Virus record (IMG/VR): IMGVR_UViG_2834277561_000001
Span: 1 to 58,687 of that record
From: a virus
Lineage: Duplodnaviria > Heunggongvirae > Uroviricota > Caudoviricetes
DNA length: 58,687 nucleotides
Strand: one strand, 5' to 3'
Shown: positions 1-58,687 of the stretch, piece after piece
How the letters are laid out: each line of letters starts with the position of its first letter
Position numbering within the stretch: position 1 is the stretch's first letter
Position numbers and translations under genes: made by a program
Notes under the pieces: model-generated
Database searches by the model: none
Seen by the model: the letters and a program-made list of their open reading frames with translations, nothing else
What the model was told of the DNA's origin: nothing

Positions 1-2634
1 ATGGCAAAATGGGTTTACATGTTTACAGAAGGTAACGCTAATATGAGAAACCTTCTGGGTGGTAAAGGTGCCAACCTTGCTGAAATGACTAACCTTGGTC
101 TTCCTGTACCGCAGGGCTTCACAATCACAACAGAAGCTTGTACTCAGTACTATGAAGACGGAAGACAGATCAATGATGAGATCATGGCTCAGATCATGGA
201 AGCAATCACTAAAATGGAAGGAGTTACCGGTAAGAAATTCGGTGACAAAGAAAATCCTCTGCTTGTTTCCGTTCGTTCTGGTGCCAGAGCTTCCATGCCT
301 GGTATGATGGATACTATCCTGAACCTTGGTTTAAATGAAGAAGTAGTTAATACTCTTGCAGAAAAATCCAACAACCCACGTTGGGCTTGGGACTGCTACA
401 GAAGATTCATTCAGATGTACTCTGACGTAGTTATGGAAGTTGGTAAGAAATATTTCGAAGAGCTGATCGACGAAATGAAAACTAAGAGAGGCGTTAAACA
501 GGACGTTGAACTTACAGCTGAAGACCTTAAAGAACTTGCAGAACAGTTCAAAGCTGAATATAAAGAAAAAATCGGTGCTGATTTCCCAACTGATCCGAAG
601 GAACAGTTAATGGGTGCTATCAAAGCCGTATTCCGTTCTTGGGACAACCCGCGTGCAAACGTTTATCGTCGTGACAACGATATTCCATATTCCTGGGGTA
701 CCGCTGTAAACGTACAGATGATGGCATTCGGTAACATGGGAGATGACTGTGGTACAGGTGTTGCCTTCACACGTGACCCTGCTACAGGAGCTAATGGTCT
801 GTTCGGTGAATTCCTGACAAATGCTCAGGGTGAAGACGTTGTTGCTGGTGTTCGTACACCTATGCATATCACTGAAATGGAACAGAAATTCCCAGAAGCA
901 TTCGTACAGTTCAAACAGGTTTGCAAAACTCTGGAAGATCACTACAGAGATATGCAGGACATGGAGTTCACTGTAGAGCATGGTAAACTGTACATGCTGC
1001 AGACACGTAATGGTAAGAGAACTGCTCAGGCTGCTCTGAAGATCGCTTGTGACCTTGTAGATGAGGGAATGAGAACAGAAGAAGAAGCTGTAGCAATGAT
1101 CGATCCACGTAACCTTGACACTCTGCTTCATCCGCAGTTCGATGCAGCTGCTCTGAAAGCCGCTACACCGATGGGCAAAGGTCTTGGAGCTTCTCCAGGA
1201 GCTGCTTGCGGTAAGATCGTATTCACAGCTGATGACGCTGTTGAATGGGCAGAAAGAGGAGAAAAAGTTGTTCTGGTTCGTCTTGAGACATCTCCAGAAG
1301 ATATCACAGGTATGAAATCTGCTCAGGGTATCCTGACAGTTCGTGGTGGTATGACTTCTCACGCTGCAGTAGTTGCCCGTGGTATGGGTGAGTGCTGTGT
1401 ATCCGGATGCGGTGATATCGCTATGGATGAAGAAAACAAGAAATTCACACTGGCTGGAAAAGAATTCCACGAAGGAGACTTCATCTCCATCGATGGTACA
1501 ACAGGTAACATCTACGACGGAATCATTCCGACTGTAGACGCTACAATCGCTGGTGAGTTCGGCCGTATCATGGCTTGGGCTGACAAATACAGAACTATGA
1601 AAGTTCGTACAAATGCAGATACACCGGCTGACGCTAAGAAAGCAGTTGAGCTTGGTGCAGAAGGTATCGGTCTTTGCCGTACAGAGCATATGTTCTTCGG
1701 TGAGGGACGTATCGATGCATTCCGTGAAATGATCTGCTCTACAACAGTTGAAGAAAGAGAAAAAGCTCTTGCAAAAGTTCTTCCATATCAGCAGGGAGAC
1801 TTCGAAGGACTGTTTGAAGCTCTGGAAGGTAACCCGGTTACTATCCGTTTCCTGGATCCGCCGCTTCATGAGTTCGTTCCTACAGAAGAAGCTGACATCA
1901 AGAAACTTGCAGATGCTCAGGGCAAAACTGTTGAAGAAATCAAGACAATCATTGATTCTCTCCATGAATTCAACCCGATGATGGGCCATCGTGGATGCCG
2001 TCTTGCAGTTACTTATCCAGAAATTGCTAAGATGCAGACAACAGCTGTTATCCGTGCAGCAATCAAAGTTAAAAATGCTCATCCGGATTGGGCAATCAAA
2101 CCGGAAATCATGATTCCGCTTGTTGGCGATATCAAAGAGCTTAAATATGTTAAGAAATTCGTAGTAGAAACTGCAGACGCTGAGATCAAAGCAGCTGGTT
2201 CCGACCTTCAGTATGAAGTTGGTACTATGATCGAGATCCCGAGAGCAGCTCTTACTGCTGATGAAATCGCTAAAGAAGCTGACTTCTTCTGCTTCGGTAC
2301 AAACGACCTTACACAGATGACATATGGCTTCTCTCGTGATGATGCAGGTAAATTCCTGAACGCATACTATGATGCTAAGATCTTCGAGAATGATCCATTT
2401 GCTAAACTTGATCAGGTTGGCGTTGGCAAACTGATGAAGATGGCAATCGAACTTGGAAGACCGGTTAACCCGAACCTTCATGTAGGTATCTGTGGAGAAC
2501 ACGGTGGAGATCCGTCCTCTGTAGAGTTCTGCCATAAGATTGGTCTTAACTATGTATCCTGCTCACCATTCCGTGTACCGATCGCTCGTCTTGCAGCAGC
2601 ACAGGCAGCAATTGCAGAAACAAAGGCGAAATAA
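1..2634 (+). CDS. ppdK: Pyruvate, phosphate dikinase
   Basis: 877 aa; LLGGKGANL, VSVRSGA..SMPGMMDT, phospho-His motif GGMTSHAAVVAR, GICGEHGGDP; highly biased host codon usage. Confidence 0.98.
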   Translation: MAKWVYMFTEGNANMRNLLGGKGANLAEMTNLGLPVPQGFTITTEACTQYYEDGRQINDEIMAQIMEAITKMEGVTGKKFGDKENPLLVSVRSGARASMPGMMDTILNLGLNEEVVNTLAEKSNNPRWAWDCYRRFIQMYSDVVMEVGKKYFEELIDEMKTKRGVKQDVELTAEDLKELAEQFKAEYKEKIGADFPTDPKEQLMGAIKAVFRSWDNPRANVYRRDNDIPYSWGTAVNVQMMAFGNMGDDCGTGVAFTRDPATGANGLFGEFLTNAQGEDVVAGVRTPMHITEMEQKFPEAFVQFKQVCKTLEDHYRDMQDMEFTVEHGKLYMLQTRNGKRTAQAALKIACDLVDEGMRTEEEAVAMIDPRNLDTLLHPQFDAAALKAATPMGKGLGASPGAACGKIVFTADDAVEWAERGEKVVLVRLETSPEDITGMKSAQGILTVRGGMTSHAAVVARGMGECCVSGCGDIAMDEENKKFTLAGKEFHEGDFISIDGTTGNIYDGIIPTVDATIAGEFGRIMAWADKYRTMKVRTNADTPADAKKAVELGAEGIGLCRTEHMFFGEGRIDAFREMICSTTVEEREKALAKVLPYQQGDFEGLFEALEGNPVTIRFLDPPLHEFVPTEEADIKKLADAQGKTVEEIKTIIDSLHEFNPMMGHRGCRLAVTYPEIAKMQTTAVIRAAIKVKNAHPDWAIKPEIMIPLVGDIKELKYVKKFVVETADAEIKAAGSDLQYEVGTMIEIPRAALTADEIAKEADFFCFGTNDLTQMTYGFSRDDAGKFLNAYYDAKIFENDPFAKLDQVGVGKLMKMAIELGRPVNPNLHVGICGEHGGDPSSVEFCHKIGLNYVSCSPFRVPIARLAAAQAAIAETKAK

Positions 2635-2791
2635 TTCATATAAATTTCGTCATTACTTACAAAATGGCTCAAGATTATAGAAAGTCTATTGGTAAATATT
2701 TGCGTAGGAACCAATGGAATGATATAAATATTGATGTCGAGATAGGATTATAACAATTCTATCTGTGTCCAAACAGTGTAACAAAATATTT

Positions 2792-2833
2792 CCTCATAGT
2801 GTGAGAAATCATGCTATGAGGTTTTATTTTTTT
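2792..2833 (+). terminator. Intrinsic terminator downstream of ppdK
   Basis: CCTCATAG...CTATGAGG stem followed by TTTTATTTTTTT. Confidence 0.7.
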
Positions 2834-3127
2834 ATAAACAAAAATAGCGCAACCATTAGGCACGCTATTTCTGCAACTCATATCATTTCATTGGTTATTC
2901 CTGTAACCAAATTAATAATAACATATTCTATATAAAATTACAAATTCGAAATATGTCGAAGTGAATATGATAATGTAGTATAAAGAGTGATGGCACAAGA
3001 CCGGACTGGGGTGTCATAAGCCTTGTGCCATTATAGGGGTTGCTGCTATCCATCTTTTGATAACAAGACAATAATATTATGACATCCATGTCAAATATTG
3101 TCAACTTATAATGTCAACTTGAAAAGT

Positions 3128-3163
3128 AAAAAAATGGGATACCACAATTAAGTGATATCCCAT
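3128..3163 (-). terminator. Terminator of the lysis/late operon
   Basis: Minus strand ATGGGATATCAC-TTAATT-GTGGTATCCCAT followed by TTTTTT. Confidence 0.8.
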
Positions 3164-3338
3164 AAATATTGTCAACTTTTAAATTTCAGATACGAATGCT
3201 GACTTCCGAGTAAATTCTAACTTACATATCTGAGTCCGTAAGTATTATAGAAATATATACTTCACCACGAAGCGTATACTGCATCTAAAATCAATTCTAA
3301 GTGATAATCCTTAGAAATCATTTAAAGTCGATTCTGGT

Positions 3339-3608
3339 TCAAATTTCGTCCTTCTTAGGCTCTGTATATCCAAGTGCCTGAATGCTATCCGTGATACCGT
3401 CAGTAGTCGGGTCAGTTACAATACCAAGAATTGTCAGTACTGCAAATACAGCATTAACAACAGCTAAAAGCTTATTACCCATATCGCCCAAGTCAATAGT
3501 AATTCCGAATACAGCAGCTACAACCTGAATCAGCAGCAGTACTGCCGGAATGAGTGCGATCCAGAATGCTTTATTTTTAATTCTTACAGTCCAGTTAATG
3601 TTTTTCAT
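3339..3608 (-). CDS. Phage holin (phi LC3-like family)
   Basis: 89 aa, INWTVRIKNKAFW, two hydrophobic helices, LGIVTDPTTDGITDS. Confidence 0.92.
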   Translation of the reverse strand: MKNINWTVRIKNKAFWIALIPAVLLLIQVVAAVFGITIDLGDMGNKLLAVVNAVFAVLTILGIVTDPTTDGITDSIQALGYTEPKKDEI

Positions 3609-4220
3609 TTAAATACCTTCTTTCTGTGAATAAATACTCCCATCAGGATAATGAATTTCTAATGCCTCAACTTCAGGTAAAAGCTTGGAATGATAGATAT
3701 CATTTCCTCCGCTTTGTTCGTAAAGCTTTCCCATCTCAATGAACGTTTTTAATCCGTCTGGAGTAACATACCCTTGGTTTATAAAGTCTTTGTGCATGCG
3801 CCATAAAGAGCTTCTAAAAGAAGCTACTGTGCGATCATTTTGAGTGTTAATAAAATCTTGCATCATCTGAGATAATTCGGTTATCTGACCGCTTAATCCT
3901 TCTTGATTTTCTTTCAATTCATCTCTAATCTGAATACTCTGTTCGTGATAACCTTTTTGTTTCCGGTACAGAGATTTTTCACGATCTTCAATTTCATTAC
4001 GAAGCTGTTTAACGGCTTTCTCAAGATCAATAATTCTTTGTTCCTGAGCTTTTTTATATAAACTAGATTTTGTTTCAAGTCCTAATATTTTCATTATTTT
4101 TTTGCCAATTGTAACAAGTGCGATAATGGTAATTGCGATATATAATAATGATACAAGAACATTTAATTCCCCTATTTTGTGAACTTGTTTTATAGCTTCA
4201 ATTCCATCCATATTACACAT
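3609..4220 (-). CDS. Membrane-anchored coiled-coil protein of the lysis cassette
   Basis: One N-terminal TM segment, coiled coil, YEQSGGN motif; sits between lysin and holin. Confidence 0.65.
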   Translation of the reverse strand: MCNMDGIEAIKQVHKIGELNVLVSLLYIAITIIALVTIGKKIMKILGLETKSSLYKKAQEQRIIDLEKAVKQLRNEIEDREKSLYRKQKGYHEQSIQIRDELKENQEGLSGQITELSQMMQDFINTQNDRTVASFRSSLWRMHKDFINQGYVTPDGLKTFIEMGKLYEQSGGNDIYHSKLLPEVEALEIHYPDGSIYSQKEGI

Positions 4221-4223
4221 CCA

Positions 4224-5954
4224 TTACTGTTTATCAACATGTCCAGAGAGGATATAGCCATAGATTTTGCCACCGATACAGATGTAGTACCAATCATTGC
4301 CAGAAGCAGATTTTATTGTGTCACAAACATCAACAAGATTACCTTTATTCAGTGTTGGGTAAGATGTTAATTGAGCATATTTTTTACCTGGATTTTTACG
4401 TACAGGTGCATTGTTTTTATTTACTTTTCCGACAAATTTACGAACTTTTGATGGGGCTTTAGAAGTAGTAGAAGATGTATTTTTAGACTTAGCAGCGATT
4501 ACAGCATTAAGTTTTGTAATTGTGTTTTTACCAGCAACACCGTCAACTTCGAGATTATATTTCTTCTGGAAAGAAGTGACAGCAGCTTTTGTTGCGGAAC
4601 CATATTCACCATCAACTGTAAGCTTATATCCAACCTTGTTAAGCTTAGTCTGAAGTGTTTTTACAGCATCACCTTTGTCCCCAACCGTGAGATAATTCTT
4701 TGTATTTGTATGAGTTGTTGGAATAGAAGTAGAAGAATTCCCAGATACAATAGATATTACAAGAGAGTAGTTAGGAGTACAGAATTTAGTTCCTGGAAGC
4801 TTTGAATTGTAATAAGATTTGGCACATACACCACCGCCATTAGCAACAATACCAGAAGCACCAGATGTATTTCCTTCAATTGTCCAGAACTTATCACCCC
4901 GAACCTTTGTTACTAATCCTGTATGTCTGAATTCACCAGAACGATAGAAGATTACAATATCTCCAACTTTCGGATTTGCGTTTTTAGTGAAAAGAGATCC
5001 TAATGTTGGACAGTATACATAAGGCCAATGTTTAAGCAATTTTTTCGCCATTGTAAGACCAAATGCTTTCATAAAGCACCATGAAACGAATGCGGCACAC
5101 CATGGCTCAGTCTGATATGCAGGGTATATATCTCGCCAGTATTTTGTAAAATTGTTATATCCAGCATTGGCTGTTTTACTATTTAATTGAGCATTTGATT
5201 TTTTCTCAAGATAGCCAATTTCATTCTGAGCAGTTTTAATTACAGCGTTAATTGCTTGTTCTTTTGTTGTTTTATTTGTCATAGTATTATTTCCTTTATT
5301 TGTGTTACTTGAAATGGAAGAATTGGTAGAATTACCAAGAAGTTTAGGATTATAGCAGATATCTCCATCGAAGTTCTGATTGAATCCAGCCAATCTAGCT
5401 CGACTAGAATACTGGAAAATATCACATGAAATTGGGCTTTCATGGTAAGAATAATCTGATTTATAATGAGCATACCAGAGATAATAGCCTTTATTTTTTA
5501 CACGGTCTGAATACATTGTCTTGTAATAATCATCATTGCAATAATAACCAGGAGCAATTCCTGCTGCTTTTACAGTATCGCAAAAAGCAATTGTAAAATC
5601 ATTACATTCTTTTGAGCCAAGAGTTATTCCTTGTGCTTTAGCTTTCTTTACTGTATCATATTCGAAATCGTAAAAAATTGTTGGAATATTATACGGTTTA
5701 CATGCATTGATACAAATCGTTGCTTCATTTTTAGCTTGAGCTACATTTAAAGCATAAGTAAACCAGTAAGCACCAATAATCTTAATACCTACTGACTGAC
5801 AAGCTTTAGCGTACTGATCAAACCTAGAATCTTTAGTTGTTCCGTAACCGGCTCTAAGAATAATATAATTGATGCCAGCCGATTTAAGCTTTTTGAAATC
5901 GAGATTACCTTGCCAGTAACTAATGTCAATTAATTTTGTAGACATGTTATGCAA
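4224..5954 (-). CDS. Endolysin: GH25 muramidase + CHAP + peptidoglycan-binding + SH3-like domain
   Basis: IDISYWQG..DF..LK..GI.YIILRAGYG and FYDFE (GH25); PWCAAFVSW, HTGLV, TIEGNTS (CHAP); GDKGDAVKTLQTKL..VDG.YG..T..AV..FQ (PG-binding). Probable start is the ATG at 5945 after AGGAGG. Confidence 0.92.
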   Translation of the reverse strand: MHNMSTKLIDISYWQGNLDFKKLKSAGINYIILRAGYGTTKDSRFDQYAKACQSVGIKIIGAYWFTYALNVAQAKNEATICINACKPYNIPTIFYDFEYDTVKKAKAQGITLGSKECNDFTIAFCDTVKAAGIAPGYYCNDDYYKTMYSDRVKNKGYYLWYAHYKSDYSYHESPISCDIFQYSSRARLAGFNQNFDGDICYNPKLLGNSTNSSISSNTNKGNNTMTNKTTKEQAINAVIKTAQNEIGYLEKKSNAQLNSKTANAGYNNFTKYWRDIYPAYQTEPWCAAFVSWCFMKAFGLTMAKKLLKHWPYVYCPTLGSLFTKNANPKVGDIVIFYRSGEFRHTGLVTKVRGDKFWTIEGNTSGASGIVANGGGVCAKSYYNSKLPGTKFCTPNYSLVISIVSGNSSTSIPTTHTNTKNYLTVGDKGDAVKTLQTKLNKVGYKLTVDGEYGSATKAAVTSFQKKYNLEVDGVAGKNTITKLNAVIAAKSKNTSSTTSKAPSKVRKFVGKVNKNNAPVRKNPGKKYAQLTSYPTLNKGNLVDVCDTIKSASGNDWYYICIGGKIYGYILSGHVDKQ

Positions 5955-5978
5955 CCTCCTTTTTAAATTTTGTTTACA

Positions 5979-6007
5979 TTGACAAACATATGTTTGCTTT
6001 GTATAAT
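5979..6007 (+). promoter_or_regulatory. Consensus sigma-A promoter with an overlapping LexA/SOS-box-like palindrome
   Basis: TTGACA-17nt-TATAAT; palindrome CAAACATATGTTTG at 5983-5996 (cf. Firmicutes GAAC-N4-GTTC). Confidence 0.7.
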
Positions 6008-6091
6008 ATTTATAATGAAATTTTGAGATTCGAACTTGATAGCTTTAAGCTATAGAAATAGAAGATTAAAAAGATTAGAAAGGTTAGAATT

Positions 6092-6379
6092 ATGATAGAT
6101 AATACGTACAATTACATCCCCATCCCCGTGATCGCTTCATTCAATACTTCTGGAGATTTTATGCCAATTTGGTTTCGTTATAACGACTGCGTATATGACG
6201 TAGCGGTAAGTTCACATAAAGAAACCTATAATTCCAAAATATTTTATTGTGAAATCATAAAAGCATCAAATGAAGATGAGGGGAATTATATGATTGGGAA
6301 AAGAATAGAAATCATATATTATGAAAGAAATCATATTTGGGGAATTGTAAAGAATAGTTCTTTAATACAAGATGTGTAA
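6092..6379 (+). CDS. Small hypothetical moron protein, probably SOS-regulated
   Basis: 95 aa, opposite strand, own promoter; IPVIASF..G...PIWFRY resembles small clostridial proteins found with Y-family polymerases. Confidence 0.6.
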   Translation: MIDNTYNYIPIPVIASFNTSGDFMPIWFRYNDCVYDVAVSSHKETYNSKIFYCEIIKASNEDEGNYMIGKRIEIIYYERNHIWGIVKNSSLIQDV

Positions 6380-6388
6380 AATTTAATT

Positions 6389-7051
6389 TTAACCTACACG
6401 CATCCACATATAAACATTAACGTATGGAGGCATATTATTGTGAGCTGCTGTTTCAGAACCTGTTGCCCCAGTAGTAGAAGCATAAGTCGTCACAGTATGG
6501 CTATGATTGCCAGCTTCTGAAGTATCACCAAATCTAAAATCAGATGTTTCAGAACCACCGCCATTTGCTCTTGCTACTCCACTAGATTTAGTTGCACAGT
6601 TATTGTCATATTTAGCTCTTATAAAATGTGTATGGTTGCCAGATTCACCGGTATATCCACTTAAAGAAGGAATACTATGACTATGGCTTGGCATATTTTC
6701 AATACTCAAAGCAACAGTACTTTCACCGCCTGTACCACCAATAGCACTTCCTGAATATAAAAAACGATCATTAATACGTTCCCATGTGCCAAAACCAAAA
6801 TAGTTCTTCACTTTGTCAGGAGTTGTTAAAGAAGGTGCATTTAACGTATTTCCATTTATTTTTTTATTCGTCCAAGTAAATATATATCCAATTGGTACAA
6901 GCTTTTCGATTCTATCATTTAACTCTTTACCCTGGTTAGCACTTAACGGCAGAGTAGTAGAAGTCGAATTAAGATTATTCACCACATTCTTACTTAACAC
7001 TTTATAAAAGTTAGCAAAGCTATTTTGAATTATTTCTTTTAAATTTGTCAT
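6389..7051 (-). CDS. Short tail fibre/baseplate protein
   Basis: VVNNLNST..LPLSANQGKELN, PIGYIF..FGTWE, TGGE..V.L...NMPSHSH, HNNMPPY..VYMW.R. Confidence 0.75.
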   Translation of the reverse strand: MTNLKEIIQNSFANFYKVLSKNVVNNLNSTSTTLPLSANQGKELNDRIEKLVPIGYIFTWTNKKINGNTLNAPSLTTPDKVKNYFGFGTWERINDRFLYSGSAIGGTGGESTVALSIENMPSHSHSIPSLSGYTGESGNHTHFIRAKYDNNCATKSSGVARANGGGSETSDFRFGDTSEAGNHSHTVTTYASTTGATGSETAAHNNMPPYVNVYMWMRVG

Positions 7052-7064
7052 TTACTCACCTTCT

Positions 7065-7958
7065 TTACCCTTTAGAATCGGATGATTCGGCGTTATTAGC
7101 ATTCTCATCTACTGTTTCATTTGCGCTTTTATCTGTATCTACATCTTCATCTTTCTTTTCATCTGTAACAGTACCGGTAAGAGATTCCAGGTATTTCTGT
7201 ACTACAAGCTGGGACTGAGCCATAATCATATTATAAGTATCCAGATATTCTCCGGTAAGCTCATTACCATAAAGCACAGCATTAACTTCTTCTTTCGTTT
7301 CAAGTGTCTTAATATAAAGTTTCAACTGGTTTGTGTAAGTCTGATGATGAGTAAGATTTGTCATTTCCTTAATATATAAGGTTGTAATTTCTTCTGGTGT
7401 GAATAGTCTACATGTACATCCATCCGCATGGTATGGCATACTCATCTGTGTTGCAATTGCTAACTGTACTGCGTTAAGAAGATTTGACTGATCTTCAGTT
7501 TTATATGAGAAGAGTTTCTGTTCTCCATTAACTTCCATATATACACCATGAGTGATGTTAAAGTTACAAGACTCTAAGATTTCGTTGATTTTCTGAGATT
7601 TGATTTCTTCTAGGGTTGGTTCTGGTATTTCTGGTTCAGGCATTGGATCTGGCCAAATACTTCCAGATGTTTCTGGATCGTAAACTGAACCGTCACAGCT
7701 CAAATAAATTGTATTATTATCTAAATCTTTGTTATAAAGAGTTATAAAATTCTTAAATACATTGAATAAGGCACCACCACTAAACACTTGTATTAAACTA
7801 AAAATGGACATATCTTTAAGCAATAAAGATACGTTCACATCTGATTCGAATTGAAGTTCTATTATATTCCCAATTGTCTGAACGTGGTGAAAATTATATT
7901 TTTCGCCATTTGCTAATTGGATTTCTTGTTTAAACATATCTAGTATATTTTCTTCCAT
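7065..7958 (-). CDS. Tail fibre assembly-like protein (DUF4376-like C-terminal half)
   Basis: PEPTLEEIKSQKI.E..CN..I..G, FSY..EDQSNL, PYHADG..CR. Confidence 0.65.
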   Translation of the reverse strand: MEENILDMFKQEIQLANGEKYNFHHVQTIGNIIELQFESDVNVSLLLKDMSIFSLIQVFSGGALFNVFKNFITLYNKDLDNNTIYLSCDGSVYDPETSGSIWPDPMPEPEIPEPTLEEIKSQKINEILESCNFNITHGVYMEVNGEQKLFSYKTEDQSNLLNAVQLAIATQMSMPYHADGCTCRLFTPEEITTLYIKEMTNLTHHQTYTNQLKLYIKTLETKEEVNAVLYGNELTGEYLDTYNMIMAQSQLVVQKYLESLTGTVTDEKKDEDVDTDKSANETVDENANNAESSDSKG

Positions 7959-8001
7959 GTTTTCTCCTTTTGTAAGATAATGTAAGATAAAAATGAATAC
8001 C

Positions 8002-8397
8002 TCAATTTATAGGATAAATAATCTGTAATCCTCCAGCCCAAGGCCCACCAAATTCGCCATAACAATTTATACCAATGCTTCCATCTGCATTAAAAGACAT
8101 ACTTCCTGCGCCAACACCTTGCAAAGCAATATATTGGGATCTATTTACATTTGGCCTAAAAGCACTTGGGATAGCACCAGCAGGACAAATAGTAGTCCAA
8201 TTCCATGAGTGTATAGATACTCCACTTTTCGTAGCAAAAGTAAAATTACCAATAACCAAATTACCTATTTTCCATAAAGTGCCTGATGCATTGTAGCCAG
8301 AATTACAGGTAAAAGTGCCTCCCCAGACACTATTGAAATTAAAATTCCCAGTGACGGATAAATTACCATTGACTGTAGTTGATTTAAGTTGAGCCAT
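8002..8397 (-). CDS. Small tail-fibre/receptor-binding-like protein
   Basis: MAQLKSTTVNGNL.VTG N-terminus, KIGNLV and IP.AFRP beta-sandwich motifs. Confidence 0.55.
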   Translation of the reverse strand: MAQLKSTTVNGNLSVTGNFNFNSVWGGTFTCNSGYNASGTLWKIGNLVIGNFTFATKSGVSIHSWNWTTICPAGAIPSAFRPNVNRSQYIALQGVGAGSMSFNADGSIGINCYGEFGGPWAGGLQIIYPIN

Positions 8398-8427
8398 ATA
8401 AAATGCCTCCTTTTCAGTTTTATTAAT

Positions 8428-8460
8428 AAGAAAAGAGCAATCCGGATTTGGATTGCTCTT
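8428..8460 (-). terminator. Intrinsic terminator-like hairpin
   Basis: AAGAGCAATCC-loop-GGATTGCTCTT with TTCTT tail on minus strand. Confidence 0.6.
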
Positions 8461-8488
8461 GATATAAATTATTTTAATATTAGTTTAT

Positions 8489-9244
8489 TTAATATTCAAT
8501 AAATTCTGAAGCCTCGATGTTGCCTGTTTTTGTGAATTTATATGCTGTTTTATTTTCAATAAGTTCACCAGGAATATAGACTCCATATTTAGATAATGTC
8601 ATTTTACCGGAATAACCTTCTTGATAATATGGAGAATACATATTCTTGTCTTTATATAATACAATATTATTATCTTTTAATATATTTGCCATATCAATCG
8701 TAAATGAATTCGTACTATAATATGATCTCATATTTACAAAGTTACTTTCAGATGTAAATGTAAGGTGAAAACACGGAACATGATGATTGGAATTATCCCA
8801 ATTAATCGTTGCTTGTTTAACTAATGAATAGGAGTTATTTTTATATGTATATATACTGTAATTATATTGATGATAATTATTTACTTTTTTGTAGTTTACA
8901 ATCTCTACAAAAAAACATTTAGTAATAGGAACTTCAAATTTTATATAATTATCACTTCCTCCTTGATCCCATATAGTAGCCGACCCACTTTTTAAAAACC
9001 CACAATGAAGATAATTATATCCTTTTAGGAAATTATCCCATATAGTAATGTCATCATCTTTTATAAATGAAAATGTAATATCGCTTATTCCATCTGAAAA
9101 TATACATGAAGATGGTTCACTTACATCACATCCTACATTATATGTGTCATAACCTGGAATGATATAAGTATAATTATACAATGTATCGTTATGAGTACAT
9201 GCTGTTGCCAATAATTTAACATTAATATCGTTTAACAATGACAT
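8489..9244 (-). CDS. Hypothetical tail-associated protein
   Basis: 251 aa with GGAGG SD; very AT-rich; ends in ASEFIEY, a motif typical of this fibre module. Confidence 0.6.
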   Translation of the reverse strand: MSLLNDINVKLLATACTHNDTLYNYTYIIPGYDTYNVGCDVSEPSSCIFSDGISDITFSFIKDDDITIWDNFLKGYNYLHCGFLKSGSATIWDQGGSDNYIKFEVPITKCFFVEIVNYKKVNNYHQYNYSIYTYKNNSYSLVKQATINWDNSNHHVPCFHLTFTSESNFVNMRSYYSTNSFTIDMANILKDNNIVLYKDKNMYSPYYQEGYSGKMTLSKYGVYIPGELIENKTAYKFTKTGNIEASEFIEY

Positions 9245-9255
9245 CCCACACCTCC

Positions 9256-12200
9256 TTAAGCAAATACGAATTCTATTCTATCGCTATATGCAATAATTCT
9301 AGATGTATAGTCAGTATTTGTTCCACCTGCATGAAAATCAATATATGGTGAACCACCATATAATTCAATAGCACCATTATTAGAATTATTAGGCTGTCCA
9401 ATTTTAACACTTGCAGCAGCATTAACATTATCAATATAAGCACTACTGAAATACCATGATGATGTACCTAATACACTATGACCGTTACCTGCACCACCAG
9501 ATTGATATGGAAGTAAACCATTAGATGTAGTTCTGATATATTCTCTATCAGATCCACTAGGAGTTATCATACCATAATATCCATATAGGGATGACATACT
9601 CATTTTATCAGCTAAATGACAAACTTTGCTATACACTTGTGTATATCCAGAAGTAGGAGCATCAGCATATCCAGCTGAATGTTGATTATATAATGTCCAT
9701 GAATAATCGGCAAAAATGTCTCGATACTCTTCTGTTAAGACAGTAAAATGATAAAAAACATACGGTTCATCGATTTTTACCCACAATTCAACATCTGTAC
9801 TTGTATTGGTAGTATTTTTATATATAAGTACAAATTTAGATGGATCAATAAGATTTGTTGCATATTCCCATCGTAACCATACAGATTCTTCATTTTTATG
9901 CTCATTTGTTCTCAAATGTGCTGTAAGCACACCACATCTAGAATCGTTTGAACCAAATCCACCAGATACTTTAAATGATATTCGCCTGTCTTCATATGCA
10001 ACAGTTGTTTTAAATGATGCGAATTTATACCAAGGTTTTGTTTTAGTAGAACCAGATTGTCCTACATAACATCTACGCTTATCTGTGACATTTTTCCAAG
10101 AGACAGCACTTGCTGTAGCTGCTGTACCATTCAAATAGACTTTGTTGTTTTGGTCAGCATATACCATCCAGTTGCCCGCATTGGTATCATAAAGACCTTT
10201 GTTCCATTTTCCAGATCCAACCATAAATTTAATGGAAGCTCCTGTATCAGTATTTCTAGCTTCGTAACCAACATCTTTTGACCCAGAACCTGTTTGTGAA
10301 ACAAATCCAGTTAAAGTTCCACCTGAGAGTGGAAGATAAGAATGTGTGTGTGAAGCAGAAGCAAAACTTGTTGATAATCTATGCTGAATTTTCCCATTAT
10401 TTGCAACTAATAGCCATGTATCTTTTGTGTTATCAGTTGCAAGATCCAATTCATATCCATTCCATTTAGCAGAATTCCCCGCACTACCAGCACTTGTTGC
10501 ATACTTAACACTTTTAGTACTATCAGCAGTATTATCAACATTACCAAGCCCAACTTCAGCTTTAGTGTAAGAAGGCTTATTTGAAGCCTTCGCCCAAGCA
10601 TACACATCGGAGGCTGGAAGAGAAGATGGAAAATCGGTGATTTGTGATTTTGTATGAGTATGACTAGCTTGTGCAAATTGACTCTTATTAATAGCTCTTA
10701 ATTCACATCCATTCCATCCAGCTAACCAAGTATAATCTCCGTATCCCAGACCAGCTTTTGAATATGCAAACGTTGTATGTGAACTACCATTTACATCTAA
10801 TACATATGAATGATCATGTGAACTAGGAGTATATGTGCTTGGCTTACCAGTTATACCTGACCATGCTACATTTGTAGCTGTTGAAGCATTACCCGAGAGA
10901 TTTCCATGATAAACACCATCTGTATCAATATAAGATTTAAGTGAGATTTTTTCACTTGAAGAGGATTTAAAAGCAAAACCAAATCCTATAGAATCTACGC
11001 TACCACCTCTTATATTCCCAATTTGCCAATTAGTATCATACCATTTAAAATCTAGTCCATTTCGTAAAGAAGCATTACTAATACCAGTAGAATTTTGAAA
11101 TATGCCATTATCATTAATTTTTATAGTAATTTCATTATGTTCGCTAGAGGCACATAATTGTGGAGCCATTTTTATTAAGTCTCCATTAAATCCTTGACAA
11201 GCAGTCACAGTTCCATCTAAAACCATATTAATAGTGGCAAGATCTCCAACTTTATTAAGCCATAAAGTTAAATCTCCTGTATCATTACTGAATCTAGTAT
11301 CTTTCCATTTTTGTCCCCATACTACTGTTCCATCTTTAATATCACCACGCCAAGTTGAAGTGTCTGTAGTAAGAGTAGGACTTGTATAACTTAGTTTTAA
11401 TAAAGTAGCAGTAGCGGCGTTTCCTGTACAAGATGCGGAAGAGCCCGCTGATGTTGCATAACTAACAGAAGCACTGCTAATATTTGTTATATCAGAAATC
11501 GTATGCTTATGAGAACTTGGTGTAAATGTACTTGGTTTACCCGTAACTCCACTCCAAGGTACTGAAGTAGCAGATCCTGCCGTATAAATTGTATAACCAG
11601 CTTCTGATGAAAGTTTAGTATCATCAATAACAAAGTACATTCTTGCATTAGCGTCTGTACCAACTTTTACAGTATCACCATTCTGAATATCATTTTTTGT
11701 AAGTTTAAATCTTGCAGTATCATCAGCTACAATTTTACATCTTTCTAAAGCACCGGCAGGAAGATGATCAATACTAATTACTCCTGTAATCTTATCAGCA
11801 CTAAGAGATGTAATATCTCCACTTCCATGAGTATGAGAAGAAGGAGTAAAAGTAGAAGGTTTATTATTGATTTCAGGCCAACTATAAGAAGGTTTACTAC
11901 TAGCTTTTGCCCATGCCGGAACGTCACTTGCAGGCATACTTGTAGGAAAATCAGTGATATCAGCTTTTACATGTTTATGTGAAGAGTCAGCTTTTGCAGC
12001 TAACTTGGTATTAATTTCTGTCTCTGTATAGTATCGATCATCGTGAGTATGAGAAGAGGGTGGGAAAGTAGTAGGCTTTCCAGTAAGATTTGCCCAGGTC
12101 TGTACATCGAGGGCTTTATATGTTTTTGTATTATTATCCCAATAATAAGAAGAATTTGTTGTAGTGTCAATGTAAATAATGTTTTGTTCTCCCGTTTTTG

Positions 12201-12312
12201 GGAAGACTGAAAGTGATGCGTAAGGTTTTACGTCCTGATCATCTTTTACATATTTTTTAATGTATCCGATGAGTTCTGTCAAACCAGAGTCATTCAAAAA
12301 TTGTTGTTTCAT
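9256..12312 (-). CDS. Long tail fibre protein with repeats
   Basis: 1018 aa; repeated W..(I/V)TGKPSTFTPSSH.H, ITDFP.S.PASDV.AWAKA..KPSY, VGLGNVDNTAD, YLPLSGGTLTG. Confidence 0.85.
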   Translation of the reverse strand: MKQQFLNDSGLTELIGYIKKYVKDDQDVKPYASLSVFPKTGEQNIIYIDTTTNSSYYWDNNTKTYKALDVQTWANLTGKPTTFPPSSHTHDDRYYTETEINTKLAAKADSSHKHVKADITDFPTSMPASDVPAWAKASSKPSYSWPEINNKPSTFTPSSHTHGSGDITSLSADKITGVISIDHLPAGALERCKIVADDTARFKLTKNDIQNGDTVKVGTDANARMYFVIDDTKLSSEAGYTIYTAGSATSVPWSGVTGKPSTFTPSSHKHTISDITNISSASVSYATSAGSSASCTGNAATATLLKLSYTSPTLTTDTSTWRGDIKDGTVVWGQKWKDTRFSNDTGDLTLWLNKVGDLATINMVLDGTVTACQGFNGDLIKMAPQLCASSEHNEITIKINDNGIFQNSTGISNASLRNGLDFKWYDTNWQIGNIRGGSVDSIGFGFAFKSSSSEKISLKSYIDTDGVYHGNLSGNASTATNVAWSGITGKPSTYTPSSHDHSYVLDVNGSSHTTFAYSKAGLGYGDYTWLAGWNGCELRAINKSQFAQASHTHTKSQITDFPSSLPASDVYAWAKASNKPSYTKAEVGLGNVDNTADSTKSVKYATSAGSAGNSAKWNGYELDLATDNTKDTWLLVANNGKIQHRLSTSFASASHTHSYLPLSGGTLTGFVSQTGSGSKDVGYEARNTDTGASIKFMVGSGKWNKGLYDTNAGNWMVYADQNNKVYLNGTAATASAVSWKNVTDKRRCYVGQSGSTKTKPWYKFASFKTTVAYEDRRISFKVSGGFGSNDSRCGVLTAHLRTNEHKNEESVWLRWEYATNLIDPSKFVLIYKNTTNTSTDVELWVKIDEPYVFYHFTVLTEEYRDIFADYSWTLYNQHSAGYADAPTSGYTQVYSKVCHLADKMSMSSLYGYYGMITPSGSDREYIRTTSNGLLPYQSGGAGNGHSVLGTSSWYFSSAYIDNVNAAASVKIGQPNNSNNGAIELYGGSPYIDFHAGGTNTDYTSRIIAYSDRIEFVFA

Positions 12313-12391
12313 TTACCCATCGTATCCTTTCTAAATATAAAATACACCAGGGGAGATTCGAACTCCCTTGGTGTTAAAATAATAAACTAAC

Positions 12392-13465
12392 TTATTCGGT
12401 TGCAAAAAGAGCTTTAATCTTTTCAGATGGAATAGCTTCGTAACCATCACCTACAAGACCTTGGAGTGCAGAAATTGCATTTGCATTAGCTGCAATTTTC
12501 GGTTTTTCTGTAGCCATATCAGTTTCAAGAGTTTTTACTTTGCCTTCAACAGTAGTTACTCTACCTGATACGGCTGTGATGTTATCAGCATTTTTCTTAT
12601 CAGCAGCTTCAAGAACAGGAACTTTATCTTCAAGGGTCTTAATTCTACCAACAGCAGCTGTCAGGTCTGCAGCTTTTGCATACTGAGACAGATCAGAATC
12701 AGCAAGCGCTTTAGATACATATTCTGCGATATAACCTACAATATCTTTAGCAGTAGCGGTATCTGGAAGAGTACCGATTAGAGTTTTAAGATTAGCAATA
12801 TCCTCTTTGTTTGTTTTGATCTGACTATTCATTGCAGAAGCATCAGATGCATGGCTTGAAATCCAATCAGAGATTTCTTTCAGTGTATCGTATGCTTCCG
12901 GAGCACCATTAACGATAGCGGCTACAGCGTCAGATACTGCTTTCTTAACAGATCCATCTCCTGTACCATTCAGAGTTGTGATGGCAGCGGTATTCTTGTT
13001 AACTTCAGCTCTCAGAGTAGAATCATCATAAGAACTAGCAGTAACAGCTTCTTTAATGTAAGTAACTACATCTTTTGCTTTTGCATCTGCTGGAATAGTA
13101 CCAACATAGGTCATAACCTCGCCTTTAGCTTTAGTAGCAGCACCAGCTTCGTCAAAGTCAGCAGCAGTTTTTCCGGAATCAACAATGTTTCCGTTGGAAT
13201 CAAGTCCTGCAAGATGACCTGCAACAGCACCTGTTACTTTATCAGCTTTTGCTGCATCTTTTGGCAGAGTAATAGTGAATACTGCATCTTCAACTGTTAC
13301 AGGAGCTGTTTTTGTGTAGAAATAAAGTGTAAATCCATCAGCAGACTGAGATACTGTTTTAATTGAACTTTTTACTGCTTCAGAGATTTTTGCATCAATC
13401 TGAACATTGTGAAGTGAGAGAAATTCGGTAAGATTGGAAAGTGTAGCGAACTGTAATTTAGCCAT
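12392..13465 (-). CDS. Tail fibre/shaft protein
   Basis: 357 aa; APEAYDTLKEISDWI fibre motif, LNG.G.GSVKK, coiled coil. Confidence 0.7.
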   Translation of the reverse strand: MAKLQFATLSNLTEFLSLHNVQIDAKISEAVKSSIKTVSQSADGFTLYFYTKTAPVTVEDAVFTITLPKDAAKADKVTGAVAGHLAGLDSNGNIVDSGKTAADFDEAGAATKAKGEVMTYVGTIPADAKAKDVVTYIKEAVTASSYDDSTLRAEVNKNTAAITTLNGTGDGSVKKAVSDAVAAIVNGAPEAYDTLKEISDWISSHASDASAMNSQIKTNKEDIANLKTLIGTLPDTATAKDIVGYIAEYVSKALADSDLSQYAKAADLTAAVGRIKTLEDKVPVLEAADKKNADNITAVSGRVTTVEGKVKTLETDMATEKPKIAANANAISALQGLVGDGYEAIPSEKIKALFATE

Positions 13466-13479
13466 ATTAAGCTTCCTCC

Positions 13480-14352
13480 TTAATTATTAAAAATGTTTGT
13501 TAGTTCTTCAGTGGAAATTCCACCGATTTTTTTATCTAAAGCACTGTCAAGTTTTTCATCTAACTGTTGATCAATAACATCTGCGACAGATTCCTGGATT
13601 GTTTTCGTAATGAATTCCTTTGCAGCATCAGCAGACATATAATTCTGGTCAGTGACCCAATTCTCTGTAATATACTTATCAGTACGATATGTTCCATCTG
13701 CTTGTAAAAAATAAAGCACTATTGAAGTGCCTTGCATTTTTGTGATAGTCATTTTCTTTTCAAGTTCTGGATCATGGGAGATAAAGAATAAGACATCTTC
13801 AGCAGAAGACTGGACAGTAGGATTAGATTGGCTAATAATATATTGGCCTTTGATTTTATATATACCATCTTTAAGAGATGAAATATAAACAGGAGCATTA
13901 AGAGAACCAATAAGATTTTCAATTGGTTTATCAGATAATTTATTATACGAAAGACTATTGATATAATCCACGACAGTAGATTTGTCTTCAAGATTACCAA
14001 CAATATCATCAAGCAATTTACCAACATCAGCAGCTTTAATATATTGATCAAGTCCAATAGATGTCTTTACCTGTTCAATAATATGTTGTGCATCTTCTTC
14101 GGTCATTGACATATCAAATGAATAAATAAGATTCCCATTTGAATAGAACATAAGATTTGTTCCGATAAATTTAATATCTGTTATCTGATTAGTTCCATTA
14201 ATATATTGTAATTTGTTATCTTGAGTAACCCAGGCTAAAGATTTTGTATCCTGTATAAAACACATACCTGGATATTTTAAAATACCTCTTTCGAGGGCTT
14301 TTTCAGCTATAGCTTTTGTTGAGGCAGAAAACCAAGATGGGATTAATGCCAT
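13480..14352 (-). CDS. Hypothetical tail-associated protein
   Basis: 290 aa ORF in the fibre cluster. Confidence 0.6.
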   Translation of the reverse strand: MALIPSWFSASTKAIAEKALERGILKYPGMCFIQDTKSLAWVTQDNKLQYINGTNQITDIKFIGTNLMFYSNGNLIYSFDMSMTEEDAQHIIEQVKTSIGLDQYIKAADVGKLLDDIVGNLEDKSTVVDYINSLSYNKLSDKPIENLIGSLNAPVYISSLKDGIYKIKGQYIISQSNPTVQSSAEDVLFFISHDPELEKKMTITKMQGTSIVLYFLQADGTYRTDKYITENWVTDQNYMSADAAKEFITKTIQESVADVIDQQLDEKLDSALDKKIGGISTEELTNIFNN

Positions 14353-14359
14353 TTTGTGA

Positions 14360-14605
14360 TCACCTCTCTTCGCTCAATTCTTCATATTCTGGTTTTGTAA
14401 TTTCAACTATTTTGTATTCATAATTATCAGGCGGGAAGTTATAAAGACCTTCGATGTGCCAGCCGTGCATCCCGTCTGAACTGAGAATAGCCTCTGCTTC
14501 TTGAATATTGCATAAGAGCAGAAGATTATGTTTTTCTTGATATTTTATGTAATTGATATTTTTAAGAATATCAACTACTTTATTTTCTTTTAATACTTTG
14601 TAATA
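14360..14605 (-). CDS. Small hypothetical protein (MYYKVLKE...)
   Basis: ORF track 14360-14653; likely start 14605 after AAGGTGGTG SD. Confidence 0.55.
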   Translation of the reverse strand, partial: YYKVLKENKVVDILKNINYIKYQEKHNLLLLCNIQEAEAILSSDGMHGWHIEGLYNFPPDNYEYKIVEITKPEYEELSEER

Positions 14606-14658
14606 CATTTGGCACCACCTTAAAAATGGTAAGGACATCTCTGCCCTTACCAATTATT

Positions 14659-17600
14659 TTATCCTTCACATGAAATTGAGAACATAATAAGAACTCCGGC
14701 AGTTTGAGGATAGAAATATCCATTAATTCTACCAGGATTATCTTCTCCACCATCAACACCATATTGCCAAGTCCCAACATTTTGATCAACATTGGCAGAT
14801 CTGGTAGGATATGCTTCATATGTTTCAGGTGTTGAAATTTTTGTACGTCTACGGGCAATATCGCTTGTCATGAATGGTATAGTAGAGTCAGTCTCAATAG
14901 AATATGGATCTCCTGAAACTGACGGATCAAGTTCATAAACAGAAGGAATATAGAAATAACATTCTGATGTAGATGTTGTCTTTGCTTTATCAGCATTATT
15001 AGCAATTACATTTACTTTCTTGATAAGAGATTTCCATAAAGGAGGAATTGCTTTTGGCAATCTGGTATTAAGCCAGGTATTAAGAGGTGACTTGCTCCAT
15101 CCTCCAGAAACATTTCCATAAGAATGGTTTGTACTTAACAGATTTTTACCAATAAATGTAATATTTGCTCTCTTAGTTGCATTATCAGATAGATAATACT
15201 CTTTATACTTTGCAACCATCATAGGAATAGTTTCATGTACCCAAGCGGCAATTTCTTTACATTGATCCTCGCCAAGATCTGCGTACCACAATTTAGCCCA
15301 ATGAATCTTACCTTTTGCATATTTCTCATACTCGCCATCATCAGCCTTAGAGCATCCAAATACAAGAGTAGATGGAATTACAGGAATTCTGATAGCAGCA
15401 AGAGTAGTAGTTGATACTTCATTTCCAGTTAAATTCGAACAGTATACATAAGCTTGTTCACTTCCGGCTTTATGTCGGATAACAACAAGTTCTCTATCTG
15501 CAATACCAGCTGGATTTGTACTTTTAGTTCCCCAGTTAAGGTTTACATTTGAGCTATACCATAATCTGAATCCATTTGAACCATTTGATTGAAAACATTG
15601 TGCGAGAGTAGCACCAGAAGTATTTCCATCATTAAATTCAAAATCAATCGCAAATGTAAAATCACGGTCTTTATCCATAATAGTAGTATTAGTATCAATG
15701 TAATTAGTACCATCGAATTCAGTTGTGTCAGATATAAATTCTTTACTTTCTACATCGTCATAGTCATAATCAACACCAAGTTTGAAATTTAATATATCTC
15801 CAGATGTTGTTTTTGATTGTTCAAGATTCATCTTCATCAGAGTATATAATTCAACTTCTGATAAGTTTTCTAAATCTTTTCCGTCAAAATATCCGTCAGT
15901 ATATGTACAAGAATCAAATACGGTATAGATCTTCTTATCTCCTGTAACAAGACCAGATTTATCCCATTCTTTAAATAAGTAATATTTAAACGCAGATTCT
16001 TCGGCTGTATATTTAGGAATATCTCCATCATATTCAATAGTTGAACCATATGGGCTAGTAGAAGACTGTAATACAGTTTCTGCTGCATTTTTATTTGCTT
16101 TCAAAATATATTGGACTGTATAGCTTCTAACAGAAGGTTCATATACAGCAGTTATAGTTCTGTCTGCAAACACTTTTGTAAATGCTGCATCCCAATGCTT
16201 AAATGTAAAATCATTCTCGACTGTACTTGGAATAGTAGGAGTCTTGATTGGATTTACAGCTCTTGTCAGAGGATCTTCGCCATCAGCACCAATATCTACA
16301 TACTGAATATCAAGAACTGTGTGTGTCTCATCAGCATTGACACAGGTAATTTTAAACTGTGTAATAAGAGAATCATAAGTAATCTCAAGTCCAGTCCAGA
16401 TACCCTTTTGTGATTTATCACCAACGTATTCTAAAAGTTCTTTATTACGAATAACAGGAACATGAATTGTTCCAGTAAGTATTGAATGTTCTGTGTTAAA
16501 TTCATTTTCATCTTTTCCGGAAAGTTTTGCCAATACCTTAAGAATATCAGTGTTTTCCAGGTTCCAATTAATACCTGTTACGGTTACAGTTCTTAAAGAA
16601 TTGATTGCTTTCTTGATAATACTTAAGCTATCAATATTAGAATTTCGACAAATAAATGTCTCAAGATTCTCATATGAAGGAACTACTAAATCAGTAAGAT
16701 TTTGTAAATCTCTAAATGCAAGAGTATTGATTGTAGATGGGAGATAGGCATGTGTAATTTTACCATGAGTAGCAAAAGATACAGAAGAAATGATAGTGCC
16801 AGATGCATTTAATTTCAGAAGATTTTCACATGCAGAAAGATTAATAGAACCTGTAAGGTTTGGACAATTCTGAACGTCAAGTTCTTCAAGAAGAGTATTG
16901 TTACCCATGTTCAGATTTGTTAAGAAGGAGTTTTGATATCCTTCTTTATCACTACCAATAATAAGAGTTTTCAATTTAGAAGCTTTTGAAAAATCGTTAT
17001 CATGAATATAACAAGCTGATAAATCATTTAACGCCTGGATTCTAGATGCACAATAAATTAATACTGCGGTATCATCCATATTTGTGAGAGTAGTAGTGAT
17101 TTCATATTCCTGTCCAGCTTTAGCACGTACCTGAGTAGGATTTGCTGAGTTACCATATAATACGGAGATATACATATCAGAATATGGAATGATTTTTAAT
17201 GTATAATCTGGTTTTACAACAGCTTGTTTAGGAGTATTACATCTGAACATAATCTGGTCAGATTTTACATCTGTGTGAACGAATTTGGTTCCCATATAAG
17301 CATGTTGATCACGTTCCCACTGTGCAAGATGATATATTCCACGACCATTCATCATTTCCTGTAAGAATCTTACAGTGCCTGCTCTATAAGTTCTGAAATA
17401 TAATCTATCATAATGAAGTCTCCAGAGTTCTTCTGGGAATTGATTCTGCCAAGCCTTATATTCATTAATCAGATGGGTATCAGACCAACAGTTAGCATCT
17501 ACAGACTGATACATATTTCTTAATTGTGGTTGCATGAGATCACGGATCCTACACCACAATGTTGATTCAGCAGCATTAAATACATAGCCAGAAGAAGGCT

Positions 17601-18713
17601 TACCATCTTCTTTATAATCAGTATCTTCTTTTCCATATGGAAAAACTAATTCACCACTGTTATTAATTCCAAGCTGAGTATCCATATCATATGCCCAGAA
17701 ATCAAATCTATATCCATTATGAATTGCAGCAGCATTATCATCTATTGTATAATATTGAGCTTTATCTCCAGCTTCAGCAGCTTCAGATGTACTCATGTAA
17801 TGTTTAGCCCAATGAGGAAAAACATTCTTTGCTCGGTTGTCAATCATGCTATATCTAAGAGTAACTAAATAGAAGTATAATGTTGTTTCTTTGATGACCC
17901 AATCTCCTAAATGAGCAACGAAATCTTCGTCAGAAGAAGTAACTATAAATTCATAGAAATCACGCCATATTTGACGGTTATTTGTACGAATCTTTTCCTT
18001 CTCTTCATCTGTAGAAATAGCAGAACCATCTTTAGAGTCACCACAACAATCGTATCTAAATTCAAATGATCCGTCCCAATTATTGTAAAGATTGTCATAA
18101 GCAGTATTTCCTGCTTTCCATTCTGCTTTTGTAATTGGATATTTTGGTGTTCCGTCTGGATTTGTTACTCCTGTCTGGAATGCAGAGTTTGGAAGAGTAT
18201 TATCTGAAATCTCAATACAAAATTCCTTCATATCATCTGGATCATAAGCTCTTGTAACATCTGTCTTTTTGGAATCACCCATATTGCCTAAACTATAGAA
18301 ATGCCAATCAGTATCTTGGAATTCTCTATGAGTAGATACGTCTGGATCGTTCTCTTTAAGGAAGATTACACAGTTTACGAACTCCATAGAGTTCTTTACT
18401 TTTGGATCTCTTTTAGTTCCTGGACTTGTATATGGAATAAAATCATTAAATCTCTTTTGTCCTAATGCGTTTGTAGCCATATTAGAACTTGCTACATTCA
18501 CCTTGAAATTCCACCAGTTATTAGGCACTGAATTTCTCGTAAGAGATATTTTACCTGTTCCATCAGTAGTTTTACTTCCGTCTCCAAGTTCAAGAATCGT
18601 TTTATAATTAGGATCTAATTTGATGTTACTATTAACCTGATGCTCACCATCAAAACAACAGATGACATCGATATTTCTTGCAGCAAAACCATATTCATTA
18701 GATGTTGTACCTT
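14659..18713 (-). CDS. Giant tail protein, exon 2 (CotH-kinase-like domain, leucine-rich repeats, C-terminal lectin/DUF6273-like region)
   Basis: Frame is open from 18711 (GTTSNEYGFAARN...) into the 1289-aa ORF; DNRAKN and YDMDT.LG.NNSG motifs; LEELDVQNCPNL LRRs. Confidence 0.82.
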
Positions 18714-19618
18714 CAAATTTTGTTATCCTATAGGCTTTTTATCCTATAGTTCTTATACTTGCATAATATAAAATACGTTAAATTAAGCTATTTCCCTAAA
18801 CCATTGTCTGCCATATGCAGTTTTGCGTTTTCCATTAAGGACACAGCTAATAGAGGCAGAAGCAGAACTTTTTCCATTAGTAACCGCTCTTGTGGCTTCG
18901 CGAATACCAGAAAAATGCTATATATTTCCATCTTTATCTATTGAATAGACAGGGTACCTACGTTTCTGTGCCACACGCTCTTTGTGTGTTCCATAATTAT
19001 TGTTATATTTGGCAGTACACCATTCAAGATTTTCAACACAATTGTTTGTTTTATCTTCATCTTTATGATTTACTTCTGGGAAATTGTTAGGATTAGGAAG
19101 AAATGCTTTTGCGACTAATCTATGAACAGCTAAATGAACACGATTTTCTCTTTTTCTTCCATCTAAAGAAATGTCAATTTGAAGATAACCTTTTGTACAA
19201 GGATAGGGTTTCATGATTTTCCCATTCATTTTATCTACTTTATAGCTTTTTATTCTTCCTAAATTACTTACTTCATATCCAAGATAGCCATCTATTGGCT
19301 TCCATATTTCGTCCATATATTCACCTACTTTCATTTTTATAATAAAAAAGACTTAATATGCAAAATTAAGTCTATTAAACGTATTTTATTTATTTTGTAT
19401 AAGTTCAGCATATCTTTTTACCATAACTACAATATGTAGTTTTAGGTATTGCGAACTCGTGGATGCATTATATTCTCATAATAGAGTGTCAGCATCTATG
19501 CGTTGCATGTGACTATACTTTTAAATATAGCCTTCCATTCGGATTAGCATTTCAGCCTTCCCGATTTCTTTCGCAATTCTTATATATATGTTTCCATATA
19601 TAAGGGGCAAGGATGTTC
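18714..19618 (-). mobile_element. Group I intron (IA-like), 905 nt, HNH gene in the P9 region
   Basis: IGS CCTTGCCCC (19604-19612) complementary to the ligated junction GGGGC|AAGG; terminal G at 18714; P3 TTGCGAA/TTCGCAA, P4 TCGG/CCGA, P6 GGCTATA/TATAGTC, P7 GCATA/TATGC, P8 TACC/GGTA; removal restores HAGQGTTS in frame. Confidence 0.9.
18783..19334 (-). pseudogene. NUMOD4-HNH homing endonuclease with an in-frame TAG before its C-terminal NUMOD1-like DNA-binding domain
   Basis: EIWKPI.GY..YEVSNLGRIKS, VHRLVAKAF.PNP, VNHKDEDKTNN.V.NLEW; after TAG (18918-18920) the frame continues HFSGIREATR...ISCVLNGKRKTAYGRQW to TAA at 18783. Confidence 0.82.
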
Positions 19619-22600
19619 GCCCCGCGTGATAACAATTAGTAAACTTCCAGTTATCAAGAACTGGATCACCATTTGTATAAATACACTGCATTGATGTATC
19701 TTTTACAAAATCCTTTTTATCATTGGTAAAGTGTGGTGCTTCAATTTTAATAATTCTCAAATCCGGACATGCTTTTGCAACTGAATCAGGTGTAAGAGAA
19801 TTGTTTTCATCATAGATCTGATTTCGTTCATAACGGGCAATCATATCGTCAGAGTCTCTTGCATCAGCTATAAAGTTACTCAAAATATCCGTATCAGTCA
19901 GAGAAGCGGAGTAAGCTTTCATTCTATAAACATGAACATCACAATCATCAGAACCAATAGTAATCGGAACAGGAGTGTACTGATATAATCTATGAACGTC
20001 ATTATATATCATTGGTCTTCCGCCAACACCATCTTCATATGTCATTACAATAGATGTCGCCCCTTCAGTTTTGGTGTCGAGAGCATTGATATTAAATTCG
20101 TATTCAATGATATCTTCTTCACTGTATGGGAAATACAAGCTGCTCGTAGAGGAATAAATGTTTGCTTCATGCACATTCATCTCAAGACCAACTTTATCAT
20201 CCATAGCCGGAATACAAGATAAGAATGTAGTAGAAGCGTTACGTACATTTGTAGTTTTAAATACAATCTTAAATTCGGAACCCGTCTGTTTTGGATCGGT
20301 TCCAAAAAGATTATAATTAATTTTAGCTCTTGTACCTGCTTTTACACAGAAGTACTGATTACCATCAGAGTCAATCTGATATCCACCGTTTGACCAGTCA
20401 AAATTATCAGATACTGTCATTGCAATATTTGTATGTGTTTTATCTTTCCAAAGTCTATTTTCATCACTATTTGAATAGCCTGTTGGATTAAAATCAAATT
20501 CAAGATTTGCAGTAACTGGTTCAACATCAATATCCAATTTTTCGATATTTGCTTTTAAGATTTTAGTGACCTTTCGGCAGGAGATAGTTAAATCATGATT
20601 TCCAACATCAGATGATTTATAACTCCATGTTTGTACGGTACGTTTAACAGATAATGTAGATACTGTATTTCCATCTACAGCTAATTTTACTGTTGCAGGA
20701 TTATGGTCTGGATCATATACAACATAAGGAATATTTGTCGCATGATACTGCTGGGTTGTAAATTCTTGCATTGAACAACCAATAATAGGAGTCCTGTCAT
20801 CCGGATTGACCCATATAATATCTTTAATAATTGTCTCTGACTGAATGTCCTGGTTATTTACAGTAGCAGTCATATATACTTTAAGCAGGTGCGCTCCGTG
20901 AGATTGTTTTGTAAGAACATAGGATAACTGTCTACCAGAAGCAGATGTATTTACAGAATCTAACTCATTGCCATCAAGAATAAAGTGTACTGTTTTATTA
21001 ATATTACCGTATGGAGTATATCTGAATGAGACTTCATCAGAATAGAAGAGAGTATCATCGAAAGTGCTTTCAAGTTTAAAATCAACAATTGTAATTGTCC
21101 AAGTTTTTGTTGAAAGAGTACCAACGCTGTCAGTAATTGATAATCTGATAGAGTTTGTACCGGCTTTGAGAAATTCAGTAAGATCAATACTGTTTTTGCC
21201 CTGACCAACTGTAAGAGTAGAAACCGTTGTATTGTCTATTTTCCAAACCGCTGTACCAATACCTGTTGAATCACCAACATTATCAACTGATGACCAGGTA
21301 TATTCAATAACAGCTTTATTACCCAATAAGAAAATGGCATCAGCTGGAGTAATACGTTCAATTGTCATTGTAGAAGTAGTAGTTCCACCACCGCCTCCAC
21401 CTTGAATTGTAAATATTTTAATGGTTTCTCCATTTTCTTTCCAGTAGAAAATATTATCAGTATAATCGACATCATATTTAGTGGATGCCGGATTTTCTTC
21501 TAATTTTTTAACCCTTCCTTCCAGAGTATCAAAATTCGTTCCTAAACTATCAACAGCTTCTTTATTTCCGTCAACAGTCTGTTTCATATTTGCTACTGAG
21601 TTAGTAGCTTGCGACACATCTTCTTTAATTTGTGGAATCTCAGTTTTTTTTACTTCATTCAAAGAAGATGTTAAGTCGGTAATTTTCTGTTCATCCTCGG
21701 TTTGATGCTCTTGAATAGACTGAATACTATTGTTAATAGGAGTAATGTTGGCAGTTACCCATTCAGTAGAAGGATTAATAGAACCAATATTAACATCAAA
21801 CATTTTAGCAGAACCATTCATAAATGTAAGTTGTCCAGCTCCATCAACAGCAGTGTATGTAACAGACAGGTTTGCCAGCCCATTAATAGTAACAGAGGAT
21901 AACTCATCTTTTCCAGCTGCCTTACTTGTATCTTTTAATGTCAACTTCCCTGATTTATTATCATATTCCGCTTTAAGGTGTGATAAACTGCTAATAGAAT
22001 TAATAGCTGTATTAATTGGTTTAAGACTATCTGAAATTTTAGTATCTGTCTGAGTCTTTGTGTAATAATTTTTCAATGATGTTGTGTTGATAAAATTATC
22101 GTTAACCTTTGAAATTACATCGCTAGCAATTGAGTCAACATTGATCTTAGCAGCAGAATTAGCAGCTTCCTGTGCATATGATTGCGCATTATTTACATAT
22201 TCAATAATTCTTGCCTCAAATGATGTCATCCATCCTCTATCAGACACTTCCACAAAATCGTCCTGGTCAATGCCTTGCATCACATTGATTTTTCCATTTG
22301 GTCGAGTAGTCCAAGCATATTTCAAATCGCCGACCTGCCCAACTACACGGATTTCAAAAATATAATCTCCTGGTTTTATTGTAACTGACTCGTCAATAAG
22401 CCATCCAAATCTGATATAAGAACTATTTCTTTTTACATTAATTACATTATATTCGTGTGGAGTGCCTCCTGTAAGTTTGTCACTGCAACGAATAGAAATA
22501 GTCATTTCTCTGGCGGATAAATCAATACCGTCGTAATACCTTGGCATTTGGAATGGAATATATTGACTATTCTTTTCCTGTGTAATATTGATCTGACTCG

Positions 22601-22793
22601 AATCCATTGTGATATTTTTATTTGTATCAACCATGGAATATTTATCATCTGTATATTGACTATATTGAGTATAACCCTCAACGGATTCGTAACCATCATC
22701 AACATATACGGCAAAGGCATCTTCGGAAGCAAGTGTCATTACTTCCGAATTCATTGTCGATAAAATTTTCTTTTTAGAATCTTTAAATGACAT
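19619..22793 (-). CDS. Giant tail protein, exon 1 (BppU-like N-terminus, coiled coil, beta-rich/LamG-like region)
   Basis: 1058 codons plus one base up to the 5' splice site; SQYIPF.MPRYYDGIDL; the last 32 residues of the track ORF (RTSLPL...) are intron sequence. Confidence 0.82.
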
Positions 22794-22804
22794 TCGCTTC
22801 CTCC

Positions 22805-23530
22805 TTATTTCAATAATTCATCTAAATTCATCATTTGAACTCCCGAAATTTGATCAAGATTTACTACACCATCCTGAACTCCATCAGGATCTTTTCCGAC
22901 TAAATCCTCTGCAACCATGGAAGATATATCGTTCATCTCGACACCTTCTCCCATATCATTTCCATCACGATCTGCCAAAGTGATTTTTCTATCATTTTTA
23001 TTCAGTCGAATATCTTGTGCCATACCATTATAAATTGCATCTGTCGTTGCAATCATTTGTTTTTGTAAAACTTCCATGGCAATAATTCTCTGGTCAAAAT
23101 CCGTATAATTTTCAGATATATCAAAATCATCAAAAGAAGAGAGTGGTGTGATATGTATGATCCCAGACTGAGTTTTTCTTACAGCAGACGTAATGGTATC
23201 GTCATCATTTTGAATGATTTTCACAAATGTAAAAGATACCTCAACATCACCAGGTTCAGCTGTCAAATCGTTTACGTTTGCGGGAAGATAAAACTGCATC
23301 ATGTTTTCGTTATAATCTTCTTCGGCACGGACTAACGGGACTTTTGTTTTGATTTTTTTACTGATTGGTAAAACGTATCTCATGTAAACAGAGGCATCCG
23401 TAATATCAAGCTGTCCTTTATAATTTTTATTAACCAAAATGCGAATCTGATCGACAGCATTACTTTTTTCCATGATAACTTCTCGCTTGCTAATAATTTC
23501 ATTATCATCTGTAATTTGTAATGTATACAT
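22805..23530 (-). CDS. BppU-like baseplate/tail protein
   Basis: 241 aa; LTAEPGDVEVSFTF..VRKT motif of baseplate upper-type domains. Confidence 0.55.
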   Translation of the reverse strand: MYTLQITDDNEIISKREVIMEKSNAVDQIRILVNKNYKGQLDITDASVYMRYVLPISKKIKTKVPLVRAEEDYNENMMQFYLPANVNDLTAEPGDVEVSFTFVKIIQNDDDTITSAVRKTQSGIIHITPLSSFDDFDISENYTDFDQRIIAMEVLQKQMIATTDAIYNGMAQDIRLNKNDRKITLADRDGNDMGEGVEMNDISSMVAEDLVGKDPDGVQDGVVNLDQISGVQMMNLDELLK

Positions 23531-23542
23531 GAATTCCTCCTT

Positions 23543-24241
23543 TTATGATGCCTTAATGTCATCTATCATTTTTTGAAAATCTGATTCTGTAAGTTCCGAT
23601 GTCATCGGAGTCGTTTCAACCCATGAAGTCCAACCTGAACCTATATAATAACTTTCGAATCTACGAACCAGTCCGGAACTATTTTTTAGATATACCGTTT
23701 TTATTTTTTGCGAAACCACTTCTCCGTAAGTAGAATATCCACTTGCATCTGAAAGTGGGCCATTTTTTACCGCAGATGCATTCGAGTTTTCATACCATCC
23801 AGTGTTTGTTGCTAATGACCAATCTGTAACAGTTGATGCCGTTTGTCCAACTGTTTTTTCGACAGAAGACAAGCGATTGGTTATATTGGATGATACAGAA
23901 AAATTATTTTTATCTATAATATTTTTTAAATCTGCTAGTTGTTTCCCCTGTCCATTACCAGTAGCAGAAGTAACTGTTTCAAGATTATTTACTCTTTTTA
24001 CAATATTTGTTGTAGTTATTTGTTTAGTGGTCTGATCTGTTAAAACTTCTTCAAGCGGACTTAAACGATTTCCTACTGTTTTTGCATCTGCAAATCCACC
24101 GCTTATTGTTAGGGACGCATCCGATACAGGTTTATTTTCTAGTTCTCGATAATCTATCAGAGCATTTCCAGAAGTTGTTTTAACTCTTTGAATAATATTA
24201 GCCATTTTACACCTTTCCTTTCTATATAAAGAAAAGGCCAT
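23543..24241 (-). CDS. Tail-fibre-like hypothetical protein
   Basis: IDYRELENKP..DASLTISG.FADAKTVG, C-terminal WTSW; likely start 24205. Confidence 0.55.
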   Translation of the reverse strand: MAFSLYRKERCKMANIIQRVKTTSGNALIDYRELENKPVSDASLTISGGFADAKTVGNRLSPLEEVLTDQTTKQITTTNIVKRVNNLETVTSATGNGQGKQLADLKNIIDKNNFSVSSNITNRLSSVEKTVGQTASTVTDWSLATNTGWYENSNASAVKNGPLSDASGYSTYGEVVSQKIKTVYLKNSSGLVRRFESYYIGSGWTSWVETTPMTSELTESDFQKMIDDIKAS

Positions 24242-24254
24242 TAAAATGACCTTT

Positions 24255-24698
24255 TCATTTCATTTGATATATTTTTTTTCCAAATATTTTATAATACGGT
24301 TTTTGGTTGGACATATACCCAAAGATATAACAATCCATCCAGTCCATAAGTGGAATTACCCATGCAGCAATTATCATCCATAACAAAGAAAATGGAAGAC
24401 AAATCAAACCATCTATATTGAATGGCATATTTCTGTAGTCCCAGATATGATAATCAGAATTAAAGAAAACTCCGAAAATATATTCTATAAACGTTGCGAA
24501 AATAGCACATAATACCAATTGTAATAAAAAATCAACTTCATATGAAAATTGATTATTCAACAATACCATTGGAATTACACAGATAGATGCACAAAACATC
24601 ATAGTAATATCTGAGTGTCCACGGAATAGCAACTCCATACAGACATAGATATAACCAGAAAATGTGAACAATAATAAATACTTCATAAAAGATTTCAT
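24255..24698 (-). CDS. Multi-pass membrane protein (CmpB/'putative ABC permease'-like family)
   Basis: E.LFRG.S..TM, EYIFG, IWDYRNMPFNIDG.ICLPFS..W. Confidence 0.75.
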   Translation of the reverse strand: MKSFMKYLLLFTFSGYIYVCMELLFRGHSDITMMFCASICVIPMVLLNNQFSYEVDFLLQLVLCAIFATFIEYIFGVFFNSDYHIWDYRNMPFNIDGLICLPFSLLWMIIAAWVIPLMDWMDCYIFGYMSNQKPYYKIFGKKIYQMK

Positions 24699-24701
24699 AT
24701 A

Positions 24702-25151
24702 TTATTCCTCTTTTTCTATTTTTTCTTCCTCTTTAATTTCTTCCTTTTTGACAGGCAATGTAAGAAGTTCTTCAACCATTGCGTATTGAGCTGCGGTTGC
24801 AGTAGGACAATACGGCATTTCAAAATCTTCTTTAGAAATTTGATATAAATCTACATCTAATTCAAGTGAGGCAACGGGATCAACTTTATCTCTAAATTTT
24901 TGAATTGTATCTATATCATTTTCATCAATATAGAATCTTCCGTCATCAGTTTCCTTTCCATATTCGGCTAATGCATCATCAATTACTTTATCGTAATCCT
25001 TAACTTCTTCTTTTAAAATTCGAATATTTCTATAGATTGCATAACCAGTAAGTCCGGAACTCCCATCTGTAAATCCAGGCTGATCTAATGTATTGAGTAA
25101 ATATTTAATAATTCCATTTGTGATTTTCATTTCATTTTCTCCTTTATTCAT
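24702..25151 (-). CDS. Hypothetical phage protein (DUF1617-like)
   Basis: 149 aa; YAI.RNI..L..E...Y motif; follows Tal. Confidence 0.5.
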   Translation of the reverse strand: MNKGENEMKITNGIIKYLLNTLDQPGFTDGSSGLTGYAIYRNIRILKEEVKDYDKVIDDALAEYGKETDDGRFYIDENDIDTIQKFRDKVDPVASLELDVDLYQISKEDFEMPYCPTATAAQYAMVEELLTLPVKKEEIKEEEKIEKEE

Positions 25152-25154
25152 TTA

Positions 25155-28100
25155 TCATGTAGTTGATGTATTACCTTTTAGTTTCGAAATTTCATCTTCT
25201 AAAGATGCCACTTTTTCCTGTAATGTTTTTATGTCCTGCATAATCGTACTTATTTGATCCAATCCCTCGTGAGTATGACAATTGCCAATTATTGTTGCCG
25301 CATCTTCCGAGATAGATTCTATACTTGTGATTTCATTTACTGACAAATTTTCTATATTGTCTATATTACAGCCAGAAATATTGCTGTTTTGAATGTTAGC
25401 ATTTTGTATCGAAACATCAGAATCTGTACTGGTTACAGATATATTAGGATTAAAAATTTTATTTATATCATTATCAGTAGAATCTGATTTTAATTTATTG
25501 ACAATAAATTCTTTAGTTAAATACACTTCATCTAATTTTTGCGTAAAACCACTATCAGAAGTCATATTATAAAATTTGTCTTTTGGTGCCGAGAAAAATC
25601 CGGTAATGATATTATCCATATTAAGAGACTGACCAGATCCACCGTTTGATGCAGTACTTGAAATTTTTGAAATAAATAATGGATTAGAAAACATTTGTTG
25701 AATAATATCTGCGCTGATAACATAAGAAGAGGAATCCGCATTTTTTGAAACACCTTCTACTTTTCCGCCATCATATGAGCTACTATTTATTACACTATCT
25801 AACAAAGGATCATAATCATTAGTGGATGTTTGATATTTAATCATATTACTGAAAGTAATAGTCATCTGTTCATCCAAATCACAAGGATTGTAATCTATTT
25901 CAATTACACGTAATTTTACATAATTTTCATCATTCAAACCCATATAAATGTAATCATTTACATTCAATTTATCATGATATTCTTTAAACTCTGGAAGAGC
26001 ATATATATTTTCAACTGTATCAGAATATATATACTGTGGATGAGATTCTATATATAATCTATCCATTGAATCTTTGTATAATAATTCCTGTTGTCGAATT
26101 GAACTTTCTGGAGTCGTAAGAGAGGTTGTAATGATATTTTTATTAGAATAGGATGCTTGGCGACATAAAAGTTGGAAGATTTTTAGTTCATCAGATGTAA
26201 ATGGTTTTCCAACGGAATTAAAATCTAAATCTTTTGATTCAACTCCCCAGTTTTTCAATTCAGTATATTTAATAATATCCTGTTGCCGAGAAGACATTTG
26301 TGCTATACCTGGAACCTTTATCTTTAGAGGAAGTTGAGTATCTTTATCTAAAATTACTTTTCCTTCATCATCTGTTTTGTCTATTTCTATAAGAACCCCG
26401 TCACCTGGATTGTTATAGTAGTCATATTCCTTTTGCCTTGCATCCAAAGATTCTTGTGCCTGAGAGAGAAGATCTTGATATTCTAAATAACAATGATACA
26501 TTTGATTTGAATAATCTTTCTCTTGTCCAGACAATTCGCTATAAGGATTATCAAATCCTTGTTTCTTCAATGTTGCAACACAATTTTCGTATGTTTTGAT
26601 TTTGACTTTAAGTTCGTCTATGCCATATAAATCCCAATTGGTTTCATAAGATTTAATTACGTCAGATGGTTGAATATAATATCCAAATGGAGTACAAGTA
26701 TCACCTTCTTCAAGTTGCATTCCACAAATTATATAATTAGATGACACAGCTTCAAATTCTACATCTATTATATTTGCATCTGGTACAAATTCGAATTTTA
26801 TTCTTCTCCATTTGTTTTGACTATTTGGCAATATCCATTTGTAATACTTATCCTTACAATTTGTTGTATCAAAATAACATCGCAATTCATATATACGCTC
26901 TTGGTCTTTGAATTGGTAGGATTTTTTGGGACATGCATAAAAACTAATATAATAAGTTTTTCCTGAAATTACATTTATTTTTTTTTGGCTAATACCAGTG
27001 GTTCCACGTTGTTTGTTAGCATTTAAATATATCATCCTAGTAATTCCATAAATATCTGTACCCATTTGAGAATAAAAACTGCTATCGACATTTTCTAATT
27101 TTATATTATCAGCCCCAATAGAGTTCCCAATAGGAGTCCAATCCGTTCCCAATATAATAGGATTAGGATTAGCAAGAAGATTTCCATTTCCACTAGGAAT
27201 AAAATCTTTGTCTTTATCATATGTCGAACCATTATTTATTTTATACTGTATTGCCGCACTAATCGCAGGAATAGTATAATTTTTAATAGATTCATACAAA
27301 TTCCAATCATCTTTGTGCTTTTTTAATTCATTAATATTAAATTTATTATTGTCATCCACATATGTATTTTCAAGTCCTGTAATAATTGCAGAATTAGAAG
27401 TATATGCGCTTTGAAGATCGTCCATAGAAAAAGAGAAGTAGTCGGTACTCACAGAATCAACAGGAACACGATTTTGTATTTCGGTCATTTTGTCTCTTAA
27501 AATGGCAGTATATTTTGCATAATTGCGATATTCCTGCCGCCACAGCTCTCTATTATCCAAATAATCAGCATAATTCTGTGCCATACTTTCCGACATGTAA
27601 GGCTTTTTCATAAAATAGGTCAGATCAGTAATAAGAGAACTACCTATATTCACTGCATCGATATTATAGTCATTCAACCCACTAACATAAAATTGCGTAA
27701 TTAGGCTATCGTCACGAGATATTTCTACATTATTCTGGATGTTTCTAAAGCCTAAAAAGATACCAGTATCTTTGCCGAGAGATTTTGGACGATATGCATT
27801 TATTTGTAATTTTTTACAGTCAAAATCAAAGATGCATTTACATACTTTTGATACCTCTTGGGTAAGAAATGAATACACAGTTTTATCATTTACGGTATAA
27901 TTAGAAACATAATCAGGAAGATAGGTTAATTTCTCTGCCGAATCATCATCTGGAGTGATATTATCCACATATCCAACCGTCCAGCCTATATCCGCCGCCC
28001 CTGAGTGTTCCAATATTAAATGTAAAAGACTTAATTTAGTATTTGATTTATCACAAAATTTTACTTGAAAATAGTCACCAGAAGTGAAATCTGAGTCATG

Positions 28101-28541
28101 ATTTGGATTATCAGGATGATTCAAATCATATTCTTTTCTATATTGAACCTCATAAGATTTCGCACTTCCAGTATTAACTTCAAAATTATTTAGAGTATAT
28201 TGTGATAAAACAATCTCATATGACTCAGCAACAATATCTTTTGTTACTTTAGTTCCATCGGTAGATTCTTTAGGAGGTTCTGTAATCCTAAACCATATGC
28301 CATCGCAATATAGCTCCATCATCTCTTCGATGTAAGCATAAGCATTCGAAATTACACCTTCATCTATGTATTTATTTACGGAAAAACTTAACTCCGCTGT
28401 ATCTTTCGTTCTTAGTTTTATGGAAACAGAAGAAGAATCAATTCCATTAATTGCACATAAAATGCGTCTTCCTGGAGCAGCGAGATATATAACGGAAGGT
28501 TCTGTTCTACCATATATATCATAAGTATGTGTTAATTTCAT
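25155..28541 (-). CDS. Tal/baseplate hub (tail tip) protein with an inserted carbohydrate-binding-like domain
   Basis: 1128 aa directly after Dit; ELSF.V.K, GWTVGYVD, C.FDFD; GNLL.NP...QLEEG...TP.. CBM-like insert. Confidence 0.75.
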   Translation of the reverse strand: MKLTHTYDIYGRTEPSVIYLAAPGRRILCAINGIDSSSVSIKLRTKDTAELSFSVNKYIDEGVISNAYAYIEEMMELYCDGIWFRITEPPKESTDGTKVTKDIVAESYEIVLSQYTLNNFEVNTGSAKSYEVQYRKEYDLNHPDNPNHDSDFTSGDYFQVKFCDKSNTKLSLLHLILEHSGAADIGWTVGYVDNITPDDDSAEKLTYLPDYVSNYTVNDKTVYSFLTQEVSKVCKCIFDFDCKKLQINAYRPKSLGKDTGIFLGFRNIQNNVEISRDDSLITQFYVSGLNDYNIDAVNIGSSLITDLTYFMKKPYMSESMAQNYADYLDNRELWRQEYRNYAKYTAILRDKMTEIQNRVPVDSVSTDYFSFSMDDLQSAYTSNSAIITGLENTYVDDNNKFNINELKKHKDDWNLYESIKNYTIPAISAAIQYKINNGSTYDKDKDFIPSGNGNLLANPNPIILGTDWTPIGNSIGADNIKLENVDSSFYSQMGTDIYGITRMIYLNANKQRGTTGISQKKINVISGKTYYISFYACPKKSYQFKDQERIYELRCYFDTTNCKDKYYKWILPNSQNKWRRIKFEFVPDANIIDVEFEAVSSNYIICGMQLEEGDTCTPFGYYIQPSDVIKSYETNWDLYGIDELKVKIKTYENCVATLKKQGFDNPYSELSGQEKDYSNQMYHCYLEYQDLLSQAQESLDARQKEYDYYNNPGDGVLIEIDKTDDEGKVILDKDTQLPLKIKVPGIAQMSSRQQDIIKYTELKNWGVESKDLDFNSVGKPFTSDELKIFQLLCRQASYSNKNIITTSLTTPESSIRQQELLYKDSMDRLYIESHPQYIYSDTVENIYALPEFKEYHDKLNVNDYIYMGLNDENYVKLRVIEIDYNPCDLDEQMTITFSNMIKYQTSTNDYDPLLDSVINSSSYDGGKVEGVSKNADSSSYVISADIIQQMFSNPLFISKISSTASNGGSGQSLNMDNIITGFFSAPKDKFYNMTSDSGFTQKLDEVYLTKEFIVNKLKSDSTDNDINKIFNPNISVTSTDSDVSIQNANIQNSNISGCNIDNIENLSVNEITSIESISEDAATIIGNCHTHEGLDQISTIMQDIKTLQEKVASLEDEISKLKGNTSTT

Positions 28542-29557
28542 AAATAAGCTCCTGTCTTACGAGGTTCGCGATAAGTAATCTGAACCAAAATATCTCCTGA
28601 AATTGTTATTTCATTACGTCCATAAGCTAATCTCAACCAATAAATATCACTGATATTATTTTCTGTAATACCCAAATCACCAAAAGTAACTTCACCATTA
28701 TTTTCTCTATATAATTTTAAATTCTTACAATCCATACAAATTGTGTCATTTCCATATGGATAATTTTTAAAATTCAATTTTAGTGTTTTATTATCATCGG
28801 ATGAATTTTTTAAAATCATTTCACCATCATAATTACCGTATGGAGTTATTTTCAATATTGGATAAACATATTCATTGATACAATCTGAATTATTGTACAA
28901 ATGAAATGCTGTCGGAGTTTCTTTTGTAGATGAAATCTTATCAGTTGTTTTTTCAGGAGAATAACCATACGGGCTATCACATGTAACAGTATAAGTAATT
29001 TGGTATGGTCGATCATTCTTTTCAGTTTTCACCGCGGTGACAGTTCCAAAAAATTCAATATCGTCTGAAAAAAAGAATTCATCGTCATCATCATCACTTG
29101 TAATTTTTATTAATTTAGGATACTGAGGTGATGTCAACCATCCGTTTAAAGTGCTTATATCATTTGAGTTAAAATAATCACTGTGTTCGCTTATAAGAGT
29201 ACCATTAGTAATACTCACATCAAAGGAAGAAGGATATGTTAATATGTTTAATTTGGAATCTGAATCATATTTTATTGAAGGAGATTCAGGGTATACTAAT
29301 GTACTATAAGTCTTGCCATTTTCCATAGAATTTTCTAGCCATGGGAGATAATCTTTTTTGCAAGGATCTTTTACAAAAGTCACATCAAATACATAATTAC
29401 CATCATATTGCGCTCCAAAATGATTTTCTCTTGCACGATATTTATTTTTACTTCCCAGAATTAATGATCTGCTTTCTAAATCGTCATTATTATCTATTTT
29501 TGTCACAATAACTCCATATTCACTTGCCTTTTTCCCATTAAACTCAAATTCAACCAA
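28538..29557 (-). CDS. Distal tail protein (Dit)
   Basis: FEFNGKKASEYG, WLTSP, TCDSPYGYS, YPILKI, WLRL..G.NEI; directly after TMP; TTG start after GAGGTG. Confidence 0.8.
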   Translation of the reverse strand: MVEFEFNGKKASEYGVIVTKIDNNDDLESRSLILGSKNKYRARENHFGAQYDGNYVFDVTFVKDPCKKDYLPWLENSMENGKTYSTLVYPESPSIKYDSDSKLNILTYPSSFDVSITNGTLISEHSDYFNSNDISTLNGWLTSPQYPKLIKITSDDDDDEFFFSDDIEFFGTVTAVKTEKNDRPYQITYTVTCDSPYGYSPEKTTDKISSTKETPTAFHLYNNSDCINEYVYPILKITPYGNYDGEMILKNSSDDNKTLKLNFKNYPYGNDTICMDCKNLKLYRENNGEVTFGDLGITENNISDIYWLRLAYGRNEITISGDILVQITYREPRKTGAYL

Positions 29558-29624
29558 ATTCTCACCTCATTCCTCTATAATAGAAGGGAAGCTACCTTTG
29601 ACAGTAGCTTCCCTTAGTTTTTAT

Positions 29625-32600
29625 TTATCTATTTTTACCGCTTGATCGACTCAAGTCTTTTCGCATCCGCTTCGTAAACATCGGATACATGATATCAGAC
29701 AGTTCCTTGCCAAGATGTTTCAAATCCATGTCGTTACTGATACTATCAACAGTAATTTCAATATTCGGGCTGAATGTGATATCTTGATTTGTCATCTGTG
29801 TATTTGGCAGAATTCCCTGTGGATTTGCCAACTTCGTGAACTGATCCATTGTCGCAAGAGACGGTTTCAACAGTTCTGTGAATTTTTCAGTCATTACGGA
29901 TTCTCCAGGACGCGCAAAAATCATTCCTGTGTCATCACTTCGGCTCAGATATTCGCCATAAATAGAGTTGCTATCCATCGGAATTACACTATTGATAACA
30001 CCACCATTGGAGAATCCATAGCCTTTAAGCTCGTTGAAGATTTTATCTTTCCATGATTTCTTCCATTTGCTGTATGGTTGTTTGATGATGTAATTATGTC
30101 CAAGGATTCTCGCCACTTCTTCAAAATCCTTTTGCCGGACATTCTTACCTTTTTTCCAAAAATAAGTATAGAAATCATGATGTTTCTCTTTTAACTTTGT
30201 TTTGTCTACATCACCACCAACCCCTTTATACCATTGTTGTAATGCAGACTTTTTCGCATTGTATTCTTTCATGCTTTCAGATAGATTATTATTTAGCTGC
30301 GCATTTTGCTGTCCAGATGTTCCCGATTCAGAAAGATCATTTGCGCTTGGATTAGCATTACTGTAATCTTTTGTGGCATTTGCCCCAGTACTGGAAGAAT
30401 TAGCTGCATTCTTAGTATACTGGTCTGCCTGATTCTTATCAGTACGCTGATTGTCAACACCCTCACCAGAAGCAGTGACCGAAGGACTTACCTTCTTTAC
30501 TTCTTCGCTGGTCAGTTTCGCTTTTGTGATAATCTCATCAAAGGATTCAGAAACGGAATATCCTGTATTCTTTATGATTTCTTCAATCTGCTCATAAGCA
30601 TCGGAATAAGATTTCTGTGTTTCCTTGAGCATATTGTCGATGATGGACTTCTGCAAGTCAGAATTGGATTTTACCGCCTGAGTAGTCTTATCCAACGTAT
30701 CGTTTGCCTGATCCGACAGGTTTTCGTAACCCTTTTCTTCCATCTCGATCTGATGCTGATATTTTGTATCGGCAAGGTCATCTTCTTTATCTTTCAGGTC
30801 GGCTTTAAGCTGTTCAAGACGGGCTTTGGCAGACGCATTTGTTGTTCCTTCGAGGGCTGCAATCTGTGCTTTTATTGTATCGATATCTTTGTTTTTACTC
30901 TTAAGCGTTTTATCGTAATCATAATAATCTTTTTTCGCAGTAAGAGCTGTTTTTCGTTTATTGATATTTTCCTGTAGATAATCGTTCTCTTTGGAAATCT
31001 GGTCAAGATATACCTGCATCAAACTCTGCTGATAAGAATAGATTGCCTTGGATGATTTCTGGATATCGCTGTTGATATCTTTGATGTACTGTTTGTACTG
31101 GTCTTCAGTAAGTAGATCGTTGTCATACATTTGCTGAATAGTTTCCAATTGTGCTTTATCATTCGCAAGCTGCTGTTTTGTGGCTTCGGAAGCTTTATTC
31201 AGCAACGCAATATTGGCAAGTCCCTGTTTGGTCATGGAACCGTCATCATTCATAAATGTATCGGAATCCATCATGTCGCGGAGATTATCAAGGTCTGTTA
31301 CAAGAAGTTCAATCGTATCCCTTGCATCTTCAAGCGGTTTGAACCGAAGCTCTACGAGAGATTCCTTCAAGTCCGCGGTATCATTGTTTGCTTCCAAGAT
31401 ATTCTTATTAACATCCGCAAGCTGCTTCGCATATTCCTGATATTTCGGAGAATCGACACTTACTTTCGCCATTTCGGTCAGAATGAGGTCTTTCTGATGT
31501 TGATATGCAAGAATAGTCTTGTCGTTGACTTTCATCGCCTCTACATAATCATTCTCCGTTACGTTTCCATAATTACTATGCTTATAGCTGTTTTTCTCCT
31601 TAAAATCACGGTAAGAGGAGAGAGCATCGGACGCACGGGTGTATTTATCTACTTCATTCTCCGCCATAGTCATGTTCAGCTCGGCAAGCTTATTCGTGTT
31701 TTCGGCAGTTGTCTTCTCATTCTCATAGAATGTATTTTTCAACTCTTCAATCTGAGAAAGAGTTTCCTTTGCAAATGTAGAATCAGCACCATATTTTTTA
31801 ACAATATTACCATATTCTTTAGTCAGGGCGGAAATCTCATCCTTATAATAAGTCCGCATCTGGTTCCCATTGTCTACTTTTTGCTGAACTGCATTATAGT
31901 AGTCAGAGCCGATCACCTGGGATGCTCCGATTTCTTCGCGCCAAGAATTCAAACCGTCAAGAGAATCATTCGCTTTGGAATATACACCAATCAGGGCATC
32001 ATAACGGGTCGTGATGTTGTCCAGTTTCTGCTTATATAGTTCCTTTTCCTTGGTCTTCAGTTCCTCAATCTGCTTTTTACAGTTTAGGATTTTGTCGTAC
32101 CATTTCTGGTATGCATCAACTTTCTGTTTATTGACCGCGGAAAGACTCTCTATATTAACAGTACCGTTCTGGACTTTCTTCTTCAGCTTGGAAGATAAGC
32201 CGATTTTTTTCGCATACTGGTCGGATTTCTTCGTATACATCTTCTCGGCTTGCCGATACTTGCTGATTAAAGTTTCAGTAGTAGAAATAGAGTTATTAGC
32301 ATAACTGTTCTGCTTGTTATAGTCATAAGTATTGTCAGATTTCGCCTTGTTCAGGTCAATGATACCTTGAAGCTTTGTAACAACACGCTCAAACCAGTCT
32401 TTTACATTCTTCCACGGGTCTGTCCATTTACTAGAGTCTTTAGCTGCTTTGGATACATCTTTCGCAGCTTTATCGACTGCTTTGGTGGTTTTATCTGTGG
32501 ATTTGGTATTGCCATATTTAGGACTAGCAAGACCACCTTGAAATTTTAATGTCGCACCACCAACATCAGCATGAGCCGGAGCAATAGATTTAAGTGAACC

Positions 32601-35600
32601 ATGAGCAAAAGCACGAGCAGTTCCCGTAGCTTTACCATGATTAATTAAATCAGAAGTTTGTCTAGCATTTAAGACAATATCTCCACGTTTTAATGCTTGA
32701 GTATGCATTCCAGGAGGAAGCATAAGCCATCTATCTCCACGAATAATAGATTCTTGTCCTAACTCGTTCACAAGTGCAGTTTCATTATGATCTAATGCGA
32801 TTTTACCATTGGCATACGCACTACCATAATTCACTGTATTATAATAGGTAGATCCCGAATAAATGGTTCCTGTGGCATGTGCCGGAGAAGAAGCAGGAGA
32901 ATTCATTGTTCCAGAAGCTTTATGTGGTTGAGCAACTGATCCTAATGTATAATTAATTGTTCCCGTCGCAACTATTCCAGTCGGAACAGCAACACTACCC
33001 AAATCATAATTAATTGTACCTGTAGATATCTCACCATCAGCTTTCTGTACAGTTCCTTTTTCATAGTTGATCGTTCCTTCAGATGTTTCACCGTCAGCCT
33101 TTTCTACATTACCCTTCTTATAATCAATCGTTCCCGAAGAGGTATTACCCGTAGTGGCATCTTCGACTTCAGCTTTGTAATAAACCACTCCTCCCTGTAT
33201 ATCTGGAGTGTCAGGGGATTCAACTTCTGATTTAAAAGTGACAGGAGTTCCTTCTATAGCAGATAAATCGGGTTCTTGAGGTTGTTCTACTTCTGATGGA
33301 ATTTCTACAGGAGTTGATTCTATATTTGAAGTATCGGGTTCTTGAGGCTGTTCTACTTCTGATGGAATTTCAACCTTCTCCCCAGTAATAGCATTAATCA
33401 ATGCAACAAACTGAGTAGAATCCATGGCAACAGTTAAGTCAACTTGCTCGCCACTCATTTCACGTATTTCATCACGAACTTGATCTACCTGAGATGCGTC
33501 ACATCCAACAGTAGTCATTAATTCTTGATCAGAAAGAGTAAGCAATTCTTGAAAAGAATTTCCATTTTCAACCGCAGTCTGAATTTGGACTTGAATCTTT
33601 TGCGCTTCTAATGAAGAAATTTCCGTGTCTAAAGTATTAACCGCATCTTCACCATCAACAGCTACGTCTACATTTACTTTCGCATCTTGTAATTCTTTGA
33701 TTTTAGAATCAATCTGATCAAGAGACATAGTTGTTTTATCATAGTCAAAATCAATTCCTGATAAAGTAGAAGAAGTTGATGAGGATTTTTCTTTAAGCTG
33801 TTCTTGTGCGGTTTTTCCATCTCCGGTAACGTTTAAATTATCGTCAACGGTAATTCCTGCGGCTGCGGCTTTCTCTTTTGCCATGTTTCTATAAGAATCC
33901 GCAAGAGCTTTATTATTTGCATTTTCAGCTGCCTGAACCTGCTCCTGGATGTTCTTGATTTCATCCGCGGCGGTTTTTATTTTCTTTTGTTGTGCTTCAG
34001 AACCTAGATTATGCTCGGCATAATAATCCATGCTTTCTTGTAACCCGTCAATCTGTTGCTTATACTTCGCAACCTCGTCCTCGGCGGCTTTTATCGCAGT
34101 GGTATTATATATCGGGTCTTTACCATCTTTTTGCGCCTGGGCATTTTCTTCATTCATCTGATCCAGACGTGCTTTAGCCTCAGACCAGTTCTTAGTTGCT
34201 TCGGTTGCCTTTAAAATACCATCCTGCATATCGGAGATAACAGTAGTAGTAGCACCGTAATCTTCGGCACGTCCAAACAATGCTTCTACAACAGGTGTTC
34301 CTGTGCCAAGTTTCTGTGCGACTTCTCCGAGATCATGAGTATTAAGTTCCCATGACTGTGTTTCTTCGTTGAAACTTGCCATTGCCTGTCCAGCGGCATC
34401 AGTTTTGGTACTAAGGTCTTCGAAGAAATGAACAAGACCGGATTCATCAGATGTGAGGTATCTTGCGGCTTTCGCGTAGTTTTCGGCAAAGTTGAAAGGA
34501 TCAGTTGCTCCAGAAGGAGATATCATTTTTGCAAATGATTTAAAATCATCTGTTCCGATTTCACCAGCGTCCCACGCTTTCTTTGCGGTATCTAATCCGG
34601 AAACCATTGACAAATATTTGTCGCCTGAGTTTTCGGTTTGTGTTGCACGTTGCCATTCGGCATAATCGGAGAATAGTTGTTTCTGCTGTTGATACTGGGC
34701 GTAGTATTGAGACTGAGCCTGTTGCATCTCCGCAAGTTGTTCTTGGGCGGTTTTTAAATTATCCTGCGCATCTGTGTATTCGTCAGTACCCTTTTTAACC
34801 GTTTCAAGAGCTTTTGATTGCTCGTTAATCACATCATTTTGTTTTTGGATTGATTCTGCAAAATCCTTTTCCTTAATCTGATGCTGAATATCCAGCAAAT
34901 CTTCAAGTCTATCATTATCCAGTTTTACACCCTTGGATGTATTTGTGAATAATGCATTTAAATCATAGTCTTTCAGCTCGTCAGAACTATCAATTATACT
35001 TTGAAGTCCATTTTTCAGTGTGGAAATAGAATCAGCTGTTAATCCAGTATCGGACATTGATTCAGAAATAGCGGAAGAGATATTAGAATACTGTGTCTGA
35101 ATATCTTTTACATTACCCTGTAGACCAGATAATAAATTATCTCCGGAAACAGTATTTTTAGTTTTTTCAATTGCCGCCTGTAATTCGGCAAAAGTTCCCG
35201 AAAAATCATCCTTGGCAACCAAATCATATGCAATCTGTCTATCTTCACCTGTAAGATTTTCAATTTGACTAGTGGCATTTTCTAATCCTGGAGCTTTTTT
35301 GATGGCATCCAGCTGTCTTTGATTTTCGTCAATAATAGAAGTTAAACCGAAATTATCTTTCCATTTTTGTTGTAAATCCTTATCATTAGGAAACGCCTTT
35401 TCTAATGCAGTATTTACCTGTTTCGCATAATCGACAGCAGTTGTTTTCGCCTGATCAATATCAAAAACATCCGCTAATGCTTTTTGGGAATCTTTTGAAA
35501 GGTTAGATAATGGCGTAATAAACTGATCATACATGAACTGTACAGCATCGCCATCATATTCTTTGGACAATTTCGAAATATCTATATTACCAAGATTTTT

Positions 35601-36986
35601 CAATAAAGCATTTTGAATATTAGAATCCAATTTATCAAAAGAATCTGTAGTCTGTAAATATTGTCCAAGAGAATCAGACATGCTTTTCCATTGATCAGCT
35701 ATAAGTGCAGAAGTCGATGCTGATTTATTCGCCGCCTCTGTTGCCTGAGTTGCAAATTTACTCGATAAATCATTTGAAAAAGTATCTAGTTGTTTTGTGA
35801 CATCATCAATTTGCTGTGATGTAGCTTCCATTACTTCAAAAGATGTTCTCTGCGTAACATTGCCAGATTTATCTACATCGGTATAAGAATAAGGTTCGTA
35901 GTTTTTTATACCAGATTTTTTTAAGGCTTGCTCAATCTTACTATAATATTCCGCATATAAATCATCGCCAAGAACAGCAGAATCTATATCTATAGTGCTG
36001 GCATTTTTTAAATTGTTAGATAGTCCAGATACTTTTAATTGGTCTATATTTGCTTGCGCTTTTTCTTGTTGCTTATTGTAACCATCTACTTGTTTTTGGT
36101 ATTTTGCTACTTGTGTAGTAACCCCTTTAAACTGATCTTGTAACTCTAGCCCAATATTTACATGAGATGACAACATTTGAGCGTCATATAAGGATTGTAT
36201 ACTTTGTGCAGCAGTTTTGGCATTCGTTCCAAGATTCAACATAGCATTGCCTTGAGAATCGATGCCAGACTGAAGCTGTGGATATAATGACGCTAATTGA
36301 TTAGAAAGATCTAAATATGTCTGATAATCATCGTCAGTCAAAGACATATTTGCATTAGTTTTAGAATTTACACCTTTAGCTAATTCCGCGTATTTATCTG
36401 CAACAGAAGAAATCGCATCACTAGTATTTGTAATCTGAGTTTCTGTTTTATTAAAGGACTGTCCTAGAGTATTTAAAGTAGTTTTACCATTGGAGAACTC
36501 ATCAAAAGTATTTTTGATAGTGCTTTGTGCTTCTTGACCTTTATCAATCGCAATTTGGTCACGATTAATCCAATCACTTATACCTTGAACTGCAAGACTA
36601 ATTCCGGTTCCAATAAGCATATCAAGTCCCGCATTGCCTATTGATGCAAGTGCGGTTTTACCAAATGATTTTACACCAGACTTGAGATCGTCCATAAAGG
36701 TGGTTGTTTTAACTGCCTGTTCTCCACCTTTTACAAGTTCATCGTTGAAATCTTTTAAATTGATTCTTGCCCCACGGATTTCTTTTGAGGTATCTTTGTA
36801 CTTATCAGCATACTTATCTAAATTTTTTCCATAAGCTCGTTTAAACTCATCACTAATATCTAAGCCTTTATATAATTCATCTTTTAAATTAGCGCCTTCA
36901 CCTGCATTTGCTAAATTGCCTAATACAGATTCTAATGTGTTTTTAGTATTTTTTCTGTTCTGATAATTTTGGAGTATTCCACTTAT
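29625..36986 (-). CDS. Tape measure protein, exon 2
   Basis: Frame is open upstream of the track ATG (36695) to the 3' splice site (ATA AGT GGA...); long coiled coil, ALVNELG.E, GFSNGG; 2454 codons including stop. Confidence 0.88.
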   Translation of the reverse strand: MSGILQNYQNRKNTKNTLESVLGNLANAGEGANLKDELYKGLDISDEFKRAYGKNLDKYADKYKDTSKEIRGARINLKDFNDELVKGGEQAVKTTTFMDDLKSGVKSFGKTALASIGNAGLDMLIGTGISLAVQGISDWINRDQIAIDKGQEAQSTIKNTFDEFSNGKTTLNTLGQSFNKTETQITNTSDAISSVADKYAELAKGVNSKTNANMSLTDDDYQTYLDLSNQLASLYPQLQSGIDSQGNAMLNLGTNAKTAAQSIQSLYDAQMLSSHVNIGLELQDQFKGVTTQVAKYQKQVDGYNKQQEKAQANIDQLKVSGLSNNLKNASTIDIDSAVLGDDLYAEYYSKIEQALKKSGIKNYEPYSYTDVDKSGNVTQRTSFEVMEATSQQIDDVTKQLDTFSNDLSSKFATQATEAANKSASTSALIADQWKSMSDSLGQYLQTTDSFDKLDSNIQNALLKNLGNIDISKLSKEYDGDAVQFMYDQFITPLSNLSKDSQKALADVFDIDQAKTTAVDYAKQVNTALEKAFPNDKDLQQKWKDNFGLTSIIDENQRQLDAIKKAPGLENATSQIENLTGEDRQIAYDLVAKDDFSGTFAELQAAIEKTKNTVSGDNLLSGLQGNVKDIQTQYSNISSAISESMSDTGLTADSISTLKNGLQSIIDSSDELKDYDLNALFTNTSKGVKLDNDRLEDLLDIQHQIKEKDFAESIQKQNDVINEQSKALETVKKGTDEYTDAQDNLKTAQEQLAEMQQAQSQYYAQYQQQKQLFSDYAEWQRATQTENSGDKYLSMVSGLDTAKKAWDAGEIGTDDFKSFAKMISPSGATDPFNFAENYAKAARYLTSDESGLVHFFEDLSTKTDAAGQAMASFNEETQSWELNTHDLGEVAQKLGTGTPVVEALFGRAEDYGATTTVISDMQDGILKATEATKNWSEAKARLDQMNEENAQAQKDGKDPIYNTTAIKAAEDEVAKYKQQIDGLQESMDYYAEHNLGSEAQQKKIKTAADEIKNIQEQVQAAENANNKALADSYRNMAKEKAAAAGITVDDNLNVTGDGKTAQEQLKEKSSSTSSTLSGIDFDYDKTTMSLDQIDSKIKELQDAKVNVDVAVDGEDAVNTLDTEISSLEAQKIQVQIQTAVENGNSFQELLTLSDQELMTTVGCDASQVDQVRDEIREMSGEQVDLTVAMDSTQFVALINAITGEKVEIPSEVEQPQEPDTSNIESTPVEIPSEVEQPQEPDLSAIEGTPVTFKSEVESPDTPDIQGGVVYYKAEVEDATTGNTSSGTIDYKKGNVEKADGETSEGTINYEKGTVQKADGEISTGTINYDLGSVAVPTGIVATGTINYTLGSVAQPHKASGTMNSPASSPAHATGTIYSGSTYYNTVNYGSAYANGKIALDHNETALVNELGQESIIRGDRWLMLPPGMHTQALKRGDIVLNARQTSDLINHGKATGTARAFAHGSLKSIAPAHADVGGATLKFQGGLASPKYGNTKSTDKTTKAVDKAAKDVSKAAKDSSKWTDPWKNVKDWFERVVTKLQGIIDLNKAKSDNTYDYNKQNSYANNSISTTETLISKYRQAEKMYTKKSDQYAKKIGLSSKLKKKVQNGTVNIESLSAVNKQKVDAYQKWYDKILNCKKQIEELKTKEKELYKQKLDNITTRYDALIGVYSKANDSLDGLNSWREEIGASQVIGSDYYNAVQQKVDNGNQMRTYYKDEISALTKEYGNIVKKYGADSTFAKETLSQIEELKNTFYENEKTTAENTNKLAELNMTMAENEVDKYTRASDALSSYRDFKEKNSYKHSNYGNVTENDYVEAMKVNDKTILAYQHQKDLILTEMAKVSVDSPKYQEYAKQLADVNKNILEANNDTADLKESLVELRFKPLEDARDTIELLVTDLDNLRDMMDSDTFMNDDGSMTKQGLANIALLNKASEATKQQLANDKAQLETIQQMYDNDLLTEDQYKQYIKDINSDIQKSSKAIYSYQQSLMQVYLDQISKENDYLQENINKRKTALTAKKDYYDYDKTLKSKNKDIDTIKAQIAALEGTTNASAKARLEQLKADLKDKEDDLADTKYQHQIEMEEKGYENLSDQANDTLDKTTQAVKSNSDLQKSIIDNMLKETQKSYSDAYEQIEEIIKNTGYSVSESFDEIITKAKLTSEEVKKVSPSVTASGEGVDNQRTDKNQADQYTKNAANSSSTGANATKDYSNANPSANDLSESGTSGQQNAQLNNNLSESMKEYNAKKSALQQWYKGVGGDVDKTKLKEKHHDFYTYFWKKGKNVRQKDFEEVARILGHNYIIKQPYSKWKKSWKDKIFNELKGYGFSNGGVINSVIPMDSNSIYGEYLSRSDDTGMIFARPGESVMTEKFTELLKPSLATMDQFTKLANPQGILPNTQMTNQDITFSPNIEITVDSISNDMDLKHLGKELSDIMYPMFTKRMRKDLSRSSGKNR
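33267..33371. repeat. Tandem 66-bp-period repeat in TMP (VEIPSEVEQPQEPD x2)
   Basis: atcgggttcttgaggYtgttctacttctgatggaatttc occurs twice; four GTI(N/D)Y repeats lie nearby at ~32950-33145. Confidence 0.8.
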
Positions 36987-37067
36987 CTGCGAAAAATATT
37001 TTTTGGATAATATTGTATACAGAAAAAAACTTATATGCTAAAATAAAAAGAAAAAGGATGTGATTAC

Positions 37068-37220
37068 ATGACGGCGGTAGTATTAGTAGTCCTTATATTA
37101 ATTTTTGGAACTTTAGCAGAAGTAGGAAAATCAGGTTCTACAGATTTAGGTAGTATGTTACTCGTTATTGGAGTACCAGTTGGTATCTTTTTAATTCTTG
37201 CTTTACTCGGCGTAAGATAA
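37068..37220 (+). CDS. 50-aa two-TM membrane protein (intron cargo; absent from the ORF track)
   Basis: AAAGGATGTG SD, ATG, MTAVVLVVLILIFGTLAEVGKSGSTDLGSMLLVIGVPVGIFLILALLGVR*; TGcTAAAAT extended -10 upstream. Confidence 0.65.
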   Translation: MTAVVLVVLILIFGTLAEVGKSGSTDLGSMLLVIGVPVGIFLILALLGVR

Positions 37221-37262
37221 GACTGATGTCCTACAAAATGTAGTCATATAAAGGAGATATAT

Positions 37263-37841
37263 ATGAATATAAATGAAAAATGCCCAAACTGTAGACAAAA
37301 AGGGCATCTCAGCTATCTTAACATATATGGGCAAACTATTATAAAATGTATGACATGTGGCTCATTATACAATCAAGATGGTAGTAAATATGTTTTTCCA
37401 AAAACTTTCTGTTATATTTGCCCGAAATGTGGAAACGATTATGTCTACCCTGAGAATTATGCCCACACTTGTAAAAAATGTGGTTATCCGAATATGATTA
37501 AAACAGAATTCACAGGAGATGAACATACGAAACTTGCAATGGACAACGACGAAAAGTTTGAGAAATTTTTGTCCCATCTTCGAGAAAAATATGTTGTTGA
37601 TAATCCGGATTTAGATAAAGAACTCTATCAAGAAACATTGGATAAGGAATTCCAAGACTCTTTGTTGAATTCTGTAGAAGAAGAGGAGTATGAAGAACCA
37701 AAGATACATTGCCCGAAATGTAACTCGACTAATATTACAACTGGTCAGCGCGGGTATTCATTCTGGACTGGATTTCTCGGTTCCGGCAAAACAATGAACC
37801 GTTGTGGTAATTGCGGCTATAAATGGACACCTGGAAAATAA
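37263..37841 (+). CDS. Multi zinc-ribbon protein (intron cargo)
   Basis: AAGGAG SD; three CxxC...CxxC pairs; C-terminal CPKC.STNI...RGYS..TG..GS.K..NRC.NCGYKW seen in prophage morons. Confidence 0.8.
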
Positions 37842-38144
37842 TAAATAGTAATAGAGAAGGAGAGTAGTGATACTCTCCTTAAATATATAACGAGAGCATG
37901 ACAAAACCAACTCTCGTTTCAATGGTGCTTATAAAGTTGTCTTCGTGGCAAAACCTCTATTCAACCTAATACTTATAAATTCTAGCAAAACTATTTTTAT
38001 AAGTATAAGCATCACTATCGGAAATCGTTCACGATAATTTTTTATATATGGAGTGCCCGAATCTGCCGATATGATCCCCTCATCAAGTGAACCTATTTTA
38101 AATGTATAATACCAGGAGAGTTACAACTCTCTCTTTTTTTATAC

Positions 38145-38172
38145 AAAAAAAGAACAGCCCATGAAGCTGTTC
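38145..38172 (-). terminator. Minus-strand intrinsic terminator inside the intron
   Basis: GAACAGC-TTCATGG-GCTGTTC-TTTTTTT; a plus-strand terminator lies back-to-back at 38115-38140. Confidence 0.75.
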
Positions 38173-38400
38173 CAAAAAACTCAACCGTTTTTTGCTAGTA
38201 TAAGCAAAATATTCGAATTTATATTATTTCATAACAATATCCAGACAAATATCTCATCAATATACTAGAAATCGTTGTGAGCCTATAAAAATGCGTCCAT
38301 TTTCAAGCTCAAAAAAGAATACTATTGATATTGAGAAATATCAAACACTACGCAGTGACAGGACACAAACCGTGTATACGACGGGATAATATTTCTACTT
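38145..38400 (-). ncRNA. Candidate ~250-nt structured RNA downstream of the PemK-like gene (possible RNA antitoxin)
   Basis: Promoter TTGACA-17-TATATT (38435-38407) inside the last codons of the toxin gene; no ORF; several hairpins; ends at a terminator. Confidence 0.45.
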
Positions 38401-39204
38401 ATGTTTAATATATCCTTTTCCCCTATTATTGTCAACATGTTTCTTTTTATTTTTCGGTTCTGATTTTAGTCTTTGTTGTTCTAATATGTTTATTCTGAAT
38501 TTTAAATCATGAACCTGTTTCTCAAGTTCTTTATTTCTTTTTTTATATTCATCATTGTTCTTTATAAGAGATTGATGTCTTTGATGAATAGTAGGATACA
38601 TGATTTGAAATACCTGCATTTGTATATCAGACAAAACAGTATCTGAAATTGTGGTAATCTCTTTATCTATTCTAGCGCGTGAAATAAATTTTGCGTCATT
38701 GATAAGTAAAACACAATCTTTAGGGAATCCATCACTCATCAATCCTTGCCTGTATTTTTTATTCCCGTTTTTATTATTTGTAGGATGATAACTTTGTGGA
38801 AAAATATCATCACCACTTCGAATAGGAACTACTAAAAATTTATTGTCTTTAACACCAATGCATAATCCATGGTGATAATATCCCAACTCTCCGGCAAATG
38901 TATTTCCATAATCAATATAGTATGTATGTCCTATTTTTGGAATAATTTGTTTTTTATTATCATCGTAAGATACTGTCGTATGACATTTTCTCATCCAATT
39001 CATATCACTGAATAGTATAGATGCTGCGTCATACGCATTTTGTCTTTTTAACCCCTGAATGTAATTATGCATATACTGAACAGCTGCAAGCATAATTACA
39101 GAATATTTGATTGACTTATTTGTTTTATTCTTTTCGATATGCTCTGTATATCTCTTTATGTTTGTGACATCACTCCAAATCATATTCTCATGATTCATTT
39201 GCAT
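38395..39204 (-). CDS. PemK/MazF-fold endoribonuclease toxin-like protein with C-terminal coiled coil (intron cargo)
   Basis: IGHTYYIDYG..F.GELGYYHHGLCI...LVVPI.S and ..IS..RI pattern match MazF/PemK; own promoter TTGACG-17-CATAAT (39269-39241). Confidence 0.68.
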   Translation of the reverse strand: MQMNHENMIWSDVTNIKRYTEHIEKNKTNKSIKYSVIMLAAVQYMHNYIQGLKRQNAYDAASILFSDMNWMRKCHTTVSYDDNKKQIIPKIGHTYYIDYGNTFAGELGYYHHGLCIGVKDNKFLVVPIRSGDDIFPQSYHPTNNKNGNKKYRQGLMSDGFPKDCVLLINDAKFISRARIDKEITTISDTVLSDIQMQVFQIMYPTIHQRHQSLIKNNDEYKKRNKELEKQVHDLKFRINILEQQRLKSEPKNKKKHVDNNRGKGYIKHK

Positions 39205-39370
39205 ATTTTAGTTCACCATCCAATATTGTGTATTAATATTATTATGTGACAAAATATGACAAACGTCAATTCAGAACGTATGTATGGAAATAAGATAATC
39301 TAATGATTTTTGTTGACAAAACATTAATTTCATCGTATGTTGAGTATAATATATTGAAGGAGATATTAGT

Positions 39371-39634
39371 ATGAACAAAAAAGAAATTAGCAGTAATATA
39401 TCACTTGTCTATCGTGATATAGAAAATACATATTCTGATTCAAAATCTATTTTGGCTGATATTATGAAACATGCAAATGACAATTTTGAAGAAATTGAAA
39501 ATATATATCGTCTTGTTGCAATGATATCTTTTTACAAAAATAATTACAGTCAGAGAGGCGGCGAAATATTATTTGAAGAATTCTCCAAAAATATTCCGGA
39601 ATTTAGACGTATCTATAAAGTTTTTGCTTCATAA
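39371..39634 (+). CDS. Hypothetical protein (intron cargo)
   Basis: AAGGAG SD, promoter TTGACA-17-TATGTT (39313-39341), terminator GAGAGC..GCTCTC-T tract at 39664-39687. Confidence 0.7.
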   Translation: MNKKEISSNISLVYRDIENTYSDSKSILADIMKHANDNFEEIENIYRLVAMISFYKNNYSQRGGEILFEEFSKNIPEFRRIYKVFAS

Positions 39635-39703
39635 ATTCATATTTTGAATTAATACTAAATAATGAGAGCTATTTGCTCTCCTTTTTTGTTTGCAAGATTT
39701 ATC

Positions 39704-39732
39704 TTGACAATATGACACATGTGTCATAATAT
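39704..39732 (+). promoter_or_regulatory. Promoter with a perfect 18-bp palindromic operator
   Basis: TTGACA (39704) -17- TAATAT; TATGACACATGTGTCATA at 39711-39728. Confidence 0.75.
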
Positions 39733-39763
39733 ATGACTATAAAGGCATAAAGGAGGAACATAA

Positions 39764-40102
39764 ATGAGTATTAATGTCCAAAATATTGATTTATCTAAAA
39801 TGAAAAAATGGACTCCAGAATCAATTCTAAAAAAGAAACGAATAGAATCTGGTTTTACACAAAAACAAGTTGCCGATATCTTAGGAATATCTTTGCGACA
39901 GTGGCAGAGATATGAAAAAGATGACGATCTGTCATGCGTCACATTTCAAATGGGTGTAAATATTTGTGAACTTCTCAATATTGACGTGTATACTTATGTC
40001 ACTCCATTGAATGATATATTAGAACACAATCTTGCTACTCCTGGTGAAGTAGAAGAAAGTACCAAAAGAGAAATCATAAATAAATTTAAGGGAGAAATGT
40101 GA
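39764..40102 (+). CDS. XRE-family helix-turn-helix regulator (intron cargo)
   Basis: LKKKRIESGFTQKQVADILGISLRQWQRYE; AAGGAGG SD. Confidence 0.88.
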   Translation: MSINVQNIDLSKMKKWTPESILKKKRIESGFTQKQVADILGISLRQWQRYEKDDDLSCVTFQMGVNICELLNIDVYTYVTPLNDILEHNLATPGEVEESTKREIINKFKGEM

Positions 40103-40368
40103 TTGTGAATAATTTTCGATTCCATTATGCAAGGGCAATAATTACAGTTCCAAAAACCGATGATATTGAAATGAACCGTGAAATCAGAAGAAGAATTAAT
40201 CTATTTGAAAAAGACAATAGAATGTATATAGATCTCATGAAATTTTTGCTAGATAACCAAATTCCTGTTAGAGCAATACCTGAAGATTATGCCAATGAAG
40301 ATCAAATAGATTATGTCTCACGACTTAATACTGCATATAAAAACCTAGGATTATTCTATAATTGCTAA
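40099..40368 (+). CDS. Hypothetical protein coupled to the XRE gene (intron cargo)
   Basis: GTGA start/stop overlap, 89 aa. Confidence 0.65.
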   Translation: MIVNNFRFHYARAIITVPKTDDIEMNREIRRRINLFEKDNRMYIDLMKFLLDNQIPVRAIPEDYANEDQIDYVSRLNTAYKNLGLFYNC

Positions 40369-40379
40369 TTATATAATTT

Positions 40380-41052
40380 AGAAGTGGAAGATACTTGTTC
40401 TTCCAAAAAAATATTGTGTTGACTCGCGAACATTACTATAAGCAATGACGAGTAATATAATGCAGAAAATATGTTCTGCTTTCAATTACAACTATTTTTT
40501 CTGCTCATATTTTAATTCTCCGCAGTGGAGATATCCGAAGTTGCGTCGGATTGGTATTCACTCTATATTCGCACATCGCAACCATACCAATTTGCAATGC
40601 TCCAAAAATTGCTGACAGAAGGGTAGTATATAGAAACTATCCCTGAATGATTCGGGCATCTGTCTTCCCTATCGCTAGAGTGCATCTTCGTGATTCCCGA
40701 TGAAACCACGCTTTCGTTACGCTCGTTGAGGTCGGTATCCTTTCTTATTAGAACGAAACCCTACCTGCGGATTACCTCGTGTTTTGAATTATTCCCTTAC
40801 CTCATGCTTTCACATTCGCCACCTATTCCTATTAAGAATAGGTTTGAGATCAAAACCATGTGACGCAGACTTTTGAACTGCGAAGGTTCCCCGTTCCCAC
40901 CATTCATAGTAGGAGAGTAACACATTACTGTTACTCCATATTAGAAAGTCACTATAGAAGTCCTTGCTTTTCAGCTCGTACACGTTACCGTTAAACTTCT
41001 AAGCGGCATAAGTCATTTGAAAAATGCATGGGGCGAATTCCCATGTACTCTT
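40380..41052 (-). ncRNA. Group I ribozyme core and P9 extension of the TMP intron
   Basis: P1, P3 CTTTC/GAAAG, P4 CGG/CCG, long P5 extension, P6 GGT/ACC, P7 GAG/CTC, P8 CGTGGTTTC/GGAATCACG; ORF-free and GC-richer than the flanks. Confidence 0.8.
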
Positions 41053-43182
41053 ACCGCTGCCTGTTTTGCCCTGGAAGATTCCAAGACCGATCGCTGCTGT
41101 ATTTAACATACCAATCGAACTTGTCAAATTTGTAAACAAATTTAATAAGTTTGTGCCACCATCTACTAATCCTTTAAACATATCAGAAGAAAACGTAGTC
41201 GTAGCCATTTTCTGAAATGCAGATTCAAACTGTTGTTGTTTAGCTTCAATAGATTCTAGCCATCTATCCTGTTCCTGTTGCGCAGAACCATCAGAATTTA
41301 ATGTGTCTTGATATGCTTTTTGAACTTGTCCAGATTGGAATCCTTGAATTAATGCAGCAATTTGGTTGCCTCTATTCTTACCTGCTAATTTTTCGAGTAA
41401 TTCCGCTCTATTTTTATCAGTCAAATCATCATAGATTTCACTGATTTCTTCCATAAGAGTATATGTATCTTTATATGTCTGCTTTGTATCATCAGTAAAC
41501 AGACTAATGCCGCCAGGTGTTTTTGCCGTTTTTGTTAAGTCAGCAATTGCACCTGAAAGTTCTTCTGTGTCATTGGTGTATGAATCGGTTTCTTCGTCAT
41601 AACCTCTTACCCTCATGGCGAGGATCTTTAGTGCATTTCCAGCTTCTGGTGCACTCTGCGTGATTTCTGACATTCCTGTAAGCATAGCTAGAGAATGACC
41701 AAGGTCGTTTCCTGCGGTTGCTAAAGAAGATGCCGAATTGGATAGTCCCTCACCTAAATCTGCACTTGAAGTTGCGAAATTATTACCCAGAATATTTAAT
41801 TGATCAATTATAGATTCTGCATCTGATGCTTGAATATTAAACGCCTTCATAGCAGTAACCATATCGGAAACTGCTGTATTGTCACTAACTTCACCAACAT
41901 TTGCATACATTGAACTTAATTTGGAAAGTTGCTCAGAATCATCTAATGAGTATCCAAGTTTTGACCATTCAGATGTTTGGGAAATATAGGAAGACATGCT
42001 TCTTCCTAATTTAGGTGCATTATTAGAAGCAGTATCAAGATATTTAGAATAACGAGACTGTGATTCATCCGTTACTTTATACAAATTAGTCATTGCTGAA
42101 TCAACGTCTTTGACCGAATTAATTACTTTAGACGGAACTTCCATTATTACATTTTGAATTGCACCATAAATTCCTGCGAACTGTCCGATTTGCTTAAAAG
42201 CTCGCTTGAATTCATCTATCCCAGATTTCCCTGTTAAACCTTCGGCAGAAATACGGGATTGTAAATTTTTGAACGCGGTATCAAGAGTTGCCTTTTCTTC
42301 GACAGTAGTAACTTGTCGATACTGTTGCTCAAGTTCTTTTAATGTTGCACCATATCTTTTTACAGCCTTACTGTTTGATTCATAATAGGCAGCAACTTTA
42401 TTTGCAGATTGTTCCGCCACGCCCAGTCCAAGAGTTTTTGATGTTTCGTCTTTAATCTGAGAAAATACATTCTTGAATGATGTTTCTGCTTTTTGTATTT
42501 TCTGAATGGTATTATCTAAAGATTCATCATCAAGTATTGAAGTTCCTGATTTATGATCTTTTAAAGCAACTAGGGATGATGAAAATTCCTGCATTAACCC
42601 ATTGGCTTTTTCAATATTAGGTGTTGACTGACCTGCATAGGATTCCATCTGCTTTCTCATTCGTGAAAGGATAGCATCGCCTTTTTCAGAGTCTATATAT
42701 GTTTCTAAAGAACTGTTTTGCTTAGATGCAGATTGTTCCGCTTCACGTCGAGCTTTTTCTGTGGCTTTTTGAATTTCTTTGTTTGCTCGTTCTTGTTCTT
42801 TTGCCACGGCAGAGTAATAGCCTTGTGCATCTTTTTTTGCATCATTTTCAGATAAATCTGGATAAATTTTCCCTAATTCATCAGCAGTATCTTTGATATC
42901 TTTTCTCATTTTTTGCTGTGTTTTAGAAAATTCAGAAGCACTCGAAATACTGGCTTTCCCAATTCCAGAATTTATCCCTTGTGAAATTTGCGTTCCAATA
43001 TTTTGTCCAGCTTTTTTATACTGAGAGGAATTTCCTGAAATTAACTTATCTAATCCAGAAAGGCCACTCGTATCAAAATCTATTTTTACGGACTTTCCTT
43101 GAAGAGATTTGATTTTTTGCTCAATCTCATCTATCTTTTCTTGCCCATGGGGTACTATGTTGACATCTACATTAAATTCCAA
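41053..43182 (-). CDS. Tape measure protein, exon 1 (TP901-type TMP core)
   Basis: VDSAMTNLYKVTD, WSKLGYSL, GNNFATSSADLGEGL, GNALKI.AMR.RG, LLEKLAGKNRGN; 710 codons from TTG to the 5' splice site. Confidence 0.9.
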
Positions 43183-43202
43183 CGAAATTCCCCTTTCGTA
43201 AT

Positions 43203-43235
43203 AAAAGAAAACACCCTCCGTGGTAGGAGAGTGTT
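43203..43235 (-). terminator. Terminator-like hairpin just upstream of TMP
   Basis: AACACTCTCC-TACCAC-GGAGGGTGTT-TTCTTTT. Confidence 0.65.
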
Positions 43236-43283
43236 AGTTGTTTACAGTTACCTTATTTAGTTGTGTTATATAATTTTATTAAT

Positions 43284-43664
43284 TTATCCGCCAAATGCAG
43301 ATTCTACAGCTTGGATAATATCCTGTTCTGATTCATGCCATGTGTTAGGTTTACCTAGAATTCCACTCCCATTATACTGAGCTTCTTCAAGAACTTTTTC
43401 TCCGGAATATGTACCTGTAGAATAAGATGGAGGATTTAATTTGATTGTATAATGATACTCACAATTTCCACCTGCGTTCATAATAAACATAGGCGATTCA
43501 CGATATTGATAAGTACGCTGATATCTAACAGGATTTCCTTGAGAGTAGAATGATTCAATATCCTCACGGGTCATTTCACAACCTTTTTCAAATGCTTGCA
43601 TTGCCCGTGGGCGGACAATTTGGGCATCAATTGCTTGTATGATCTGTCCCATATTTACCTCCAT
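43284..43664 (-). CDS. Putative tail/neck component
   Basis: FY....P..YQRT motif; probable start is the ATG at 43652 after GGAGG. Confidence 0.6.
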   Translation of the reverse strand: MEVNMGQIIQAIDAQIVRPRAMQAFEKGCEMTREDIESFYSQGNPVRYQRTYQYRESPMFIMNAGGNCEYHYTIKLNPPSYSTGTYSGEKVLEEAQYNGSGILGKPNTWHESEQDIIQAVESAFGG

Positions 43665-43666
43665 TT

Positions 43667-43790
43667 GTCAACTACCCACAAGCTAAAGCTTGATGGGCTT
43701 GTAGCTCGATTAGACTTCACAATTACATTTAAGGGCGTAATTGCTTATTCCAAAGCATAAACTACCTATCAGGACTAGAGCCAGCCCCTA
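43667..43790 (-). mobile_element. Non-autonomous IS200/IS605-family end (omegaRNA-like) without tnpA/tnpB
   Basis: Minus strand ...ACAAGCCCATCAAGCTTTAGCTTGTGGGTAGTTGAC, the characteristic subterminal hairpin and end of IS605-type elements. Confidence 0.6.
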
Positions 43791-43912
43791 AAATTCTTTT
43801 TCCCTCTGTTGAAAAGGAAGAAATCTTCTGACAGAGTTTCCCCCTATTTAATTATAATTCTATTAAACATTAGGTTTATGGTGTAGAAATACGTCATAAG
43901 CCATTTCTCTAT

Positions 43913-44572
43913 TTATTTACTTGTGTTACGAGACTCCCATAACGTTTTGTATTTCTTTAATTCTCTAATCTCAGCGTTTTTTGCTTCAATAATTTCCTTG
44001 CTTGCCTCGTCGGGCTTAAAATTTGCCGCCTCTTTAATTACATTTACAATACTATCTTCTGTCATTTTAAATCCGGAATCTGCCATTTTCTGATATACAG
44101 TCTGAGCATTCTTAATCATTTCCGGAGACAGTGCGCTAAGATTGAGGTTTGCAAAATTTCCAAACGCATCGATAATAACATTCATAAACTCATTAAATGT
44201 TGCAAAAAATTCGTCCATCTGTCTATGAGAATACACGGCACGTTCCTTCGCAAACGTAAGTTTATCTTTTACCATTTCACGGATAAATTTCATAACCGCG
44301 ACATTTTGACTTTTCTGATTTGAATTATTGATGAACATATCAATTAACTTATGTACATCTGAATCAGTATAATATAAGGTATAAATGTTTTCACCTTCTT
44401 CCAACTCATATCCTTCGAGTAAATATGTGCCGACAGCAATGATTTCCCCCATTTCTGCATAATATGGAGTATAATCGCCATTTTTGAAATATGCTGCAAC
44501 GATATCATTGATAACCATGATCTGATCCGTGAGTGAAATATTATCCTTTATTCTTAAATTAGTTTTAATCAT
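43913..44572 (-). CDS. Hypothetical phage protein (possible tail assembly chaperone)
   Basis: 219 aa between tail tube and TMP; YF..G.YTPYY motif. Confidence 0.55.
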   Translation of the reverse strand: MIKTNLRIKDNISLTDQIMVINDIVAAYFKNGDYTPYYAEMGEIIAVGTYLLEGYELEEGENIYTLYYTDSDVHKLIDMFINNSNQKSQNVAVMKFIREMVKDKLTFAKERAVYSHRQMDEFFATFNEFMNVIIDAFGNFANLNLSALSPEMIKNAQTVYQKMADSGFKMTEDSIVNVIKEAANFKPDEASKEIIEAKNAEIRELKKYKTLWESRNTSK

Positions 44573-44605
44573 TTCCTGTATCTCCCTTTTCTCATTTACT
44601 CATAT

Positions 44606-45130
44606 TCATATGTTCTCCAAATCCACTAATAGATTCTCGATATTATACCGATAGTTGACACGCAACTTTTCTTTCTCTATTAGAATAGGAGAGCAGTACT
44701 GTAACATGTCTTCTTCATTAAAACTCTTCTTTTCAATAGAATCTTTTAAAACTAAAAAATCCTGAATTGATAAAAAATAAGTATGGTCAGATTTTCTGAA
44801 ATCCAATAAAAATCCTGTAATCATATTTTCATATTTAGCATACTCAGATAATTTTTCTATCTGATACCAGTGAATTATTTTACCCTTTTCTTGCTCAGAA
44901 CGTTCAAATGAACAAGAACCTTGGAAACTTTTGCACTCCATTACGAATAATACTTTTCCGTTATACATGAAAAAATCGGCAGGAGAGCGATTGCTAAATC
45001 TTAATTTATCATCTTGGGATTTTCTTCTATTGAAAGATTGAGCAGCATCAGGTGGTCTATATACCCATAACCATTCAGGGCAAGAGTCTCTTACATTGTC
45101 CTCAAATCTTTTCCCTACATTCCTACTCAT
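44606..45130 (-). CDS. recU: RecU-like Holliday junction resolvase (PD-(D/E)XK)
   Basis: GKRFED, F...SPADF..YNG....MECKS, I.WYQI..L, GFLLDFR. Confidence 0.75.
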   Translation of the reverse strand: MSRNVGKRFEDNVRDSCPEWLWVYRPPDAAQSFNRRKSQDDKLRFSNRSPADFFMYNGKVLFVMECKSFQGSCSFERSEQEKGKIIHWYQIEKLSEYAKYENMITGFLLDFRKSDHTYFLSIQDFLVLKDSIEKKSFNEEDMLQYCSPILIEKEKLRVNYRYNIENLLVDLENI

Positions 45131-45339
45131 ACTAGCTTGTGATCACACCATAGATCATAGACATGTTTTGTATCATCTTTATTAAAATAAAATGCCAGAG
45201 TTTCCTTTTCCCATTTGATATCCACGGGCATTACTCTGTGCTTTATGTATAGTCCAAATTGTTTAGTGTTTACTATTCTAATAGTATTCGTATCGTCATA
45301 GTAACGACCGAAAAATTCTGAATACTTAATCTCATTCAC
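45127..45339 (-). CDS. Small phage protein (DUF5659-like)
   Basis: Q..LYIKH.V.PVDI....LAFYF....T..VYDLW. Confidence 0.6.
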   Translation of the reverse strand: MNEIKYSEFFGRYYDDTNTIRIVNTKQFGLYIKHRVMPVDIKWEKETLAFYFNKDDTKHVYDLWCDHKLV

Positions 45340-45373
45340 ATCCTTTATCTCATTTACTCATTTAGTAAATCGT

Positions 45374-45414
45374 AAAAAAATGGCTACACCAATCTAAGTG
45401 ATTAGCATAGCCAT
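45374..45414 (-). terminator. Intrinsic terminator
   Basis: ATGGCTATGCTAATC-loop-GATTGGTGTAGCCAT-TTTTTT. Confidence 0.75.
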
Positions 45415-45439
45415 AATAAAAAACACTAATCACACAAAT

Positions 45440-45772
45440 TTATTTTTTAGAGAAATCTTTCGCCTTTGCCCGATTTCTCATTTTTACAGGAGAATGTACC
45501 TCTGTTTTTTCCTCGGCACTTTCTTCATTAATCGGAAGAGAAGTATCTTCCTCGTTTTTTTCTTCTACAGAGTTTTCTACGGCAGTAGATGCAACTGTTT
45601 CCTTGCTTACATCTTTCTGCCTTGCCTCTAGGACTCTACGCAGATACTCTTTTCCACACTCAATAGAACAAGCAATTGCCCGCCAGTGAAATGCAGTATC
45701 ATCTTTTTCGCAGTAGGCGCAAGGGGTAAATAACTTACCGCATACTCTGCAAGGTTTTTGTTTATACGCCAT
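45440..45772 (-). CDS. Small zinc-finger protein
   Basis: CRVCGK..CAYC..WR..ACSIEC; follows the tail tube gene. Confidence 0.7.
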   Translation of the reverse strand: MAYKQKPCRVCGKLFTPCAYCEKDDTAFHWRAIACSIECGKEYLRRVLEARQKDVSKETVASTAVENSVEEKNEEDTSLPINEESAEEKTEVHSPVKMRNRAKAKDFSKK

Positions 45773-45827
45773 TTTAAACTCCTTTAAAAAGAGCCACCTT
45801 TAAAAGATGGCTCAGACTAACTTTCGG

Positions 45828-46622
45828 TTAAGCAAAAACAACCATATCCCACAGTGAATTAGATCCACCGCATCCGCCAGCAAGAGAACCAAATTCGAAG
45901 TCCTGAGTAGATGGATCACCACCAAATGTCAGATCGAATGTTCCGTGGAAGTCTGCTCTTGGGATAATAAACTGTACATGGTACTGATTATCACAAGTAT
46001 CCTGTGCTGTACAATCGATATACAGTTTAAGAGTCTTGGAATATTTATCAGATACATTGCTAACCTTTTTAGCTTTTACTTTAATATCATAGAAAGCTAC
46101 AAGCTCTGTACCGTCTACAAGTTCACCTTCATTAAAAGTGATCTCACCATCAGAATATGAAAATTCTCCTGCGGCTGCGGCTGCGTTCTGAGTAAATTTC
46201 TTTCCAAGAGAACCGTCTTTATTCTTGACATACACAGCAATAATTTCCTGTCCAGTAGCACCTACAAGAGATTCTTTCTTTTCAATACTTGCTTTATTGG
46301 AAGCTACTTTAAGGGAAGTATCCGTATATCTTACTTTTTCTTCTTCGTTTTCTTCAACTTCAGAACCCACCATAGCAGCAAGTGCACCACCAACAATAAG
46401 TCCGTTTGTTCCCTTACCTGTTACAGCTTTATTCTTTTTCAGTGAACCAATTTTACGTCCACCACGACCAGTGATATCAGTAATTTCCTCTTCCTGAGAA
46501 AGAGTTGTTTCTGTTACTTCATCCATGATGAATTCAAGGTCATTGCCGTCAAAAGCTGTGATCTGGTCTACCTGAGTGATTGACAGTTTATCGATATTAA
46601 TATCTGTTACTGTTCCAGCCAT
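45828..46622 (-). CDS. Major tail tube protein
   Basis: 264 aa; strong SD, ITGRGG..I, F.LTFGGDPSTQDF; followed by a terminator-like hairpin at 45786-45813. Confidence 0.75.
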   Translation of the reverse strand: MAGTVTDINIDKLSITQVDQITAFDGNDLEFIMDEVTETTLSQEEEITDITGRGGRKIGSLKKNKAVTGKGTNGLIVGGALAAMVGSEVEENEEEKVRYTDTSLKVASNKASIEKKESLVGATGQEIIAVYVKNKDGSLGKKFTQNAAAAAGEFSYSDGEITFNEGELVDGTELVAFYDIKVKAKKVSNVSDKYSKTLKLYIDCTAQDTCDNQYHVQFIIPRADFHGTFDLTFGGDPSTQDFEFGSLAGGCGGSNSLWDMVVFA

Positions 46623-46661
46623 TGTATTTCCTCCTTAATTTTTTGCATATTAAAAGACCCA

Positions 46662-47480
46662 TTAATGGGTCTTGGATTTAAAATCTATGAAATTTAAAAT
46701 GGATTTGTCTGCCATTTTTGAAGCGTCTACTGTTCCTGCGTAAACACCAATCATAACTTTGTCGAAGTTCACAGTATGTTGAATTTGTTTCAAACTTCTT
46801 TTAAAATTATAAATAGACACATCCATTACGGTTTCGTAATTATATGGGAATTCCTGCTTATTTACCAAAGCAACCACCAAAGTCTCAAGATAAGGATTCA
46901 CTTTATCCTTTGCATGTCTCCTTTTATATCTACGTTCCTTTTGAATTAGATAATGTTTTGCCGCATCATTTCCAGGGCGACGATTATCTTTTTCAATTAG
47001 ATTAATCTTTCTTATTCCGTCAGCTATTTGTTCGTAAACCAACTGGTCAATGATAATATCATCTACTGCATCGTAAATTACCATTTCACCATTTTCTTGA
47101 TTTTTACCTATTCTTAATACCTTTTCATTTTTGAATTCATCCGAGATTTCTGGATTAGACAATACATTGTATAATTTAGAAAATGTGTCGCCGAACACAT
47201 AAGACAGGTCACTGGAAAGAATAAATCTTGCTTTTAAAACAAACAATTCAAATGCAGTAATAGTAGTAAAATCTATACCCATATCATCCAATTCCACCAT
47301 TGCAGAATACGGGGACTGAGTAATTGAATTCACAATCCAATAATAATAACCCTCGTCATCTAAAATATCTCCGACAGATGGAATATTTAAAGTAATTTTA
47401 GGAGTTACTTGTAATTCTTTCATCCTCAATAAACTTTTATCTGCCATATATTTTACCTCGATTAAAGTCTTTAACTTCAA
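46662..47480 (-). CDS. Hypothetical tail morphogenesis protein
   Basis: 272 aa; C-terminal GVYAGTVD..K; synteny. Confidence 0.55.
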   Translation of the reverse strand: MKLKTLIEVKYMADKSLLRMKELQVTPKITLNIPSVGDILDDEGYYYWIVNSITQSPYSAMVELDDMGIDFTTITAFELFVLKARFILSSDLSYVFGDTFSKLYNVLSNPEISDEFKNEKVLRIGKNQENGEMVIYDAVDDIIIDQLVYEQIADGIRKINLIEKDNRRPGNDAAKHYLIQKERRYKRRHAKDKVNPYLETLVVALVNKQEFPYNYETVMDVSIYNFKRSLKQIQHTVNFDKVMIGVYAGTVDASKMADKSILNFIDFKSKTH

Positions 47481-47964
47481 ATGTCAGCAATCTGCCAACA
47501 AATTTGTTTTGAGGATAATATGGATTATTAGATACAAACTCTGTATTGCCAACACCTAGCAAATTGGTTTCGTTAAAAATATTATCTATTTCACAAACAG
47601 CTTTATCACACCAATAATAATGTCTTCCGTTTTCAATATATTGGGAATTGTCTCTATGACATAGAATAAAAAAGAAGATTTTTAAATCTCTGTAGACTTT
47701 ATTTCGTGAATCGATAGTTGCGGAAATGTCAAAATTAATCCATCTGCCAGATTCCTTAATGGTATCTGGAATATATTCATGGGGATAAGTATATTTGTAT
47801 GGAATAAGATCTTCTGGATATTCCTCATCTTCAAGTCCAAATAACTTAATAATTTCTTTGGATTTTACAAGTTCTCCCATAATAATATTACGATACTCAA
47901 TTATTTCTTCACTATTTGATTTTTTACGTGGTTCTTTTACAAAACCAGTTGTATTGTTAGCCAT
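47437..47964 (-). CDS. Putative tail terminator/head-tail protein
   Basis: 175 aa; YPHEYIPDT; synteny. Confidence 0.55.
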   Translation of the reverse strand: MANNTTGFVKEPRKKSNSEEIIEYRNIIMGELVKSKEIIKLFGLEDEEYPEDLIPYKYTYPHEYIPDTIKESGRWINFDISATIDSRNKVYRDLKIFFFILCHRDNSQYIENGRHYYWCDKAVCEIDNIFNETNLLGVGNTEFVSNNPYYPQNKFVGRLLTFEVKDFNRGKIYGR

Positions 47965-47974
47965 TAGTCATCAC

Positions 47975-49033
47975 CTAAAATCCTTCGATAACTAAAAGTT
48001 CTTTTTCTAATTTTGCCTCTCCATTGATTAATAACTGAAGAGTTATGGTTTCTCCGATAGAATTTTCATCACTTGTCAGAAGAGTAATTTCCTCTCCGTA
48101 TTCACCAGATTGTTCCATTTCTACTTCGAAATCAGAAATTACATTCCATGAAATATTCTTATATGAAAGAGCGGTTTCATCATCATTCGGCAATTTAATA
48201 GTCGCCTTGTATTTTCTTGGGATTTTCCATTTGATTTCATTTTTTCCAGAAATAGATAATTTCCCGTCCATAAATATAGAAGGAATTTCTGGTTCTGGTT
48301 CATTATCTGGGATAATAACATTATTTGATTCAAAATAATTGCAAATCCAAATATGATTTCCATCAGGAAGTTTTACATACTTATCCGTGTCCCTATTGAG
48401 AACATCTTCCATAACGGTTATCATACACAATCCTTTCCCATAATTATAAGCAGTGTTATCATTTTGGGTGACTTTATAACACGTAGGATTCTCAATATTC
48501 TTATCCATTGCAAAACGCATTGGGGTATCAAATATAAGAGTATCTGGATTGCATTGAACTCGAATCATATGTTGCGCGGCTCCAATCTGGATTTTATCAT
48601 TTCCGGATTCACCAGAGTTATATTGGGTGCTATTTTGATCAATAACATAAGCCGATTTGATTTCACCTGATTTGTTCTGCCAGTATAGTTTCCAATCACA
48701 ACTCATAAAAGTAGCTTTGCAATACATTTTATGAAAAGAATATGAATTGAGACACAACCACATCATTCCATCATATTCAAGATAATCCCCACATTCCATC
48801 CAGTCTTCGTCAGTGATAGTTTCGACTGTGATTTTATGATGAGTAGAATCTACAAATTTACGGTCAAAAATTCTAGGAGATAATTTAAAATATTTACCAT
48901 TTAGCTTGACATCATCTTCACGATCTGTTGCTAAATCGTATAGATATGAAATTTGCTTCTGTTTTTCATATCTCATTTGTTCTCGTGGATTGGCACTTCC
49001 AAGTGTTCTTGAAATCATATATGATTCAAGCAT
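47975..49033 (-). CDS. Putative head-closure/neck protein with C-terminal Ig-like domain
   Basis: 352 aa; GDYLEY....WL, CDW.L.W; synteny with SPbeta-like phages. Confidence 0.55.
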   Translation of the reverse strand: MLESYMISRTLGSANPREQMRYEKQKQISYLYDLATDREDDVKLNGKYFKLSPRIFDRKFVDSTHHKITVETITDEDWMECGDYLEYDGMMWLCLNSYSFHKMYCKATFMSCDWKLYWQNKSGEIKSAYVIDQNSTQYNSGESGNDKIQIGAAQHMIRVQCNPDTLIFDTPMRFAMDKNIENPTCYKVTQNDNTAYNYGKGLCMITVMEDVLNRDTDKYVKLPDGNHIWICNYFESNNVIIPDNEPEPEIPSIFMDGKLSISGKNEIKWKIPRKYKATIKLPNDDETALSYKNISWNVISDFEVEMEQSGEYGEEITLLTSDENSIGETITLQLLINGEAKLEKELLVIEGF

Positions 49034-49346
49034 TCACATCACCTGCCTTTAGTTCCCCTAAAAGGGCACATGATCTAAAGACTGCTTTTTTTAATTCTAT
49101 ATGAGATTCTATATTTGACAGAATCGACATATAAGATAGAAGCTCAAGAGATGTCTGAATTGAAAAATCATCATATGAATCCAATAGAGTTTTGACTTGC
49201 CCCTGTACATATTTGATTCGATATTTCAAATCATCAGTCATACCAGTTTCTTCATACGTTGGAAGTAATGCAAAAATATGACTTATGATGCCATTTATAT
49301 AGAGGTCTAATTCTTCTTTATTGTAATTCATAATCAGATCCCCCAT
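49026..49346 (-). CDS. Hypothetical phage protein
   Basis: 106 aa; IFALLP.YE motif; coupled to neighbouring genes. Confidence 0.6.
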   Translation of the reverse strand: MGDLIMNYNKEELDLYINGIISHIFALLPTYEETGMTDDLKYRIKYVQGQVKTLLDSYDDFSIQTSLELLSYMSILSNIESHIELKKAVFRSCALLGELKAGDVNA

Positions 49347-49795
49347 ACATTTGTATTCTTATAACCACTTTTTGTTACATTCCACCCGACTTCTTCTTTG
49401 AGGATTTCCAATGCACTTGTTTTGGCTTCAAGCATATTCTTTTCTGCATATGTTTTAAAATCCCCATCCTGTAAATGTAATCGTGCCTGGAGAATGTCGT
49501 TTTTATCTTTGGTTAAATATCCAATTAATACATATTTAGCAAATATAAGTTGCTCTCCGTCAGTAAGAGTGGATGTAAATTCATAAATATTTTCATCGCG
49601 TTCTGTATTAATGCCAGAATCAGTGATTTCTAATTCACCAGCGGCGAATTTAAAATATGGACTTAGAAGTTGCAACAATCCATCCAACTTGAATTTGTCA
49701 AAGATTCCATCTAATTCATAAGACTTGGTTAATGCTAATACCAACTCTACAATATCTGTATAAGTTGTATTTTTCATTTTATACCTCTCAATCAT
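49334..49795 (-). CDS. Putative head-tail adaptor
   Basis: 153 aa; T.Y..I, F...LT..EQ.I.A, DFKTY.E; synteny. Confidence 0.55.
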   Translation of the reverse strand: MIERYKMKNTTYTDIVELVLALTKSYELDGIFDKFKLDGLLQLLSPYFKFAAGELEITDSGINTERDENIYEFTSTLTDGEQLIFAKYVLIGYLTKDKNDILQARLHLQDGDFKTYAEKNMLEAKTSALEILKEEVGWNVTKSGYKNTNVWGI

Positions 49796-50508
49796 CCTTC
49801 ACGTTTCTGAAGTGCGAGAGCAGTGATGTCACATTTTGGTGTACATGCTTTTCCGATTGCATCCACTTTGTTCATGTCTACATATTCATTGTTATTAATT
49901 TTCTTCACAAGAAGAGAAATAATTGTTTCCTGAATAGCAGGAGTGGTATTAGTTACCATTTCAACGATTTGATCCAATGGAAAAGAAAGAATATTAGAAA
50001 TTGTACTTACAGACAAGAAATGCTTATAATGCTCCTGTAAATAATTATTACGAACAACATCTTTATCACAAATATAAACAGTTCCATCTTCAATAAATGG
50101 TCTGCATGTAGCAATCACATCCTGTAAATCAGAATATGTGATAGTTGCAGTGTGACCAAATTTATCTAGCCTGAATTTTTTTGCACTTCCATCATTTGAT
50201 GTTTTTAGATTAACACCGCCATCACTGAGTGAAATTACCTTAATAGGTTTGAGTGGATTAATATCTACGAAATCATCTTCATCAGTATTTCCATCGTCTG
50301 CAATTTTAAAATTGTTTGTCTTATCTTCTTCCTGAGATTTTTCCAATTCACTCATTTTTTTCATTAATTCTTCCATCTGCTTTTTAAGCAAATCATTCTC
50401 TTTTTTAAGGTCTGATTCACTAGATACAGTTTTCTCTACTTTTGCAGTAGTATTTTTCGTTGTTGAAGCAGAAGTAGTATTTGTTTTCGAGCGACCCGCC
50501 ATTCTCAT
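49792..50508 (-). CDS. Hypothetical phage protein after capsid
   Basis: 238 aa; coiled coil, then F.LDKFG....I.Y.DL. Confidence 0.6.
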   Translation of the reverse strand: MRMAGRSKTNTTSASTTKNTTAKVEKTVSSESDLKKENDLLKKQMEELMKKMSELEKSQEEDKTNNFKIADDGNTDEDDFVDINPLKPIKVISLSDGGVNLKTSNDGSAKKFRLDKFGHTATITYSDLQDVIATCRPFIEDGTVYICDKDVVRNNYLQEHYKHFLSVSTISNILSFPLDQIVEMVTNTTPAIQETIISLLVKKINNNEYVDMNKVDAIGKACTPKCDITALALQKREG

Positions 50509-50574
50509 TTCCTCCGTTTTCTCATTACATAATAGGAGAGGAGATACAACTCCTCTCCATAATATTGTTGCTTA

Positions 50575-51651
50575 TTAAGCAAGCTTCATAATACCAACTT
50601 TGCTGTTAGTAATCAGTCCTGTTTTCCATGCTCTGTGCATAGAAGCGTTCTGCACCAGATTTGCGTTTGCAAATACTTCATCCGGAATATAAAGTCCCTC
50701 GTCTTCAAATACAATCTGAACGAGTTTCTGTGCGCCAGGAGATACGAAATAGATGAGTTTGTTATTGATTGCGAAATCGTAATCTTCAGAACTCCAATCA
50801 ATTTTCTGGGAAAGAGCGATAAGAGGTGTATTTAAGAATACTGGAAGATATCCAATAGAATTGTATGTTTCGCCAAGTCCAAGTTTCAGATAATCATCCT
50901 GTGGAAGAACATCCATAAGACCAAGCTCTGTACCTACAGCAACAGCTTTACGTCCGCCGTTTGCAGCAGCTACTCTTGTTGCAAGTGTCTTAAATGCTTC
51001 TGGTGTATAAGCACTTTCTTTAAAATGAGCTGTTCTTGTGTCGAAAGCAGATTCCATTGCATATGCAATATCAATGGCAATTTCGGCTTCAATAGACATG
51101 ATAACTTTCATGGCATATTCTGCCAATGATTCTTCACCAGCCATTACCCTATAAAGGTCAACCTGTGTTGTAACAGTATGATTTACTGGAGTAAGTGTCT
51201 GTTCGCCAGTAAACTGTTTCTGTGCATTAATATGTCTGCGTGAATTTCCGTTTACAGATACAGTAAATAGATCACTAGATTTAATACTAAATTTTCCAGA
51301 GTTGCCTTTGCCTACAACACTTACATTTGCAAACTGATAAAAGTCTTCAGCTACAACGTCTGGAAGAATAATATCAACAAGTTTATTTACTACAGAGAAG
51401 AATGCCCAACGGTACATTGGATTTGTAGACATCTGAGCTTTTCCGATAAAGGATGTGTCTACATTTGAGAATTTAGCAATTTCTGCAAATGCCATTTTAT
51501 TTACGAGAGCTTCTTTTTCTTCAAGAGTTTTTGTTCCCTGTACAGTTTTCTTAGTAGAAAAGTTTTCTTTTCTATAGTGATTTACATAGTCTTTCCATGC
51601 TGGCACAAGATCTTTTTCGGCAGCTGTGGAAAAAGTAATACGATTAAACAT
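50575..51651 (-). CDS. Major capsid protein
   Basis: 358 aa; position after protease and decoration genes, strong AAGGAGG SD, downstream hairpin. Confidence 0.75.
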   Translation of the reverse strand: MFNRITFSTAAEKDLVPAWKDYVNHYRKENFSTKKTVQGTKTLEEKEALVNKMAFAEIAKFSNVDTSFIGKAQMSTNPMYRWAFFSVVNKLVDIILPDVVAEDFYQFANVSVVGKGNSGKFSIKSSDLFTVSVNGNSRRHINAQKQFTGEQTLTPVNHTVTTQVDLYRVMAGEESLAEYAMKVIMSIEAEIAIDIAYAMESAFDTRTAHFKESAYTPEAFKTLATRVAAANGGRKAVAVGTELGLMDVLPQDDYLKLGLGETYNSIGYLPVFLNTPLIALSQKIDWSSEDYDFAINNKLIYFVSPGAQKLVQIVFEDEGLYIPDEVFANANLVQNASMHRAWKTGLITNSKVGIMKLA

Positions 51652-51674
51652 TATGTATTTCCTCCTTTTTATTT

Positions 51675-52187
51675 TTAAGCAAGTTCAATATGAATCATCT
51701 CTACAGTTTTTACTCTTTCGTTACCGATAGAAACGAATCCGTTGCCAGTAATTTTGAATGCAATAAGAGCATCAGTAGTATCTTTTGCGTATTCTGGCTT
51801 CATAGAAGAAGCTTTGTAAATAACATATTTCGCCTGATCAGCTGTCCCTGCAACTTCTGTCATTGCAATTTCAGCTGCTTTTCCTGGAACCCATGCATTT
51901 ACAGGTGTATTCTCTGGAAATACGATATTTCTAGGATCAGATGTAACCCCCTTATATGTATTGCCCATTGCATCTTCAAGTACCGGAACATCTGCGTTAT
52001 ATACAAGTGCAATTACATCTGTTTTTGCTGCCGGGGCAGCTCCTTTGTATGCTCCTTTTGTCTTTCTTTCTTTAGATACTTCGCCAAGTGCGACCGCAAA
52101 TCCGTTTTCCAGTTTCTCACTAGAATAAACAGTTTTAATATCATTCTCGCCTGTATTGGCACTTCTAAGAATTAAAATATTTGCCAT
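51675..52187 (-). CDS. Putative capsid decoration/stabilisation protein
   Basis: 170 aa between scaffold and capsid; LENG..V.LG motif. Confidence 0.55.
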   Translation of the reverse strand: MANILILRSANTGENDIKTVYSSEKLENGFAVALGEVSKERKTKGAYKGAAPAAKTDVIALVYNADVPVLEDAMGNTYKGVTSDPRNIVFPENTPVNAWVPGKAAEIAMTEVAGTADQAKYVIYKASSMKPEYAKDTTDALIAFKITGNGFVSIGNERVKTVEMIHIELA

Positions 52188-52204
52188 TTTAAATTTCCTC
52201 CCTA

Positions 52205-53647
52205 TTATTTATAAGTGTTTGCGATTCTTTCCCACATGTCTGTAGGCTCAGATTTTGTTTCTGTTGGGATACTGCATCTTATGGATTCAACAGCAGGAGT
52301 ACCATTTTTTTCCTGCACGTCAAATGCAAAAGCTTTGAGTTCATTGATAAATCCGTCTACATTTTCAGTAGAACACTGTGATGATTTTTTGCGCCATTCA
52401 TTAATCTGTTCAGCATTCAAAATCCTAGAAACCTTGTTAAGTTCACATTCAATTGTGTTTTTCATGATTTCTTCTTCTTTATTGTTTTTGTATTCAGCAA
52501 GAGAGTTGCATTTAATCTCAAGCTGTTCATATGCTGCTTTTTTTTCATTAATCTGTTTTTCAAGATCAGCGCATTTTAATTTGAGAGCATTAAGCTCTTC
52601 ATCAAAAATTTCGTTGTTTGCCTTACAAGCATTTTCTTCTGGAGCATCTTCTTTGGTTGCATTTTCTACAACAGGATCTTCTTCAATAGCATTTTCCTGA
52701 ACGTCAGTCTCAGGATTATCCTCTTTTGTTTCAACAGCATTTTCTACGATTCCAGATTCTTCTTCATTTTCTGGTGTCATCACTGTTTCTCTCGTAACCT
52801 GTTTATGTTCTTCATAAGTAGAACCTACATAACATCCATCGTCATCAAAATTTTCTACATCTGTAGAAACTTTAACCTCGGTAGTTATATACTGTTCTGC
52901 ATTTTCTACAACTTCAGAAGAAGCTGCATTAGCTTCAATATTTTCTGCCATTGCTTCCTCCTTATTTTTTTGTATTAAAATAGAACCCTCATCAGAGGAT
53001 TCTTCTTTAACAGAGTTATATAATTTTTTCTCGAATTCTATTTTGTCTTTTTCGTAATTGGCAGTTGAAAATTTAACCAATTCCCCTCTGCATCCTTCAA
53101 CCGCAGGACGAATAGGAACACCCATCGCATCTTGCTCTCCAAGTAATGTCAACCCCGTAAACGAATATTGTAAAATCTCTTCAATATTTGTTTCTTCGTC
53201 TACTTTAGAATCTATAATATATAATTCCGATGAAACACCTTTGCTTCCGTCATTATTTTTAAATACATCAACAACATAATCATAATATACTGTCCAAATA
53301 TATCCATCGGCACACATAAAAACAGTACCGTCCGGATCTTTTTCATATGTAATCTTACAATCGTTTGGGAAAAATCCAACAGCTGTTTCTTGTGCCCAAG
53401 AACTATCCTCGTGCCCAGCAAAATCTCCGTTACCATTATCCGCATGCGGCATATAATAAGTAAGAATCGGTTTTCCCTGAATAGTATTGGCATATTTCTT
53501 CAGAACATTTAGTGACATGATATATCCATGTGCGTTGAGAGCAGTTGAATATATTCTAAAATGTATTTTTTGAAATTGACTATCTTCAATTTCTTCAGGT
53601 GTTAATTCATTTAATTCAGACACTGCAAAAGTAACTAATTTTGACAT
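52205..53647 (-). CDS. Prohead protease/scaffold protein
   Basis: N-terminal N.HG, GKPIL, DF.GHE, GYIW..Y, K.VS.E, F.G.TLLG..PA; acidic coiled-coil C-terminus with VENA repeats. Confidence 0.78.
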   Translation of the reverse strand: MSKLVTFAVSELNELTPEEIEDSQFQKIHFRIYSTALNAHGYIMSLNVLKKYANTIQGKPILTYYMPHADNGNGDFAGHEDSSWAQETAVGFFPNDCKITYEKDPDGTVFMCADGYIWTVYYDYVVDVFKNNDGSKGVSSELYIIDSKVDEETNIEEILQYSFTGLTLLGEQDAMGVPIRPAVEGCRGELVKFSTANYEKDKIEFEKKLYNSVKEESSDEGSILIQKNKEEAMAENIEANAASSEVVENAEQYITTEVKVSTDVENFDDDGCYVGSTYEEHKQVTRETVMTPENEEESGIVENAVETKEDNPETDVQENAIEEDPVVENATKEDAPEENACKANNEIFDEELNALKLKCADLEKQINEKKAAYEQLEIKCNSLAEYKNNKEEEIMKNTIECELNKVSRILNAEQINEWRKKSSQCSTENVDGFINELKAFAFDVQEKNGTPAVESIRCSIPTETKSEPTDMWERIANTYK

Positions 53648-53652
53648 TTATA

Positions 53653-53862
53653 TTATTCACCTCCTTTATGATATTTATCTAATAACGACAAAATATCTTT
53701 GTTGGAAATGAAAACCCATAAGTCACCATCCTTTGCAACGGGCATATATCCCATATCACCCAGATATTTTCTTGTGTCATCATTGACATTTATGGTTTTT
53801 CTTTTAATGGATAATGGATTTTTTATAAACATCTTAACCACCATCCTTTTCTCTATTTTCAT
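53653..53862 (-). CDS. Small phage protein
   Basis: MFIKNP...YL...GYMP......WVF; between portal and protease. Confidence 0.55.
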   Translation of the reverse strand: MKIEKRMVVKMFIKNPLSIKRKTINVNDDTRKYLGDMGYMPVAKDGDLWVFISNKDILSLLDKYHKGGE

Positions 53863-55444
53863 TCGCGCCTATGTTTCTGGTCTGTTCTCCTGCGTCAGTC
53901 AGTTCATTGTCAGATTTCTTACTTCTTCCGACAGAATCCTTTTCATCACTTGACATAGTAGAAGCGGTTTTAATAGGACGTAATGATTCTGGAAATCCAA
54001 GACTATACATCATATTAGTAACATTATTCGCATCCGTAATGGCAATGCCCCGAGAAGAGAAGATAGCAGGAGTGATAATACCTCGTTCCATATCTTCGTT
54101 AGCCGCTTTACGACGATCTTCACGGTCAAATATTGTCCCAACGAATTTAATCTTGAATTTATATTTTTTGGTATTTTTATTTATTTGATATTCACAGAAT
54201 CTCTCAAATTGAGGATAAAGTGATTTCATCATTTCTGATACAGCAGTTTTGTATATATTATTTGAAGAAACAGATGTTCCGCCCGTAAGTATTGCATCGG
54301 ATACTCCGGATTCTTTCAACATATTTGAAATTTCTGTTTCAAGTAAATCGTTCTCTGAAGCAGCAGGAGAGAAGTCGAATGCTTTAAAGTTCTCTAATGG
54401 AGCAGCTTTAAAATCTACATCTCCAAGTGTTTGTTTAACCGCGGCAACGAATTTTCCAAGTTCCTTGCTGCTAATTGCGAAATCGTCTGTTTTATTCGCG
54501 CCTCTTCCATTCGCAAGCCGTGGAACAGTGGCGAAGATTACTTTATATGCTTCAAGCTTTTTCTTTTGTTCTTCTAAATCTTTAAATTTAGGAATTTTGC
54601 TATAGTCCAAAAACATATCCAATAATGGAGGAACTGAACCCGCAAAGCCTTCGTTGTATTTGAAAACCCATGCATCATTAGGGGACATTGGAAGCCAATA
54701 TACCCAAGCCCCATTCCTCTGAGGTAAATTTGGATCATATGTACTCTGGCGTAACTGAGTTACTTCACTGTATTTCTTTCTTAAAACAGGCGAATATCCA
54801 TTAATATCTACCCCTGCGTTTGTAAAATAGGAGAGATCAAAAGAATATAAATAACCAAGATATGAATCAGAATCAATAATACAATGAGAAGATGGAAGTT
54901 CTTGTAAATATTTATGCTCTTCGTAATCCCTAACTGATACAAAATATGTATCATATAAAGAAACATTAAACACCACTTTTACAAATTCTTTTTGAACATT
55001 GAAACAATTGAAAAATTTAGACATTACCGCATAATCAGCTTTAAATGTTTTTGAACTAAAATCTGTTGCAGAAATTGGTTTACCATTTGTCAGATAGGGG
55101 ATGGGTTCCCAATCAAAAACCAATATAGAATTTAAAAATTGAATATATCTTTTATAAATTGATACAGTGTTGTAAAAATAATATGATAATTTTCGTAACT
55201 CTTGTTCAAATTCATGAGGCGCCATAACCATCCGCTGAATCTCTTCATACGAAAATGATGCACTATTCATATTCACATCTTTTAATGTGAAATTTAATAA
55301 CTGAGGAGTCAACATATAGTTTTCGCCAGAATACATCTGTGATTTATATGATTGTAAAAATTCACTACAATACGAAATGTCATCTTTATTTATCCTTGCG
55401 GCTGATGACTGTGCAAGTTTTGTACTTTGATTTTTCGATGCGAT
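53834..55444 (-). CDS. Portal protein
   Basis: Follows terL; LRKLSYYFY....YKR, PP....F, C-terminal T.S......GR..K; frame extends 36 codons above the track ATG (55336) to an ATC behind AAGGAGGTG. Confidence 0.8.
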   Translation of the reverse strand: MASKNQSTKLAQSSAARINKDDISYCSEFLQSYKSQMYSGENYMLTPQLLNFTLKDVNMNSASFSYEEIQRMVMAPHEFEQELRKLSYYFYNTVSIYKRYIQFLNSILVFDWEPIPYLTNGKPISATDFSSKTFKADYAVMSKFFNCFNVQKEFVKVVFNVSLYDTYFVSVRDYEEHKYLQELPSSHCIIDSDSYLGYLYSFDLSYFTNAGVDINGYSPVLRKKYSEVTQLRQSTYDPNLPQRNGAWVYWLPMSPNDAWVFKYNEGFAGSVPPLLDMFLDYSKIPKFKDLEEQKKKLEAYKVIFATVPRLANGRGANKTDDFAISSKELGKFVAAVKQTLGDVDFKAAPLENFKAFDFSPAASENDLLETEISNMLKESGVSDAILTGGTSVSSNNIYKTAVSEMMKSLYPQFERFCEYQINKNTKKYKFKIKFVGTIFDREDRRKAANEDMERGIITPAIFSSRGIAITDANNVTNMMYSLGFPESLRPIKTASTMSSDEKDSVGRSKKSDNELTDAGEQTRNIGANENREKDGG

Positions 55445-55458
55445 TGGGTTTCACCTCC

Positions 55459-57096
55459 TTACAAATATGTGTATTCTTCCAATAAATCCATTTCATTTAC
55501 AGATTCTACAAAATTATTTTCAAATTCCATGATATAGAAAATTAGATAAGAAAGACAACTAAATCTATCCTTATTCATTTTAGATACAGCTTTCTCGACA
55601 GTAATCGCACCACTTGGTAATGTTTTTAATTTCAAGTTTGCAATTTCCTCAAACATAAAATCTGTTTGAATATATGGAAGAACTTGATTCTCATAATCAT
55701 CTTTTTCTGCCTGAGAAAAATCACTGTCTTTTCGCTGTTGAAGTAAACGTAATTTTCCACTATCTACAGCATCTATAAAATAAGATACAACTTTGCTCTG
55801 ATACGACTGTGCCTTCATATCGAAGAGTATATTTTCGCATTCATTGGTTTCTGGCTCATTATCTGTGTTAATTGTATTCCAACAGCCAAGATCTTCTCCC
55901 GTAACAGGATCTTCTGCACTTTTTAGTAATTGATCAACAAGACCAGATCCTAAACCGTTACCATCTACTATAACCATTCTTGCGTTATATCTTTTTTTTA
56001 ATCTTTTTATTTCTATTGCCTGATTAGTAAAATTCATTGTGTTTGAAATATTGATTGCATTTACAATTTCAATATGCTTTACTTTATTAGTCTTAGGATT
56101 TCTAATAACTCGTCCTACCGCAACAGAAGATTGGTTGTTTGCCGTTGATTGAGAACGAGCAACATCGACACCAATATAATATTCTTCAATGTCTTTCGCT
56201 TCATATTCAGCATATAAGAGATTGCGACATTCAATTAATTTATTGATATTTACCAGTGCACCAGTAGCAGCACCAACCCATTTTGATTCATAGTTCTGTG
56301 CAAAAGCAACAGAAGACATATCTCTTTTCTTTTGAAATATCTGACTCTTAGTACTGCCTCGTCCTTGCCAACACGGAAGCCAGAAACTTGAGCCTAAAAC
56401 AATTTTACCTTTTAGATTAATCATATCCTTAACCATATCTACAGAACGTTGATATTCGTCAGAACCTTTAAATCCTGCTGTGGTAAAGAAATTGATTTGC
56501 TGATTTAATTCTTCTGGATCGGTAATTGAATATTTACCGACACAAACTCGCGGAACCTCAACAATAGGAACTAGGGCATCCTCGAATGTTGCATTATCTA
56601 CTAAAGCAGACTCCTCCATATTCATGCGTCGCCTACGTTGACCTTTGGAAGATTGTGAATTGGCAAGATTATCTAAAATTGCACCACTTTTAAATTTAAT
56701 TTCAGCATTACCTTTAGAAAAATTTTCTTTTTCTATCTCATTCTTCAACATCGGATAGAATCTCATGATTTCGAGATATTTATCTTTTAACAACTCAGCC
56801 GCATTTTCTTTTGTTTGTGCGGAGAGAGAAATCGTAATTTCAGGGAAAAAGATACATGCTAAAATAGAAGCAAGTACTTCATCGAAAGTTTTTCCATAAC
56901 CTCTAGGGAAAACTCCATAAAATGACACAAAACGTAACATACATCTCAAATATATTCGTTGATCGAGATGTAAATTTAATCCGCCTTTTTGTGGTTTAAT
57001 TAAATCTAAAAAAGAATCGGGATACCATCTGCAAAAACTGCAAAAATACTCCCAATTCTCTATATTTAAATTTATTTCTTCCATATTAATCACCAT
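55459..57096 (-). CDS. terL: Terminase large subunit
   Basis: Walker A PRGYGKT, GQRR....MEE, FAQNYES.W, nuclease YIGVDVAR, IVDGNGLG, KDRFS. Confidence 0.93.
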   Translation of the reverse strand: MVINMEEINLNIENWEYFCSFCRWYPDSFLDLIKPQKGGLNLHLDQRIYLRCMLRFVSFYGVFPRGYGKTFDEVLASILACIFFPEITISLSAQTKENAAELLKDKYLEIMRFYPMLKNEIEKENFSKGNAEIKFKSGAILDNLANSQSSKGQRRRRMNMEESALVDNATFEDALVPIVEVPRVCVGKYSITDPEELNQQINFFTTAGFKGSDEYQRSVDMVKDMINLKGKIVLGSSFWLPCWQGRGSTKSQIFQKKRDMSSVAFAQNYESKWVGAATGALVNINKLIECRNLLYAEYEAKDIEEYYIGVDVARSQSTANNQSSVAVGRVIRNPKTNKVKHIEIVNAINISNTMNFTNQAIEIKRLKKRYNARMVIVDGNGLGSGLVDQLLKSAEDPVTGEDLGCWNTINTDNEPETNECENILFDMKAQSYQSKVVSYFIDAVDSGKLRLLQQRKDSDFSQAEKDDYENQVLPYIQTDFMFEEIANLKLKTLPSGAITVEKAVSKMNKDRFSCLSYLIFYIMEFENNFVESVNEMDLLEEYTYL

Positions 57097-58198
57097 CCCT
57101 AAATTCTGGAGGAACAGTAATAAATTTTTCTATTGCAGGACGATTTTCTTCTGTAGGATCGTCATTGAATATACCATAAGGATCACCATACATTTCAACA
57201 TATTCCTTTTTCTTTTCATCATAAAAATGATAAATGTCTTTATAAGAAACTTCAGGCATATTATTCAAATTTCGTTCATAATTGATATAACACCAAATAA
57301 TAAAATCAGCGGCATCTTTTGGTTGATATTTGAATTCAGGAAATATCTTGATTCTTTCCTTTGTACCTTCAACCATTTTAAAAATATCGCTAAAATTAAC
57401 AAGCCCTCCTTGCAAGTCTTCTTTTGATATAGATTTTGCGGTAAGCTTACCTTGTTCCGCAGCGTTTTGGGCAGCAGTATACCATTTCTGTGCTTCAGCT
57501 ACATCGTCTCTAGCAGTTGCAAGTTCTTCTTTTACTTTAAAGCGAACATATGTAACAAGGGCTTCTTTATGAATGTTTGTTTGGATGACATATGTTTCAC
57601 TCATTTCTTTATATTTTTTAACCATCTTTTTATATTCAAGACGAGTATATCCTTCCCCAAACAAATCTATCATATCTTTTGTGACTTCGAATTCTTCCTC
57701 ATCTAAGATAATAACTTCATCATCTGATTTCTGTTTTGTTATTTTCTTTAGAGAATGATTTGTTTTGTCACCAGTTTTTTTCAACACAGTACTGTTCTTT
57801 TGAACAAAGCCATCTGCTTCACTATCTGCATATGTCTTATGAGAAAGCTGACGCAATGTGTTGGTATTTTTCATATATAATTTAATAATGCCTTCGCCGT
57901 GATATTTCACTTCATCGGCTGGAACATCACTATGTTCTTTCTGATATTGATTTATGCTTGACTGTAAATTATCTAAATAAAAAGGCTTATCTGCCTGTCT
58001 TAATACCACTTTGAATTTTTCGATGTCCACTTCGCCCGTATCTGGATTTATACTAGATTTACCAAAGCAGTCTTTACATATATTTATTTTTTTATCCAAT
58101 GCAAACATTGGACTATGACTCATATAGAAATTAATTAATGACAATTCTTTGCCACAACAAGTACATTTTTTCTTTTTTGCAGTAGTGATAACTGCCAC
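57086..58198 (-). CDS. Putative terminase small subunit (SPbeta-type, zinc-binding N-terminus)
   Basis: CTCC..FY.S...ICKDC, FG.GY...EY..M...Y; overlaps terL; start GTG 58198 or ATC 58189 (track 58303 too long). Confidence 0.65.
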   Translation of the reverse strand: MAVITTAKKKKCTCCGKELSLINFYMSHSPMFALDKKINICKDCFGKSSINPDTGEVDIEKFKVVLRQADKPFYLDNLQSSINQYQKEHSDVPADEVKYHGEGIIKLYMKNTNTLRQLSHKTYADSEADGFVQKNSTVLKKTGDKTNHSLKKITKQKSDDEVIILDEEEFEVTKDMIDLFGEGYTRLEYKKMVKKYKEMSETYVIQTNIHKEALVTYVRFKVKEELATARDDVAEAQKWYTAAQNAAEQGKLTAKSISKEDLQGGLVNFSDIFKMVEGTKERIKIFPEFKYQPKDAADFIIWCYINYERNLNNMPEVSYKDIYHFYDEKKKEYVEMYGDPYGIFNDDPTEENRPAIEKFITVPPEFRDGD

Positions 58199-58293
58199 AT
58201 CCTTTCTGATTTTACTTCCAGATATTACCAATGATTTCTTAATTTGTATTTGATATAATACAACGCATCTCACAACGAAAGGAGGTGAAAGAT

Positions 58294-58635
58294 ATGGCAA
58301 CATTTGAAATTGAAAATTATATTAAATTGATTTGTATAAGAGTGGATCATTTTGAAAGTTACATAGTAGATGAAGTAAATACTCAAGATGAAAAAGACAT
58401 TGACAATTTCCTGGCATTACATCGTAATCGACCAGGAGTCAAAATTTTGATATTTAAAATGAATACTATGGAAATGATTACATTTGATCAAGTAAAACAA
58501 ATCATACATACTGCTCACATGTTTGACTATTTGCGCCAACTTGTATCGGATGGAAATAAGTTATTACAACTTGAACATCCAGAAAATATACCAATTAGTA
58601 CATTTATTAAGTATCTGGCGAAAATAGACGAATAG
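58294..58635 (+). CDS. Hypothetical protein
   Basis: AAAGGAGGTG SD before ATG 58294; divergent from terS. Confidence 0.65.
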   Translation: MATFEIENYIKLICIRVDHFESYIVDEVNTQDEKDIDNFLALHRNRPGVKILIFKMNTMEMITFDQVKQIIHTAHMFDYLRQLVSDGNKLLQLEHPENIPISTFIKYLAKIDE

Positions 58636-58687
58636 GGCGGTAGTAGGCGTTGAACCTACACATCTAAAGTCCGTGTATACCCAGACA
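58633..58687 (-). tRNA. Possible tRNA or tRNA-like 3' half, truncated by the window end
   Basis: T-arm GTAGG-TTCAACG-CCTAC followed by acceptor-like TACCGCCC; 5' half and anticodon not visible. Confidence 0.3.

Follow-up and report, generated by a model that had tools for sequence, protein, structure and literature searches.

The td intron of phage T4 belongs to the IA2 class of group I introns, has a U-G pair at its 5′ splice site, holds the gene for the GIY-YIG endonuclease I-TevI in P6, and interrupts a gene of nucleotide metabolism. Two fungal introns with C-G in place of this U-G pair were reportedly described by Hur and Waring in 1995, who are said to have asked whether the encoded protein was under selection. 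The introns of Twort orf142 and of the Cluster J mycobacteriophages are not known to depart from the canonical U as the last base of the upstream exon (position −1). They lie in virion genes, namely, the tail tube gene orf142 of Twort (PMC11878797) and capsid and tail genes in Cluster J (PMC3706429). The last exon base of group I introns is described as "virtually always a U (or exceptionally a C)" (PMC4227781), and in the Tetrahymena ribozyme, the substitution of C(−1)-G22 for U-G raises P1 undocking ∼80-fold (PMC1891724). Introns in phage tail genes are already known, as is a C at the 5′ splice site as a rare exception.

Here, we analyzed a window of 58,687 nucleotides, positions 1 to 58,687 of a caudoviricete record in IMG/VR (IMGVR_UViG_2834277561_000001), which very probably contains a functional group I intron that is spliced after a C in a tail-module gene; we infer splicing itself. 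Both the td intron and this element are group I introns of phages that contain P7.1/P7.2 and encode a homing endonuclease within a peripheral loop, but this element differs in its host gene (tail), its C-G pair, its HNH open reading frame (ORF) in P9, and its P7 sequence. Compared by description, it shares a virion or tail gene with the Twort and Cluster J introns and the IA type with the Twort intron. The fungal introns of Hur and Waring share with it the C-G pair and a protein-coding gene, and the reason reportedly suggested for them was that the protein needs the C; in contrast to them, the window intron lies in a phage rather than a fungal mitochondrion, belongs to another family, and carries an HNH rather than a LAGLIDADG-type ORF.

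The interrupted gene and its junction

The predicted gene organization is as follows.

14659..18713, minus strand: exon 2, comprising the AA of a Gln codon, 1350 codons, and the stop codon
18714..19618, minus strand: predicted group I intron of 905 nt, starting with G and ending with G18714
19619..22793, minus strand: exon 1 of the tail-region protein gene, comprising 1058 codons and C19619, the first base of the Gln codon

The interrupted gene would encode 2409 residues and is located in the tail region of a 201-kb phage genome, a record classed as a provirus in IMG/VR with a CheckV completeness of 100%. All genes in the tail part of the window are on the minus strand. The upstream neighbors of the split gene encode a tape measure protein (phrog_167) and a Dit-like protein (phrog_33), which identifies the locus as a tail module. 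A preliminary description of this DNA had set this tail gene location against the classic phage introns in nucleotide metabolism genes; the location stands, but in view of the published phage examples, it is not new. The ORF at 22793..19521 (minus strand) reads into a noncoding stretch, and a second open frame spans 18738 to 14659 (minus strand), with its earliest start codon only at 18528. Exon 1 is colinear with residues ∼1 to 1060 of homologs of 2400 to 2440 aa and matches positions 459 to 1084 of phrog_14959, the one PHROG profile that is matched by both gene halves in colinear order. Searched with tblastn against named phages, exon 1 gave weak matches only and exon 2 gave no match.

Excision of the 905 nt joins GGGGC|AAGG and restores the protein sequence ...YHAG-Q-GTTSNEYG.... 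The ligated exons read GCG GGG CAA GGT ACA ACA TCT (A G Q G T T S), with a predicted junction of GCGGGGC|AAGGUACA, likewise given as GCGGGGC|AAGGTACAAC. When the end of exon 1 was used to search for longer proteins, 1746 hits were obtained, and all 120 of those listed (2000 to 2828 aa) read HAGQGTTSNEYG across the junction without a gap. Using the first 400 residues of exon 2 in an exhaustive phmmer search, its residue 1 was found to fall at internal positions ∼750 to 1650 of more than 100 long proteins. At the DNA level, the site is uninterrupted in 75 of the 80 related viral loci, and the other 5 carry the same intron at this position. The product of the nearest empty allele (L239) is 98% identical over exon 1 residues 650 to 1058, and its DNA can be aligned gap-free to 300 nt of the ligated exons, 278 of which are identical (L239:3582-3882). 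The intronless homologs, which had been proposed earlier as a check, are thus colinear at the site at both the protein and DNA levels; the originally proposed span of 18714 to 19618 on the minus strand is confirmed base for base, as is the in-frame restoration of QGTTS. Because the invariant Gln codon can be formed only by C|AA, the junction is fixed to the nucleotide and the last exon base is a C. This base is C and not U since it is the first base of that codon, where a U would create a UAA or UAG stop.

It is very improbable that the gene is truly split, that is, that RNA splicing does not take place and two separate proteins are made on either side of an endonuclease cassette. Gene callers would give two ORFs here, and there are known cases of phage genes whose halves are separated by a free-standing HNH gene, but exon 2 lacks an in-frame ATG, GTG, or TTG for 61 codons (the first in-frame start is at 18528), a stretch that includes the invariant GTTSNEYGFAARNID block. 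The frame of exon 1 stays open for the first 32 codons of the intron, the endonuclease gene is enclosed by a complete, covarying ribozyme core, and the same-site copy in one related locus (L175) is a ribozyme with no ORF, all of which favor an intron over a split gene.

Predicted structure and classification of the ribozyme

The elements of the predicted intron RNA, listed from 5′ to 3′, are as follows.

19617..19623, minus strand: 5′ strand of P1, GGGGC|GA, with the 5′ splice site between 19619 and 19618
19604..19612, minus strand: internal guide sequence CCTTGCCCC (RNA CCUUGCCCC), read from the sequence
19583..19602, minus strand: P2 hairpin with a GAAA tetraloop, predicted with RNAfold; relatives show the same hairpin
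19570..19577, minus strand: 5′ strand of P3, AUUGCGAA, pairing with 19455-19448; compensatory changes in 7/8 pairs
19539..19564, minus strand: P4-P5 arm (UCGGG AA GGC ... GCU AA UCCGA), from covariation; J4/5 and J5/4 adenines conserved
19507..19538, minus strand: P6 (AUG/CAU) and P6a (GGCUAUA/UAUAGUC); 9/10 pairs compensatory
19497..19501, minus strand: 5′ strand of P7, GCAUA, within invariant AACGCAUAG, pairing with 19412-19408 across P3′ (pseudoknot)
19462..19496, minus strand: P7.1/P7.2 insertion (GAUGC ... CUC/GAG ... GAAUAUAAU GCAUC); 6/8 pairs compensatory, with 100% and 90% of cells paired
19448..19455, minus strand: 3′ strand of P3, UUCGCAAU, from covariation
19420..19447, minus strand: P8 hairpin; three outer pairs 91.7% paired, 2 of them compensatory; inner stem read from the sequence
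19408..19419, minus strand: J8/7 (AAAAAGA) and 3′ strand of P7, UAUGC; columns invariant or nearly so
19397..19403, minus strand: 5′ strand of P9, CUUAUAC, complementary to 18758-18752; the P9 loop holds the endonuclease gene
18752..18758, minus strand: 3′ strand of P9, GUAUAAG; P9 covaries across 50 introns
18728..18749, minus strand: terminal hairpin CUAUAGG-AUAAAAAG-CCUAUAG (P9.1-like); loop conserved in the family, 7/7 pairs compensatory across 50 introns
18714..18714, minus strand: last intron base, G (omega G), at the 3′ splice site; ...UUG|AAGG in each of the six same-site copies

The GCCCC portion of the guide pairs with GGGGC of exon 1 (19623-19619) in P1, and its CCUU portion pairs with AAGG of exon 2 (18713-18710) in P10. 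P1 comprises 7 bp (GGGGC|GA with UUGCCCC), including the splice-site pair C19619-G19608, and P10 comprises 4 bp. The preliminary description was accurate on both counts, having reported a guide exactly complementary to GGGGC|AAGG, which is CCTTGCCCC at 19612-19604, and a C-G pair in place of U-G. Helices P3, P4, P5, P6, P6a, P7.1, P7.2, and P8 occur in canonical order, with P7 crossing P3′ as a pseudoknot. As a side observation, the frame of exon 1 extends 32 codons into the intron (19521-19618, minus strand) through P1 to P6, and the loop of P6a supplies the TAA at which it ends; if ribosomes followed this frame into the ribozyme core, they could interfere with its folding.

To evaluate the model by covariation, the helices read from the window sequence were projected onto 20 members of the subfamily of the window intron. 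Among these, 91.4% of cells were paired, compared to 29 to 39% for slid controls, and 29 of 42 pairs showed compensatory changes; the observed values were reached by 0 of 500 shuffles. For P9 and the terminal hairpin, 50 family members were used, yielding 92.4% paired cells and compensatory changes in 12 of 14 pairs. Across both sets, 91 to 92% of cells were paired, whereas slid controls ranged from 25 to 50%. The claim that all core helices can be drawn is thereby backed by covariation in relatives, and every core base that is invariant in the family is kept in the window copy. The five pairs of P7 (GCAUA/UAUGC) are invariant in 20/20 sequences, so covariation cannot speak to P7. This P7, which was originally presented as a variant, is indeed found in the window (19501-19497/19412-19408) but is not peculiar to the window copy, being invariant across the family. 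The P7 region, with A76-U172, a bulged C77, and G78-C171, together with the A-rich, invariant J8/7 and J4/5 and a P7 that itself never varies, agrees in sequence with the predicted site and would fit a guanosine-binding site. The J4/5 and J5/4 adenines A21, A34, and A35 vary little or not at all in the family.

P7.1 and P7.2 are present and covary, and two helices, not three, were identified in the P9 region. The P9 stem closes a GAAA loop in relatives lacking an ORF; in the window, this loop contains the endonuclease gene. Published descriptions of the IA2 class name P7.1/P7.2 and an extended P9 region (PMC4227781), and judged by these features, the element is a phage IA-type (IA2-like) group I intron.

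A search with the Rfam group I model had been proposed at the outset as a check, and it returned nothing: RF00028 had no match in the whole window at the gathering threshold, none in a 1.3-kb slice (18500-19800) even at an E value of ≤10, and no Rfam group I match was obtained in five related loci. As a positive control, RF00028 scored an intron of a different family in phage phiCD211 at 41.7 bits, and it likewise missed an ORF-less member of the window's family in the same phage. Because the model works on the other phiCD211 intron, the negative result here represents a blind spot of the model rather than counterevidence.

Same-site copies, the intron family, and the endonuclease gene

Five of the 80 related loci (L175, L180, L186, L188, and L196) carry the same intron at exactly the window site; in these loci, continuous GQGTTSN is absent and both exons are open. 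All six copies, which are related and therefore do not count as independent events, are preceded by ...GGGC and end with ...UUG|AAGG. In L180, L186, L188, and L196, the guide is CUUGCCCC, which gives C-G as in the window. The L175 copy, 308 nt long and devoid of an ORF, has the guide CUUACCCA and the exon sequence UGGGC, which places an A opposite C(−1) and changes the pair at position −5 from G-C to a compensatory U-A. P3, P4, P5, and P7.1 also differ between the same-site copies by compensatory changes. The tail genes bearing these copies are 66 to 77% identical to that of the window in the flanking 300 nt, whereas the ribozyme cores of L180, L186, and L188 are 86 to 92% identical to that of the window, a difference that fits horizontal homing. 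In a tree built from the core, the window intron clusters with L180 and L186 (99/95), and L085 is the nearest other row; L175 is not firmly placed.

The empty allele L239 carries four synonymous differences from the window (GCU, GGC, CAG, and ACU) within seven bases of the junction, three of which are at positions paired with the guide sequence in the window. These differences could reflect exon-guide coevolution, coconversion, or site variants resistant to the endonuclease. The junction GGGCAAGG is present in 6/6 intron-bearing alleles and 2/75 empty alleles (Fisher's exact test, 8.6e-8), although the alleles are related and their independence is overstated by this value. Together, the same-site copies, the covariation of guide and exon, the compensatory changes, and the L239 differences argue for selection on P1 and P10 and for an intron that is in use.

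The endonuclease gene occupies the P9 loop, as follows.

18918..19316, minus strand: NUMOD4-HNH homing endonuclease ORF, with a probable ATG start at 19316 after AGGUGA and a premature TAG at 18920-18918
18783..18917, minus strand: in-frame remnant of the endonuclease C terminus, 44 codons, aligning with ...HFSGVREA...CLNGKRKTAYGRQWF of the intact L186, L188, and L196 ORFs

The ORF inside the intron (138 codons) matches Pfam NUMOD4 (8e-14) and HNH_3 (3e-8). A single-base nonsense change places TAG in the window where L186, L188, and L196 have GAA or GAG, and these three loci encode uninterrupted HNH proteins of 176 to 177 aa. Judging from this alignment, the window endonuclease gene is recently broken by a GAG-to-TAG change. 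Recoding of TAG was judged unlikely and rejected, as code 11 leaves the long late genes open, a search for tRNA genes in the window found none, and the relatives have Glu. Most of the endonuclease gene is lost in L180 and all of it in L175. Homing endonuclease genes go through a known cycle of invasion, decay, and loss, which the intact, truncated, and lost copies match, and the retention of the ribozyme despite endonuclease decay points to selection for splicing. Separately, a hairpin (AGACUUAAU-UUUGCAU-AUUAAGUCU) followed by a run of U is located in the P9 loop just upstream of the endonuclease start (19349-19373, minus strand); it has the appearance of an intrinsic terminator or of an element that limits endonuclease expression.

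An alternative is that the element is a dead relic, in which the C-G pair or other damage blocks splicing and the tail gene is inactive in a decaying prophage. The nonsense mutation in the endonuclease and the provirus class of the record are what such a relic might show, and C-G weakens P1 docking in Tetrahymena (PMC1891724). Nevertheless, we consider a relic improbable: the exons are still open over 1058 and 1350 codons, all family-invariant core bases are kept, and the record is 100% complete by CheckV. Furthermore, exon and guide sequence covary, and five other phages with the same intron at this site have C at −1, intact exons, and compensatory changes in the ribozyme.

Under the preferred reading of a functional intron, the element would be transcribed with the gene, and its RNA would fold into P1 to P10. 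Guanosine would attack after C19619, which the guide sequence holds in P1, and the freed exon end would then attack after G18714, joining the exons as GGG-CAA-GGU (Gly-Gln-Gly) within the invariant motif. The guide would have kept its G (a Watson-Crick C-G pair) in five of six lineages and changed to A (a wobble-type C-A pair) in one. The intron would have spread by homing via the NUMOD4-HNH endonuclease, whose gene would then have been truncated in the window by GAG-to-TAG and shortened or entirely lost in related copies.

The 5′ 190 nt of the intron are ∼79% identical to noncoding DNA of several unrelated phages, and its last 50 nt are 85 to 98% identical to noncoding DNA in ∼38 phage records, in which the matches interrupt genes annotated as separate coding sequences (CDSs), among them those for tape measure, major tail, and gyrase proteins. 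A signature, AACGCATAG...CACGAG, recovered more than 70 distinct family members from IMG/VR. A P1 hairpin pattern (GGGGYGAANNNNYTTGCCCC) was also tried on viral contigs and discarded, as its 39 hits were all chance GC hairpins. The family model, R1, finds a single copy in the 201-kb genome, which is the window intron; the stretch at 36987-41052 of the window, in the tape measure gene, was matched by neither Rfam nor R1, and any intron there would therefore represent another family. Unannotated family introns (L002 to L005) interrupt the tape measure genes of Clostridium phage phiCD211 and Staphylococcus phage 6ec, the major tail gene of Staphylococcus phage vB-SscS-F1, and the gyrase gene of Yersinia phage phiR1-37. 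They have in common with the window intron the AACGCAUAG...GAAUAUAAU...CCACGAG core, P7 as GCAUA/UAUGC, and the terminal hairpin with its AUAAAAAG loop, and they are 70 to 98% identical to it in the core and terminal blocks. Unlike the window intron, they occupy other genes and sites and have U-G wherever P1 is clear.

Several loci hold two introns. In phiCD211, an unannotated, ORF-less family member (L004:1780-2045) lies directly upstream of the annotated Intron_gpI, and the tape measure gene therefore holds two introns in tandem that belong to different families. In L180, the tail gene contains another intron of the window's family ∼70 codons downstream of the first (L180:3978-4141 and ∼45 nt upstream), after ...NNWFNLKV and with a canonical U-G pair. 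In each of L001, L058, and L079, two family members lie close together.

The C at the 5′ splice site

The U-G splice-site pair, a hallmark of group I introns, is found in P1 of at least 20 family members, based on a manual reading of the hairpins adjoining P2 in RNAfold predictions; the window intron has C19619-G19608 instead. The closest relatives at other sites (L001, L085, and L091) read GGG(G)U|GA...UUGCCC, with a U where the window has the C. The result is a series of C-G in five copies at this site, C-A in one (L175), and U-G in close relatives elsewhere. Because a U would create a stop codon, the exception can persist under codon constraint. Relative to the introns of Hur and Waring, this consequence of a U and the natural C-A variant at the same site are peculiar to the window site.

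The C-G pair might instead signal a misplaced 5′ splice site, with splicing occurring at another, canonical U-G site. U-G is near-universal in group I introns (PMC4227781), and in group B IStrons, the U-G pair is one base off the cut. Here, however, the 5′ strand of P1 contains no U, and the nearest exon U is 11 nt upstream. Only C|AA remakes the Gln codon, whereas a one-base shift of both sites would yield an Arg or Glu codon and give the intron a last base other than G, and relatives with the same guide have their U exactly at the position of the window's C. We therefore regard a misplaced site as extremely improbable and retain splicing after C19619.

Two further family members may also have C at −1, with junctions placed by the hairpin and reading frame only. 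L128:7711-8040, in a tape-measure-like gene, has an apparent C at the last exon position with an A opposite, within an Ala codon (GC|U). L157:3975-4231, in an AAA-ATPase-like gene, has an apparent C with a G opposite.

By analogy with the ∼80-fold increase in undocking in Tetrahymena, the window copy with its C-G pair may splice poorly. A different and rather doubtful possibility is that 5′ splice site choice in this phage intron lineage is independent of the wobble geometry at −1, in which case recognition might rely, for example, on the conserved adjacent G(+1)-U pair or on other P1 contacts. If this were true, C-G, C-A, and U-G would each support full activity, and a widespread group of phage introns that are invisible to Rfam would follow a relaxed form of the U-G rule.

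The locus adds a clear explanation for the C at the coding level, a natural C-G/C-A/U-G series, and a further example of how a widespread phage intron family escapes the standard model. The series would provide a natural test of the contribution of the wobble pair to splicing in vivo. Because RF00028 is blind to the family, the interrupted genes appear in public records as two or three CDSs, as for the tape measure genes of phiCD211 and 6ec, the major tail gene of vB-SscS-F1, and the gyrase A gene of phiR1-37; similarly, the 2409-aa tail-region protein of the window would be called as two proteins. The principle that the need of the protein can account for a C at the splice site was reportedly already proposed in 1995, and the locus therefore refines known biology rather than changing it.

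Follow-up and report, generated by a model that had tools for sequence, protein, structure and literature searches.

A probable group I-type intron harbours exchangeable accessory genes in the tail tape measure gene of gut phages

The tail tape measure (TMP) gene of a gut prophage, encoded on the minus strand of the 58,687-nt viral sequence analysed here (IMGVR_UViG_2834277561_000001, hereafter the window), is broken at 41053|41052 and 36987|36986 by an insert of 4066 nt (36987..41052; 5' end AAGAGU, 3' end UCGCAG). Judging from its sequence, this insert is most probably a genuine intron of group I type that acts as a harbour for cargo genes and finds its closest counterparts in IStrons. It probably splices itself. 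Its core takes up the first ~445 nt (nt 1-445) and is followed by the cargo genes, which lie in a loop (nt 453-4045), and by a 3' tail formed by the final 21 nt. The same element occupies the same TMP site in ~55 gut-phage contigs representing three core lineages, with insert sizes of 3315-7942 nt. A conserved core with variable cargo (3.3-7.9 kb), as the preliminary description of this DNA had envisaged for related prophages, was thus recovered in the survey, while no intron-less allele was found for lineage A in IMG/VR.

Exon 1 (41053..43182, minus strand, ORF call) encodes 710 aa with the C-terminus GKTGSG and matches Pfam PF10145 PhageMin_Tail (E 8e-22), and exon 2 (29628..36986, minus strand, ORF call) encodes 2453 aa and begins with AUAAGU (Ile-Ser). 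Removal of the insert fuses both halves in frame (710 + 2453 = 3163 aa), and ORF analysis reproduced exactly the coordinates of the split and the in-frame join of ~3163 aa proposed earlier; the predicted ligated junction is GGCAGCGGU|AUAAGUGGA and the predicted junction peptide TGSGISGILQNYQNR. Continued into the insert, the frame of exon 1 meets a stop after 17 extra codons. The reading frame of exon 2 opens at 37037, but its first in-frame ATG/GTG/TTG lies at 36695, 97 codons into the exon, so that exon 2 indeed has no start at its beginning and should be unable to start alone. Its protein is nonetheless conserved from the first codon, with 47% identity to the homologue in L012 starting at residue 1. 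Exon 1 is matched by 604 longer TMPs (1300-3700 aa), and exon 2 is matched as well, in the same order, in 78 of the best 120 of these, while eight uninterrupted TMP homologues align directly through the exon 1/exon 2 junction. On the evidence of these alignments, the two TMP halves are one TMP. The position of the junction is fixed independently of any guide pairing, as nucleotide homology to other phages starts there and protein alignments project onto it.

The structured RNA core (intron nt 1-445; 40608..41052, minus strand) comprises P1, P1a, P1b, P2, P3, Ha, Hb, P4, P5, a P5 extension, P6, P7, P8, and P9. Nucleotide homology with MT835469 and ~55 IMG/VR and ENA contigs begins exactly at the 5' splice site (CAGCGGT|AAGAG) and extends over ~445-480 nt, the core being 75-80% identical in other lineages, and the TMP exons around it share just 26-47% protein identity between lineages. 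Across 33 distinct sequences, 97.1% of cells in the structure model are paired and 31 pairs changed on both sides, versus 0-3 in slid controls, a level of pairing and compensation reached by none of 500 shuffles. A single-sequence MFE fold (z-score -3.06) recovered most nested helices unaided, although P3 and other pseudoknotted pairings cannot occur in such a fold. P5, P6, P8, and P9 covary, whereas P3, P4, and P7 never vary, and covariation therefore says nothing on the catalytic core itself.

In our own model, the candidate catalytic centre (40678..40724, minus strand) is built from the P7 5' strand GAGCGU (nt 329-334), P3' GAAAG (nt 338-342), the covarying P8 hairpin (nt 344-363), a J8/7 of 6 nt (GAAGAU, nt 364-369), and the P7 3' strand GCACUC (nt 370-375). 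The P3 5' strand CUUUC (nt 105-109; 40944..40948, minus strand) would pair with the GAAAG inside P7 to form a pseudoknot, and both strands are invariant in all lineages. A-rich J4/5 (GAA) and J5/4 (UAA) can be placed around P4 and P5, and GAAGAU followed by GCACUC resembles the classical S element, AAGAUAUAGUCC. All elements of a candidate group I core (P4-P6 with A-rich J4/5, the P3/P7 pseudoknot around P8, J8/7, and the G-C guanosine-binding pair of P7) are placeable in a drawing made by hand. The recognisable P/Q/R/S core described earlier was not confirmed: Rfam RF00028 (Intron_gpI), run without a positive control, gave no match at gathering score or E<=10 in the whole window or in 6-kb, 650-nt, and 300-nt pieces, RF00028 being a detection tool and not the definition of a group I intron. 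Likewise, the core had been located directly after exon 1, while our model has P7 and J8/7 at intron nt 329-375. The model is also non-canonical in having two hairpins (Ha, Hb) between P3 and P4. Alternatively, Ha/Hb could be read as P4-P6, in which case the large domain lies in J6/7.

A new or very divergent ribozyme class, self-splicing or protein-assisted, that merely mimics group I features would account both for the lack of an Rfam match and for the unusual stretch between P3 and P4. Two extra hairpins in the place of J3/4, two alternative readings of P4-P6, and a 3'-terminal CGYAG whose bases can alternatively pair with the 3' strand of P5a (CUGCG/CUAUG) are in line with this idea. However, the P1 U.G, the guide with P10, the terminal G, the P3/P7/P8 pseudoknot, the J8/7 AAGAU, and the A-rich J4/5 fit group I and no other known class, with neither GUGYG...AY nor a domain V being present, and we consider a separate class unlikely.

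The splice sites are consistent with a group I-type intron. An internal guide sequence, ACUUAUGCCGCU (nt 40-51; 41013..41002, minus strand), is complementary to AGCGGU|AUAAGU with a U.G at the cut; its GCCGCU part pairs with the 3'-most six nucleotides of exon 1 (AGCGGU, 41058..41053, minus strand, the 5' strand of P1) and its ACUUAU part with the start of exon 2 (P10). The preliminary description had pointed to this 12-nt pairing with both exon ends, which holds under strict scoring: the canonical pattern, in which a U.G at the cut is accompanied by 11 Watson-Crick pairs, occurred in 0/400 shuffles. When G.U was admitted anywhere and every in-frame junction allowed, 91/300 shuffles also reached 12/12, and the pairing alone, loosely scored, is therefore not significant. 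Both the guide and AGCGGU are invariant among the 33 distinct sequences, which leaves no variation from which guide/exon covariation could be read, and P10 amounts to 6 bp in the window and only 3-4 pairs in other lineages. At the other end, the insert closes with UCGC-A-G (36987..36992, minus strand), i.e. the 3' strand of a proposed P9.0, an A left unpaired, and the terminal G at 36987. UCGYAG stands at the projected junction in all seven 3' contexts, of which six are otherwise unrelated, and exon 2 begins with RUA in every case, so that the terminal G noted before is a property of all seven. In all lineages examined, the UCGY preceding the terminal AG is complementary to an invariant GCGA just 3' of P7 (J7/9, nt 378-381; 40672..40675, minus strand), its putative P9.0 partner. 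Moreover, the cargo loop is closed by a stem between UUUUUGGA (nt 445-452; 40601..40608, minus strand) and UCCAAAAA (37000..37007, minus strand) that covaries between lineages (UUUGGA/UCCAAA vs UUGGGA/UCCCAA).

The analysis shows how the element is built, how it is conserved and covaries, that its cargo varies, and that the protein is continuous in homologues. Splicing itself is inferred and would run as follows. Late transcription would pass through the TMP gene, presumably in one piece, and the core would fold such that AGCGGU pairs with the guide GCCGCU, with U.G at the cut, whereupon a free guanosine bound at P7 would cut the 5' splice site. Once the far end has been transcribed, the closing stem would shut off the cargo, GCGA after P7 would pair with UCGC (P9.0) and ACUUAU with AUAAGU at the exon 2 start (P10), and the terminal G would move into the guanosine site. 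Ligation of the exons would then yield a single TMP of 3163 aa reading ...GKTGSG|ISGILQ..., and tail assembly may consequently depend on splicing.

A reading with no RNA splicing would make the TMP two polypeptides, exon 1 with a 17-aa tail and an internally started C-terminal part, whose genes are separated by a moron hotspot, and would give the conserved 445-nt RNA another role, e.g. as a regulatory RNA or attenuator. The conserved, terminator-like P1a hairpin with its U-run, the in-frame ATG that lineage A has as the eighth codon of its exon 2, and the lack of a group I intron in the Rfam search would suit it. Yet the 97 startless codons of the window are conserved as protein from the junction on, homologues are single proteins through this point, and UCGYAG|RUA in all lineages, the guide complementarity, and the covarying closing stem would be left unexplained, which makes two separate polypeptides improbable.

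The group I-type reading places the cargo, 3.6 kb of accessory genes with transcription of their own, at the tip of a peripheral stem 3' of P9, in its terminal loop. The loop (37008..40600, both strands; ORF calls, Pfam, PHROGs) holds the six genes reported earlier, namely, on the plus strand, ORFs of 89 aa (40099..40368) and 87 aa (39371..39634), an XRE protein of 112 aa (39764..40102; Pfam/PHROGs), a zinc-ribbon protein of 192 aa (37263..37841; Pfam/PHROGs), and a membrane protein of 50 aa (37068..37220; ORF call), and, on the minus strand, a PemK/MazF-like protein of 269 aa (38395..39204; Atlas PemK clusters, score 0.96). As noted earlier, no homing endonuclease is recognisable: no LAGLIDADG, GIY-YIG, HNH, or similar endonuclease domain occurred in any cargo examined. 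Across the family, the cargo is mosaic (PemK-like, XRE, AbiU/AIPR, DUF3800, NYN, Bro/ANT, an IS) and includes abortive-infection and defence-type genes in related contigs. Among phages with 99% identical exon 2, the middle 2.3-2.5 kb is swapped and the flanks kept, and close relatives of the window also show replaced cargo modules. Cassettes might be exchanged by recombination between conserved flanks, and genes that are mostly antisense and apparently served by their own promoters could remain active in lysogeny, a state in which the TMP gene is silent. Defence-type cargo without an endonuclease fits the previously suggested landing pad, and the intron may well be a harbour in which toxin, repressor, and defence genes reside without phenotypic effect, within a late gene that is essential; of that earlier suggestion, the variable toxin and defence cargo is what was observed. 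Counting against a group I-type intron, known bacterial group I introns fall far short of these inserts, which measure 3-8 kb and contain antisense transcription units, and the window has a strong sense-strand terminator (38151..38173) between core and 3' splice site.

This terminator, followed downstream by promoter-like sense-strand sites, would be accommodated if the same ribozyme spliced in trans: a transcript of exon 1 and core would end in the cargo, and a second one, started in the cargo, would supply exon 2 preceded by UCGCAG and by the closing stem's 3' strand. The two RNAs would associate through 8 bp of the closing stem, 4 bp of P9.0, and 6 bp of P10. Although ~18 bp of intermolecular pairing are thus available, promoter-like matches are no commoner than in shuffles (30 vs 25.0 +/- 4.5), and the family does not need trans splicing: the cargoes of two relatives (L001, L012) have no sense-strand terminator, and one-piece transcription is therefore plausible for the family. 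In group I introns of organelles that are fragmented or spliced in trans, base pairing alone brings the 3' splice site to the core across a long or broken loop, and the TMP element resembles them in that its 3' splice site may reach the core by pairing over a very long loop. Those introns, however, are discontinuous in DNA, whereas the TMP element is continuous, so that cis splicing is the simpler reading, and we know of no natural trans-splicing group I intron in phages. The probability of splicing in trans accordingly seems small. Site-specific excision of the insert from the DNA in lytic growth, restoring the TMP gene, is very improbable even though the window's record is classed as a provirus and cargo turnover shows recombination at the site, since Pfam and PHROGs found no recombinase in the window's cargo, the insert boundaries share no repeat, and the conserved structured RNA would stay unexplained.

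Going beyond the group I-type intron as such, it is conceivable, if rather doubtful, that a divergent group I-type ribozyme constitutes a dedicated 'safe harbour' for a hypervariable defence/lysogeny island of <=8 kb within the TMP coding sequence, with splicing as a checkpoint that couples cargo state to virion assembly. If so, full-length TMP, and with it any tail, would depend on transcription through or around the island and on splicing over kilobases, and lineages with an internal sense-strand terminator, such as the window, would need antitermination or trans splicing. Should splicing be confirmed, no other bacterial or phage group I-type intron family known to us would come anywhere near it in size, and it would be the first with a payload that changes and is made up of genes for toxins, repressors, and anti-phage defence where others carry a homing endonuclease or transposon; our literature search found no comparable group I intron with such a payload. 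It would also mean that a ribozyme can turn essential coding sequence into a neutral insertion site for accessory genes and thereby create a new kind of defence/moron hotspot. Standard annotation would give two truncated TMP genes and overlook the RNA, and similar elements may be widely overlooked because Rfam is blind to this one. Finally, the element offers a natural system for 3' splice-site finding over 3-8 kb, and the 445-nt core together with its 21-nt tail might lend itself as a compact scaffold for large inserts.

Known systems share parts of this arrangement. Phage group I introns, e.g. in T4 td/nrdB/nrdD, Twort orf142, Bastillevirinae (PMC11878797), and capsid/tail genes of Cluster J mycobacteriophages (PMC3706429), likewise interrupt essential genes in frame, with P1 U.G, terminal G, an early in-frame intron stop, and an open-ended loop able to carry genes. 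However, they span 0.2-1.5 kb with at most one sense endonuclease ORF, whereas in the TMP element, which covers 3.3-7.9 kb, several transcription units are distributed over both strands and no endonuclease was detected. Prophage defence/moron hotspots such as those of P2/P4 (bioRxiv 10.1101/2021.01.21.427644) also have conserved flanks around hypervariable cassettes with abortive-infection genes, toxins, and repressors, but known hotspots lie between genes, while the TMP element sits inside essential coding sequence, where it would be harmless only via RNA splicing. IStrons (CdISt1, BcISt1, and relatives) are group I ribozymes fused to an IS200/IS605 or IS607 element (PMC4227781; bioRxiv 10.1101/2023.11.20.567912); their ribozymes were found with the Rfam group I model, belong to the IA2 type, possess P7.1 and P7.2, and follow a T-rich pentanucleotide at the insertion site (PMC4227781). 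As in IStrons, the ribozyme core of the TMP element lies at the 5' end, and a gene-carrying insert separates it from a 3' splice site far away. Neither has a homing endonuclease, both interrupt protein genes of Bacillota in frame, and in both sequence specificity is confined to the 5' flank. Unlike IStrons, it targets AGCGGU, has no P7.1/P7.2 but 1 nt between P3' and P8 in our model, gives no match to RF00028, has every copy at one site in one gene family, and carries, in place of tnpA or tnpB, 3-8 kb of genes that are unrelated and can be swapped, for the most part lie antisense, and apparently have promoters of their own. Pfam, PHROGs, and PADLOC detected no IS200/IS605 or IS607 transposase or TnpB among 28 cargo ORFs, while the cargo of one relative (L014) contains an unrelated DDE (IS4/IS5-type) transposase.

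The tape measure protein (TMP) gene of this phage is split on the minus strand by an insert of 4066 nt (36987..41052). Exon 1 (41053..43182, -) has a TTG start and encodes 710 aa with a PhageMin_Tail domain (Pfam PF10145, E 8e-22); continued into the insert, its frame meets a stop after 17 codons. The second frame runs from 37037 to 29625 and has its earliest in-frame ATG, GTG or TTG at 36695. Excision at 41053/41052 and 36987/36986 takes 4066 nt out and places GGCAGCGGU in frame with AUAAGUGGA. From these coordinates we reproduced the in-frame join put forward in the preliminary description, GKTGSG/ISGILQ, in a protein of 710 + 2453 = 3163 aa (predicted junction peptide TGSGISGILQNYQNR). The insert begins with AAGAGU and ends with UCGCAG, and the predicted ligated RNA would join GGCAGCGGT to ATAAGTGGA in the window lineage and AACAACAGCGGT to GTAGCTCAATC in lineage A of the related phage loci (L numbers). 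The sequence is most simply read as a group I-type intron that would splice in cis and hold its cargo in a peripheral loop.

Homologous proteins argue for a single gene product. The C-terminal part of exon 1 matches 604 longer TMPs (1300-3700 aa), and for 78 of the best 120 among these exon 2 was also matched downstream in the same protein, while eight alignments cross the junction without a break (e.g. P0042, ...GIGLFK--TGSGLLTLSK...). Protein-level conservation of exon 2 begins at codon 1, which is not a start codon, with 47% identity to loci L012 and L007 from residue 1. In relatives, by these alignments, both halves form a single protein. The TMP P0004 (63% identical to exon 1) was rejected as an empty-site sequence because divergence begins before the junction. 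A search for relatives' loci with the exon 2 N-terminus found none, and the ligated-junction DNA of lineage A had 0 matches in IMG/VR, where no empty allele was found. Among the sequencing runs listed as carrying the sequence, none was an RNA run. Both splicing and mobility of the element are putative.

The insert contains a guide sequence, ACUUAUGCCGCU (insert nt 40-51, 41013..41002), that can pair with the two exon ends once joined, leaving U.G at the cut. The proposed pairing with both exon ends stood under a strict test (Watson-Crick pairs at 11 positions, U.G at the cut; 0/400 shuffles), but not under liberal scoring (G.U anywhere, every in-frame junction), where 12/12 pairing also arose in 91/300 shuffles and was not significant. 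By itself the pairing is suggestive; the junction calls for independent evidence, which comparisons of relatives supply. We consider the conserved 3' end the strongest such evidence. Exon 2 protein alignments were projected onto DNA in seven 3' contexts, six of them mutually unrelated in surrounding sequence (L062 has the same 3' region as L007/L012). In 7/7 the insert ends in UCGYAG and exon 2 starts with RUA: UCGCAG/AUA in the window, UCGUAG/GUA in lineage A and L030, and UCGUAG/AUA in L007/L012, L045, L061 and L062. UCGY can pair with the invariant GCGA after P7, fitting P9.0, and RUA pairs with UAU of the guide sequence, fitting P10. Codon 1 of exon 2 is AUA or GUA throughout and no other Ile or Val codon, which suggests an RNA-level constraint. 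A closing stem, whose 3' strand ends 7-18 nt ahead of UCGY, is complementary to the segment directly after P9: UUUUUGGA/UCCAAAAA in the window, UUUUGGA/UCCAAAA in L030, AUUUGGA/UCCAAAU in lineage C, UUGGGA/UCCCAA in lineage A, AAUUGGGAAUU/AAUUCCCAAU in L007 and UUGGGAA/UUCCCAA in L045, with U-A to G-C exchange between lineages. This stem would make the cargo a terminal loop and bring the 3' splice site beside the core.

The conserved RNA had a single blastn match among phage records (MT835469, 80% identity, query 419-893), where homology starts abruptly at CAGCGGT/AAGAGTACATGGG. Pattern scans of IMG/VR and metagenome contigs yielded three core lineages: window-like (L030, L036 and L046; ~97% identity with the window), lineage A (the majority of loci; ~79%) and lineage C (L026, L027, L031 and L058; ~75%). 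Every copy lies at the homologous TMP site, though the exons are merely 26-47% identical as protein. The suggested survey for a conserved core with variable cargo thus gave a positive answer, with about 55 loci, one TMP site and inserts of 3315-7942 nt. L015 and L022 were rejected as core carriers, having just a 17-mer in common, as chance matches. Scanning IMG/VR with a looser gapped pattern gave the same locus set and no further lineages, two core patterns had 0 matches in 185,579 species genomes, and no second core copy was found in the window's own 201-kb record.

Single-sequence MFE folding and RNAalifold gave the same helix set (z = -3.06). A pseudoknot-bearing, hand-written model was scored on 33 distinct sequences (alignment A3): 97.1% of cells pair, and two-sided changes occur at 31 pairs versus 0-3 with slid partners, matched by 0/500 shuffles. 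Numbered from nt 1 = window 41052, the model comprises P1 (nt 40-51 pairing with exon -6..-1 and nt 1-6) with hairpins P1a and P1b inside its loop, P2 (53-58/92-97) with side hairpins capped by GUAA and GAAA, P3 (105-109/338-342), Ha (116-139), Hb (140-157), P4 (160-163/282-285), P5 (167-170/275-278; J4/5 GAA, J5/4 UAA), a P5 extension (171-274) containing a three-way junction and a GAAA loop, P6 (287-324), J6/7 (CAAC), P7 (329-334/370-375), P8 (344-363), J8/7 (GAAGAU), P9 and P9a (389-439) and a small crossing helix (384-386/397-399). The modelled arrangement is a group I topology. J8/7 and the P7 3' strand (AAGAU-GCACUC) resemble the classical S element. P7 begins with a G-C and then an A-U pair, an order shared with the guanosine site in well-studied introns. 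P3, P4 and P7 are invariant across the 33 sequences and, because they never vary, covariation neither supports nor contradicts them. Ha and Hb occupy the expected J3/4 position; an alternative reading of the model would make them P4-P6 and move the large domain into J6/7. Taking GUUCAAAAGUCUGCGUCAC, likely the R element meant in the preliminary description, together with GUGAC/GUCAC as P3 was rejected: GCAG, which would have to serve as the P7 partner, shows no covariation with CUGC/CUAU, J8/7 would be just 2 nt and J4/5 would be absent.

The group I core (P/Q/R/S, P3-P8) of the preliminary description went unrecognised by Rfam: neither at gathering score (whole window) nor at E<=10 (36000-42000, 40450-41100 and 40600-40900) did a group I or other credible family appear, and the searches gave chance-level snoRNA and sRNA matches alone. 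Judged by the hand-written model, group I membership is probable. A candidate second group I intron (18714-19618) had no Rfam group I match in 18400..19900 at E<=10. Just before P3, GUGA (40949..40952, -) is complementary to UCAC in the P5 extension (40860..40863, -); the pairing is conserved, G.U in lineage C and broken in 3/33 sequences, and may be a tertiary contact.

The cargo of the window encodes a membrane peptide (50 aa; 37068..37220, +), a multi-zinc-ribbon protein (192 aa; 37263..37841, +), a PemK/MazF-like protein (269 aa; 38395..39204, -; Atlas confidence very high), an 87-aa protein (39371..39634, +), an XRE repressor-like protein (112 aa; 39764..40102, +) and an 89-aa protein (40099..40368, +). 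Other loci carry DUF3800, AIPR/AbiU-like (PADLOC 3e-22), NYN nuclease domain, Bro-N/ANT and DDE transposase genes and many unknowns. We saw no LAGLIDADG, GIY-YIG, HNH or TnpB in cargo ORFs, and the claimed absence of a homing endonuclease holds for the first three in the cargo examined. Between lineage A phages whose exon 2 sequences are 99% identical, the insert is shared only over its opening 509-716 nt and its final 420-460 nt, the middle being replaced; the window and L030 share only nt 1-682 and 1716-3427. Close relatives in DNA contigs of four runs (mouse, bovine, unspecified gut and wastewater) have further cargo module deletions or replacements, and no contig of these runs joined across the whole insert, which is weak evidence either way. 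In lineage A locus L014, a DDE (IS4/IS5-type) transposase gene (3269-4288, + in locus) adjoins an NYN-domain gene; insertion sequences would therefore be one route of cargo-loop growth. Beside the 3' splice site, lineage A has a conserved 118-aa antisense ORF that matches no family (L001 9133-9486, -; also L004, L006, L008, L014 and L020), and antisense genes whose promoter region abuts this site also occur in the window (50-aa membrane peptide and zinc ribbon) and L007/L012 (206-207 aa).

No sense-strand terminator was found in L001 and L012 cargo. In the window, the PemK-like gene comes with a promoter-like site of its own and, at 38151..38173, a strong sense-strand terminator, so that read-through (antitermination) or splicing in trans must be assumed there. 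In IStrons the ribozyme leads, followed by a gene-bearing insert and a distant 3' splice site, and there is no endonuclease (PMC4227781), a layout like that of the TMP insert; unlike it, IStrons carry IS200/IS605 genes, are IA2-type with P7.1 and P7.2, insert after a T-rich pentamer and are detected by RF00028 (PMC4227781). Group I introns in phage tail and capsid genes are known, but short (PMC3706429, PMC11878797, PMC2504315), and full-text literature searches turned up no description of a phage intron with several defence or lysogeny genes as its cargo. Such cargo would set the TMP insert apart from known IStrons and short phage introns.

In all lineages the P1a hairpin (CAUGGG..CCCAUG) followed by CAUUUUUC scores as an intrinsic terminator (window 41027..41045, -; L001 6038-6055; L012 1721-1738) and could attenuate transcription at the intron start, competing with P1b. 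The P5a 5' strand and flank (40878..40884, -; UUCGCAG, or UUCAUAG in lineage A) nearly repeat the 3' splice-site motif (36987..36993, -; UUCGCAG, AUCGUAG), and either can pair with CUGCG/CUAUG on the 3' side of P5a. The resemblance may reflect an alternative pairing, a decoy or chance. The exon 1 frame always reaches a stop codon just past the guide sequence (UAG, in lineage A UGA; window 40999..41001, -; L001 about 6082-6084), so that ribosomes would halt at the P1/P2 boundary and unspliced RNA would yield a 727-aa N-terminal TMP fragment, the predicted tail of which is conserved as KSTW(E/D)..MTYAA.

Follow-up and report, generated by a model that had tools for sequence, protein, structure and literature searches.

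A MazF/PemK-like gene followed by a separately promoted structured RNA: a candidate type III-like toxin-antitoxin pair in a new layout

The window analysed here (the whole 58,687-nucleotide stretch of the Caudoviricetes record IMGVR_UViG_2834277561_000001) carries a gene for a 269-residue protein with a MazF/PemK-fold middle domain, and this gene is followed on the same strand by a structured non-coding RNA. As judged by sequence comparison, the protein is homologous to MazF in fold, the pairing of gene and RNA is fixed across homologous loci, the promoter, terminator and structure of the RNA are conserved, and no protein partner is conserved beside them. We read the module as a toxin with an RNA antitoxin, akin to type III systems but arranged in a new way, with a probability of roughly 0.55. 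MazF is the textbook family of the type II systems, which have protein antitoxins, and the ToxN-type toxins are its distant RNA-controlled cousins; if the reading is correct, an RNA holds a true MazF toxin in check, with the gene order reversed relative to all described type III systems, and the definition of type III would widen.

Results

The toxin-like gene and the RNA at its 3' end

The elements of the unit all lie on the minus strand:

38395..39204 (-), toxin-like gene of 269 aa: N-terminal extension, MazF/PemK-fold domain and C-terminal coiled coil
39241..39269 (-), promoter-like site of the toxin gene, TTGACG-17-CATAAT (10/12, consensus match only)
38941..39204 (-), N-terminal extension, residues 1 to ~88, no recognisable family
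38623..38937 (-), MazF/PemK-fold domain, residues 90-194, by profile evidence
38425..38598 (-), C-terminal coiled-coil-like region, residues ~203-260, weak family/chain matches
38407..38435 (-), RNA promoter TTGACA-17-TATATT within the last codons of the toxin (11/12)
38145..38400 (-), non-coding RNA of ~255 nt, ORF-free, start placed from the -10 box
38334..38396 (-), RNA hairpin domain 1 (consensus-fold columns 11-74)
38278..38311 (-), RNA hairpin 2 (consensus-fold columns 97-130)
38195..38268 (-), RNA hairpin 3, long and interrupted (consensus-fold columns 140-213)
38173..38194 (-), RNA hairpin 4, an A-run/U-run stem whose sequence is common to loci L023, L032, L034 and L001
38145..38173 (-), intrinsic terminator of the toxin-RNA unit: stem 38173..38151 of 10 pairs (4 G-C), then a T run

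An earlier note on this DNA had claimed a promoter of its own for the 269-aa gene, with which the upstream site agrees as a consensus match, and had placed a second promoter in the last codons, serving an ORF-free, hairpin-rich RNA that ends at a terminator. This description holds. The sequence TTGACA-17-TATATT is the best promoter match within 36600..41100. Because the region contains 30 promoter-like sites against 24.8 ± 4.8 in shuffles, the RNA promoter is by itself not beyond chance, and it is its conservation that counts. Terminator-like sites number 10 in the region versus 1.6 ± 1.3 in shuffles, and none was found between the toxin stop codon and the RNA. From 38394 down to 37923 there is no ORF of at least 40 aa.

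The predicted fold of 38140..38402 on the minus strand has an energy of -66 kcal/mol (z = -4.03), with none of 200 shuffles equally low. Tandem repeats are absent from 38100..38460, which holds only a single two-copy direct repeat of 10 nt. The consensus fold of the window RNA with those of loci L022 and L023 comprises 81 pairs, compensatory changes occur at 5 of these, and pair 141/212 in hairpin 3 changes from U-A to C-G in L022. Searched against Rfam, the window gave ncr1241 alone, at the terminator and at 23.7 bits against a threshold of 60, with nothing at gathering, and the homologous loci of RNA class A (below) gave no match at the RNA.

The 269-residue protein has 39 close homologues of ~250 aa each within a wider family of 362 representatives at E ≤ 0.001, while the whole protein is without a match in PHROGs and PADLOC and, by tblastn, in 50,697 phage records. 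The N-terminal extension matches nothing in Pfam, PHROG or PADLOC, and an Atlas search with residues 1-88 scores 0.79, which is chance level; W10, N26, Q43, N47 and A60 are invariant in the close family (alignment A1, taken without P0001, P0035 and P0037). The coiled-coil-like tail has weak matches only, to Cnn_1N, DivIC, geminin and ZapB, and the extreme C-terminus, which encodes the RNA promoter, is not conserved within the family.

A MazF/PemK-fold domain with a variant active site

The label PemK/MazF-like given in the earlier note is weak by single sequence and is borne out by a deep family profile. Against the window sequence alone PF02452 scores 14.1 bits (E 0.056; cut-off 23.1), and a profile of the close family is likewise below significance against MazF (PDB E 0.15; hhalign probability 0.76%). 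Significance was reached only after the family was widened (profile A6, built from 123 of 150 listed representatives with short fragments left out), which matches EndoA (4mdx_A) at E 3e-8 over chain residues 3-106 of 117, B. subtilis YdcE at E 3.8e-8, PemK (4hke) at E 1.4e-7 and S. aureus MazF (4mzm) at E 7.5e-6, so that the whole MazF chain is covered. Alignment of A6 by hhalign with A4, a comparison alignment of 8 Lachnospiraceae MazF proteins, gives a probability of 97.3% (E 2e-11, 94 columns). PF02452 itself is found at E ≤ 0.01 in 76 of 124 family members, and in the nearest Atlas clusters (0.96, 0.95 and 0.94) it occurs on 16%, 54% and 11% of members, respectively. These profile comparisons establish the middle of the protein (residues ~90-194) as a MazF/PemK-fold domain.

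The active site was compared at Arg25 and Thr48 of B. subtilis MazF, which we take to be the catalytic Arg and Thr positions. His111 aligns with the catalytic Arg and Ser130 with the Thr, so that one residue of the catalytic Arg plus Thr/Ser pair is replaced (Arg to His111). Among 124 sequences Glu106 never varies, and His111 and Arg178 are each retained by at least 90%. Because the catalytic Arg is a nearly invariant His in this family, RNase activity is not assured; the strong conservation of Glu106, His111 and Arg178, together with the placement of Ser130 on the MazF Thr, argues for a working active site. The protein is most likely an endoribonuclease with a variant active site.

Pairing of the gene with the RNA across loci

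In each of the 21 distinct homologous loci examined, TTGACA and a -10-like hexamer lie at or near the toxin stop codon, spaced by 17 nt (18 nt in two loci), and a structured RNA and a terminator follow. Eleven of 33 downstream stretches had been dropped as exact duplicates or shorter than 250 nt, and L026, in which the stop is not determinable, stands outside the 21-locus promoter set. The strict pattern TTGACA-N17-TAnnnT occurs 37 times in the 438,340 nt of the 33 loci (both strands). The downstream sequences are similar by blastn between loci whose proteins are only 45-50% identical, and of 29 sources searched with the covariance model R1, 18 have a match to the RNA directly 3' of the gene at E ≤ 3e-12. 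These include L005 and L006, both outside the seed, and the model gives weaker matches at the correct position in L034 (E 0.0075) and L022 (E 0.2). The earlier note's dedicated downstream RNA thus finds counterparts across the family, and these observations support the RNA as a conserved companion of the toxin gene with a promoter and terminator of its own.

The RNA falls into variants that track the protein clade. The structure of class A has 39 pairs, 14 of which show compensatory changes, and 97.9% of its cells are paired versus 37-46% when the alignment is slid, with 0 of 500 shuffles equally high. Class B loci form one clade (100/99), a result independent of the protein tree's two outgroup rows, which contain 4 and 6 read-through stops. 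Because linked genes are inherited together anyway, agreement between RNA class and protein clade is weak evidence that the two interact. The class A model does not match the window's own RNA even at E ≤ 10; its position, its promoter, a likeness seen by eye between the closing stem of hairpin 1 with its 5' flank and those of class A, and the weak matches in L022 and L034 hint weakly at kinship with class A. Translation of the RNA into a small peptide was considered and rejected: an ATG heads hairpin 2 in 2 of 12 class A sequences (L014 and L015), with different stops (by eye).

The RNA also appears to keep to its gene. A core pattern of the RNA with 15 bases specified had 50 exact matches in IMG/VR, 44 of them chance and 6 confirmed by R1, and all 6 sit in contigs holding the toxin gene, in a search narrow enough for diverged orphan RNAs to escape it. 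The toxin ORF is frameshifted in L007, L008, L009 and L038, while L038 and the contigs of the other three still give R1 matches to the RNA at ~E 1e-40; a broken toxin beside an intact RNA fits the decay pattern typical of toxin-antitoxin pairs. In L026 the RNA is absent and the C-terminal end of the toxin is replaced in frame by unrelated sequence (contig coverage 2.3x).

Alternative explanations

A protein could be the antitoxin and the RNA merely a regulatory or terminator region, the candidates being the divergent 87-aa ORF (39371..39634, (+)), which the earlier note had put forward, and a 192-aa zinc-ribbon ORF (37263..37841, (+)) convergent with the toxin gene. The 87-aa ORF has a weak PADLOC match to PD-Lambda-5_A (E 0.0011, 15.8 bits), but 33 other loci contain no homologue of it, L022 with its 96% identical toxin included, and that suggestion is not sustained; the HTH, 89-aa and 50-aa neighbours are also without a match in these loci. 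The zinc-ribbon gene lies convergent downstream in 6 of the 13 loci whose neighbours were clustered (the window, L001, L003, L004, L014 and L015) and has tblastn matches in L022, L023, L032/L037 and L033, so its product could be a third player, but it is missing from L017, L031, L013 and L016 and its opposite strand is not an operon arrangement. As the earlier note had it, no co-oriented ORF of at least 40 aa abuts the toxin gene, and no MazE/PemI-type co-transcribed protein antitoxin stands beside it. The toxin family alone is common to all 13 loci, the cassettes of L017 and L031 consist of toxin and RNA only, and the constant companion of the toxin gene is the RNA alone, which makes a protein antitoxin very improbable. 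It is hardly credible that the RNA is no gene of its own but a structural part of a large intron-like insertion that splits the tape-measure gene, or a spacer rich in hairpins by chance: the module does sit in such an insertion, ~4 kb long and headed by a conserved structured RNA, but the gene-plus-RNA unit is found outside tape-measure genes (L017, L031, L005 and L006), MT835469 combines this intron-like 5' element with different cargo and lacks such an RNA, and both promoter and terminator are conserved.

The RNA might instead control synthesis of the toxin, either by pairing with the toxin mRNA as a type I-like sRNA, or as an element of its 3' UTR that sets the stability or translation of the message. 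With no terminator-like site found between them, the toxin transcript has this RNA as its 3' end, and RCd22 both binds the AbiF protein and lowers abiF expression (excerpts of bioRxiv 10.1101/2025.04.15.648962). However, the RNA is on the toxin gene's strand and thus not antisense, and type I toxins are small membrane peptides whereas the 269-aa protein looks soluble; the type I hallmarks of an antisense or complementary RNA and a small hydrophobic toxin were not found. Duplexes of the RNA with its own toxin start (-70..+40) in 17 loci gave z from -2.62 to +1.65 with no consistent signal in RNAduplex, a crude test with 25 mononucleotide shuffles per locus, and we consider this explanation unlikely. 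Neither do we give much credence to a ribonucleoprotein outside toxin-antitoxin biology, acting in RNA processing, in phage regulation or as an anti-defence decoy, in which the Arg-to-His change would mark an RNase activity lost or altered. The exchange of the catalytic Arg for His111, the presence of two additional domains with no assigned role and the location in phage cargo islands among accessory genes, after a tape-measure-like ORF in 6 of 13 loci, are in its favour, yet the conservation of Glu106, His111 and Arg178 and the alignment of Ser130 argue for a working site, the cassette stands alone in the bacterial chromosome L017, and broken toxin genes with an intact RNA suit a harmful protein.

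Discussion

Comparison with known systems

In the ToxIN/AbiQ, CptIN and TenpIN systems the antitoxin consists of tandem short repeats upstream of the toxin, a terminator precedes the toxin gene, and the toxin cuts the repeat array into units (excerpts of PMC3401426). Like these systems, the present module combines a toxin of the Kid/MazF structural superfamily (here by sequence profiles) with the lack of a protein antitoxin and an adjacent small structured RNA gene expected to be in excess over the toxin, and both occur in Firmicutes, phages and mobile elements with a likely role in abortive infection or addiction. Unlike them, it would use a single multi-hairpin RNA of ~160-260 nt that is non-repetitive and downstream, with a promoter overlapping the toxin stop; the upstream side of the toxin gene holds a divergent promoter region and the 87-aa ORF, in place of the repeats that define type III loci in the excerpted text. 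The difference in layout pointed out in the earlier note (no repeats in the RNA, which lies downstream of the toxin) is therefore real. The toxin is also closer to true MazF/PemK than to ToxN, with N- and C-terminal extensions in addition. Relative to MazEF, PemIK and EndoA-EndoAI (PF02452; PDB 4mdx, 1ne8, 4hke, 4mzm), the toxin fold is homologous by profile over the whole MazF chain, whereas the protein is longer (269 aa against ~115 aa), has His for the catalytic Arg and has no MazE/PemI-type gene upstream.

In AvcID the avcI gene lies upstream of avcD. AvcI is, like the candidate antitoxin here, one non-repetitive sRNA (minimum ~171 nt, transcript slightly below 300 nt) that binds the deaminase AvcD, far exceeds the toxin transcript and is lost once transcription stops (excerpts of PMC10511110). 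Unlike the present protein, AvcD is a deoxycytidylate deaminase and not MazF-fold; how AvcI reaches its excess is stated as unknown in the excerpted text, whereas a second promoter is evident here. [quoted passage not shown] The present module resembles it as a phage- or prophage-borne protein beside a structured ncRNA, for which RNA-protein contact would be expected by analogy, and differs from it in that AbiF is an Abi_2/AbiD/F protein, not MazF-fold, and the RNA here has no Rfam family.

A sister subfamily of ~230 aa in Lachnospiraceae (L049-L056) likewise consists of enlarged MazF-like proteins that carry a coiled-coil tail; a structured RNA adjoins the gene, and no protein partner was seen. 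In this subfamily twin hairpins of similar sequence and a terminator lie upstream of the toxin start in 6 of 8 loci, and by eye no promoter-plus-RNA unit was seen downstream in the sequences inspected; the upstream hairpins have no match in Rfam. Twin hairpins and a terminator ahead of the toxin gene make up the classical type III arrangement, so control by an RNA is in keeping with the superfamily. An ACGA-like motif considered as common to the upstream-type and downstream-type RNAs was rejected, as it is not conserved in class A. In the literature searched we found no MazF-family toxin described as having a separately promoted RNA downstream of it. A 'pemK RNA motif' may have been described. 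The term 'pemK' is absent from the searched main text of PMC5737381, whose motif lists, in supplements outside the search, may bear on this.

Proposed mechanism and implications

In the type III-like reading, transcription of the toxin gene should continue to the end of the RNA gene, since the search for terminator-like sites gave none in the interval from stop codon to RNA, and the near-consensus promoter in the last toxin codons would additionally make the ~255-nt, five-hairpin RNA alone. Read-through combined with a separate promoter means that the RNA should outnumber the protein. In the manner of type III antitoxins, the RNA would bind the protein and neutralise it. A halt in transcription, caused by infection with another phage or by loss of the element, would leave the RNA to decay; the toxin so released would cut RNA and arrest the cell, leading to abortive infection or addiction. 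We infer the toxicity of the protein, its direct binding by the RNA, the lability of the RNA and the biological role.

A broader proposal, to which we would give a little less than an even chance, is that the module represents a new type III-like family of true MazF/PemK toxins, in which one long multi-hairpin RNA follows the toxin from a promoter in the last toxin codons, each toxin mRNA carries its antidote in cis with extra copies made besides, and the partner RNA has changed place within the protein superfamily, being an upstream array of twin hairpins in some members and a single downstream RNA in others. If so, the series of upstream and downstream RNAs would connect the MazF toxins of type II with the RNA control of type III, and the promoter inside the toxin gene would provide a simple model of how an excess of antitoxin is hard-wired. 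Loci of this layout would be missed by searches for upstream tandem repeats, such as the method excerpted from PMC3401426, which discards loci without them. The 362 representative relatives suggest that many 'orphan PemK' annotations conceal an RNA partner.

Genomic setting

Occurrence of the module both in phage cargo islands and in the chromosomes of gut Lachnospiraceae makes it a candidate device for phage exclusion or prophage addiction in the human gut. L017 is a Roseburia chromosome, in which the toxin and RNA lie between CstA and a GNAT gene. The module of the window lies inside a ~4-kb cargo insertion that splits the tape-measure gene and begins with a conserved structured RNA, an intron-like element that has no match in Rfam. 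In the 6 of 13 clustered loci where the toxin gene is downstream of a tape-measure-like ORF, the phage cargo islands hold other accessory genes, for example GmrSD_N, NYN and DUF3800.

Organization of the locus

The IMG/VR provirus record runs to 201 kb, and the window takes in its first 58.7 kb. There the toxin-RNA module sits in a ~4-kb cargo insertion (36696..40998) splitting the tape-measure gene.

Features of the insertion and its flank (window coordinates, strand)
40999..43182, ending at 40999: N part of the tape-measure gene, bearing PhageMin_Tail
39764..40368 (+): HTH_3/HTH_19 regulator (112 aa) and an 89-aa ORF of no recognised family, the regulator stop overlapping the 89-aa start
39371..39634 (+): 87-aa ORF, divergent from the toxin gene
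39269..39241 (-): promoter-like site of the toxin gene, TTGACG-17-CATAAT, by consensus match
38395..39204 (-): toxin-like gene, 269-aa ORF
38435..38407 (-): RNA promoter TTGACA-17-TATATT within the last toxin codons, 11/12 consensus match
38173..38151 (-): strong RNA terminator, 10 pairs and a T run, by terminator search
37263..37841 (+): 192-aa Cys-rich ORF of a zinc-ribbon family, convergent to the toxin gene, weak Pfam matches

The layout agrees with an earlier note, which had given the 269-aa gene its own promoter and no co-oriented antitoxin ORF. The nearest ORFs (87 and 192 aa) are on the opposite strand. The promoter that it read in the last toxin codons is the top match across 36600..41100. 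The stretch from there to the terminator was likewise borne out as ORF-free (no ORF of at least 40 aa), hairpin-rich (-66 kcal/mol, z = -4.03; 0/200 shuffles equally low) and non-repetitive, with no tandem repeats found. The search for terminator-like sites gave none between the toxin stop codon and the RNA; transcripts of the toxin gene are thus expected to run on and end, at the 3' side, with the RNA. Two terminators stand back-to-back at 38114..38173, the + hairpin (38114..38135) closing the zinc-ribbon operon and the - hairpin the toxin-RNA unit. The HTH regulator, 89-aa and 87-aa ORFs form + strand cargo present only in this phage among the loci seen.

The 269-aa protein belongs by profile to the MazF/PemK superfamily

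Alone, the protein barely matches PemK_toxin (E 0.056, residues 151-198), and no PHROG or PADLOC family was found for it. Its 39 close homologues are unnamed proteins of about 250 aa. A profile of 37 close homologues gave no significant match to the PDB (EndoA E 0.15) or to eight Lachnospiraceae MazF proteins (hhalign 0.76%), and against 1.84 billion representatives it returned 362 relatives at E <= 0.001. The alignment A6, made of the window protein and 123 of these relatives, settles the matter: by profile the protein is a MazF/PemK superfamily member, as the earlier note had proposed. The A6 profile matched EndoA/YdcE at E 3e-8 (chain residues 3-106 of 117), PemK 4hke at 1.4e-7 and S. aureus MazF at 7.5e-6, and hhalign against a MazF alignment gave 97.3% (E 2e-11) over residues 90-194 of the window protein. 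PF02452 was matched at E <= 0.01 by 76/124 members, and the nearest ESM-Atlas clusters are consistent with MazF/PemK membership.

Aligned with MazF, the protein has His111 (conserved in at least 90% of sequences) at the position of the catalytic Arg and Ser130 at that of the Thr; Glu106 is invariant. Residues 1 to about 88 matched no family searched, while residues about 203-260 have the appearance of a coiled coil.

The downstream RNA is conserved with the toxin gene

Homologous loci (n=34) were fetched from IMG/VR (10), GTDB genomes (5: Acetatifactor, Blautia, Roseburia, an uncultured Lachnospiraceae bacterium and an uncultured Eubacteriales bacterium), metagenomes (17) and a family-wide genome search (2 close ones), and hold 22 distinct downstream sequences, 21 of which were evaluated for a promoter. 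Judged by conservation across these loci, the downstream RNA is a partner of the toxin gene. TTGACA and a -10-like box lie at or just past the stop codon in 21/21 distinct loci, and the strict pattern TTGACA-N17-TAnnnT occurs just 37 times in 438 kb of compared loci. Blastn finds the downstream sequences similar even though the proteins are only 45-50% identical.

Two groups of RNAs were distinguished. In class A, 12 sequences align into a ~160-nt RNA of three hairpin domains and a terminator, with 39 pairs, 14 of them showing compensatory changes; 97.9% of cells are paired, versus 37-46% with slid partners, and 0/500 shuffles reached as high. The class A covariance model, R1, matches the RNA directly 3' of the gene at E <= 3e-12 in 18/29 sources searched, including two variants outside the seed (L005 and L006), gives weak matches at the correct place in L034 (E 0.0075) and L022 (E 0.2), and misses the window's own copy. 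The divergent class B comprises the window RNA and those of L001, L022, L023, L032 and L034, which have in common position, promoter, an A-run/U-run hairpin preceding the terminator and, judged by eye, a first-hairpin closing stem of similar form. The window, L022 and L023 yield a consensus of five hairpins, in which 5 pairs show compensatory changes. The proteins of the class B loci group in a single clade (support 100/99), which linkage alone would also give. Rfam holds no family matching either class. In a narrow reciprocal test of 50 IMG/VR pattern matches, true RNA copies were found solely in gene-holding contigs. To the extent that sequence can tell, the earlier reading of a dedicated RNA partner is supported.

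Four loci retain an intact RNA beside a frameshifted toxin ORF, the decay pattern expected if the protein were harmful and the RNA protective.

Frameshifted toxin ORFs (locus coordinates)
L007, L008, L009, about 4001-4758: two or three pieces; R1 on the RNA about E 1e-40
L038, 3001-3749: two or three pieces; R1 on the RNA about E 1e-40

The lone exception is L026 (594-1211 and onward), where the coiled-coil end is swapped in frame for unrelated sequence from ~residue 206 and neither the RNA nor its promoter follows the toxin; with contig coverage of only 2.3x, this may be an assembly chimera. The toxin homologue of L013 (Acetatifactor muris) has a skipping-rope RNA (Rfam RF02924; 2120-2199, +; 69.5 bits, E 5.8e-15) some 1.8 kb upstream.

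Candidate partners and mechanism

Clustering of ORFs of at least 40 aa from 13 loci left the toxin family as the only one common to 13/13. The 87-aa gene, put forward in the earlier note as an alternative antitoxin, gained no support: it and the HTH, 89-aa and 50-aa membrane ORFs have 0 homologues in 33 other loci, among them L022, whose toxin is 96% identical to the window's. In L017 (a Roseburia MAG) only toxin and RNA lie between CstA and a GNAT acetyltransferase, and L031 has the same two-part cassette. The zinc-ribbon protein, whose Pfam match is weak (Lar_restr_allev, E 1.8e-4), is treated as a frequent fellow traveller and a minor rival, perhaps a third component, perhaps cargo in its own right. 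It recurs convergent to and downstream of the toxin-RNA unit in 6/13 clustered loci, with further tblastn matches in L022, L023, L032/L037 and L033; the minimal chromosomal cassettes of toxin and RNA lack it.

Zinc-ribbon family matches (locus coordinates, strand)
L001, 5131-5724 and 6130-6639 (-)
L023, 1395-1526 (-)
L022, 4362-4625 (-)

A 61-aa ORF divergent from the toxin homologue in L003 (3682-3867, -), and likewise in L004 and L008, has by eye a Phd/YefM-type antitoxin look (no Pfam match at E <= 0.001); there it adjoins a GmrSD_N gene, with an NYN-domain gene farther along.

An RNA-antitoxin mechanism for the MazF-like toxin appears somewhat better than even (probability about 0.55). The promoter in the last toxin codons would supply extra free RNA, and read-through together with this second promoter would hard-wire an RNA excess over protein. 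The RNA would bind the protein, perhaps via its extensions by analogy with ToxN-ToxI, and transcription shut-off would set the toxin free. A crude duplex test gave no support to action by base pairing, as in type I systems.

In working, the pair would be most like type III systems. As defined in PMC3401426, a type III locus demands upstream tandem repeats and a terminator, and the present locus fails that definition; there, ToxIN gains its RNA excess by a terminator after the repeats, and extra folds of ToxN bind ToxI. Single structured RNAs neutralise toxins in AvcID (PMC10511110) and AbiF-RCd22 (bioRxiv 10.1101/2025.04.15.648962), but those toxins are unrelated to the MazF-like protein; for AvcID, PMC10511110 gives the means of reaching RNA excess as not known. 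In contrast to MazF/PemK systems, the present toxin, a superfamily member by profile, lacks the catalytic Arg and a MazE-type partner. No description of a MazF-family toxin with a downstream, separately promoted RNA was found in the literature covered, supplementary motif lists lying outside that coverage.

A sister subfamily of ~230-aa proteins occurs in 8/401 Lachnospiraceae genomes. Immediately before the toxin start codon, 6/8 loci (L049, L051-L054 and L056) carry twin hairpins alike in sequence, additional hairpins and a terminator, some 180-250 nt ahead of the toxin match; Rfam gave no match. Such an arrangement is that of classical type III loci and lends the RNA reading a further argument: control by RNA would seem to be a superfamily-wide trait in which the RNA position shifted between subfamilies.

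The tape-measure insertion

The toxin-RNA unit and the tape-measure gene point the same way, so the unit's terminator lies across late/tape-measure transcription. Above the first ATG of the tape-measure C part, its frame runs without a stop for at least 104 codons. Insertion-edge stretches 40600..41082 and 36695..37007 were also considered. An intron-like element opens the insertion; these first ~400 nt are G+C-rich (0.44), ORF-free and without an Rfam match, and are 79% identical to the corresponding site in L001 and phage MT835469, with changes that look compensatory; at that site MT835469 has other cargo, a DUF3800 gene among it, and no toxin. In 6/13 loci the toxin gene has an upstream ORF resembling the N part of the tape-measure gene. 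The tape-measure gene of MT835469.1 (122516-134903; L012), a gut phage of 176 kb, is in at least four pieces. Two gaps contain long ORFs, one with DUF4379 and CapR zinc-finger domains (homing-endonuclease-like), and a third opens with the window's conserved RNA element, its cargo being the DUF3800 gene and others.
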